IMG/VR virus record: IMGVR_UViG_3300044846_003459
Coordinates: 1 to 37,752 of that record
Source of the DNA: a virus
Lineage: Duplodnaviria > Caudoviricetes
Direction: 5' to 3' (one strand)
Length of the DNA: 37,752 nucleotides
Below the pieces are notes generated by a model. That model had not been told where the DNA came from and did no database searches. It saw nothing but the letters and a program-made list of their open reading frames with translations. Each line of letters begins with the position of its first letter. Position 1 is the stretch's first letter. Below, piece by piece: positions 1-37,752 of this stretch. The position numbers and the translations under genes were made by a program.

Positions 1-3000
1 GACAGCGCCTTGCCGCCCTGGGCCTTGACCTGCCTCGCCGCCAAGCGACCGAAGGAGAAGTCCTGGTGGACGAGGATCTTGCGGGCCTGCAATGCGCGGC
101 CCTCGATGGTGCCGATCCGCTCCGCCGTCAGGATCGCATCGCGCACCGCCGTCTCGGCGATCTGCACGGCTTCGAGGTTCTTGGCGTTGGGGCTGCGGTT
201 GTAGATGTCCAGCGCCTTGTCGAGTGCGTTCTCGCGAACCAGCAGCTCGTGGGTGAACAGCGACGTTTCCACCGGGTCGATGGACCTCGGGCTTTTCGTG
301 AGCTGGTCCACCAGCACGGCACCGGCGTTCGGATCGCTGTCGAGGATCTCCATCGCGGCGTCCCACGCCTGCTCGTTGCCGAGGCGAGCCTGATCGGCCC
401 GCGGCGGCATCCCCCGGCGAGCACGCATCTGGTCGGTCATCACGTTGGCCGTGCCGACCGCACCTTCCGGGATCTCCGCAGCCGGTGCCGGTGCCGCAGG
501 TGCCGCGGGCGGCGGGGTCGCGGTTGCTGCCGGTGCGGGTGCGGGTGCAGGCGCAGGTGCAGGCGCAGGTGCAGGTGCGGGCGAGTAGACCAACAAGTCC
601 CCTTGGCGGACATACCCTTCCGGGATACTTGAGTACTGCTGGTATTCAAAAGCCTCGAATGACACAGGCTGATTGTTCTCAAGAGCGGTATTCACCGCAG
701 CGCCCAACCCATTGTAGAGTTCCGACAGTTTTCGGATTTTTTCCAGTTTAGCCGGGGTTTCTTTCCACCGGGCATCAAAGAAATCCGACTCGTCGGCATC
801 CAAGTTTTGAAACTGCGCAGGCTGTGCCGAACTGTAGCGAACCCACTCGGCTCCTTGTTTTCGATACCCACTTGCTTTGACCCAAGAATTTGACGGGACA
901 TCGTCGATCCAGTCGTTCGGGATGTTGCTGCCTCGGGCTGCCAAATCCCACAAATACACCATACGGCGGAATCTCCACCGGGCAAACCGCTCGGCCTTCT
1001 CCGCCTTCGACCCTTCACCGGCAATCCGGTTAGGTTTTGGATTTTCTGCGAGCCAATCCTTCTGAGTTTTTGCCTCGGTGCGCCGTTGATACTCGGCTTG
1101 CGTGGCTTCTTCCGGGGTCATCTGAGCCGGAACACTTGGGTCTCTTTCGAGAGGTGCCGCAGGTGCAGGTGCAGGTGCAGGTGCAGGTGCAGGTGCAGGT
1201 GCAGGTGCAGGCTCGGCCGCCGGTGCCGCAGCCTCCGCCTCGTTGTAGAACTCGGGGTTCTCCTGCGCGATGCGGAACGCCTCGACTTCGGCAGGGTCGA
1301 TGCCAGCCAGCGATCCAGGGGTCGCCGTGACGCTCTCGGCGAAGAAGTCCTCGGTGACCTTGGTGCTGTTGAGCGGGCCGCGGCCTTTCAGCACGAACTG
1401 GGATGTCTGGGTATCGCCTTCAGCAACCTCGGCTTCAGTCGCGGTGTATTCGACGCCGCCGATCGTGAAGCGGTCGCCAGGGCGGACTTCCGCCAGATCG
1501 ACGACCTGGGTGTCTTCGGAAGCGGCAAGCTCCAGTTGCTTCTCGGCGAACGCGAGAGCGGCATCTTCTTCCTGCTGGAGCTGCTTCTCCATCCGGGTGT
1601 CGTAGTCCTCCTGCGAGACGACTTTTCCCTCCGAGAGATCCTTGATGGCTTGAACTACGTCGTCAGCCGAATACTGCCCGGTATCAATCATCGACCCTTC
1701 GTTCTGACCAACCGTCTTCCGGTTGAGCGAAGCAACGACATCCTCGATGGTCCGCGCATTCGGGTCGCGAGTGAAGATGCGGGATTGAACAGTCCCCGAG
1801 AGATTGCTTTGAACCAGCCCCTCGTAGTCTTTCGGCATGGGTTCTTTCGCGTCTCTGAAAGACGAGATGCTTCGGATCGGTGATTCGAGGAGCTTCTTAC
1901 CAATCTCAGTTTGCCGGAACTTCTCGATGACGGGGATCTCCTCGGCGGCCTTCTGACCTTTGTAGTAGAGCGCCTCCAGCACATCCTTAACATCCTGCGG
2001 CTGCGCGTCGAACAGCGCCCGCTCGCGGTCGGTCCTTTCCTGACCCCCCACGCGGCGTTTTCCCAGCCGCAGCATGACCTTGATGGAGTCTTTGTCCATC
2101 GGCCCAGTGTAGCCGCGCTGCTTCATCCATTTGGTCATCGCTGTGGTGACCGCCGGTGTCTCCAGTTTGGTGATTTCCTTGATGCGCTGCTCGTGCTTGT
2201 CCAACACCTTTGCGGCAGCCCGCTCGCGGTTGCGCTTGAGCCGCTCGTTGTTCCGGTCGATGCGGTCCTGATTGACCTTGGCTCGCGATTTCTCGATGTC
2301 CGCTCGCATCCCGAGCAGACGGCCCGCTGCTCGCCCGACCCGGTTGGCCTTGTCCTTCAGCTCGGCGACCAGAGCTTTGAACCGAGGCGACTCGGTGTTG
2401 ACCGGCTGAGTCTCGGGATCGCGCTCGCGCAGCGTCTCGAACACCTCGGCCATTCGAGGCTCCGGCTCGCGGAAGGTCTCCGCCGGGGGCTCCGCTACTT
2501 CTTGCGCACCTTGACCTTGCCGCTGTGCAGCTCCTTCTTCAGCTTGGACTGCTGGGCCTGCGACAGCGGGCTGCCCTTCGACAGGAGGTAGCCCACCTGC
2601 TTCTTCGACTTGGTTTTGTTCTTCATTGGTTGTCGTGGTTGAGATCGGCGGAGCGTAGATCAGAGTGTCCCCTGTGACCTGACCGGTCTGAGCATCGCGT
2701 AAGTGAGATGCCGGGACTTCGATGATTTCGTGGGGTCGGCTCCGCCAGTCCGCTCCTGCGTAGTCGTCAAGATACTCAGGATTGGCGGTGACCCAGGTTC
2801 CCGCCCGAATGGTCGGGTCCGCGCCACTTGGGGCGGCCCGGTAGACCGTCACCATTTCGTCGCCGCCAAAAGGTTTCGATCCGACCCAGTCGTCATAAGT
2901 GGCTTGCTCCGACTCGTCTTTCGGGACTCGGCTAACCGGTGTCGTGGTTGGAGAAACGCCCACGGCTGGTTCGCTCGCCGTAGCGGTCGCGCCCGTGGGA

Positions 3001-5291
3001 CTGTCGGAAACTTGGGGGGCCGCCAGCTCCGGGGCGCGGTTCCTAAGATCGGCCTGCCGCTCCTCGGGGGAGAACGCAGGGTTCGGCGGCAGGAGACCCT
3101 GGCGAGTCATCTCGCGGTCTACTTCGGCATCGCTTCGCACCAGCACGGGCTGGGCGGCTCCGGCAGGTTGCAATCCGGGCACACCGGCGGGGGCTCCAGT
3201 TGGTCCTTGAGCAGGAGCCACAGGCTGCGAGCCTCCCGGCGCGACAGGTGCAGGTGCTCCTGCAACAGGTGCTCCGCCGTCTTGCGGGGCGTTGGGCGGG
3301 GCTTGCCCGGTGGCTGGAAGATTTGCCGCGCCTGGCTGAGCTGCTTGGCGTCGTAGCCGCGATTCGGCTGCTTGGGTTCTGAGACGGTCACCGACAGCGG
3401 TGCTGACTCCGCCTTCGCGGCGGACGGCTTCGGCAAGGTTGAGGGTTGCTCGCAGTTTGATTTCATCGGTGGATTGTTCGTATGTCGGACTTTCGTCCAA
3501 AGTCGCCCGGACGTTGCGGATGTCCTGGATCGCCCCAAGCCCCACCACGGGACCTGACACAGCCAGCGTCACCTTTGCGGTGTCGATCATCTGCTTCTTG
3601 AAGTCGTCCACCGTCATCGTCGGATCGATCTTCGCCTGCACGCTCACGGCATCGAGCGCGGCGATCATGCCTTCCTCGAACTGCTCCGCGGTGACGCCTT
3701 TTGCGAGAGTCCCGCCGAATGCTTTCCAAGCTCCGGCCGAGCTGTCACGGATCGCTTGCCTCGCGGCAGCCCCGGTGAACTTGCTCGCCACGTCTTCGAG
3801 ACCACCTGCGCCCGCTCCGCTGAAGATCATGGTGACCCCGGCTTCGATCAGACCGCTGCGAAGCGCGAGATCGAAAGCGCGATCCTCGGACATGCCGGAG
3901 TCGATTGCGCTCTCGTAGGTGGACGCCGCGGTCTTGGCTCCCGCGAATCCGGCCACCGGCGACACCGCGATCGCCCCGTTGGCGAAGGTCGCCAGACGGG
4001 CTCCGGTCTTGCCCATCGATGCAATCCGAGCGACCGAGAACGGAGTCCCGGCACCAGCGGTGAGCATCCCGATCCCAACCGCCTCCGCGACGCTGTAGGC
4101 ACCACTTCCGTAGGCTGCCGCGTCGGTGCCAAAGATCTCTGTCTTCGACTTATTGAACTGCGAAGAGAGCTGGTTCACCAGCTCGATCTTTTTGCGCAGC
4201 GACCGAGACTCAGTTTTTCGCTGCTCCTGCGCTTCCGGCGAGATCATGCCAGTGGCGGGCCTGAAAATACCTGACTGGTCTTGAGGAATGTCTGGCGAGA
4301 TTGCGTCGATGAACTCCCCGGTGGCCGCAGCCGCAGCCGCGAGACCGCCACCGAACTGCTCGGTTCGGGAGTCGTTGAGGGTCTTGACAACCTTCTGGAA
4401 GTTGGCGGCTTCCTCCTGCGGGGTTTTGCCCGGTTCGGCAACCCCGAGTTCGGCGGCCAACGCTGGAGAACCTTCTCGGACCCGCTTGAGCGTGGACGCT
4501 TGGAACGCCTCGATCTTCTTCGGGAGATCCTTCACTAGGCCCTGCTTGACCGGCCACGGGAGATTGGACTGGTTGATGGCGGCCGTGGCGGCTTCCGGCC
4601 CCGCGGCGATGACCTCGTCTTTGATATAGGGAGTCCCGAACGCATCGCGGCTCACCGGCTCGGGTTGCAGGTTGAGTTGGTGCCGAATCACGTCGTCCAC
4701 CTCCCCAGGCTCCAGATTGAAGTCCGTAGCCAGTTTGGTTCTCATCGACTCGTATGCCTTCTTGCTGGTGAACTGGACACCCGGCTCACTCGAAAGACCG
4801 ATACCGAAATCCTCCACCACGGCGTCGAGGCGGGCAGGTCCGAAAACTCCGCCGCGAGCCGCCGTCTCCTTCATCGCATCCCAGACGGGTGCCATCTCCT
4901 CGGAGGTCTTAGGTTCAAACAAGCTGCGGGTCTTGTTCAACCGATCGAGCTGGTCTTTGCGCTCGGCCTGCCGGGACGCATACACGCTCGCCGCGGTGGC
5001 TTGGTCGATCTTGCCGAGCCTCTGCCCCTCGCGCAACGCGAGCATGAACTTGGCGTCTTCCGCACGGCTGCCGAGGAGCCGACGTTCCACCGGAGCCGCG
5101 CTGTCGATCTTGGACTTCGTGTCGAGGTAATCCAACGCGATCTCGCGCTGCGCGACCGCATACTCCTTGTCGTCCGGGTTCTCCGTCTCGTAATCGGACC
5201 AGTATCGATCGGTGATCTCCCGCTGCTTGGCGGGTTCGAGGGCCTTGAACTCGTCGCGACGGGCGACATCCGTGAAAGCTGGCAGCGGCAT
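1..5291 (-). CDS. Giant internal virion/ejection (large polyvalent-like) protein, >1763 aa, 3'-truncated by window edge
   Basis: Manual translation from ATG at 5291 (MPLPAFTDVARRDEFKALEPAKQ...) stays open to position 1. It is missing from the ORF track because no stop lies in the window. It has Ala/Gly-rich hydrophobic stretches, (PA)n linkers and an ART-like segment, and follows the other internal virion genes. Confidence 0.85.
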   Translation of the reverse strand, partial: MPLPAFTDVARRDEFKALEPAKQREITDRYWSDYETENPDDKEYAVAQREIALDYLDTKSKIDSAAPVERRLLGSRAEDAKFMLALREGQRLGKIDQATAASVYASRQAERKDQLDRLNKTRSLFEPKTSEEMAPVWDAMKETAARGGVFGPARLDAVVEDFGIGLSSEPGVQFTSKKAYESMRTKLATDFNLEPGEVDDVIRHQLNLQPEPVSRDAFGTPYIKDEVIAAGPEAATAAINQSNLPWPVKQGLVKDLPKKIEAFQASTLKRVREGSPALAAELGVAEPGKTPQEEAANFQKVVKTLNDSRTEQFGGGLAAAAAATGEFIDAISPDIPQDQSGIFRPATGMISPEAQEQRKTESRSLRKKIELVNQLSSQFNKSKTEIFGTDAAAYGSGAYSVAEAVGIGMLTAGAGTPFSVARIASMGKTGARLATFANGAIAVSPVAGFAGAKTAASTYESAIDSGMSEDRAFDLALRSGLIEAGVTMIFSGAGAGGLEDVASKFTGAAARQAIRDSSAGAWKAFGGTLAKGVTAEQFEEGMIAALDAVSVQAKIDPTMTVDDFKKQMIDTAKVTLAVSGPVVGLGAIQDIRNVRATLDESPTYEQSTDEIKLRATLNLAEAVRREGGVSTAVGDRLRTQAAESRLRRQAAQPGAANLPATGQAPPNAPQDGGAPVAGAPAPVAPGGSQPVAPAQGPTGAPAGVPGLQPAGAAQPVLVRSDAEVDREMTRQGLLPPNPAFSPEERQADLRNRAPELAAPQVSDSPTGATATASEPAVGVSPTTTPVSRVPKDESEQATYDDWVGSKPFGGDEMVTVYRAAPSGADPTIRAGTWVTANPEYLDDYAGADWRSRPHEIIEVPASHLRDAQTGQVTGDTLIYAPPISTTTTNEEQNQVEEAGGLPPVEGQPAVAGPAVQAEEGAAQRQGQGAQEVAEPPAETFREPEPRMAEVFETLRERDPETQPVNTESPRFKALVAELKDKANRVGRAAGRLLGMRADIEKSRAKVNQDRIDRNNERLKRNRERAAAKVLDKHEQRIKEITKLETPAVTTAMTKWMKQRGYTGPMDKDSIKVMLRLGKRRVGGQERTDRERALFDAQPQDVKDVLEALYYKGQKAAEEIPVIEKFRQTEIGKKLLESPIRSISSFRDAKEPMPKDYEGLVQSNLSGTVQSRIFTRDPNARTIEDVVASLNRKTVGQNEGSMIDTGQYSADDVVQAIKDLSEGKVVSQEDYDTRMEKQLQQEEDAALAFAEKQLELAASEDTQVVDLAEVRPGDRFTIGGVEYTATEAEVAEGDTQTSQFVLKGRGPLNSTKVTEDFFAESVTATPGSLAGIDPAEVEAFRIAQENPEFYNEAEAAAPAAEPAPAPAPAPAPAPAPAPAAPLERDPSVPAQMTPEEATQAEYQRRTEAKTQKDWLAENPKPNRIAGEGSKAEKAERFARWRFRRMVYLWDLAARGSNIPNDWIDDVPSNSWVKASGYRKQGAEWVRYSSAQPAQFQNLDADESDFFDARWKETPAKLEKIRKLSELYNGLGAAVNTALENNQPVSFEAFEYQQYSSIPEGYVRQGDLLVYSPAPAPAPAPAPAPAPAPAATATPPPAAPAAPAPAAEIPEGAVGTANVMTDQMRARRGMPPRADQARLGNEQAWDAAMEILDSDPNAGAVLVDQLTKSPRSIDPVETSLFTHELLVRENALDKALDIYNRSPNAKNLEAVQIAETAVRDAILTAERIGTIEGRALQARKILVHQDFSFGRLAARQVKAQGGKAL
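483..582 (-). repeat. Imperfect hexamer repeats encoding Pro-Ala linker
   Basis: gcaggt/gcgggt/gccggt units on the + strand encode PAPAPA in the giant ORF. Confidence 0.8.
1159..1211 (-). repeat. (gcaggt)n tandem repeat encoding Pro-Ala linker
   Basis: About 8-9 perfect hexamer copies, in frame with the giant ORF. Confidence 0.9.
2495..2626 (-). CDS. Nested out-of-frame small basic protein, 43 aa (MKNKTKSKKQVGYLLSKGSPLSQAQQSKLKKELHSGKVKVRKK)
   Basis: ATG at 2626 follows the A/C-rich leader ACCACGACAACCA, and TAG is at 2495. Nearly all codons end in G/C in this +1 frame. The Lys-rich style matches the small proteins at 27.7-28.7 kb. Confidence 0.7.
   Translation of the reverse strand: MKNKTKSKKQVGYLLSKGSPLSQAQQSKLKKELHSGKVKVRKK
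3119..3466 (-). CDS. Possible second nested out-of-frame protein, 115 aa (MKSNCEQP...VCPDCNLPEPPSPCWCEAMPK)
   Basis: ATG at 3466 follows the leader ACGAACAATCCACCG. It uses the same +1 frame as the 2626 ORF, with G/C-ending codons in this frame while the main frame shows many A/T-ending codons. Confidence 0.45.
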   Translation of the reverse strand: MKSNCEQPSTLPKPSAAKAESAPLSVTVSEPKQPNRGYDAKQLSQARQIFQPPGKPRPTPRKTAEHLLQEHLHLSRREARSLWLLLKDQLEPPPVCPDCNLPEPPSPCWCEAMPK

Positions 5292-5298
5292 GAGTCGC

Positions 5299-5327
5299 AA
5301 CCTACAGACCCGTCAGCCGTTTGTCCA
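5299..5327 (-). promoter_or_regulatory. Possible sigma70-like promoter for the giant gene (TGGACA-N17-TAGGTT)
   Basis: Near-consensus hexamers with 17 nt spacing, ending 7 nt before the ATG. Confidence 0.3.
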
Positions 5328-5332
5328 GCCAG

Positions 5333-7024
5333 TCAATCCAAGCCTTTGAGAGCGTTGTTGATCCAATCAGCCCCGCTGGTATTTGATGTCGGCTCCGCTG
5401 CCGGACGAGCTTTTCCGGAACTCACGCTCTGCTTAAATTTTTCGGCGGCATCCGTCTGTTGCTTGGTGGCTTTGGCACTGGAGTCTCCAGAAAGCACGCG
5501 AGCTACGATGGTCTGCCGCAGCGCATCGTCGTCCTTGGCGTATTCGGTCCCCTCAAATGCTTTTCGTTGCTCAGGAGTGATGTCGAAACCAAATTTAACC
5601 CCCTGCTCGCTCATTTTGAGACGGTAGGCTTCGTTGAGAGCCACGGCACTTTTTTGCTCTTTTGAAAGCGAAGAGAATGGATTCAGGACAATTTTTCCAT
5701 CCTCCGCAGCCATACCCGCCACCTCTGGACGCTCTTTGAAGAATCGTAGCTCGCTTTCATACGGCTGCCGGATGTCGTATCCAAGGACTTTTCCTGTAGA
5801 TGCAGGTTCTCCTGCGGTCGGTTCCGCAGTCGAAGCCTCCGCACCTTCCCTGCCGGTTTTGCGAGCGTCACTCCACGCCTTTCGACGTTTATCTTTGACG
5901 CTCTGCGGGATGCTCGCAATTTCAGCTTGAATCTCTTCTGCCGTCTTGGGCACCCACTTGTCTTTCTCCCACTTGGCTGGGGCCACCATCTTAGCGACGT
6001 AGTCGTCTGCGTTTTTAGAGTCCAAAGCGGCCTGAAGCTCAACCGCAGGACGGTTGGCATCCCTTGCCTGCGCTTGCGCCAACGCCGCCTCCCGCGCTTC
6101 TTTGGGCATCGACGAAGGGACGTAGGAGCCCGCCGTGGGGAATGTTACGGGATCTGCGTTGACCATCAGCTGGAAGTTCTCCGTGGCCTCCTTGCGAGAT
6201 TGCTCCGCCGCCTCGGTAGTCTTCTTCTCCGCGGCTTCCTGCTGCCGTAGCATCCGGTCCTCATTGTAGATGTCCAGCCGCTCGCGAGACAAGATCTGGG
6301 CGGGCGTCATGCCCTCGGTGCCAATGCCCAACCGGCGAAGCTCGCCTCGAAGTCGAGCAGCTTCCCCGGTTGCGGCGGTGAACGCCGGAGCGTTGCCGAC
6401 CTGTTGGGCCGCTAGAGCCCGGATCTCGGCTTGCGCCAGGCGCTCTTCGATCGACCCCGCCGCAGTCGGGGCTGCGGGTTCTGGCGTGGTGCCGGTCATC
6501 GGCGGAGCGGCGGGCGTTCCCGCCACGGGGCCGTAGAGGAAATCGGCGGACATGCGGGACGGCGCGGCCCCGGTAGCCGACGGCTGGGCAAGGATGTCCC
6601 GGCTGAACTGCTCCTTTTGACGACGCTGATCCATCGCCAGATCGGCGGCTTCCCGGCGCAGGCCGAAATCCCGGTTGGACTCCTTGCGGTTGAACAGGTC
6701 CATCGCCATCTGGCGCTGCTCCTGCCGCGCCTGATCGGCGTTCACGTCGGCGAACTGCCGGTCGGACTCGAACACTCCACGGGCGAAGGTGCGGTCGGTG
6801 TTGGCCTGCTGCATGGCCACCTCGCCCCGGCGCTGCATCAAGTCCTCCATCCGCTTGCGCTCGCCGAGGAAGTCGCGCTCCTGGGCGAACTGATTATTGG
6901 CGGTGTCGCGGCCGACCTGAATCACGTTGTTCAGCGCGGACGCGAGCGCGTTTTGACCGCCCTGGAGGAACTGGGCGATGCCGCTGCCTTGAGCCTGGAA
7001 CAGTGAGATCGGGGTGAGGGCCAT
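5333..7024 (-). CDS. Internal virion (ejection) protein, 563 aa
   Basis: Gln/Ala/Arg-rich helical N-terminus, lower-GC C-terminal domain, position in the ejection-protein block. Confidence 0.7.
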   Translation of the reverse strand: MALTPISLFQAQGSGIAQFLQGGQNALASALNNVIQVGRDTANNQFAQERDFLGERKRMEDLMQRRGEVAMQQANTDRTFARGVFESDRQFADVNADQARQEQRQMAMDLFNRKESNRDFGLRREAADLAMDQRRQKEQFSRDILAQPSATGAAPSRMSADFLYGPVAGTPAAPPMTGTTPEPAAPTAAGSIEERLAQAEIRALAAQQVGNAPAFTAATGEAARLRGELRRLGIGTEGMTPAQILSRERLDIYNEDRMLRQQEAAEKKTTEAAEQSRKEATENFQLMVNADPVTFPTAGSYVPSSMPKEAREAALAQAQARDANRPAVELQAALDSKNADDYVAKMVAPAKWEKDKWVPKTAEEIQAEIASIPQSVKDKRRKAWSDARKTGREGAEASTAEPTAGEPASTGKVLGYDIRQPYESELRFFKERPEVAGMAAEDGKIVLNPFSSLSKEQKSAVALNEAYRLKMSEQGVKFGFDITPEQRKAFEGTEYAKDDDALRQTIVARVLSGDSSAKATKQQTDAAEKFKQSVSSGKARPAAEPTSNTSGADWINNALKGLD

Positions 7025-7026
7025 GA

Positions 7027-7881
7027 TTATTCTCCGGTGATGAGTCTGCGAGCTGCTGCGTCGGCCTTATTAAACCGATTTTGAAGCCCAGGGCGAAACT
7101 TTTTTCTCGACGCACGGCCACGTTCGACCTCTTCCCACTCGTAGTCCTGCCGAGCCGCGTTGAGGGCATCCAGCGGATCGGACATGTTGTTCAATTCGCC
7201 GATCAGCTCACCGTAGTCCTTCGAGTCGGACATGGTGGCTCGCTGCAAGACACGGCGGAGACCCCCTTCGCCCCGGTGGTGGACGATGTCGGAGACCTGA
7301 AACTGCACACCTTTGTTTTCAGTGAAGCGGACGAACGGTGCTGCGCGGCGGCGGTAGAAGTCCTTGGCCTCGGCCTCGGCTTGGTCAGTCTGCCCCGACT
7401 CCACCAGCGCCTTGAGACGGGCGGCTTCTTTCGGTTGGAACCGAGACGTGATTCCGGCCACCTCGAACGACCCGCCGCCGTCGCCGGATGGGGGCGAGTA
7501 GACCCGCAAACGACCCTTGGCATCCCGGCGAGCCTCGGACTGAAAGATGAAATCCTCCGGGCTGCTCGGCGCAGATCCCAGCGGGGCGTCGTAGATCCCC
7601 ATGTCCGGGTATTCGCCGGGGACGCTGGACTGCGCAGCCACCGGAGACGGAGCCACGGATTGCCGCGGCATCGAGAACAGGTCCGCCCCTCGCTCGGCAC
7701 CGAAGAGACTCTGCGGGGTGATGCTCGGCGCAGGCGCAAGCTCGGGTTCTTCTGGCTGCTCGCGGTCCATCGCTTGCGAGCGGGCGACCACCGAGCCGTT
7801 GAAAATCTCCGCGACCGGAACCCCGGAGAAATCCATGATTCGTCCGGGGTTCGGGGAAAAGATTTCGATGGGGCGGATCAC
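7027..7881 (-). CDS. Internal virion protein with lysozyme-like (GH108-like) muramidase domain
   Basis: FQSEARRD...DGGGSFEVAGI motif and SDIVHHRGEGG helix resemble the lysozyme fold (catalytic Glu, then D-x-GG-x-x-x-GI). The N-terminus is Pro-rich and disordered. Confidence 0.55.
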   Translation of the reverse strand: MIRPIEIFSPNPGRIMDFSGVPVAEIFNGSVVARSQAMDREQPEEPELAPAPSITPQSLFGAERGADLFSMPRQSVAPSPVAAQSSVPGEYPDMGIYDAPLGSAPSSPEDFIFQSEARRDAKGRLRVYSPPSGDGGGSFEVAGITSRFQPKEAARLKALVESGQTDQAEAEAKDFYRRRAAPFVRFTENKGVQFQVSDIVHHRGEGGLRRVLQRATMSDSKDYGELIGELNNMSDPLDALNAARQDYEWEEVERGRASRKKFRPGLQNRFNKADAAARRLITGE

Positions 7882-7886
7882 TTCGC

Positions 7887-8939
7887 TTAATTGATGTCAG
7901 GACGTTCCGAAGCCGACCGGCCGCCGGTGATGCCCGGTTGGCTGAAGCCGGTCTGCGGCTGCGGCGGACCGTAGAACCCGACTCCCGCCGCCGAGCCAAT
8001 CGGGTCCCCAATCGCCGACGCGACGGACTTCACCATCGGCTCCAAGATCGCCGCGTAGTTGGGGACGAAGGTGTTCACCAAGGTCGCCTTGTTCGCTTGG
8101 AACTGGAGGCGGGTGATGACCTTCTGGATCTTCGTCTGAAGCTCGGCCATCAGGTGCGGTGCCTTCTGCGCCTGCTGGTTGTAGAGGTTCTGGAGACTGT
8201 TCTGGATGAGCTGCGCCTGGGTGAGTGCGAGTGCGATGCGCTGGGCGGGCGTCTGCACCATGTCGCGGATGTCGCCGAGGCGGGACAGCGGCGAGACCGA
8301 CTGCGAGATGAACGAGTGGTGGCTGCGAAGCTCCTCGCGGCCCGCCGCCTGCGACCGCAGCTTGGACAGCCCGAGGTCCCGCGCCGTCGTGCGCCGGGTC
8401 GCCCCGATGCGTCCGGTGAGTGCCGCCAGCTCGGCGTTGTCGGTGAGGATCTCGACCACGTCGCCAACCGGCAGCTTGCCTCGCAGCAGGTCGCTGATCT
8501 GCACCGACGCGAGATCCATGCTGACAAGGAACCGGGGGTCGAACGTAATGGCACGGACGACCGAACTCTGCTCGTGATAGCGGCTCAGGGACGAAGCGTA
8601 GACATCCGCCCGAGGCATGGTCGCGATGTTGCACTCGATGGTCGCTCGCTGGATGCAGCAGGCGTCGATCGGGACATACTCGGCGGCCTGAGGCACGTCC
8701 GGGTAGGCGTCGTCAAAGAGAGGGATCAGGGCGTCGATGCCGTTGATGTATTGGCTGACCGCCGCGTCGAGAAAGGACCGCTGCTGACTGACGATGCTGT
8801 CGTAGTCGGACTTCTGCTTCTCCATGAGCAGGATGTTTGCAGCGGCCTGAATCCCCGGCACGAGGAGAGCCTGCGCCCAAGAGAACACGTTGGACCCGGC
8901 TTGAATCGTGGCGGCGGCGGCAGCATCGTAACTTCCCAT
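7887..8939 (-). CDS. Putative internal virion protein, 350 aa
   Basis: Ala/Gln-rich ORF with high GC3, located after the GNAT gene as in podovirus core-gene order. Confidence 0.55.
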   Translation of the reverse strand: MGSYDAAAAATIQAGSNVFSWAQALLVPGIQAAANILLMEKQKSDYDSIVSQQRSFLDAAVSQYINGIDALIPLFDDAYPDVPQAAEYVPIDACCIQRATIECNIATMPRADVYASSLSRYHEQSSVVRAITFDPRFLVSMDLASVQISDLLRGKLPVGDVVEILTDNAELAALTGRIGATRRTTARDLGLSKLRSQAAGREELRSHHSFISQSVSPLSRLGDIRDMVQTPAQRIALALTQAQLIQNSLQNLYNQQAQKAPHLMAELQTKIQKVITRLQFQANKATLVNTFVPNYAAILEPMVKSVASAIGDPIGSAAGVGFYGPPQPQTGFSQPGITGGRSASERPDIN

Positions 8940-8943
8940 GACT

Positions 8944-9390
8944 TTAGTTCTTGAGGTGTTTCACGTAGACGACTTCTTGCCGCTCGAAACCGAGGCTGCG
9001 CCAGAACGGGCCGATCCCACGGCTGCCGCGGTATTCCCACGACGAAGCCACGATGGCGTCCCGGCGATGGACATCGCAGTATTTCTCGATGACGTTCTTG
9101 AACGCAGCGGCGGTTTCCGGCTTCAACCGGTCCTCCTCCAAAGAGTAGACGAAGTTGACGTAGATCAGCTCCTCCTTGGTCGCGAAACCCGGATAGCGCC
9201 CGAAGATGATGACCTGCCGTGGCGACTCGACGTTGTCCACGTAGGCGTCCATCGACTGCGTGATGTAGCCCTGCGCCAGCCGTTCGAGGCAGTGCTCGAC
9301 GGTCGTCCGCTCGGCGCACGAAGACTCGCCGATGAACGCCCGGATGAGGGGCGCGATCGCGGTCAGCTTGGACTGGGGGAGCGGGATCAT
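8944..9390 (-). CDS. GNAT-fold acetyltransferase-like protein
   Basis: 148 aa. C-terminal IGPFWRSLGFERQEVVYVKHL is typical of the GNAT end motif. Position between tail and core genes is common in podoviruses. Confidence 0.55.
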   Translation of the reverse strand: MIPLPQSKLTAIAPLIRAFIGESSCAERTTVEHCLERLAQGYITQSMDAYVDNVESPRQVIIFGRYPGFATKEELIYVNFVYSLEEDRLKPETAAAFKNVIEKYCDVHRRDAIVASSWEYRGSRGIGPFWRSLGFERQEVVYVKHLKN

Positions 9391-10385
9391 CGGTAGCCTG
9401 GGAGATGCTTGGTGCGGCGGGGCAGCGGACGGCCCTTGTAAGGCGTGTTGTCCTGAATGGCGTGCCCGCGGTGCCGGGAGACCAGACCGTTGAGGTAGTT
9501 GGCCATCTCGGTCTTATGATAGGCGGCGGTGCGGATCTCGTTGGCCTCCACGGTGTTCTCGCCGTATTTGAAGAAGCGGGCGGCGGACTCGATGACGAGC
9601 TGGTCGCCGACCTCGACGATGTCGGAGTCGAAGTAGATGGGCTTGAAGCGGCGGGTGCCTTGGATCTTGACCGCGCCGGACGGGCAGGTGCTCGCGATCT
9701 TGAACCGACGGTAGCTCGGCACCGTCTCGTCGGGGGCGTAGATGGACAGCTCGTAGCCATCCTGCTGGGCCAGCGTGACCGAGCCGATGCGGCCGATCGG
9801 CAACGCGACGCTGCGGATCTCGCGGACCCGCTCCTCGACGGTCACCCAGCCACCGGCTGCCAGCTCGAAGTCGAGCTTGCGGAGCTTCCAGTCACCGTCG
9901 ATGACCTCGATGACGACGTGCTTGCCAGCGTCTTCGTCCCGCTCGCACCACACCTTGAGGGCGCAAATGCTGTTCGGGTCGCGCTCGGTGGAGAACTGCT
10001 CGGCCATCTCGATCACCTCGACCCTGGGGCCGACGGTTCCGAGACCCATCATCGCCTCGCGCCAGCGGGAGCGAATCTTGAGCGCGTCGCCGGACGACCA
10101 CACGGCTTCGACCGCTGCGACATCCGCCGGGAGCGTGAAGCCTTGGTAGGTGTCAGGGTCGGAGCAGGTGCCGGTGGCGCACCGCTCGCGGAACGTGGAG
10201 ATGCAGATGCAGTGGAAGACGTTGCCGAAAAGTTTGAAGTCCTCGTAGCTGTTGAACAGCAGGTTCCGGTACTTGTTGAGGTAACTGACCACCTCCGGGC
10301 GGTCTTCCGGCCAGCGCAAGCCTTTCGCCGCGGCGAGGATTGGTCCTGCGCGGTCAACGGTGGTTGGGTCCAGTCCGATGCTCAT
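9387..10385 (-). CDS. Putative head-tail adaptor / tail tubular protein, 332 aa
   Basis: Start reassigned to ATG 10385 (ATGA overlap with upstream stop). Based on size and position next to the nozzle gene. Confidence 0.5.
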   Translation of the reverse strand: MSIGLDPTTVDRAGPILAAAKGLRWPEDRPEVVSYLNKYRNLLFNSYEDFKLFGNVFHCICISTFRERCATGTCSDPDTYQGFTLPADVAAVEAVWSSGDALKIRSRWREAMMGLGTVGPRVEVIEMAEQFSTERDPNSICALKVWCERDEDAGKHVVIEVIDGDWKLRKLDFELAAGGWVTVEERVREIRSVALPIGRIGSVTLAQQDGYELSIYAPDETVPSYRRFKIASTCPSGAVKIQGTRRFKPIYFDSDIVEVGDQLVIESAARFFKYGENTVEANEIRTAAYHKTEMANYLNGLVSRHRGHAIQDNTPYKGRPLPRRTKHLPGYR

Positions 10386-10612
10386 GTCCAAGAAGTGCCG
10401 TTGAAGGTTTTCATCGCACCAACCGGAGACCCGTAGGCGTCGGTCGGCTGCCACCGTTTCGACGTATCGAAAGGAGCGGTGGCACCAAAGTAGACCAGCT
10501 CGACGCCGGGGTCGAGCTTGACCGTGAAGCTGCGGGCCAAGTCGATGAGCTGCTCCGCCGTGAAGTGGTTCAGGGCGGGCGCGTTCTGCTTCAAGCGGAG
10601 CTGGAGTTCCAT
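10382..10612 (-). CDS. Small hypothetical virion protein, 76 aa (MELQLRLKQ...KTFNGTSWT)
   Basis: ATG at 10612, coupled by overlaps to both neighbours. GATAP..W and FNGTSW motifs are typical of fibre-associated proteins. Confidence 0.6.
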   Translation of the reverse strand: MELQLRLKQNAPALNHFTAEQLIDLARSFTVKLDPGVELVYFGATAPFDTSKRWQPTDAYGSPVGAMKTFNGTSWT

Positions 10613-12021
10613 CGGTCGGCGGCGGGTGAGGAGTTGATCTCGAAAAAGTCTCGTTCCGGCGCTCCGATCACCGAGCACTGGTGCCTTCCAGACTTGACGG
10701 TTCCGGGGCTGAAATCAAGGTCAATCACCCGGATCTCAGCGGCCCCGAGGCCCTCGACGCGGATTTGGAACCATGTCGCCTCGCGGCAGGCGGCAGGCGG
10801 CTGGCCGAGCGGTTCCGAGAGAAGGTAGCTCTGGTTCGCCATCTTGACCTTGTCGCAGGGAGCGAACTCCTTCCAGACCTTCCACGCGGTGTTGAGGTCG
10901 GTGCGGATCAGCACCCGCACCCGCTGCGACGCCTCGCCGAACACGCCCTCAAGGCGACCCTCGCGAACCGTCTTGAGCGTGGCCAGCCCGTCGAAGGCGA
11001 ACCGGCCCGTCTCGAAGGACCACTCGATCGGCAGATGGACGCCGTCCCGGAAGTCTTTCAACGCATCGCGATTGATTGATGCGAAGTAGAGCTTGCCGTC
11101 GCGATCGGACACTAGCGCCCCGAAGCTCCCCGGCTGCGAGACGACCGTGGAGTCTCCGAGCCAGTGGACTCCTTCGATCCTGTTGTCGAAAGTCCAGAGA
11201 CCCTCCCACACCGGCGACGGCGTCCGGTCCTCGGTGAACGTGGACGCCTGGTTCCAGACCACCATGCCCCGACCGGCGGCGGTAGCCGTGTGCGATCCGG
11301 CGGCGAGCCCGGTGGTCGCCATCATGCGGTTGCCTTCGAGCCAGTGACCGGCGGCAGCCCCGCGCAGCAGAACCGGCAGGTCCTTGTCGAGGATCGGGTC
11401 CACGTCCTGCGAGATCCGATTGGTCTGCTCGGTGTTGAAGCTGCCCTCGCCGAGCACCGTCTTGAGGAAGTGCAAGCCGAAGCGGGAGCGGAAGAAGTGG
11501 TCGCGGGTGAGGGACGCGACGGCGTAGCGGCCGGTGGCGCTGACCCGATTGAGGAGGTGGTTGACGAGCCGCTTGGTGTCCCAGCCCTTCTGGACGATGG
11601 CACCCTTGCCATCGATCCGCGTCTCCCGCGGCGACTCGAAGGTGTTGAAAGACACCACGCCGTTCTCGTAGTAGGCGATCAGATCGCCCTCGCCGTTGGC
11701 CGTGCTCATGGTCGGCAAAACCGCCATCGCGGTGATCCGCCCGAGACGGCTGGGGGCGGAGAGCGGGTCGCTGTGCGCCAGGGTGCATTGCTCCTCCATG
11801 AGCAGCACGTCTTCGGTGCTGGCGTGCCCGCGCTTGTGGATCATGTCCCCGACGTAGATCAGGCGACCGACCTGCTGGTGGACCCGCCCGTGGGCGTAGA
11901 TGCCCAGCCCCGCGCCGTTGGCGAGCCAGTTGGAGAACTTCGCGGAGTCGAAGGTGTCGTGCGTGGACTCCACCACGACCTGCGCTTCGTCTCCGCCTCC
12001 GATTGCAAAGGTGTCACTCAT
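10591..12021 (-). CDS. Tail nozzle (tail tubular B-like) protein, C-terminal part, 476 aa
   Basis: ATG at 12021 overlaps the upstream stop (ATGAGTGA). Beta-propeller-like segments (YAHGRVH..IYVGD, GRITAMAVL, ISQDVDPIL, WEGLWT, WSFETGRF, WFQIRVEG) fit a nozzle protein. Confidence 0.6.
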   Translation of the reverse strand: MSDTFAIGGGDEAQVVVESTHDTFDSAKFSNWLANGAGLGIYAHGRVHQQVGRLIYVGDMIHKRGHASTEDVLLMEEQCTLAHSDPLSAPSRLGRITAMAVLPTMSTANGEGDLIAYYENGVVSFNTFESPRETRIDGKGAIVQKGWDTKRLVNHLLNRVSATGRYAVASLTRDHFFRSRFGLHFLKTVLGEGSFNTEQTNRISQDVDPILDKDLPVLLRGAAAGHWLEGNRMMATTGLAAGSHTATAAGRGMVVWNQASTFTEDRTPSPVWEGLWTFDNRIEGVHWLGDSTVVSQPGSFGALVSDRDGKLYFASINRDALKDFRDGVHLPIEWSFETGRFAFDGLATLKTVREGRLEGVFGEASQRVRVLIRTDLNTAWKVWKEFAPCDKVKMANQSYLLSEPLGQPPAACREATWFQIRVEGLGAAEIRVIDLDFSPGTVKSGRHQCSVIGAPERDFFEINSSPAADRWNSSSA

Positions 12022-13249
12022 CCCGCCCGAACTGTGCCACATCGGAGGCGATGTCCACAATCCATTTCGCAGGAGCGTAAAAACGGGGATCGTCGTGCTG
12101 GAGACCTCGGAACGCTTGATCGATCACCATCCGGTTCCAGTAGGTGAAATGGTCGAAAGCTTTCCGCATCCCAGCACGACTCCACAGGACGCCGTGCATT
12201 CCGAGACATCCGCGCACGAGAGCGAGCGAGGTTGCTGTTTCGGGAGAGACGTATTCGCGGGCGTCATCAGTCCACGGGGCACCGCCGATCATGGCCCCTA
12301 ACCAGTCGTCTGGCAGTGCCACCATCATCCGGGCAAAGAACTCGTCGAAGTCCGCCCCGAAACGGGCGTCATCCTCGAAGACCAGTAGGAACTCGTCTCC
12401 TTCGATCAGCGACCGCTCGATGATGTCTACGTGGTCACGGGTGGCTAGATGGTAGTGCGGATGCGCCTCCGCATGATCGACGTGGCAGGGCACTGCCCGC
12501 TCCTTGGCAGTCTTGGCCCGATACCACTCGACCTCTCGAATTGAGCAGCCGCTCGACTTCAAGGACGCATAGAACCCCTCGCGCCTGCGGGCGTAGTGCT
12601 CGGGGCTGAGAACCACGCAGCGGATGCCCTCCGTGGCGACCGGTGCGATCGGCTCGCCGAAGTGCGTGTCGCCAAAATTGGGGGTCGGCCACCGACGCTC
12701 CCACGGTTCGACGGGGGCGTGCGTGTGCCGTAGAATCTGACCCGATGGAATCTTGGGCCAGATTACGTTGAGCAAAAATTCTTCATCCTCCCCGTAGCGA
12801 CCTGCACGCTCGACCCTTTTGATGAAGTGACTCACGTCCAGTTTTCCAACCAGTATCCCCCAGCCGCCGCCGAGAAGCGGGACGTTTTCGTGCCACGAGT
12901 GATCCCGCAATGAATGCACCCCTACCCCCGACTCGACCCACTCGGCGACGGCAAGAGCCTCGCGCTGATCGAGCCGGGAGTCCGCATCTCGAAAAATAGC
13001 GTGGGTGAACCGAGTATCGTTGGCCGACTCAAATCGCCAGAACATCCCAGCGGAACCCGGCAAGGGGTCATGCTCGACCACCTCCACCCCTTCGCGCTGA
13101 AGCGCCGGGATCGCGTAGTGACCGCGCTGGGCATGGACGACGACGGTCCACCCAGGGTAGAAATGCTTGGCGAGCCGAGCGTTCTCCAGCATCCCCCAAG
13201 AATACTTCGCGCCGTCGCCGTAGAGTGAGAAACTGATGCAACCTTTCAT
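12014..13249 (-). CDS. Two-domain glycosyltransferase-like protein (GT-A-like N-domain + GT25-like C-domain), 411 aa
   Basis: ATG at 13249 (ATGA overlap). N-domain: ISFSLYG, GMFWRF, FRDADSR (DxD), RDH..H, LGGGWG. C-domain: LVFEDDA, HGVLWS, ID. Confidence 0.7.
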   Translation of the reverse strand: MKGCISFSLYGDGAKYSWGMLENARLAKHFYPGWTVVVHAQRGHYAIPALQREGVEVVEHDPLPGSAGMFWRFESANDTRFTHAIFRDADSRLDQREALAVAEWVESGVGVHSLRDHSWHENVPLLGGGWGILVGKLDVSHFIKRVERAGRYGEDEEFLLNVIWPKIPSGQILRHTHAPVEPWERRWPTPNFGDTHFGEPIAPVATEGIRCVVLSPEHYARRREGFYASLKSSGCSIREVEWYRAKTAKERAVPCHVDHAEAHPHYHLATRDHVDIIERSLIEGDEFLLVFEDDARFGADFDEFFARMMVALPDDWLGAMIGGAPWTDDAREYVSPETATSLALVRGCLGMHGVLWSRAGMRKAFDHFTYWNRMVIDQAFRGLQHDDPRFYAPAKWIVDIASDVAQFGRDE

Positions 13250-13929
13250 TTTCCCCATCCTTTGTCCGGCCACCACACGTCGTTGGCATTCTCGCCGCCG
13301 CTGATGCTGGATTTCCCGGAGGATTGCCCGCAGACCCACGGGTCGATTGCGAGAATCCGGTGTTGCCGCCACTCGTGCAGCCTCCCGAGCTGGTGGTCGA
13401 TGTGCATCGGCTCCTTCGACTCGATGTAGTCCGGGGCGTGCAGGATGTGCTGCTGGAACTGCGCCATGAACCGGTCGCTCACCGCGAATGCGTGGGTCCG
13501 ATTCACGTTCCGGCAGCGCACGACGCCCCTACAGAAAGGCCACGGCGGGCCGGACTCGACGTAGAGGTGTTGCCCGCCGAGGTAGAGCATGTCCCATTGG
13601 ACGCCGTCGAGCCGCATCATGGTCAAAGGTAGCCGATCGGCGAAGTCCTCCGAGAACACGGCGTCGTCCTCGAAGACGACGTAGCTCGGCAGATCGTCGA
13701 GCAGCGCGTCCTGGGCGATCCGAAGATGCGACATCAGGCAGCCCCAAGCCCCGTTGCCAGCCCGCCACCACGCCGGGTGCGGGCACTTGTCGCCTTCGAT
13801 GGCGCGGACGCGCTCGAACCCGGTGATGCCTGCGGCGGCAGCGCGTTCCTGAAACGCGACCCAGCGATCAGGCCGGTTGTCGAGATTGATGACGTAGGCG
13901 CGTCCGAAGTGGTGTCGAAGATCGATCAT
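13246..13929 (-). CDS. Glycosyltransferase family 25-like
   Basis: Hallmark GT25 motifs: YVINLDNRPDR, GCLMSH, VFEDDA, WDMLYLGG, THAF, HIDH. Confidence 0.85.
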   Translation of the reverse strand: MIDLRHHFGRAYVINLDNRPDRWVAFQERAAAAGITGFERVRAIEGDKCPHPAWWRAGNGAWGCLMSHLRIAQDALLDDLPSYVVFEDDAVFSEDFADRLPLTMMRLDGVQWDMLYLGGQHLYVESGPPWPFCRGVVRCRNVNRTHAFAVSDRFMAQFQQHILHAPDYIESKEPMHIDHQLGRLHEWRQHRILAIDPWVCGQSSGKSSISGGENANDVWWPDKGWGK

Positions 13930-13940
13930 CAGCGGCAGAA

Positions 13941-13985
13941 ATCTGGACGATCACACGATAATCGTCCAGATAATTGACCAATCAA
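13941..13985 (-). promoter_or_regulatory. Promoter-like motif TTGATT-N16-GATTAT overlapping an 11-bp perfect inverted repeat
   Basis: ATCTGGACGAT (13941-13951) pairs with ATCGTCCAGAT (13961-13971). The same promoter layout recurs at about 31200 and 36270. Confidence 0.55.
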
Positions 13986-15170
13986 TTACACCAGAGGGAA
14001 TGTCCCGCTCTTGCTTCCGCACGAAGTGACCACGGTGAATGTCGTCCCGCGAAGGTCGGTTCCGGTAGCTTCAAGCTCAATAGCGATGCTGTTGCCTGAC
14101 AGCAGGAAGATCGGGTATGGCGTGTCCGGCACCAACGTCGCGATGCCGGTGATGTTCGTGATCTCCAGCGATGTCGCGCCTGTGTTCGAGACCGTGACGA
14201 TCATCACGTCGTCGGTGCCGCCGTAGACCACGTCGAAGATCACGAACGCGCACGCAGAGCTGCTGCTCGACGAGGACGACGAGCTGCCGCCGGTGCTGGT
14301 TGACGAGCTGCTGCTCGACGAGGACGCGGACAAAGAACTGCTGGAGCTGCTTGACGAGGACGACGAGCTGGAGCTGCTGGAAGACGAGGACGACGAGCTG
14401 AAGCTGCTGGAAGACGAGGACGACGAGCTGGAGCTGCTGGAAGACGAGGACGACGAGCTGGAGCTGCTCGAAGACGATCCGCCGCCCCCGCCGCCGATAC
14501 TCGAAGACGAACTGGTTGGGCCGGACCCGCCGCCGTCCGTCCCCATTGGGGGCCGAGCGGTGTCGGGGAAACTGCCGCTGCAACTCGGGGCGCTGTTGCC
14601 GCCGGGGTCGTAGCAGGTGAAGGTGTCGCAGCAGGCGTTCTGCGCCTCGGGCGGAGTGAAGACGTATTCGACTTTCGGCGGCTCGGGGTCGTCCCAATAC
14701 TGGTCGTCGGCCAACCCCTGGCTTGCGACCATGCAGGCGTCGCCGGTCCACCAGTAGGTGCCCGCGGCAGTATTCTGCGAGATGAGGTAGTTCTCCGCCT
14801 GGTAGAGGTTCACCTCACCACGGCATCGTGATTCCGATCCCTCGCAGGTGATCTCGACCGGAGTGCAGCCGAACTCCCCACCGGTGGTGTCGATGGCGTA
14901 GACGCGACCGGCGGCGGCGACCACCAGTGCGGACAGCGGCGGGCCGAACGACTCCGCCGAGATTCCGAGCGACGGCGCGTAGGCGCTGACGCCCTGAAAC
15001 TGACCTGAGATCCCGAGATCGTGGTAGTGGAGACCCGGGCGGGTCCGCACCACGCCTTCGTCGAACACCATGTTGACCGCCGAATGGAGACGTTGGTTGG
15101 TCAGACCGAGCGGATTGGACCGCATGTCCACTCCGCGGGTTCCGACGGTCAGGATGTTGACGGTGGGCAT
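13986..15170 (-). CDS. Tail nozzle protein, N-terminal part, with poly-Ser tract and small C-terminal beta domain, 394 aa
   Basis: ATG at 15170. GVDMRSNP..AVNMVFDEGVVRTRPG..GQFQG..QAENYLISQN resembles the start of nozzle/tubular-B proteins. About 70 Ser follow. Confidence 0.6.
   Translation of the reverse strand: MPTVNILTVGTRGVDMRSNPLGLTNQRLHSAVNMVFDEGVVRTRPGLHYHDLGISGQFQGVSAYAPSLGISAESFGPPLSALVVAAAGRVYAIDTTGGEFGCTPVEITCEGSESRCRGEVNLYQAENYLISQNTAAGTYWWTGDACMVASQGLADDQYWDDPEPPKVEYVFTPPEAQNACCDTFTCYDPGGNSAPSCSGSFPDTARPPMGTDGGGSGPTSSSSSIGGGGGGSSSSSSSSSSSSSSSSSSSSSSSSSFSSSSSSSSSSSSSSSSSSSSSSLSASSSSSSSSTSTGGSSSSSSSSSSACAFVIFDVVYGGTDDVMIVTVSNTGATSLEITNITGIATLVPDTPYPIFLLSGNSIAIELEATGTDLRGTTFTVVTSCGSKSGTFPLV
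14353..14472. repeat. 4 x 30-bp tandem repeat within the poly-Ser coding tract
   Basis: Unit gacgaggacgacgagctggagctgctggaa at 14353, 14383, 14413 and 14443, with at most 1 mismatch each. Confidence 0.9.
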
Positions 15171-15175
15171 GAGGA

Positions 15176-16039
15176 TCAGGCGTCTTCGACCCAGTGCGGC
15201 CCGTCGGCAGCGGTCCACTTCAGCGTCCAAGTGGCGTCGCCGGTCGGGAACGGCAGGAAGCTGGCGACCGAGGAGACCGCGGCGACCGGGTCACACCCTG
15301 GGCAATCGCAGCTCGAAGGTGTGGTCGGGATCTGCTCGACGACGATCATGCCGGAACCGGCCAGCGTCTTGAAGTTGCGGATTTCGGCACCGGTGCCGGA
15401 AACGGCGATGGCTTCGAGGCCCACCAGCTCAAGAGAAGCGGCCCGTTCGAGATGCCCCCGCTTGGAGAGCGTCCGGTCGGCTTCAGCGCGGGTTTCCCAC
15501 TGCGCCAGCTCCGCGTTCCAGACTTGGCTCGCGTCTTCCGATCCGCCCTTGATGCCGTGCAGGTTGCCCTTGTCATCGGCGATGACGGCGTGATGGAACG
15601 GCAACGGCTCGCCGAGAACCGGACGGGTGTTGATCCCGGCAGGCTTCCACCACTGGTGCCAGAGCGTCGCGATCTTGATCGGGACCGAGGCCACGACGAA
15701 CGCCTTGCCGTCCACAATGCGGATGAACCCGGAGCCCGCCAGCTTGGCGAGCTTCGCGCCGATCCGGCCGAGGAGCGTGATGCCCTCGCCGTTCCGGTCG
15801 TTGATCGGGTCGGTGAAGCCGTTGGGCAGCGTGTAGCCGCAGCTCGCCGACGACCGCAGCGCGTTGCTGTCCGCGCAGCGGGACACCGGGCTGCCGGTGA
15901 CGTTCGCCGGGGTCGTGCCGAGGCACTCGTCCGTCGCGCAAAGCGTGGTGTCCGCGCAGGCTTGCGACAGAGCGGAAAGGGTCGGCAGCTCCGGGTTTAC
16001 CGGAGCCACCGCTGCGGGCGTGGTGCAGTTGCAGCTCAT
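15176..16039 (-). CDS. Cys-rich hypothetical structural protein, 287 aa
   Basis: High GC3, in the structural operon, 10 Cys (MSCNC, CATDEC, CDCPGC). Confidence 0.65.
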   Translation of the reverse strand: MSCNCTTPAAVAPVNPELPTLSALSQACADTTLCATDECLGTTPANVTGSPVSRCADSNALRSSASCGYTLPNGFTDPINDRNGEGITLLGRIGAKLAKLAGSGFIRIVDGKAFVVASVPIKIATLWHQWWKPAGINTRPVLGEPLPFHHAVIADDKGNLHGIKGGSEDASQVWNAELAQWETRAEADRTLSKRGHLERAASLELVGLEAIAVSGTGAEIRNFKTLAGSGMIVVEQIPTTPSSCDCPGCDPVAAVSSVASFLPFPTGDATWTLKWTAADGPHWVEDA

Positions 16040-16048
16040 GGGGTGGGA

Positions 16049-17758
16049 TTATTGAAGGCGAATCCAAGTGCCGGTGCCTGCGGTGCTGACGCACTGCCAA
16101 GCATAGGTGGTGTCGGCGGCAACTAGGGTCAGCGCGGCACCATTGATTGTCCCCCCGCCGGATACGGTGACCGTGAAAGATGTGGAGCCGATAGCTTCAG
16201 TAGAATGAAGTCGGACGATCTGACCGGCGCGGCTGTTGGCCGCAGTCGGGAGGACGAACGAGCCATTGGCTAAAGCGCCTGCGGGAGTCAGGTAGTGGGT
16301 CTGGTCGGTGTAACGAGCTGCCGTGATGGTGAAGCCCGTGGTCGGTGTAGCAGCAACAATGACCGGGAAGAGAGCCAGCGTTCCGTCGGCGTCCGGCGGA
16401 GTAGCCACGCGGTTGCCGGACATGACGTTGTCCGCTTCGATGGTGAAAGCATTTCCGGTGTCACTATCAACCAGCGAGAGCTGATAAGTGGCGACCAAAC
16501 CCCCGCCAGAACCGAACAACACCGCCTTGGTCTCGTCCGGCGATCCATTGCCTCCAGTGCTGGCGTCGAGAATGGCATCCGACTTGGTTGCCGCATAGCG
16601 GAGCTTCCACGTCAGGTTGTTGATGCTGCCGTCCGGGTTGGTCGCGCCATAGTTGTCGGGGCGGATCGTGGTTGGCGAACTCTCGACATCGGTACCCGCG
16701 ATCAGCTCCATGAGGTAGGCGCGACCGGAGACATCGACGATCTCGAAGCGACCGAGGTCGTGGGTCGTGGTGACCGCGAGGCCATCGAGCTTGGTGACTC
16801 CGCCGCCGGTGAGCCCCGTGATTGCCGGGTCGTGGCGGGCGGAGTTCAGGACTGTCGTGATCTCGCGCCAAGTGTTCGGCGAGGTGTCGATCGCTTCCCA
16901 GACGCGGGGACCGAACTGGGCGTGGCGGCCGATCCGCTCGGCGACCGTGCCGACCGAAGTGGCGAGGCCGGTTTGAGTGGCGGTGCTGGTGCCGTCGGGG
17001 GTGACCCCGGTGGCCGTGCCGTTGGCGATGGCCAGGTTCAGCGTGCCGTCGTTGGCCGCTTCGACCAGCCGGGTCAGCGCGAAGTCCGCGCCGATGTTGT
17101 CCACCTCGAACATGGCCGCGACAGCGGCGTTGCCCGAGAGCGCGGCGGCGGCCTTGGCGGCAACTGCCGAAGGGATGTCCCCGGAGTCCACGTTGAAGGA
17201 GATGGCCAGCGGCGAGCCGGTCAGGCCCGCTGCGGTGACCGTGAGGGTCATCGAGCCGCCGGTGGCGACCGTGCCAATGACCGTCTGGGTCGTGATCTGC
17301 TTGCGACCGACCGTGCCGTTGACCGGCGCGGCGGTGAGTTCGAGAACGTCCCAGGTATCGAGATCGTCCTGCACCTCGTCGATGTTGGTTTGCAGCGCGG
17401 TGTCGGCTGCGGTGCGGGCCGCGATCTCGTCGTCGAGCGCGTCGCGGAGTACCTCGCAGCAGGCGATGGCCGAAACATCGGTCACGTCGCACACGTTGAG
17501 CACGGTGGCCGCACCATCGAGGTCGTCGGCTTCATACTCGAAGGTGTAGGAGGTGCCTTCCACCACGCATCCGCCGGACACGAGGTTGACCCGAGCAATC
17601 GGGTTCTGCGCAATCCCATCCACGAACTCGGGGAACGCGGGGTTTGCGACTTGATTGAGGAAAAGCCGGACCTCGTCACCGGCCGCGATTTCCGCGCCTC
17701 CCGGTGAAACGAAAAGGGCTCCGGCGACTTGGAAATTGCGAAGTGTTTTCTTGGCCAC
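16049..17758 (-). CDS. Tail/head fibre-like protein, 569 aa
   Basis: Thr/Ala/Gly-rich, short coiled coil (EIAARTAADTALQTNID), TGLTGGG..LDG...IRPDNY fibre-type motif. Confidence 0.6.
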   Translation of the reverse strand: MAKKTLRNFQVAGALFVSPGGAEIAAGDEVRLFLNQVANPAFPEFVDGIAQNPIARVNLVSGGCVVEGTSYTFEYEADDLDGAATVLNVCDVTDVSAIACCEVLRDALDDEIAARTAADTALQTNIDEVQDDLDTWDVLELTAAPVNGTVGRKQITTQTVIGTVATGGSMTLTVTAAGLTGSPLAISFNVDSGDIPSAVAAKAAAALSGNAAVAAMFEVDNIGADFALTRLVEAANDGTLNLAIANGTATGVTPDGTSTATQTGLATSVGTVAERIGRHAQFGPRVWEAIDTSPNTWREITTVLNSARHDPAITGLTGGGVTKLDGLAVTTTHDLGRFEIVDVSGRAYLMELIAGTDVESSPTTIRPDNYGATNPDGSINNLTWKLRYAATKSDAILDASTGGNGSPDETKAVLFGSGGGLVATYQLSLVDSDTGNAFTIEADNVMSGNRVATPPDADGTLALFPVIVAATPTTGFTITAARYTDQTHYLTPAGALANGSFVLPTAANSRAGQIVRLHSTEAIGSTSFTVTVSGGGTINGAALTLVAADTTYAWQCVSTAGTGTWIRLQ

Positions 17759-17775
17759 GGCTTTGAAAGGGGAAG

Positions 17776-17802
17776 GGGGCGGGGTCGCTTGGACCCCGCC
17801 CC
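17776..17802 (-). terminator. Hairpin terminator after major capsid gene
   Basis: 11-bp perfect stem GGGGCGGGGTC/GACCCCGCCCC, 5-nt loop, pyrimidine tail. Confidence 0.6.
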
Positions 17803-17825
17803 GGTTGATGGTTCAGACCATCCGA

Positions 17826-19658
17826 TTAGGACAGGTCGCTGACTCGGACGGTAGCCACCTGGCAGGTGCCGAGGGTGTCCCCGACCGCAGCACTGATGGT
17901 CACCGTAAAGGTGTCCGCAGTCCCGGAGACGGCTTCCGCGAAGGTCGCAAGGACCGGAACGGTGATGTTCTTCGGAGCGTCGTCCCCGGCTTCCCAGGTG
18001 AGCGTCCCCGAAGTTGCGGTGTAGTCCGCCCCAGCGGTGGCAGTGCCGTTTGCAGTGGCGTAGGCCACGGAAGCCGCCGCGCTGGTGTCGCCGGTGCGGG
18101 TGACCCGCAGGACGATGTTGTAGGCGTCACCGAGGAACACCGAGTCGATGTTGCCGCAGGGCTCCAGATTGAGGACTGCGGAGGTCGAGCTAGGCTCGAC
18201 GCACTCGCCCTCATCGCCGGGAACCTTGCCGCACTGGGCGCACTCGGCGGTCTGGCAACCGGTGTCGTCGTGGCAAGCGTCGAAACGCTCTGGGTTGGCC
18301 GGAGTGTTCGGACCCGCAGCGTAGTTGCGAGGAGCGACTTCAATGGCGTAGCCTGCGCGGCGACCGTGACGGTAGGCGATGAAGCCGGAGAACTCCGGGT
18401 AGATCGACTTGAACCGGAACTCGTGACGAGCGACGAGCTTGAACTTGTCGTTGAAGTCGTTGCAACCGAGGTGAGCGCCGTCGATGACCTTGACCTGGTA
18501 GTTCACGCCTTCGTTGGCAGTGCCTACCGGCTTGAGCGGCTTCATCAAGCCGTAACGCTTGAAGGAGCGCGGGTCGATGTGCGGCATGAGGGTGCACATG
18601 TCGTAGCTCACGCCATCAACGGTGATCTCGTCCTGACGATACTGGTGGTTCACACCGGTCACGATGCCACCTTCCTCGTCCTGCTTGTTGATCCAGGGGT
18701 AGACCCGGACGAAGTTGTAGACGGGGTTGCCGGACGCGATGGCGGTCTGCACGAAGTAGCCGCGGATCGGCTCATCGGTGAAGTAGCAGCGGATACCACC
18801 GTAATCGGCGAACTGGCGTCCGCGCATGGCACTCTCTTCGTCCTTGAAGACCTCGGTGTTGTAGGTGGTGTCGGCAGGGTTGCGGGCGATCTGGTCGGCT
18901 TTGACCGCGTCCAACCAGTCATCCGTCGGCATTTCGACTTCGAGCTTCCAAGCCTCGTTGACTTCCATGCCGCGGCCCTTCATTTCGGCCTTGATGTGGT
19001 CCTTGTAGTCCTGGAGGAAGTGGATCGAGATGCGCTTGGTTGGAGGAGCTTGCCAGCCACCGGTGGTGACGTTGAACTGGTTGGCACCGAGCACCGAGGC
19101 GTTCGACTCCGACTTCTGGATGACGAGGTTCAGCAGGTTGTCGCTGAAGTTGTCCAAGCCCCACATGGAGAACTGGTTCTTAAACCCAGTGAAGAAACCA
19201 GTGATGTGCTCCTTGCCGAGGCCGTCGAGTTCGCGGGCGCACTTGATCGGGGTGGTGAGATCGAGGCCGTAGTCAACCGTGCCGCGGCGGCGGAAGCCCT
19301 GGGCGAAGTCGATCTCGCACTGCCCGTGGCAGGCGTTGTCGGCGATGTCGTTGATCTGGGCGCTGAAGAGACCGGACGCGCCGTTCTCCTTGCGACCACG
19401 CATCTCACCGGCGACCAAGGACCCACGAGGGCTCCCCTGCGCCGTGTAAGTAAGTTCGTTGTATGCACGGGAAGCCTGGCGGGCCTCACCGTAGATGATG
19501 GTGTCGTTGTTGTCGTGGCGATCGACGACCCCACCGTCGGGGATCATGCGGAGGGCCATGCGATCGGATTTCACGATCTTTTCACGGACGATGTCCGTCA
19601 CGATGTCGGCCTCTTCGTGGAGGGCGGCTTTGATTTTGTCAGGATTGCAGGTGCTCAT
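17826..19658 (-). CDS. Major capsid protein with C-terminal Calx-beta domain, 610 aa
   Basis: Follows the scaffold gene, has strongly biased codons and is followed by a terminator. The C-terminus VTRTGDTSAAASVAYATANGTATAGADY...GTLTWEAGD..KNITVPV matches Calx-beta. Confidence 0.75.
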   Translation of the reverse strand: MSTCNPDKIKAALHEEADIVTDIVREKIVKSDRMALRMIPDGGVVDRHDNNDTIIYGEARQASRAYNELTYTAQGSPRGSLVAGEMRGRKENGASGLFSAQINDIADNACHGQCEIDFAQGFRRRGTVDYGLDLTTPIKCARELDGLGKEHITGFFTGFKNQFSMWGLDNFSDNLLNLVIQKSESNASVLGANQFNVTTGGWQAPPTKRISIHFLQDYKDHIKAEMKGRGMEVNEAWKLEVEMPTDDWLDAVKADQIARNPADTTYNTEVFKDEESAMRGRQFADYGGIRCYFTDEPIRGYFVQTAIASGNPVYNFVRVYPWINKQDEEGGIVTGVNHQYRQDEITVDGVSYDMCTLMPHIDPRSFKRYGLMKPLKPVGTANEGVNYQVKVIDGAHLGCNDFNDKFKLVARHEFRFKSIYPEFSGFIAYRHGRRAGYAIEVAPRNYAAGPNTPANPERFDACHDDTGCQTAECAQCGKVPGDEGECVEPSSTSAVLNLEPCGNIDSVFLGDAYNIVLRVTRTGDTSAAASVAYATANGTATAGADYTATSGTLTWEAGDDAPKNITVPVLATFAEAVSGTADTFTVTISAAVGDTLGTCQVATVRVSDLS

Positions 19659-19868
19659 AGAGGTGTGTTGCTGATGCTGGAACGAAGGACACGAATGTCC
19701 GGCTTCCCCAAACGATCAGCGAGCCACCAAAGATCCACTCTGCTTGGTCCTGCAATGGCGGGGCACCACGTCCGCCGGTAGGTTGCTGCAAGAATTGAGA
19801 GCTGCGGGTTGGGAAACCCGCTAGGCTGCGAAGATGCAGCCACAAAGCGGGTTTCCCGTCAAGCCCGT
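19659..19868 (-). ncRNA. Structured 5' leader of capsid gene (candidate cis-regulatory RNA)
   Basis: 210-nt intergenic region with long stems at 19811-19857 and 19670-19720 (capped by UUCG) plus internal stems. Confidence 0.4.
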
Positions 19869-21188
19869 TTACAGCTCGTCGTATTTGTCGCCGAACAGCT
19901 CGGTGAGAACCGAGTTCCGGCGAGCGCCCGCTGCGGCAGGTTTTTTGTCGGAAGGGGGAGTCGGCTTGGAAGACCGGACCCGGCGCATGGCATCAAACTC
20001 GTCCTCGTCGGCCTTGTTCTCCTGCTCGTATTTCGCCAGTTTCTTGACGACATCAGCAAAGACCGCCCGAGTTGCCAGCCCTTGAACCATCAGGGGGAGT
20101 AGCTTTCTGCGCTTTTCCGCCACGAGCTTCTGGCGATCGGCGTAGAAAGTCTTCAGATCGGTGCCGTTGGCCTTGAGCTTGTCGGCTTCTTCCGGCGTCA
20201 GCGCCCTGGGGCCGAGGATGACCTCCAGCACGTCGGCCTTGGCTTTCTCCACCCGGCGGCGGGCTTCCGGCGTCTCCTTGACCATGCGGGCCACGACCGA
20301 TGAAACGCTGTGCGGGTCGGCGGCGATCACGTCGTCCGGGAGGTCCCCGATGGCATCGAGAACCGGCTGGAACTCGGCCACTGCCGCCTGATATTCGCGG
20401 GTGCCGACGGCGAGCTGTCCGGTTTTCGATCGGGACTTGAGCCCCTCGGCCAGCTCGATCGCCTTGCGGGTTTCCGGGACGGCTCGCTCGATGACCGCCA
20501 GCGCCTTGTCGGCAATCATGTCGGCTTTCGCCTGCTCGGTGTAGTCGAGATCCTCGTATTCGTCCTCGAAACCGCCGACTTCCTTGATGATCTGCTTGCG
20601 GAGTCCCGCGATGGCAGCGTCAAACTCCTCCCCTTCGAGCGGGTCGGCGTCCATGAAGCTGTTGATGTAGACCCCGAAATTGTCACGGAAAACCTTCGGA
20701 TCGCGGACGCCGAGCATTGCCGCTCCGCGCTTCACGTCGTTGAGGACCTTGTCGCGCAGCGTCTTGACCTCCGGGAAGTCCCTGGGATCGACCTGCACCG
20801 ACTCGATCTCTTCGCGGCGGGCCTTCTCGGTCTCCAGATCAGCCTTAAGCCGGTCAAGCTCCAGCTCGTATTCGGTGACCTTGGCCTCGGCCAGCTTGGC
20901 ACGGCGACCATTCTCCTTGGCCATCTTGCGGGCGACGGTCTCGTTCTCGGGTTCCAGCTCGGCATCGGCTTCCGCAGGCTTCTTGACCACCGGGGCCTCG
21001 TAGTCCTCCTCAGAGTCGTCATCTTGGACCGGGGGGTCCTGCACCGGCGGCGGGGCGTCGTCACCCGGCTCGTCCTGCACCGGCGGCGGCGGCGGGGCGT
21101 CGTCACCCGGCTCGTCGCCGAACAGGGCGCTCATGTTCTTCTCGTGTCGGGCTTCGTGCCCAGGTTCGATATTTTCGATGGGTGGCAT
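19869..21188 (-). CDS. Capsid scaffolding protein
   Basis: Acidic Pro-rich N-terminus with repeated DEPGDDAPPP(PP)VQ, coiled coil, located between portal and capsid genes. Confidence 0.7.
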   Translation of the reverse strand: MPPIENIEPGHEARHEKNMSALFGDEPGDDAPPPPPVQDEPGDDAPPPVQDPPVQDDDSEEDYEAPVVKKPAEADAELEPENETVARKMAKENGRRAKLAEAKVTEYELELDRLKADLETEKARREEIESVQVDPRDFPEVKTLRDKVLNDVKRGAAMLGVRDPKVFRDNFGVYINSFMDADPLEGEEFDAAIAGLRKQIIKEVGGFEDEYEDLDYTEQAKADMIADKALAVIERAVPETRKAIELAEGLKSRSKTGQLAVGTREYQAAVAEFQPVLDAIGDLPDDVIAADPHSVSSVVARMVKETPEARRRVEKAKADVLEVILGPRALTPEEADKLKANGTDLKTFYADRQKLVAEKRRKLLPLMVQGLATRAVFADVVKKLAKYEQENKADEDEFDAMRRVRSSKPTPPSDKKPAAAGARRNSVLTELFGDKYDEL

Positions 21189-21189
21189 T

Positions 21190-21471
21190 TTAGGTGGTGG
21201 TTGGAGGCTTGGCAGACTGCTCGGTCTTCATCACGGCGCGGCCTTTGGTCGTGAAGAGGAAAAAGGCGTCTCGGACGAGCTGAAGCGCCAAGAGCGTTGG
21301 GCCGCAGTTGTCGCGGTTCTCGGGCGTGACGTGATCCAACTGGATCTGCGCCAAAACCAAGTCGATCTCCGGGGCGACGGCGTCGAGCTTCTTGCAAAGG
21401 CTCGCATCGCCAACGAGTTGTGAAACCCCTGCGGTGATGGGGAGTGCCGGTCGGCGTGTTAATTGCATCAT
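21190..21471 (-). CDS. Hypothetical protein, 93 aa
   Basis: ATGA-coupled to the portal gene and abuts the scaffold start. Confidence 0.6.
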   Translation of the reverse strand: MMQLTRRPALPITAGVSQLVGDASLCKKLDAVAPEIDLVLAQIQLDHVTPENRDNCGPTLLALQLVRDAFFLFTTKGRAVMKTEQSAKPPTTT

Positions 21472-23759
21472 TGTTGCGCTGATTGTCCAGAGACAGCCTG
21501 CGTTTCGATCCGCTTATTGTCAAGCTGGAGCCTCTGAGACTCCCCGACCTCGCGGGCATACTGGCTGCGCTGCGACAACTTGTTCCGCGCCTCGCGGCTC
21601 GCCCAGAGTCGCTGGGTGTCCTCGATCTTGAGGCCCAGGGCCTGCGCCTTGAGCTGAAGCTCCGCGGTCTTCAGCTCGACCTCGGCCTGCTCGCGGGCGG
21701 TGAGCTGCCCCTGCTCGGAGCCTAGCCGCTCCTCGACCTCCTGCACAACCGCCTGCGCGGACGCGACGATGTTCTGGTAGTCCTGCAAGAACGATTTGGC
21801 CTCCGGGTTGGTCAGCGGGTTACCCATGAGAACTTGGAGGTGCTCGCCGGTGTGCTCGGCGAGACCGGCGAACTGGAGCACGTCCAGTTTGTCCCACGGC
21901 CGCATCTGAGCCATCGCGACCATCGCCTGCATGTCGATGAGGTGGACCGGGATGTGATCCTGGTGGATGTCGTCGGGAGCGATTGGAATCGTCTGCCCCA
22001 GCGCGGCCCGCCGCTCGATCGTGGAATACTCGTTCTCGGCGGTGATCTTCTGGGCGTTGAGGATCGCCTGTGGCACCTTGACCAGATACTCGGCCAAGTC
22101 CGGGTCCTGCGTCCGCAGCGAGGTGGCCTGCTGCACCACCAACGGGCGGGTCGCCGGAGCGTAGTTCATGATGTTGTTCATGAGCCAGTCCGCCGTCTCG
22201 ACCCGCTGCTGCACGTCGCCGTTGCCGATCACCCGCTTGGCCCGGACCCGGATGTATTGGAACCGGTTGTGTACCCGTTTCGCGAGATCCTTGTAGGGGA
22301 TGTCGTAGCGATCGAGGTAGGCGCGGACCCACATCGTCTCGTGGTAGCCCTCGGTGCCGGGTTTCGTGTCGCCCGCGAGCAGACGCCAAACGAGCGTTTC
22401 AAGAATGGATTCGAGGTGGTTGTAGCTTTCGGCGAGCCGGTTGCCGATGAGCTGCGCGGAGTTCTCCTGCCGCTCAAGCGCCTGCTGCCGCAGCTCTCCA
22501 CCGCGACCTGAGTTCGAGACCGACGAGGACGCGAGGCCAGCGGCGTTCTGCCGGAGCAGCGAGAACGGGGTCATGAGACCCTGGGAGTTCCCCTTGAACT
22601 CCATCTCGGACACGCCTGCCGGGGCATACATGTCCTCGACGATGTTCCAGCGGGCCACGTCATCCGGGTTCGCATCCCCGAGCTGGATCTTCGGTTTGGC
22701 CCGGATCTTGTCGCCTTCGAGGGTGAGATTGATGAGATCCTCCAGTTCCAAGGCCGACGGGTAGATCAACTCCGCGATGCCGCGGCAGGTGTCGAGGGTT
22801 TTGACGCCGCCGATCTCGGAGTCCACGAAGACCATGTGGAGCCAGTCGGTCGCGCTCGGGTAGGCTTTCTCGACGTAGTCGATGATCTGTGCCGACGCCC
22901 TGCGCTTGTTGTCCTCGCGGTCACCTCGCTCGGTGGTCGCGGTGCCATCGATGCCATCGGTGAAGAGGGTCCGACTGACATACTGGTTCCCCTTGTCGTC
23001 GTATTTGACCTCGAAGTAGTCCCAAGCGGAGACCGTCGTGGACCGTTCGGACTTGCCATCGCGGACGGCCTCGGTGACCTCGAACCCGTGGGAGCTTCCC
23101 TGATCCTTGCGGTTGTCGCGGACCTGCTCCTCCAAAATCTCGATGAGGTGCTCGACGTTCTCCCGGACGATGTAGCGGCTCTGGCCCTCACCGATCGCCG
23201 CAAGCATGTGCTTCAGATCGTGAATCGAAAGCTCCTTCGGGTCAAAGGCGTAGGAGACCTGCTCGGCGTCGAGCGGGGTTGCCTTTGGGAAAAACATGTC
23301 GGCGCGGATCTCCGGCAGCCAGCCGTAGCGGGGGTTGTTGGTCACCGGCGTTCCCCCGGCGATTGTAACCTCCCCGCCGATCTTCCGCCAGAGGTTCGCG
23401 AACTTCCCCTTGAAGTGGATGGCACCGCGGTTGATCGCCTCCGAGATGCGGATGCTGGTCTGGTAGTCCTTCTCGGCGTTGTCGGTGTCCACGATGACCT
23501 CGACGAGAGCATTGGTCGTGGTCACCATCGATGTGATCTGCGACTCAATCTGGAGCATGTCGCGGTGGGACAAACCGAAGTTGGTGATCTCCGTGCGGCC
23601 GAGTTTTTCGGCCTCATCGTCGGTCATCAGCCGCTGCATGTTCGTGAACTTGCGGATGATGTCGAGCCGATCGCGCCGGGTCTTCACGCCATCCCATGCA
23701 TCGTCCTTGGCGCGGACCAGATCGTCCGCCGTCTCGAAGTATTCAGATTTGAATTTCAT
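21468..23759 (-). CDS. Portal protein
   Basis: 763 aa, located after terminase and before scaffold. RGIAELIYP motif and a Gln-rich coiled-coil C-terminal barrel fit P22-like portals. Confidence 0.8.
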   Translation of the reverse strand: MKFKSEYFETADDLVRAKDDAWDGVKTRRDRLDIIRKFTNMQRLMTDDEAEKLGRTEITNFGLSHRDMLQIESQITSMVTTTNALVEVIVDTDNAEKDYQTSIRISEAINRGAIHFKGKFANLWRKIGGEVTIAGGTPVTNNPRYGWLPEIRADMFFPKATPLDAEQVSYAFDPKELSIHDLKHMLAAIGEGQSRYIVRENVEHLIEILEEQVRDNRKDQGSSHGFEVTEAVRDGKSERSTTVSAWDYFEVKYDDKGNQYVSRTLFTDGIDGTATTERGDREDNKRRASAQIIDYVEKAYPSATDWLHMVFVDSEIGGVKTLDTCRGIAELIYPSALELEDLINLTLEGDKIRAKPKIQLGDANPDDVARWNIVEDMYAPAGVSEMEFKGNSQGLMTPFSLLRQNAAGLASSSVSNSGRGGELRQQALERQENSAQLIGNRLAESYNHLESILETLVWRLLAGDTKPGTEGYHETMWVRAYLDRYDIPYKDLAKRVHNRFQYIRVRAKRVIGNGDVQQRVETADWLMNNIMNYAPATRPLVVQQATSLRTQDPDLAEYLVKVPQAILNAQKITAENEYSTIERRAALGQTIPIAPDDIHQDHIPVHLIDMQAMVAMAQMRPWDKLDVLQFAGLAEHTGEHLQVLMGNPLTNPEAKSFLQDYQNIVASAQAVVQEVEERLGSEQGQLTAREQAEVELKTAELQLKAQALGLKIEDTQRLWASREARNKLSQRSQYAREVGESQRLQLDNKRIETQAVSGQSAQQ

Positions 23760-24490
23760 GTCCAGTGGTTCGCGGTGGCAGCTTGTTCAAAGGTCAGTTC
23801 CGGCACGCCCTTCCGGGTGTTCGCCCCATTCATCACTCGCCAGAGCCAGTCTCGGGCTTCCGCCTGGGTGTAGCGGGGGCGGTTGCGGAGATCGGCGATC
23901 GCGGCCCCGAAGTGGATGAAGCACTCCGCGCAGCCGGTCGAGGGGTTGAGATTCGGGTCGAGCCACTTCCGCAGCTCGGTGGCCAGCATCAGCAAGGTGC
24001 CGAACTCGTAGGTGTCCAGCGCCAGATACATCTGGAGCATCCCCCAACCCTTGCGCCCCCAGACGGCGGGGCCGACCTGCGGGCGGGCGCGGGTGGGCGC
24101 GTGCTCGGGTGGAACGGCGGAGCCGGATGCGGCGGTCATCAGATCGCTCAGGCGCACCACCTGATACTTCTCGGTGGCCCTGCCGAGCCACTGGATGTTC
24201 AGGTTGAGCCACAGGTCCAAGTCCGAGAACACCAGTCCGTTGAGCTGAAGCAGTCGAGCCGCTTCGTCGTGGACCGCTTGCCCGCTCGGGCCGTCGGCCT
24301 CGATGTGCTGTCCATTGACCAGCAGCGAGACCCGCCAGCCGCCGGTGGGCTTACGCCCCGAAGGGACGAGCGTTTTGCTGATCTGGTAGCGCACGCCATC
24401 GCGCCCGACGACGCTCGCCGCGGTCGCGCTGTAGACCATCGCGGCTGCTGGAGCCGCTGTCGCAGATTTGTTGCAGGTGTCGCAAGCCAT
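23756..24490 (-). CDS. Erv1/Alr-like sulfhydryl oxidase domain protein with N-terminal CxxC
   Basis: PAVWGRKGWGMLQ ... GCAECFIHF ... WLWRVMNGANTRKGVP aligns by eye to the Erv consensus P..WG...W..LH / CxxC..HF / W....HN.VN..L.K. The N-terminus is MACDTC. Confidence 0.65.
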   Translation of the reverse strand: MACDTCNKSATAAPAAAMVYSATAASVVGRDGVRYQISKTLVPSGRKPTGGWRVSLLVNGQHIEADGPSGQAVHDEAARLLQLNGLVFSDLDLWLNLNIQWLGRATEKYQVVRLSDLMTAASGSAVPPEHAPTRARPQVGPAVWGRKGWGMLQMYLALDTYEFGTLLMLATELRKWLDPNLNPSTGCAECFIHFGAAIADLRNRPRYTQAEARDWLWRVMNGANTRKGVPELTFEQAATANHWT

Positions 24491-24491
24491 G

Positions 24492-26542
24492 TCAGACGCG
24501 CTTCACTATCCTTTTTTTGCCCAGACCGCGAGACGTAATTTCGTCCCACACGCTCCGACCCCCGTTGGCCGACTTCTGGCCGACGACGCTCTGCCGGAAG
24601 CCGCGCTTGAGCGCAACACCGGTCAGCCCCATGAGAACGTCCCGGTGGTCCGGCGAGACCTGCTGCCAGCGGGCTTTGTATTCCCGCTTGCCCTCCGCGA
24701 CATACTTGCGATTGACCGTCTGGTAGAGGGTCCGGGAGAGCTGCGTGGTAGCCGTCTCGATGAAGCTGCCGCCGCGGACCTGCCGGGTGAGGAACAGATC
24801 GGCGGCGAGGAACGCCAGCTCGGTGCAGCGGTTCTTGCAGCAGTCGTCGGAGGTCTTCTTGATGTTCTGGATCATGTGCCCCTCCGGCCCCTGGTTGTAG
24901 TCGAAGGCGAGGCAGTTGAACCCCATGATCTTGTTGATCGAGCTGACAATGTCCGGCCGCATCGAGAAGTCGTAGCCGAAGTTGGCGAACGGGATATTGT
25001 TGGCGAGGCACAGCTCCCGGCACTGGATGGCGATCTGGTCCTCGTAGCTGATCTCCGCGCCAGCGGTGTAGTCCGAGATGTCCATCCCGCAGGCTTTCAT
25101 CCGATCCGGCCAATAGTTGTCGTCCCCAGGAAACCACGCCCCTTTGACCAGCTTCAGGGACCGGAAGTGCTCCTTGAACACGAAAAGCTCCTGAAGCTCC
25201 TGCTTGCCCTCGCCGTCGGTGACGTAGGCTTGCCCGATCTCGGCCCAGCCAAAGACCGCCTTGTCCCGGCCGCCGAACGCCGGGTCGCAGAATGCCACGC
25301 GACCGGTGACCCGGACCATGCTGAAAAACGTGTCCTTGTGCCGGGAGGCACTCAGCTTGGCGCGGGACAGCACGGAGTTCGTTTCGTCGCCGCGGACGGG
25401 GAACGATCGGACCTGCGAGTAGTAGTCCGGCGACTGCACGCCGTAGTCGTCGCGCATCCGCTGAAGGTTCTCCATTTTGAAGAGCTTCGGGTAGATGGTC
25501 CGGTTGGCCAGCACGTTCGGGCTGCGGTGGCCGTCAAAACGCAGCGTGATCGAGGATTTCGAGCTGTGCCACCACACGTCAAACTCGATGTCGAGGTCGT
25601 CGAACGATGACGGGCCGCCGAACAGCCCGACCGGCTGGGTGAGTCGCCCGCCCATGTCCTCCTCGTCCTTGAAGTTCTGTGAGGTGATGGCGAAGAACTG
25701 GTCCTGCGAGACCAGGTTGTTGAGCATGGTCTCAAACGAAGGGTTCTCGATTTCGTTGACCTCGTCCACGAGCAGGAGCATGACCCCACGGGTCACGTCC
25801 TTGCCGCGCCCCTTGGACCCCTTGAACTTGCCGACGTGCTTGACGTTTCGCAGGACAATCGTCCCGGCTTTCGGGAGACCCGGCACGAGGTCAAGCTGCC
25901 GGTTGGCGTATTTCTTCCCCCAGGGGAACAGCCACGTCGCGTCCTCGTAGCCCTTGCCGGTGTCGTTGGGATGGTGCTCGCAGAGCTGATCCCACAGCTC
26001 CTCCACGTCGCCCCAGACCGTCGAGTCGGCGGCGTTGTCGAACGGGTTGGCGACGAAGACCGCCGAGTATTCGGGGTCGATGATCATGATCGCAAACGCG
26101 ATGCGGATCGCGCCTGCCGACTTCCCCGAGTTCTGGCTCCCGATCAGGTGCTCCAGCTTCTTGTTCCCGCCGCCGATGCCCATGCAGAACAGCATGACCG
26201 CATCGGCCAAGGACGGCGTGATGTCGGTGTCCGGGAAAGACAGCTTGATGAGCGAGAGCATGTGCCGGAAGTAGGGCTTCCCCCACTTGCTCGACCCACC
26301 CCAGTTCGGACGCTTGGCGTCGAACAGGATCTTCTTCTCGATGCCGATTCGGTGCTTCGCCAGCTCCTGCGGCGTTGCATCGAGCGGCTCCGGCCCGCCG
26401 TATTCCGGCTCGTCGTAGTAGTCGTGGAAATCCAGCAGACGCATCGTGATGGCGTCCGCGTCCAACAAAGGGTCGGACCAGTTCAAAAGGTCGTGGTTGA
26501 GCACGACCTCGGCGAACGGGTCCGACCTTGGAGCTGTTTCAA

Positions 26543-26546
<4 letters not shown>
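24492..26546 (-). CDS. terL: Terminase large subunit
   Basis: Walker A GSQNSGKS, Walker B LLVDE, RNase H-like nuclease AFCDPAFGGRD, C-terminal SPDHRD. Confidence 0.9.
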
Positions 26547-27040
<494 letters not shown>

Positions 27041-27057
27041 GGTGTGGTTTGAGGTTT

Positions 27058-27146
27058 GCTGGCTCCGGGTTGCAATTCAACCATGGGACGGCGCACCCGA
27101 CCCTGTCAGGCTTTACTACCTGCCCTGTAACTCCCCCGGAGCCAGC
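27058..27146 (-). other. Structured intergenic element closed by a 12-bp stem
   Basis: GCTGGCTCCGGG (27058-27069) pairs with CCCGGAGCCAGC (27135-27146) and encloses smaller hairpins. Confidence 0.45.
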
Positions 27147-27161
27147 GCAAGCACTCTGCCT

Positions 27162-27704
27162 TCAGAGAATCGGTCCTTCAAGGAGGATATACGGGAATGT
27201 CTTTTGCCCCGCCGCCTTCAGCTCCTTGGCCAGCAGCGCATGGAAGGCAGCCCACTGCGCAGGCGGCACCGTCTGGCACCCTCCGCTTGACGTGGTGGTC
27301 CGGCCGCCGCGGTGGATGTTGATCGCAATCCCCGGTTTCGGGTCGAGGATGCCATCGCGAGAGACCGGGAGTGCTTCGCCCTTCGTGGCGGGCCGGAACG
27401 CCGGGTAGCCGCCGCCGGGGCGGGAGATGCCGTGGTTGCCGGGGCGGTAGAGGTGGACGCCGGGGACAAGAGTTGCGATACCTTTGCGCCAGGCGCTCGG
27501 GTCGGTGTTGAAATTGAACGCAGCGAAGGTCTCCGGCCCGACAACGAACGCCGCGTCGTCATACAGATTCCGATCATTCACACCGGACTTGCCCATCGTG
27601 TCGCGGTAGTAGCCACGGACACCGACGAGGTAGACGGCCGGAAGCTCCTTCGCGGTTTTCTTCGCAAGGCGTTCGATCAGGGTGCGTGATGCGCGTGGGG
27701 TCAT
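27162..27704 (-). CDS. Putative endolysin, L,D-transpeptidase (YkuD)-like cysteine peptidase
   Basis: INIHRGG...SSGGCQT matches the HxG-x(n)-SxGC catalytic motif. Near the holin-like genes. Confidence 0.65.
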   Translation of the reverse strand: MTPRASRTLIERLAKKTAKELPAVYLVGVRGYYRDTMGKSGVNDRNLYDDAAFVVGPETFAAFNFNTDPSAWRKGIATLVPGVHLYRPGNHGISRPGGGYPAFRPATKGEALPVSRDGILDPKPGIAINIHRGGRTTTSSGGCQTVPPAQWAAFHALLAKELKAAGQKTFPYILLEGPIL

Positions 27705-27713
27705 GGTGAGTGG

Positions 27714-27947
27714 CTATTTTCGGAAACCTCTGACTTTTTCTGCAACCTTTTTGGGCTGCTTCACGAACTGCTTGCCCTTTTTGTTTCCAGCGGCTTTGGC
27801 GCGGTTCGTCGCGGCTTTCTCCCCTGGGGATAGGGCAGCCCACGCGGCATCCGGGAGGTAGCGTTTCTTGCCCTTGGATGGCTTGCCGTCACTGGTTCGC
27901 CACTTCTGATCCGACCACTTCTTCAGGGACGCCTGCGGGGGTTTCAT
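27714..27947 (-). CDS. Small basic protein (DUF5872-like, C-terminal part)
   Basis: SLKKWSDQKWRT...RYLPDAAW...KQFVKQP, Lys-rich. Confidence 0.6.
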   Translation of the reverse strand: MKPPQASLKKWSDQKWRTSDGKPSKGKKRYLPDAAWAALSPGEKAATNRAKAAGNKKGKQFVKQPKKVAEKVRGFRK

Positions 27948-28087
27948 CGTTTCTTTGGGGGAGTGTGCGTGAGAACTTTGCTGGCTGCCGTGTGCTTGGC
28001 TCCAGTCATCAAGGTCTTGCCGGTCTTGTGGGTGGGGCCGGTGTAGACCTTACCGCTTGGCAGGTAGTGTGTTTGGTTTTTGGCCAT
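27944..28087 (-). CDS. Small basic protein, 47 aa (MAKNQTHYLPSGKVYTGPTHK...)
   Basis: ATG at 28087 overlaps the upstream TAA, and the stop overlaps the next ATG. Confidence 0.65.
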   Translation of the reverse strand: MAKNQTHYLPSGKVYTGPTHKTGKTLMTGAKHTAASKVLTHTPPKKR

Positions 28088-28266
28088 TACCTGTATCCTC
28101 CGCCTTTGGATTTGTATTCGCGAGCCAAAAGCTGCGCTTTTCGAGCCGACCACTCCCCTGGATCTCCGCCTTTGCTACCGGCTTTGATCCTGTTGAACAG
28201 TTGCTTCCGCATGGTGGGCTTGGTGTAGTTGCCCGCAGAGTTTACCGTGCTCTTGGTCTTTTTCAT
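28087..28266 (-). CDS. Small basic protein (DUF5872-like, N-terminal part), 59 aa
   Basis: NYTKPTMRK...GGDPGEWSARKAQLLAREYKSKGGGY. Start reassigned to ATG 28266. Confidence 0.65.
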   Translation of the reverse strand: MKKTKSTVNSAGNYTKPTMRKQLFNRIKAGSKGGDPGEWSARKAQLLAREYKSKGGGYR

Positions 28267-28280
28267 GGGAATAGTGGAAA

Positions 28281-28310
28281 GGAGCGTGGCCACTTTTGCA
28301 GCCACGCTCC
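28281..28310 (-). terminator. Hairpin/terminator
   Basis: 10-bp stem GGAGCGTGGC/GCCACGCTCC followed by TTTCC. Confidence 0.45.
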
Positions 28311-28319
28311 CCGGTTGGC

Positions 28320-28424
28320 TCACTTTTTCTTGGCCATCTTCATGGCCATTTTCGTGGCCATCTTTTTGGCGACCTTTTTGGTCGCCATCTTTTTGCCGTA
28401 TCCGGCCATTTTGCTGTTTTTCAT
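28320..28424 (-). CDS. Tiny Lys/Met/Ala-rich peptide, 34 aa (MKNSKMAGYGKKMATKKVAKKMATKMAMKMAKKK)
   Basis: Manual translation, below the ORF-track cutoff. It fills the gap between neighbours and is followed by a hairpin. Confidence 0.65.
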   Translation of the reverse strand: MKNSKMAGYGKKMATKKVAKKMATKMAMKMAKKK

Positions 28425-28437
28425 AGGGAAGGGGATT

Positions 28438-28698
28438 TCACCATTTCACTTTGTTTGCCCAGAAGGCAGCGGACATCTTGCCCTTGGCGATGTTCCCGGC
28501 GTGGCGGGCCTTGAACGCCTTGTTCCGCTTGCTCCCGTCGGGCGAGCCGCTGACACCCTGCTGGCCGAAGCGGATCGTCTTCACCTGGTCGCCGGATTTG
28601 GCCACGACGACGTGGCTTTTGGTCGGATGACTGGGGGTCTTCTTCGGCTTGTTGTAGCCGGAGACGCCTGCGCGTGAAAGCCGGGAGTCCTTTTTCAC
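28438..28698 (-). CDS. Small basic protein, 86 aa
   Basis: GYNKPKKTPSHPTKSHVVVAK...IRFGQQG...FKARH...SAAFWANKVKW, a recurrent phage small basic protein type. Confidence 0.7.
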   Translation of the reverse strand: MKKDSRLSRAGVSGYNKPKKTPSHPTKSHVVVAKSGDQVKTIRFGQQGVSGSPDGSKRNKAFKARHAGNIAKGKMSAAFWANKVKW

Positions 28699-28701
28699 GG
28701 G

Positions 28702-28860
28702 TTACTTCTGGTTGAGGAGTTCGATCGCCTTGGTGGCTTGCGCCCCGTCAAGGCTGAAGGATTTCGCGCCGTCAGGTGAGACGGACATGGTGCAGCTCGA
28801 AAAAGCGAGCAGGAGCCAGCCAACGAGGGCGAGCCAGATCAAGGTACAGGTCAGTTTCAT
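28702..28860 (-). CDS. Small lipoprotein (spanin-like), 52 aa
   Basis: Hydrophobic signal plus lipobox-like LAFSS-C. A/C-rich leader before ATG 28860. Lysis-region context. Confidence 0.5.
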   Translation of the reverse strand: MKLTCTLIWLALVGWLLLAFSSCTMSVSPDGAKSFSLDGAQATKAIELLNQK

Positions 28861-28880
28861 GGTGCTGGTGTGTTTGGAGG

Positions 28881-29078
28881 TTACTTCTTCTTTTTCCAAC
28901 CGCGGACGATAGAGACGAGCGTTGTCATTGAGACGACCATGCCGAGAATCAAAGCTCCGCAGCGCAGGTAGTACTCGATGCTCTCCTGCATTGAGGTAAG
29001 CACTGACAGCACGCTGGCTCCGACGCCGACCGCGCCTTTCAAAAGTTCTGTTCCGTGATCGTGGAACAAGGCTTTCAC
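28881..29078 (-). CDS. Holin-like membrane protein
   Basis: 65 aa, two hydrophobic helices, basic C-terminal tail WKKKK. Confidence 0.55.
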   Translation of the reverse strand: MKALFHDHGTELLKGAVGVGASVLSVLTSMQESIEYYLRCGALILGMVVSMTTLVSIVRGWKKKK

Positions 29079-29275
29079 AGTTTCGTGACTTCGGTGGCGG
29101 ACTTGTCGATGTAGCTGCGAGCCGTATTGAGCCCTGCGGCGATGATCGCCAGGACGAAGACAGCGACTTGTTTCGAGTCACCGAAATCCACAGTCAGAAC
29201 CCCCGCGGACGCGGCGGTCACCATTGCGATCAGGACATACAGCACGAGGCGGACAGTAGATTGGGAAGAGGTCAT
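29075..29275 (-). CDS. Holin-like membrane protein
   Basis: 66 aa, two transmembrane segments, overlaps the next gene. Confidence 0.55.
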   Translation of the reverse strand: MTSSQSTVRLVLYVLIAMVTAASAGVLTVDFGDSKQVAVFVLAIIAAGLNTARSYIDKSATEVTKL

Positions 29276-29363
29276 GGGGATTCAGGTTACGGCGTAGAGC
29301 ACCGCGAGCGCGAGGATGACGAGGTGGAGGATGGTTTTCATGGTGGCCAGATGGTTGGGTTGG

Positions 29364-30680
29364 TTATTCCGGGTCGAAGAAAATGCCTGCTTGCCGGAAA
29401 TCGACATACCCGGCGGCGGAGGATTGGATGCCCACGGCGATCCACAATTGCGTCACGCTGGCATCCACCTCGAAGGGTTCGCTGACACAAACCAGCTCGG
29501 CCGCTTTCAGGGGGCTTGCCGTCGTGGTGCCGCCGCCCGCTGTAATGGGCCAAAGCCAATCCGACGTTTCCGGACTGCCCACCTGCTGCACGGCGACGAA
29601 AGCGCCAGTGATACCGGTGCCGGTCGGGATGCGGATTCGAGCAGCGGCGCGCACTCGCGTTCCCGCTAAGGGAATGCCGCTGGTGATTCGGGCGTAAAAC
29701 GCCCGGATGCCCGACGTGTTTTCTGCGCCGGTGGTTTCCAGTCGCTGCCACACCGTGCCGTCTGCGTCGGTTGTTTTGCTGGCCAATGGAGCGGCAACCC
29801 CATTGTTCAACCAGCTAGTCGCAAACCCCGACACGTTCCCGTCAACATATGGGTTCGGTGTCACCCAAAGACTAGACCCCCGTGGGGGAATCCTCCATGA
29901 GCTGGCAAATGCATACGCTTTCAGAGCGTCCCACAAATCCGCGCCGAACTGGAGGCCCAGCCGCATCGTCGGGTGCAGTCCGTCATTCGGAAACTCTGTT
30001 GCCGCCGCATAGCCAGACGAGTCCAGCACGACGAAATCATTCCACGGGCGGTATGACATTAGACCGTGCGCCTCCCATGACTCTTGGAGGATTTCGTTGA
30101 TCGCATTGACCTGATCCCGCTTTGCCGAGTTCCATCCCGCTGCGGTCGATGCCCTCTGCAAAATGTCCGTGCCGATCACCGGTTTCCCAGTCGCCACCAG
30201 TGCGTCCCAAACTGCAATGACGCTGGCCGCAATGGTCGCCGCGGAAGCTACACCGTCGATGTCATTTGTGCCGATGTGGACAATGATAACATCCGCATCA
30301 TCGGCCGCGGCCACGGCGTCGTTTATCGGCACCACGCCGTTCAACCAACCAGGACCGCCCGTAAGATAGGCCGCGGCTGAAATGCCGGAATAGGCGTGTT
30401 CCAAGTCGCTGGCGAACGCGTTGTCACGCGGGACGGGGATCATCCGTCCCGCCGAAATCAGACGTAAAGCCGTCGCCCAACCGGATGGGTCAAGAGACAG
30501 GTAATTGTAGTCCGCTGCATACCCGGAAGACCGGTCGGTAATGGAATCACCTACCGCAAGGAATTTTGTGACCCGCCCAAGAACGCCGAGTTTGTCGCGG
30601 AACGCCGCCGGATCGTCGATGCCCGTGCCGTCGCCGGAGACGCCCCCGTGAACAAACCCTTTACCTTGTAGGAAACTCAT
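29364..30680 (-). CDS. SGNH/GDSL hydrolase with C-terminal beta-sandwich (virion-associated esterase)
   Basis: Block I AVGDSIT, block III IGTNDI, block V DGLHP. Confidence 0.8.
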   Translation of the reverse strand: MSFLQGKGFVHGGVSGDGTGIDDPAAFRDKLGVLGRVTKFLAVGDSITDRSSGYAADYNYLSLDPSGWATALRLISAGRMIPVPRDNAFASDLEHAYSGISAAAYLTGGPGWLNGVVPINDAVAAADDADVIIVHIGTNDIDGVASAATIAASVIAVWDALVATGKPVIGTDILQRASTAAGWNSAKRDQVNAINEILQESWEAHGLMSYRPWNDFVVLDSSGYAAATEFPNDGLHPTMRLGLQFGADLWDALKAYAFASSWRIPPRGSSLWVTPNPYVDGNVSGFATSWLNNGVAAPLASKTTDADGTVWQRLETTGAENTSGIRAFYARITSGIPLAGTRVRAAARIRIPTGTGITGAFVAVQQVGSPETSDWLWPITAGGGTTTASPLKAAELVCVSEPFEVDASVTQLWIAVGIQSSAAGYVDFRQAGIFFDPE

Positions 30681-30686
30681 GGTCGT

Positions 30687-30932
30687 TCAGTGTTGGAGTG
30701 CGATGCGGATGTTGGCCGTGGTCGCGGTCGTGATGCGGGCCTTGTAACTCGGCACGCTGACCTCCTCACCCGGCGTGGAGATGACCTGGGTGGCCCCAAA
30801 CGTCTTGGTGTTAGGGTCGAACCAAGCCAAAGCCAGCTCCGCGGTGGTCTGAATGAAGACCGTCCTGCCCACAGGCATGTTCGGCACGTCCTTGGATGCG
30901 GTGACAAGTCCTTCGTCGATGAGCAGGCTCAT
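30687..30932 (-). CDS. Hypothetical protein, 81 aa
   Basis: High-GC3 ORF with beta-strand pattern. Confidence 0.6.
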   Translation of the reverse strand: MSLLIDEGLVTASKDVPNMPVGRTVFIQTTAELALAWFDPNTKTFGATQVISTPGEEVSVPSYKARITTATTANIRIALQH

Positions 30933-30973
30933 GCCCGCTGTCTAGCCGATCGGGAGACCCGTGGCAACAGGAA

Positions 30974-31008
30974 AAGGCCGCGCCGGGACGCACACCCGAC
31001 GCGGCCTT
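30974..31008 (-). terminator. Rho-independent terminator
   Basis: AAGGCCGCGTCGGG..CCCGGCGCGGCCTT stem followed by TTCCTGTT. Confidence 0.6.
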
Positions 31009-31184
31009 CAACCCAGGGAACGTGCAAGCAGCCTACCAAGATGCTTGCGACCGACCATGACCACCGCATCGTCACCGACCTTCTCCCGAAGCTCCGCAAC
31101 GGTCATCGACACCAGAACGGTGTCGCGTTTTCCGCCGCGCTTTTTAGGCTCCGGTTTCGGGATGTTGACTTTGAGGACGGCCAT
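31008..31184 (-). CDS. Small basic hypothetical protein, 58 aa (MAVLKVNIPKPEPKKRGGKR...)
   Basis: Manual translation. It has its own upstream promoter motif and a downstream terminator. Confidence 0.6.
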   Translation of the reverse strand: MAVLKVNIPKPEPKKRGGKRDTVLVSMTVAELREKVGDDAVVMVGRKHLGRLLARSLG

Positions 31185-31190
31185 TGACGG

Positions 31191-31222
31191 CGTGATAATC
31201 GACCGATTATCTCACCGGTCAA
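31191..31222 (-). promoter_or_regulatory. Promoter-like motif TTGACC-N16-GATTAT with palindrome GATAATCG..CGATTATC
   Basis: Same layout as the motifs at about 13970 and 36270. Confidence 0.55.
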
Positions 31223-32346
31223 GGAGAATCGCCCAGCCGGACGGCGATCATGCCCGCGAACAGTGGGGTCAGATTGACTGACCCGCCGTGGCTGTGCCAG
31301 AACGCCAGCTTAACGTGCCCGTCGGTGCCTGCGACGCTGCTGATGTCGATGATCGCCGTGCCGCCCATGAAATGGACATCCGAGGAATTTGCAATTTTCG
31401 TTGCCGCCTGCCCGGAAGCGACCGCGGTGCTGTTGACCATCACCGCTCCATAGATCGTCACGTTGTTGGTCCCTGATGACAGGGACATCGACCAGTCCAC
31501 CTTGTAGCGGCCGGTGCGGGTCACCGCGATGCGGTTGTTGACCTTGTCCGAGGTGCAGTCGTTGGACGCGTCATTGAAGCCCTGGGCCGTGTTGAACACG
31601 GTCACCGCTACCGGAGTGCTCCCGTTCGCCACGGCTTGCGCGGTGACGCCGTCGTCCAGTCCGATCCCGGCGTAGCTGGACGGGTGTGGGTTGAACGGGG
31701 ACTCGATGTGGGTCTCAATGTCCGCAAGGATAGGAGCCAGAGCTGCGATCTCCGCATCCAGGGTAGTCGTCTGCACCGCCGTTGAAAGCATCGCGAGATA
31801 GGCATCGCTGAAGTCGTTCTTGGACAGTCCCTTGCCCGCGACCTTGTCCACCTTGCCGCTTAGGTCTACCCCCGGCTGCCAGACGCCGTTGGTCGAGTCC
31901 CAGTGGTAGACCTTCAGGTCGGTGCCGAGGACCTGGACGTGGGCGTAGTCACCCGCGTTGCCCGCCGGGACCGCCGCTTCGAGGTTCGCCAGCGTCGTGT
32001 AAGCTCCTCGGTAAGTCGCAGTGCCCAGGGCGTCGAGCTTGGCCTTCAGCACCGTCGTGAAGTCCTGCTCGGACAAGCCCTTGCCTGCCACGGTGTTCTG
32101 CTTCCCGGCGAGCCCTGACGCCAGCGCGGACGCGGTGGCCAGCGCCGAGAGTAGCACGTTCGAGTTCTTGAGCACGTTGCCCGTGGTGCCGTTGAACAGA
32201 GCGATGGCGTCCGCCGTGGCGCTGCCAGGACCGGTCATGCTGCCTGCGGGGCCTGCCGGTCCCTCCGGTCCTTCAGGTCCGTTGTTGCGGACCACCGTTC
32301 GGGTGGCTCCACTGTTCTCGATGCGGATGGTGCGGGTGCTGCTCAC
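31219..32346 (-). CDS. Tail fibre-like protein, 375 aa
   Basis: Short collagen-like GPEGPEGPAGPAG, two GKGLS.xDF fibre motifs, C-terminal beta-rich tip. Confidence 0.65.
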   Translation of the reverse strand: MSSTRTIRIENSGATRTVVRNNGPEGPEGPAGPAGSMTGPGSATADAIALFNGTTGNVLKNSNVLLSALATASALASGLAGKQNTVAGKGLSEQDFTTVLKAKLDALGTATYRGAYTTLANLEAAVPAGNAGDYAHVQVLGTDLKVYHWDSTNGVWQPGVDLSGKVDKVAGKGLSKNDFSDAYLAMLSTAVQTTTLDAEIAALAPILADIETHIESPFNPHPSSYAGIGLDDGVTAQAVANGSTPVAVTVFNTAQGFNDASNDCTSDKVNNRIAVTRTGRYKVDWSMSLSSGTNNVTIYGAVMVNSTAVASGQAATKIANSSDVHFMGGTAIIDISSVAGTDGHVKLAFWHSHGGSVNLTPLFAGMIAVRLGDSP

Positions 32347-32696
32347 GGCTCGGGTTCAGGCTCGGGTTCAGGCTCGGGTTCAGGCTCCGTTACGGGCGCG
32401 TTCTGCGCAGCGATCCAAGCCCGCAGCGGTTCGACGGCATCAAGCACCGCCTGCATCGCCGCTGCCACCTCGGGCACCTCTGCGACGGCATCCCAGAGGC
32501 GGTCGGTCTCGATGTTTTCCAACAACTCGCCGGGTCCGATCTTCGGCACGGTCGGATCGAACGGCAGGAGCTGGATCTGCACGCGGCCCGAGTTGATCGC
32601 GGGCGAATGCACGACGAGGTTGTAAATCCACTGCTCGGTGTAGGTCTCGCCGGGGACGGGCGGGACGACGATGGGCTGCTCGGGGATGATGGGCAT
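32343..32696 (-). CDS. Fibre-associated/chaperone-like protein with (EP)n tail
   Basis: 117 aa directly after the fibre gene, ending in a C-terminal EPEPEP repeat. Confidence 0.55.
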   Translation of the reverse strand: MPIIPEQPIVVPPVPGETYTEQWIYNLVVHSPAINSGRVQIQLLPFDPTVPKIGPGELLENIETDRLWDAVAEVPEVAAAMQAVLDAVEPLRAWIAAQNAPVTEPEPEPEPEPEPEP

Positions 32697-32702
32697 GGGA
32701 GT

Positions 32703-34532
32703 TTAAGCGTTGATCCAGTTGGAGCCGTTATAGAAGACGGGCGTGACGGTTGATCCGCCGCCCGCCGCGTTGGCCATGTAAAGAGGCAGTGCCGCGCCAT
32801 CGGTGATGTAGGCACGCATTCCTTGGGTGGCTGGCGAGGGTAGATTCGCAAAAGTGTAGCCGCCGGTTTGGATGGTGCCGCTGGCGGTGAGGTTGCGGAG
32901 CTTTAGGTCGCGGAACTCGCCTGAGGTGTTGTTGTTAATTTCTACGACACCAGATGCCGACCTCTGAATTGCAACGCTTTTACTAGTAGATGGATTTGTT
33001 GTGTCCGACCACGAAACCCCCAGTCCTGCCTGATTGCCATACTGTAAACCAAAAAACGACAGGTTGATTTTAGTGGCGGTTCCAGCCAAAGTGGAAAATT
33101 CCGCACCATCTAATTTAATCGAACTGTTTTGAATTATGCCGCTTAAGGTAACTTCCCCCCCAGCCGCAACAGTCACTCTCGTCGCCCCGCCCGTGACGAA
33201 CTCCAGCCTGTTGTCCACCGCCCCCGTACCCGCGCCTTCCGCGACGATCTGCGCCACGCCCGCCGAGGACATCTTCAGCGCGAGGCGGCGGTAGTCTCCT
33301 GCGCCGGTGTAGGTGCCGTAGATGCGGGATTCTTGCTGCGCGGTGCCGTTGCGCTGGGCTAGGGTGTTGGCGGCTCCGTCGCGGAGAATCTGTAAATCAA
33401 GAGCGCCTGTGGCATCTCCAGAAGCCGAAAAACCCAAATATCCAGTGTTTGAAATCCCGAGTCTGCCGCCAGTCTGCAAGAACACTCCTGTAGAAGAAGA
33501 TGTAATGCTGGCAAAATTCGATCCGCTAGAAGATGCGTTAATGGATGCGCATGTGAGCAACCCATCTTTTCTGAATTTAGCCCGACTCACCCCGCTCACC
33601 TGAAAATCCGCCAGCAGCGATGCCGCATTGCTGGCGGTGTCGGTGATGTTGACCTGCAAACCGGTGTAAGTCACAGCCGCGTTTGTCCACGTCTGGGTGA
33701 GCGTGAGAGGCTGCGAGGTGGCGATACTGCCGGTTGCGAAGGTTGCGCTTGATGCGCTGATCGTCAGCGCCCCGCCGCTGATCGTCGTGCCGCCAGCGCC
33801 GGACACCGTTACAGTGCCGCTGCCGGTCGCGGTCAGGTTTGCCGCTGTGGTGGTCGCGACGTTGAAGTTTGCCCCGCCGACTTGGGAGTAGCTCCCGGAG
33901 TTGGTGTTGAGGCCCGAAAGGGCGATCCCGGCGATGCTCGGCGCAGTGCCGAAGACCAGCGCCCCGGTGCCCGTCTCGTCGGTGACCAGCGTCCGAAGGT
34001 TGGCGCTGCTCGGAGTGCTGGTGAAGGTGTCGAAGCCCGCGGCTCGCGTGACCCCGGCCCAGCTCGTCAGGTCGGCGTCGAGCGACTGCTTGCCGTCGAG
34101 GATGGTCTGCAACCCGGTGACATCCGAGATCGAGTGGGTGTGGGAGATGACCCCGCCGCCGCCGGGGACGAAGCTGTAGGTCGCGTTGGCCGGGTCGGTC
34201 GGGTGGTCCCGCACCGCGATGGGCTCGGGCTCCACGTAGACGTGGTCGTCCCCGGCCGGGTCGGTGGCGACGATGTCCCACCAGTAGTCCCCGGTGGCGA
34301 GGCTGCGCGTGAACTCGCGCTCGTGGCGGATGGCCACGGTGCCAGACGCTGGCACCGGGAAGGTGACGTTGAGGTTCGCCACCAGCTTGTTGCCGACCCG
34401 CGTGCGGATCTGGCTGCGGATCGTCCACCCAGTGTGGTTCGTCGGCACGTTGCCCGGATCGCCTTCCCCGACGTAGGTGTCGAAGATTGTGAGATCAAAG
34501 GCCCAGGTGCGGTTGCGGACGATCGTGAGCAT
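32703..34532 (-). CDS. Tail fibre protein, 609 aa
   Basis: Start at ATG 34532 after a terminator. N-terminal attachment domain (YWWDIV), HTHSISDVTGLQ and DETGTGALVFGT fibre motifs, G/T/S-rich body. Confidence 0.75.
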   Translation of the reverse strand: MLTIVRNRTWAFDLTIFDTYVGEGDPGNVPTNHTGWTIRSQIRTRVGNKLVANLNVTFPVPASGTVAIRHEREFTRSLATGDYWWDIVATDPAGDDHVYVEPEPIAVRDHPTDPANATYSFVPGGGGVISHTHSISDVTGLQTILDGKQSLDADLTSWAGVTRAAGFDTFTSTPSSANLRTLVTDETGTGALVFGTAPSIAGIALSGLNTNSGSYSQVGGANFNVATTTAANLTATGSGTVTVSGAGGTTISGGALTISASSATFATGSIATSQPLTLTQTWTNAAVTYTGLQVNITDTASNAASLLADFQVSGVSRAKFRKDGLLTCASINASSSGSNFASITSSSTGVFLQTGGRLGISNTGYLGFSASGDATGALDLQILRDGAANTLAQRNGTAQQESRIYGTYTGAGDYRRLALKMSSAGVAQIVAEGAGTGAVDNRLEFVTGGATRVTVAAGGEVTLSGIIQNSSIKLDGAEFSTLAGTATKINLSFFGLQYGNQAGLGVSWSDTTNPSTSKSVAIQRSASGVVEINNNTSGEFRDLKLRNLTASGTIQTGGYTFANLPSPATQGMRAYITDGAALPLYMANAAGGGSTVTPVFYNGSNWINA

Positions 34533-34547
34533 GGAAAAAGAAAGGGT

Positions 34548-34579
34548 TGCGGCCCCGCTCGGGGAGGAACGGGGCCGCA
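34548..34579 (-). terminator. Rho-independent terminator
   Basis: TGCGGCCCCG/CGGGGCCGCA stem followed by CCCTTTCTTTTT. Confidence 0.65.
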
Positions 34580-34591
34580 GGAGGGGGTGGA

Positions 34592-34981
34592 TTACGCTTC
34601 GACGGTCCAGGTGCCGTCGATCGGGCCGACGTAGTCCCATGTGCCTTTCACGATGCAGACGTAGGTAGCGGACTCGCCAAGGGCGTCTGCCGTGATATAC
34701 TTGCCTGCGGCCTGCTGCACGCCCGAGGAAGGCAAGGCCAGCGTCTCAGTCCCGTTCGGGTCAAGGCGAAGCTCCTGCGCGGCTTTGACGACGGCGGTTA
34801 CTTGCAGACCCGGCTCGGCCTTCGGCAGAGCGAATGTGACGGCACCGGATGCCCCGGCGTTGGACACGACCACGCCGCGAACGGCTTGGGCGCGGGTGAT
34901 AGTCGTGCTTGCGGTGGCGACGACGACAGGGGTGATCTGCTCGGATTGAAGCCTGGTGAGCCAGGCGATGATCGTTTTCAT
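34592..34981 (-). CDS. Putative decoration/fibre-domain protein, 129 aa
   Basis: ATG at 34981 after an A/C-rich leader. SNAGASGAVTFALP motif. Monocistronic between two hairpins. Confidence 0.55.
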   Translation of the reverse strand: MKTIIAWLTRLQSEQITPVVVATASTTITRAQAVRGVVVSNAGASGAVTFALPKAEPGLQVTAVVKAAQELRLDPNGTETLALPSSGVQQAAGKYITADALGESATYVCIVKGTWDYVGPIDGTWTVEA

Positions 34982-35075
34982 GTTTTCGATGTGGTTGCGG
35001 TTTAGCGGACGCCCCCGCAGGAGTGCGGAGGGATGCGAAGGCAGTAGAGCCGAAGGGGTGCGGTTTGCCAAGCAG

Positions 35076-35105
35076 AAAGCCCCGGCCTTGATGGGCCGGG
35101 GCTTT
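35076..35105. terminator. Bidirectional-type terminator hairpin
   Basis: Perfect 12-bp inverted repeat AAAGCCCCGGCC/GGCCGGGGCTTT. Confidence 0.65.
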
Positions 35106-35162
35106 GCGTGGACCGAGAGATGGCTGCCCCGTTATCCGGGCACCCGTCGTTCCGGCTGGAAA

Positions 35163-35483
35163 TCAGGCATCGGCGTCTTTCGCCACCTTCTTCTTGGCCG
35201 CCTTCTTCTTGGGCTTGGGCTCGGCCAGGATGTTCACCAACAGACTCTTGTCCTCCGGGTCGAAGGCAGGCTCGTCGAGGTCGGACGGCGCGGTCGAGAA
35301 GTGCGGCTCAACCGGGGGCTCCGGCGCGGGCGGCTCCTCGAACACGAGGTCTTCCGTCGGGACGGTCACCGAGACCTCCTTGGCGGCTCCTTGGACCACG
35401 CAGGCCCGGACGCCACGGTTGACCACCTCGACCACCACGCCCGCTGCCAGGCCCATCTGTGCTGTCTTCAATGTTGCTTTCAT
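35163..35483 (-). CDS. Hypothetical protein with KKKAAKKK tail
   Basis: 106 aa, ATGA-coupled to the upstream gene. Confidence 0.65.
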   Translation of the reverse strand: MKATLKTAQMGLAAGVVVEVVNRGVRACVVQGAAKEVSVTVPTEDLVFEEPPAPEPPVEPHFSTAPSDLDEPAFDPEDKSLLVNILAEPKPKKKAAKKKVAKDADA

Positions 35484-36250
35484 TGTGTTGAAACTTCTGG
35501 GAGATCCCTAACCGGAACCGGGATGTCGGTCAACTTCCCCGTCTCTCGGTCCATCCAGGACTCACAAAGGACGACCCACCCTTCAGGGTAGTTCAAGACG
35601 ACCCCGTAGTCGGGAGCGGTTCGGCCGCTGCGGCACCACCTCTGGCCCACGTAGACAAGATCCGGCTTGGCCGCCACCTCCGCCGGGGGCTCCGGCGGCA
35701 TATTGCGGGCCAAGGTCTCGTTCTCGCGGAGCAGCTCGTTGTTCTTGGCGACCTCCTTGTCATACCGCTCGCGCCATGTCGTCACGTCCGCCATGAGCTG
35801 CTTGATCCGCTTCGGCAACCGGGCATACTCGGGGGGCACTCCGGTCAGCACGTTCACTCCCGTGGGGCTTCCGTCCGACCCGAGGATGCGGTGGATCTCC
35901 CCCAGCACGTTCAGACGGCAGGCAGCGTGGTTGTCAGCGGTGACCACCTCATTTTTGAGGTAATCGCACCGGAGAATCAGATCATCCCAAGACCGGTTGG
36001 CGTCGTTGGCCAGCCGCAGCCGCTCCAGCAGCCGCTCGAACTGGGGGCGGGAGTCGTCATGCGCAGGGGGTGGCAGCAGCTCGGCGATCCCCCGTTCCAT
36101 CATCGAGCGGCGATCGACTTCTCCATTAAGGCTCTCGGATGCTTTCTTGAGGCGGGACTCCAGCTCCTTATCGCGCTCGATGGCGCGGGCGGCGGTTTCC
36201 ATCAGGTCGGCAGTTTGGCGCAGGTGCGCGGCGTGGTCAGCGGGGTTCAT
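35480..36250 (-). CDS. Hypothetical coiled-coil protein
   Basis: Long ORF, likely ATG at 36250 just after a promoter motif. Confidence 0.65.
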   Translation of the reverse strand: MNPADHAAHLRQTADLMETAARAIERDKELESRLKKASESLNGEVDRRSMMERGIAELLPPPAHDDSRPQFERLLERLRLANDANRSWDDLILRCDYLKNEVVTADNHAACRLNVLGEIHRILGSDGSPTGVNVLTGVPPEYARLPKRIKQLMADVTTWRERYDKEVAKNNELLRENETLARNMPPEPPAEVAAKPDLVYVGQRWCRSGRTAPDYGVVLNYPEGWVVLCESWMDRETGKLTDIPVPVRDLPEVSTQ

Positions 36251-36256
36251 GGTGGG

Positions 36257-36288
36257 CACGATAATAGGGACGTTAATTGCTTCGTCAA
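36257..36288 (-). promoter_or_regulatory. Sigma70-like promoter TTGACG-N16-TATTAT
   Basis: 5/6 matches at both hexamers in an AT-rich island. Shares the ATTATCRYG extension with two other sites. Confidence 0.65.
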
Positions 36289-36302
36289 TAGCGAAGATAA
36301 TT

Positions 36303-36352
36303 GGGGGTTCCTTGATGCCCCCTATGGGGGGGTTCCTTGATGCCCCCTATGG
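36303..36352. repeat. 2 x 25-bp tandem repeat
   Basis: gggggttccttgatgccccctatgg occurs twice. Confidence 0.9.
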
Positions 36353-36373
36353 GGGTCGGGATCTTTGCTGAGA

Positions 36374-36455
36374 TCGATGGTCGCCAGCTTCTCCTCTTAT
36401 CTGTAGCGCGGATTCGATGGTCGCCAGCTTCTCCTCTTATCTGTAGCGCGGATTC
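36374..36455. repeat. 2 x 40-bp perfect tandem repeat
   Basis: tcgatggtcgccagcttctcctcttatctgtagcgcggat occurs twice. Confidence 0.9.
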
Positions 36456-36617
36456 TGGGGTTTAGCGGCTAGGGGCGAAAATGGTCTCAGTCTATCCCCA
36501 CCGCTATCGGTCTCGGTCTCGCCTGGCAATCGCACCGCCAAGCCCCGGCACCCTCTCGCCCCTCACTCCCGGGGGACCCTTGACCCCCGATGCCCCCCGC
36601 CGCCAGCCTCCCAGCCC

Positions 36618-36905
36618 GCCGGAGCCCCGGCCGCTACCCTCCCGAACCCTGGAAACCGTGCCCACGTGCCCGGCCGGAGCCGATGGACAGACCGAAACGC
36701 GGAATTGCCGGAGCCCGCTACCCTCCCGACCGGCCGACGCTCGAAAGCCGGAGCCGATGGACACACCGAAACGCGGAACTGCCGAGCCGGTGAGCTGCCG
36801 GAGCCCGCGCCCCCACCCTCCCGAGCTGCCGGAGCCGGTGAGCCGGTGAGCCGGTGAGCCGGTGAGCCGGTGAGCCGGTGAGCCGGAGCCCCGGCCGCTA
36901 CCCTC
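36618..36905. repeat. Array of GCCGGAGCC / GCCGGTGA motifs and longer direct repeats
   Basis: (gccggtga) tandem about 6 times near 36834-36881. gccggagccccggccgctaccctc occurs twice (about 36618 and 36882). gccggagccgatggacaNaccgaaacgcggaa occurs twice (about 36673 and 36747). Confidence 0.85.
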
Positions 36906-37608
36906 ACACCTCATCATCCCCGACCAGCTCGACAAGCGGAGCCGGTGAGCGTTTAGCAAACACGCCACCGGCCGAGCTGCCGGAGCCGATGACCCGCGCC
37001 CCATCCGGCCCCGCTTGTCCTTGCGCCTCTTCCGCCCTTAGTCGCAGCTTCGCCCGGCCGCTTGCCAACGTTTTCTCCCTAGTCTCCGCCACGCTTTGCA
37101 GCGACTCGATGCCCGCCATCTTCGCCCAATGGCTTTGCAGCTTGAGGAGGTGAATTTCCCCGGCTTTCCGGCTTCCGTAAAGACCGATAAATGACTGGAC
37201 AAGCGAAAGCACCGCCTCCGCCGCTCCCGCGTCACTTTGCGATTTTGCGCACGCTTCCGCGATGCTCAAAAGCCGTTTTTCGAGGAGAGGAAGCCGTTCT
37301 AATTCAACGACTTGCGCATCAATACATGACCTGATTTTCATGCAATCGGATTCATGCTTTGCCAGCGTTTCAGCGTTTAAGCGCATAACTAGGCCATTTT
37401 CAGGGGTATTAGCAAGCACCGCCTCCGCCTCCGCCTCCCACGCTGGCAGCCACCGCCGCACCGTTTCCACGTGACAGCCCGCCAACTTCGCCAGCCGCTC
37501 GACATTGAGCACCCGCCGACCATCGCCCCCGCCGTATAGATACAGCCGCCGCGCCTCCCGGACTTCCGGCGTTTTCCCGTGTTTTTTCAGCTCACCAACT
37601 CCAGCCAT
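36904..37608 (-). CDS. HTH protein, probable terminase small subunit, 234 aa
   Basis: ATG at 37608. EARRLYL...NVERLAKLAGCHVETVRRW forms an HTH followed by helical oligomerisation-like segments. Confidence 0.5.
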   Translation of the reverse strand: MAGVGELKKHGKTPEVREARRLYLYGGGDGRRVLNVERLAKLAGCHVETVRRWLPAWEAEAEAVLANTPENGLVMRLNAETLAKHESDCMKIRSCIDAQVVELERLPLLEKRLLSIAEACAKSQSDAGAAEAVLSLVQSFIGLYGSRKAGEIHLLKLQSHWAKMAGIESLQSVAETREKTLASGRAKLRLRAEEAQGQAGPDGARVIGSGSSAGGVFAKRSPAPLVELVGDDEV

Positions 37609-37659
37609 AGGCCCGCACCATGCCACCCGCCGGAGCCGATGACAAGCCCCCAGGACGAT

Positions 37660-37749
37660 CAGCACCAGCACCAGCACCAGCACCAGCACCAGCACCAGCA
37701 CCAGCACCAGCACCAGCACCAGCACCAGCACCAGCACCAGCACCAGCAC
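37660..37749. repeat. (CAGCAC)15 microsatellite
   Basis: Perfect hexamer repeat reaching the window end. Confidence 0.95.
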
Positions 37750-37752
37750 CAC

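What the first reader, a model, noticed from the sequence alone, without database searches (positions are those of the whole stretch)
23756..24490. Erv1/Alr-like sulfhydryl oxidase wedged between terminase and portal: a candidate cytoplasmic disulfide-forming system in a tailed phage
Seen: the C-terminal ~105 aa carry WGRKGWGMLQ, CAECFIHF and WLWRVMNGANTRKGVP in Erv-like order and spacing, and the N-terminus has a second CxxC (MACDTC). The gene is translationally coupled to the portal gene. Known: Erv/ALR FAD-dependent oxidases form disulfides in virion proteins of cytoplasmic large DNA viruses (poxvirus E10, ASFV B119L), and cellular Erv1 uses a distal shuttle CxxC. Inference: this phage oxidises its own virion proteins in the reducing bacterial cytoplasm. 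Caveat: the two conserved His positions (LH, HN) read LQ and MN, so FAD binding may be altered or lost.
Basis: partly seen in the sequence, partly recalled or inferred. Interest (0 to 1): 0.9.

Follow-up and report, generated by a model that had tools for sequence, protein, structure and literature searches.

The report
Phage head-gene Erv-fold disulfide enzyme
An uncultured lake-water bacteriophage carries, among its head-assembly genes, a divergent relative of the flavin enzymes that make disulfide bonds in eukaryotes and giant viruses, and it likely uses it to add extra cross-links to its capsid, although many related phages have lost the enzyme's active site and still keep the gene.

Summary
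ORF 23756-24490 (-) encodes 244 aa, starts 1 nt after a terminase-motif gene and overlaps the next gene (probable portal) by ATGA. Residues 139-244 are an Erv/ALR homologue: the family profile hits ASFV pB119L at E=1e-12, and the six best structural matches are all Erv (best Z 11.7). Residues 18-122 form a domain with no fold match.

New here: of 151 family representatives, 84 keep the CxxC, 39 lost it and 27 lack the Erv domain. The N-terminal domain is the constant part, and the oxidase is dispensable in many lineages. FAD-site residues decay together with the CxxC. This protein lacks both hallmark histidines, so FAD binding is open. The N-terminal CxxC persists where the Erv domain is gone, which argues against a shuttle role.

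Cysteines of the putative capsid protein change in pairs. One pair (114/462) is present in 17 of 17 CxxC-bearing phages and 1 of 14 without, but only three contrasts are independent (p 0.25-0.5).

Best reading: an accessory virion disulfide oxidase (about 50%). I found no report in print. This scan noted phage Erv genes four times before, on other genomes.

The parts
23756..24490 (-). Gene for a 244-aa two-domain protein (P0002): unknown-fold N-terminal domain plus Erv/ALR-fold C-terminal domain
23759..24076 (-). Erv/ALR-fold domain, residues 139-244 (four long helices and a short fifth; G145, W149, C187, C190, H193, F194, W215, N221, N224, W243 kept; Q153, M220, V229, L232 replace canonical residues)
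   Evidence: residue roles from PMC3616962 and PMC4721541
23921..23932 (-). Active-site-position CxxC (C187-A-E-C190)
24125..24439 (-). N-terminal alpha/beta domain, residues 18-122 (P48, G51, W52, N84, W94, N98, W101 at least 89% conserved); occurs as a stand-alone gene in relatives; no fold match
24473..24484 (-). N-terminal C3-x-x-C6 motif in a low-confidence tail; its presence does not follow the state of the Erv active site
24492..26546 (-). Probable terminase large subunit, 684 aa (motifs only, no profile hit)
   Evidence: blanks
21468..23759 (-). Probable portal protein, 763 aa; its start overlaps the Erv gene's stop
   Evidence: (SU10_portal lead); blanks
19869..21188 (-). Acidic, cysteine-free 439-aa protein, putative scaffold (inferred from position and composition)
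17826..19658 (-). Putative major capsid protein, 610 aa, 14 Cys, C-terminal Calx-beta domain; co-varying Cys pairs 114/462, 399/468, 501/599, 110/140; candidate substrate (identity as capsid inferred from position, size and conservation)
16049..17758 (-). 569-aa putative virion protein with N-terminal Cys (64, 90, 100, 101) enriched in CxxC-bearing relatives; one counter-example (L043)

Best explanation
The gene encodes a two-domain protein whose C-terminal half is an Erv/ALR homologue with an intact CxxC and is likely a FAD-dependent thiol oxidase that would add some of the disulfide bonds to this phage's head proteins, while its N-terminal domain likely has a separate head-assembly job. Shown: fold, homology, operon position, selection on the domain, and pairwise change of capsid-protein cysteines. 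Inferred: the N-terminal domain brings the oxidase to the assembling head; C187/C190 take electrons from capsid dithiols such as C114/C462 and pass them through FAD to oxygen; Q153 and M220 replace the histidine pair together and leave a remodelled adenine pocket. The role is accessory. Lineages that lose the active site or the whole domain keep the gene and a core of capsid cysteines, and tend to shed the variable pairs.
For: Profile of 97 CxxC-bearing members: best PDB hits ASFV pB119L E=1e-12 and Arabidopsis Erv1 3e-12; the top 20 of 22 hits are all Erv/ALR/QSOX/R596. AlphaFold2 model (pLDDT 83.5): the six best of 48,161 chains are all Erv, 3gwl Z 11.7, rmsd 2.2 over 96 residues, next unrelated chain 7.9. 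FAD-site residues follow the CxxC (CxxC+ against CxxC-): G145 77/84 vs 5/39, W149 80/84 vs 19/39, N221 79/84 vs 12/39, N224 66/84 vs 5/39, K/R229 74/84 vs K in 4/39. The Erv domain is more conserved than the N-domain in 22 of 24 MN-type and 44 of 47 HN-type nearest pairs, but in only 9 of 38 CxxC-less pairs. Q153 occurs with M220 in 17 of 18 cases. Capsid-protein Cys change in pairs among 132 rows: 114/462 both 58, one only 0, neither 73; on the tree 399/468 move together in 7 of 10 contrasts with none opposite (p 0.016) and 501/599 in 8 of 9 (p 0.008). Pair 114/462 is present in 16 of 16 CxxC+ phages and 1 of 14 without, plus L056 as a 17th. All three changes of that pair on the capsid tree touch lineages with a dead or missing Erv site, including complete genome G006.
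Against: This protein lacks both hallmark histidines, the Lys and aromatic of the KxxF/Y motif and the aromatic two residues before the CxxC (Q153, M220, V229, L232, T185; roles), and it scores below Pfam's cut-off. 66 of 151 representatives have lost the CxxC or the domain. The Erv-to-capsid link rests on 2-3 independent events and is not significant after tree correction (p 0.25-0.5; 1 starred contrast on the 30-row tree). The FAD-residue co-decay likewise has only 3 starred contrasts (p 0.25-1). Counter-examples: L024 has an N-domain-only gene, yet its capsid fragment is 100% identical over 169 aa to P0260, which keeps 114/462; L043 has a dead Erv site but keeps the cysteines of the 569-aa neighbour; L058 keeps a CxxC but shows no alignable 114/462 (27% identity). 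Pair 110/140 is kept in 14 of 14 Erv-dead phages. Sixteen of the 30 Erv-capsid links rest on equal contig lengths, not on DNA that I read. Phages with disulfide-rich virions are described without such an enzyme (PMC13576161).
Confidence: 0.5

Rival explanations
1. In this lineage the Erv domain no longer binds flavin. It is a structural head-assembly domain whose CxxC is a structural disulfide or a metal site, and capsid disulfides form by air oxidation after lysis.
For: Q153, M220, V229, L232 and T185 replace canonical FAD contacts. 39 full-length relatives persist with no CxxC, and 27 with no Erv domain. C187, C190 and H193 could bind a metal (inference). Spontaneous oxidation is offered for other phages in PMC13576161.
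Against: The MN-type group keeps the CxxC, N221 and strong Erv-domain conservation, unlike the CxxC-less group. H193 is a canonical Erv residue that contacts the flavin (PMC3616962) and is His in only 38 of 84 CxxC+ members, too few for a fixed metal ligand.
Confidence: 0.22
2. It is an active flavin oxidase, but it travels in the virion and cross-links the shell at or after lysis in oxygenated water, not inside the reducing cytoplasm.
For: The gene is coupled to head genes and has a conserved N-domain that could anchor it in the particle. The DNA is held by lake-water runs (18 runs with at least half of the words, 7 of them possible sources). No thioredoxin or glutaredoxin partner was seen in 5 of 5 records, only one of them complete.
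Against: No direct evidence that the protein is a virion component. A catalyst is less needed once the particle is in air (inference).
Confidence: 0.15
3. It is an active oxidase whose target is the packaging machine or its own N-terminal cysteines, acting as a redox switch on DNA packaging, with the capsid correlation a by-product of shared ancestry.
For: It follows the terminase-like gene directly in nearly all loci. That protein carries conserved cysteines (121, 420, 509, 570). The capsid link has only 2-3 independent events.
Against: Terminase cysteines show no pattern that separates CxxC+ from CxxC- loci among the 23 rows compared, some of which repeat the same contig. The N-terminal CxxC does not follow the Erv state.
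Confidence: 0.1

Closest known systems
African swine fever virus pB119L (PDB 3gwl), compact viral Erv sulfhydryl oxidase
   Same: Best profile hit (E=1e-12) and best structural match (Z 11.7, rmsd 2.2, 96 aa). Same helix order, helix-1 Trp, CxxC followed by His-aromatic, helix-4 Trp and two Asn.
   Different: pB119L keeps LH and HN (alignment); this protein has LQ and MN. It has an extra N-terminal domain of unknown fold, a DPxxNPS insertion before the CxxC, and lies in a bacteriophage head operon.
Cellular Erv1/ALR/Erv2 (PDB 2hj3, 3w4y, 3mbg, 1jr8)
   Same: Same fold and CxxC position; a second di-cysteine lies in a flexible tail.
   Different: In cellular enzymes the distal pair is a shuttle (PMC3509050). 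Here it persists without the Erv domain and is missing from some intact members. The KxxF/Y motif is altered.
Mimivirus R596 and baculovirus Ac92/P33 (viral Erv domains with fused extra domains)
   Same: Viral Erv module fused to a family-specific domain (PMC3509050); R596 matches at Z 10.4.
   Different: The fused domain here is unrelated, is the more persistent half, and occurs alone in 27 of 151 representatives.
QSOX pseudo-Erv domain
   Same: Precedent for an Erv fold kept without catalysis (PMC3616962), as in the 39 CxxC-less relatives.
   Different: In QSOX the dead copy sits beside an active one in the same chain. Here dead copies replace the active one at the same locus, and no second Erv was seen in 4 such records.
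Disulfide-cross-linked phages such as Agrobacterium phage Milano and Q-beta
   Same: Cysteine-rich virion proteins; in Milano, reduction destroys particle robustness (PMC10491603).
   Different: No phage-encoded oxidase is described for them (PMC13576161), and this family has no credible match among 50,697 annotated phage records.

Membership tests
Erv/ALR sulfhydryl oxidases (PF04777) | Four-helix bundle plus short fifth helix (Erv fold) | tested here: met
   Helices 141-157, 163-177, 188-203, 209-227, 234-240; six best matches all Erv, Z 10.1-11.7
Erv/ALR sulfhydryl oxidases (PF04777) | Active-site CxxC at the start of helix 3, followed by His and Phe | tested here: met
   C187, C190, H193, F194 align with the Erv CxxCxxHF; feature described in PMC3616962
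Erv/ALR sulfhydryl oxidases (PF04777) | Helix-1 Trp that stacks on the flavin | tested here: met
   W149 with G145; 80 of 84 CxxC+ members; role from PMC4721541
Erv/ALR sulfhydryl oxidases (PF04777) | Helix-1 His | tested here: not met
   Q153; His in only 6 of 84 CxxC+ members
Erv/ALR sulfhydryl oxidases (PF04777) | Helix-4 His (hallmark; stacks on adenine) | tested here: not met
   M220 here; His in 52 of 84 CxxC+ relatives
Erv/ALR sulfhydryl oxidases (PF04777) | Two helix-4 Asn | tested here: met
   N221 and N224; 79 and 66 of 84 CxxC+ members
Erv/ALR sulfhydryl oxidases (PF04777) | KxxF/Y motif after helix 4 | tested here: not met
   V229 and L232 here; K or R at 229 in 74 of 84 CxxC+ relatives, F at 232 in 9
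Erv/ALR sulfhydryl oxidases (PF04777) | Score above Pfam's curated cut-off | tested here: not met
   17.6 bits against 27.6; relatives reach E=3.6e-13 and P0030 carries PF04777
Erv/ALR sulfhydryl oxidases (PF04777) | Bound FAD | not testable with these tools
   Needs purified protein
Erv/ALR sulfhydryl oxidases (PF04777) | Thiol oxidase activity with O2 or cytochrome c | not testable with these tools
   Needs an assay
Erv/ALR sulfhydryl oxidases (PF04777) | Homodimer | not tested
Erv1-type enzymes with a distal shuttle disulfide | Distal di-cysteine tied to the catalytic domain | tested here: inconclusive
   C3/C6 lie in a low-confidence tail, but the motif is kept in 23 of 27 N-domain-only and 18 of 39 CxxC-less members and absent from 9 of 41 CxxC+ members with a long N-terminus
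Tailed-phage head module (terminase, portal, scaffold, capsid) | Terminase ATPase and nuclease motifs upstream; portal and HK97-fold capsid downstream | tested here: inconclusive
   Motifs present; portal lead 0.96 to Uroviricota clusters with PF23899 on 13% of members; no profile confirmation; neighbours not folded

The most novel reading that the evidence does not exclude
A widespread clade of uncultured tailed phages, possibly of Verrucomicrobia, carries its own Erv-type oxidative folding enzyme, docked on the assembling head by a new domain, and uses it to write specific capsid disulfides inside the bacterial cytoplasm with a histidine-free FAD pocket. Repeated loss of the enzyme is followed by loss of those disulfides. 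This would be a first phage-encoded disulfide-forming machinery and would bear on the origin of the Erv family, which is described as having no bacterial homologues.
Probability: 0.4. Interest if true: 0.9.

Novelty: new variant of a known kind. Interest (0 to 1): 0.75.

Why it matters
A 2026 paper states that, unlike poxviruses and mimiviruses, bacteriophages have no described thiol-oxidoreductase machinery for virion disulfides (PMC13576161, Discussion), and a 2023 survey speaks of the absence of bacterial Erv1/Alr homologues (PMC10598087). This family places an Erv homologue in a phage head operon, with at least 217 representatives at 50% identity. It also supplies natural controls: intact, dead and domain-less versions at one locus, a named candidate substrate pair (capsid C114/C462), and a variant without the two hallmark histidines. 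That makes the question of how phage disulfides form directly testable with a few recombinant proteins. A small oxidase adapted to a bacterial cytoplasm could also be of use for making disulfide-bonded proteins in E. coli (inference).

Tried and rejected
Opposite-strand or chance ORF: rejected; the + strand frame has none of the motifs, and the - strand ORF is conserved and under purifying selection.

Histidine-triad protein and phage adaptor gp8 hits of the single sequence (E=0.02 and 0.7): outranked by Erv chains once profiles were used.

Fold of the N-terminal domain: confident model (pLDDT 91) but best Z 4.1 of 48,161 chains and no Foldseek hit under E=1; this does not prove a new fold. 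The ESM Atlas gave no usable hit for the whole protein.

Cultured relatives: none credible among 50,697 phage records for P0002, P0170, P0041, the terminase or the capsid protein (two weak hits at E=2 and 0.2).

A second Erv gene in Erv-dead records: none in 4 of 4 by PF04777; these are 28-84% complete. The complete genome G006 was missed by the A6 profile, yet a broader profile found its degenerate copy, so such blanks are weak.

Thioredoxin or glutaredoxin partner as in the poxvirus pathway: 0 of 5 records each.

The 569-aa neighbour as the correlated substrate: partly holds, broken by L043. The rule 'two or more of three variable capsid pairs' separates 16 of 16 from 0 of 14 but was chosen after seeing the data, so I do not count it. 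One contig-length link (P0017 to P0192, 2,606 nt) was dropped because that contig is too short to hold both genes. Ten further cluster look-ups gave no link to a capsid protein.

Terminase scan of species genomes found nothing. Two family alignments were too divergent for a locus search. No RNA holder listed.

Literature false leads: the 'evr1' hit in PMC5648845 is part of a DOI; PMC13419713 was held only as a 1,865-character text without the terms.
Full report
Observation. The reverse strand of 23756-24490 encodes 244 aa with the three motifs and the N-terminal CxxC exactly as reported. The ORF starts 1 nt after a 684-aa gene and overlaps the start of a 763-aa gene by ATGA. The window is a 37.7-kb virus record, about 64% complete; near-identical DNA is held by lake-water runs.

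Context. The upstream protein has Walker A/B-like and RNase-H-like motifs at 136, 257 and 418, which I read from recalled knowledge as a terminase large subunit. The downstream protein resembles Uroviricota clusters by language-model features, one with PF23899 SU10_portal on 13% of members. An acidic cysteine-free protein and a 610-aa protein with a Calx-beta tail follow, read as scaffold and capsid by position. None of these was confirmed by Pfam, PHROGs, NCBIfam or PDB profiles, so the names are probable, not shown. The gene order is stable. Of 20 metagenome loci found with the terminase alignment, 16 carry a homologue right after it, 2 end at the terminase and 2 distant ones (23% identity) show none. 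All 8 IMG/VR contigs found carry it, as do 2 of 3 loci in species genomes; the third begins inside the portal. Those three bins are labelled Saccharibacteria, Akkermansiaceae and Verrucomicrobiales, a weak hint at a Verrucomicrobia host.

The C-terminal domain is an Erv/ALR homologue. The single sequence matches PF04777 below cut-off. All 26 members of the first alignment (query plus 25 of 28 hits; P0003, P0004 and P0028 left out) match it at E<=1, and 88 of 97 CxxC-bearing members at E<=0.01. The 97-row profile hits ASFV pB119L at E=1e-12, with the top 20 of 22 PDB hits in the Erv/ALR/QSOX group. The AlphaFold2 model gives no Foldseek hit at E<=0.001, though Erv chains fill the top ranks; the exhaustive aligner puts six Erv chains first, best Z 11.7, rmsd 2.2 over 96 residues, next unrelated chain 7.9. 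For helical bundles the tool warns that Z under about 13 can be a common arrangement, so the sequence profile is the stronger proof.

FAD site. Against residues named in PMC3616962 and PMC4721541 (passages read), P0002 keeps the helix-1 Gly and Trp, CxxC, the following His and Phe, the helix-4 Trp and both Asn, and a C-terminal Trp. It lacks the helix-1 His (Q153), helix-4 His (M220), the KxxF/Y Lys and aromatic (V229, L232) and the aromatic before the CxxC (T185). The two histidines form one planar pair on the adenine, and Q153 goes with M220 in 17 of 18 cases, which looks like a joint replacement. I therefore call it an Erv homologue and do not file it as a confirmed member.

Family states. 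A profile search of 1.84 billion representatives gave 217 hits, of which the best 150 were listed and analysed with the query (151 rows): 84 have the CxxC (48 HN, 26 MN, 4 HD, 6 other), 39 are full length without it, 27 are the N-domain alone, 1 is unclassified. N-domain-only genes are real: in L006, L007, L024, L025, L026 and L028 the portal gene follows directly. G145, W149, N221 and N224 decay with the CxxC, and the Erv domain is the better-conserved half only in CxxC-bearing groups. CxxC loss needs 6-9 changes on the best trees, 3 forced by well-supported branches; with so few supported contrasts the co-decay is not significant after tree correction. The N-domain folds confidently but matches nothing. 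The N-terminal CxxC does not follow the Erv state, so the shuttle reading is weak.

Substrate. Among 132 capsid-protein rows (120 of 142 hits plus 12 from loci and the window; some rows are duplicates) four pairs vary together: 114/462 (58 both, 0 single, 73 neither), 501/599 (27, 1, 101), 399/468 (95, 4, 32), 110/140 (126, 0, 3). On the tree 399/468 and 501/599 stay significant (p 0.016, 0.008). This suggests disulfides, though no distances could be measured. Pair 114/462 is present in 16 of 16 phages with an Erv CxxC and 1 of 14 without; L056 adds a 17th. Of those 30 links 13 are read on one locus, 16 rest on equal contig length and 1 on a 169-aa identity; C462 of L033 is poorly aligned. Only 2-3 events are independent (p 0.25-0.5). 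Against the link: L024/P0260 keeps the pair without an Erv domain at the locus; L058, left out of the count, has a CxxC with a decayed helix 4 and no alignable pair; L043 keeps the cysteines of the 569-aa neighbour; and a core of capsid cysteines survives in all Erv-dead phages.

Mechanism. Most likely the N-domain serves in head assembly and positions a FAD-dependent oxidase that adds part of the virion's disulfides (0.5). Rivals: a flavin-less structural domain with air oxidation after lysis (0.22), a packaged oxidase acting at or after lysis (0.15), a redox switch on packaging (0.1). Shown: homology, fold, position, selection, family states, paired capsid cysteines. Inferred: FAD binding, activity, substrate, place and time of action.

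Novelty. Nine literature searches showed no paper describing an Erv oxidase in a bacteriophage; most were read as listings only, and subscription papers are largely missing from the library. [quoted passage not shown] PMC10598087 (passages) speaks of the absence of bacterial homologues. PMC3509050 and PMC10491603 were read as passages. No supplements were read. The scan itself has four earlier notes of phage Erv genes on other genomes; these are unchecked AI notes and are not counted as support. Verdict: real, a new variant of a known enzyme kind in an unexpected host, with a more limited role than first proposed. Interest 0.75.

Noticed in passing
window 17826-19658 (-): The putative capsid protein ends in a Calx-beta domain (Pfam E=4e-11) that carries its own co-varying Cys pair 501/599.
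   Followed up: partly
window 12014-13929 (-): A family-25 glycosyltransferase (Pfam E=5e-12) and an adjacent 452-aa protein without a profile hit sit inside the structural region; possibly virion glycosylation.
   Followed up: no
window 13986-16039 (-): Two cysteine-rich proteins (10 and 11 Cys), one beginning with a Cys-x-Cys motif and one with a serine run of about 70 residues; further candidate disulfide substrates whose cysteines do not clearly follow the Erv state.
   Followed up: partly
window 27714-28698 (-): A run of four small, lysine-rich, cysteine-free ORFs of 69-86 aa upstream of the terminase region; function unexplained.
   Followed up: no
window 29364-30680 (-): GDSL-type esterase (Pfam E=3e-10) next to tail-fibre-like genes; its body differs among close relatives, suggesting a swapped receptor or depolymerase module.
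   Followed up: no
L022:3220-5232: Terminase only 74% identical to the window's while the flanking genes are 93% and 99% identical, pointing to recombination within the packaging module.
   Followed up: no
protein P0371: A 640-aa portal homologue 84% identical to the window's lies on a 5.9-Mb NCBI contig, which may be an integrated copy in a host genome; the look-up gave no name.
   Followed up: partly
L058:3194-3850 and 8282-10273: Distant relative in a Verrucomicrobiales bin: CxxC kept but helix-4 motif decayed, about 760 nt between terminase and this gene, and a capsid protein with 20 cysteines.
   Followed up: partly
L037, L038: Distant terminase homologues (23% identity) with no homologue of this gene nearby; they may mark the edge of the clade.
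   Followed up: no
window 36904-37752 (-): ORF at the window's end with a weak helix-turn-helix match and a long low-complexity Val-Leu repeat at its start, probably non-coding repeat DNA read in frame.
   Followed up: no
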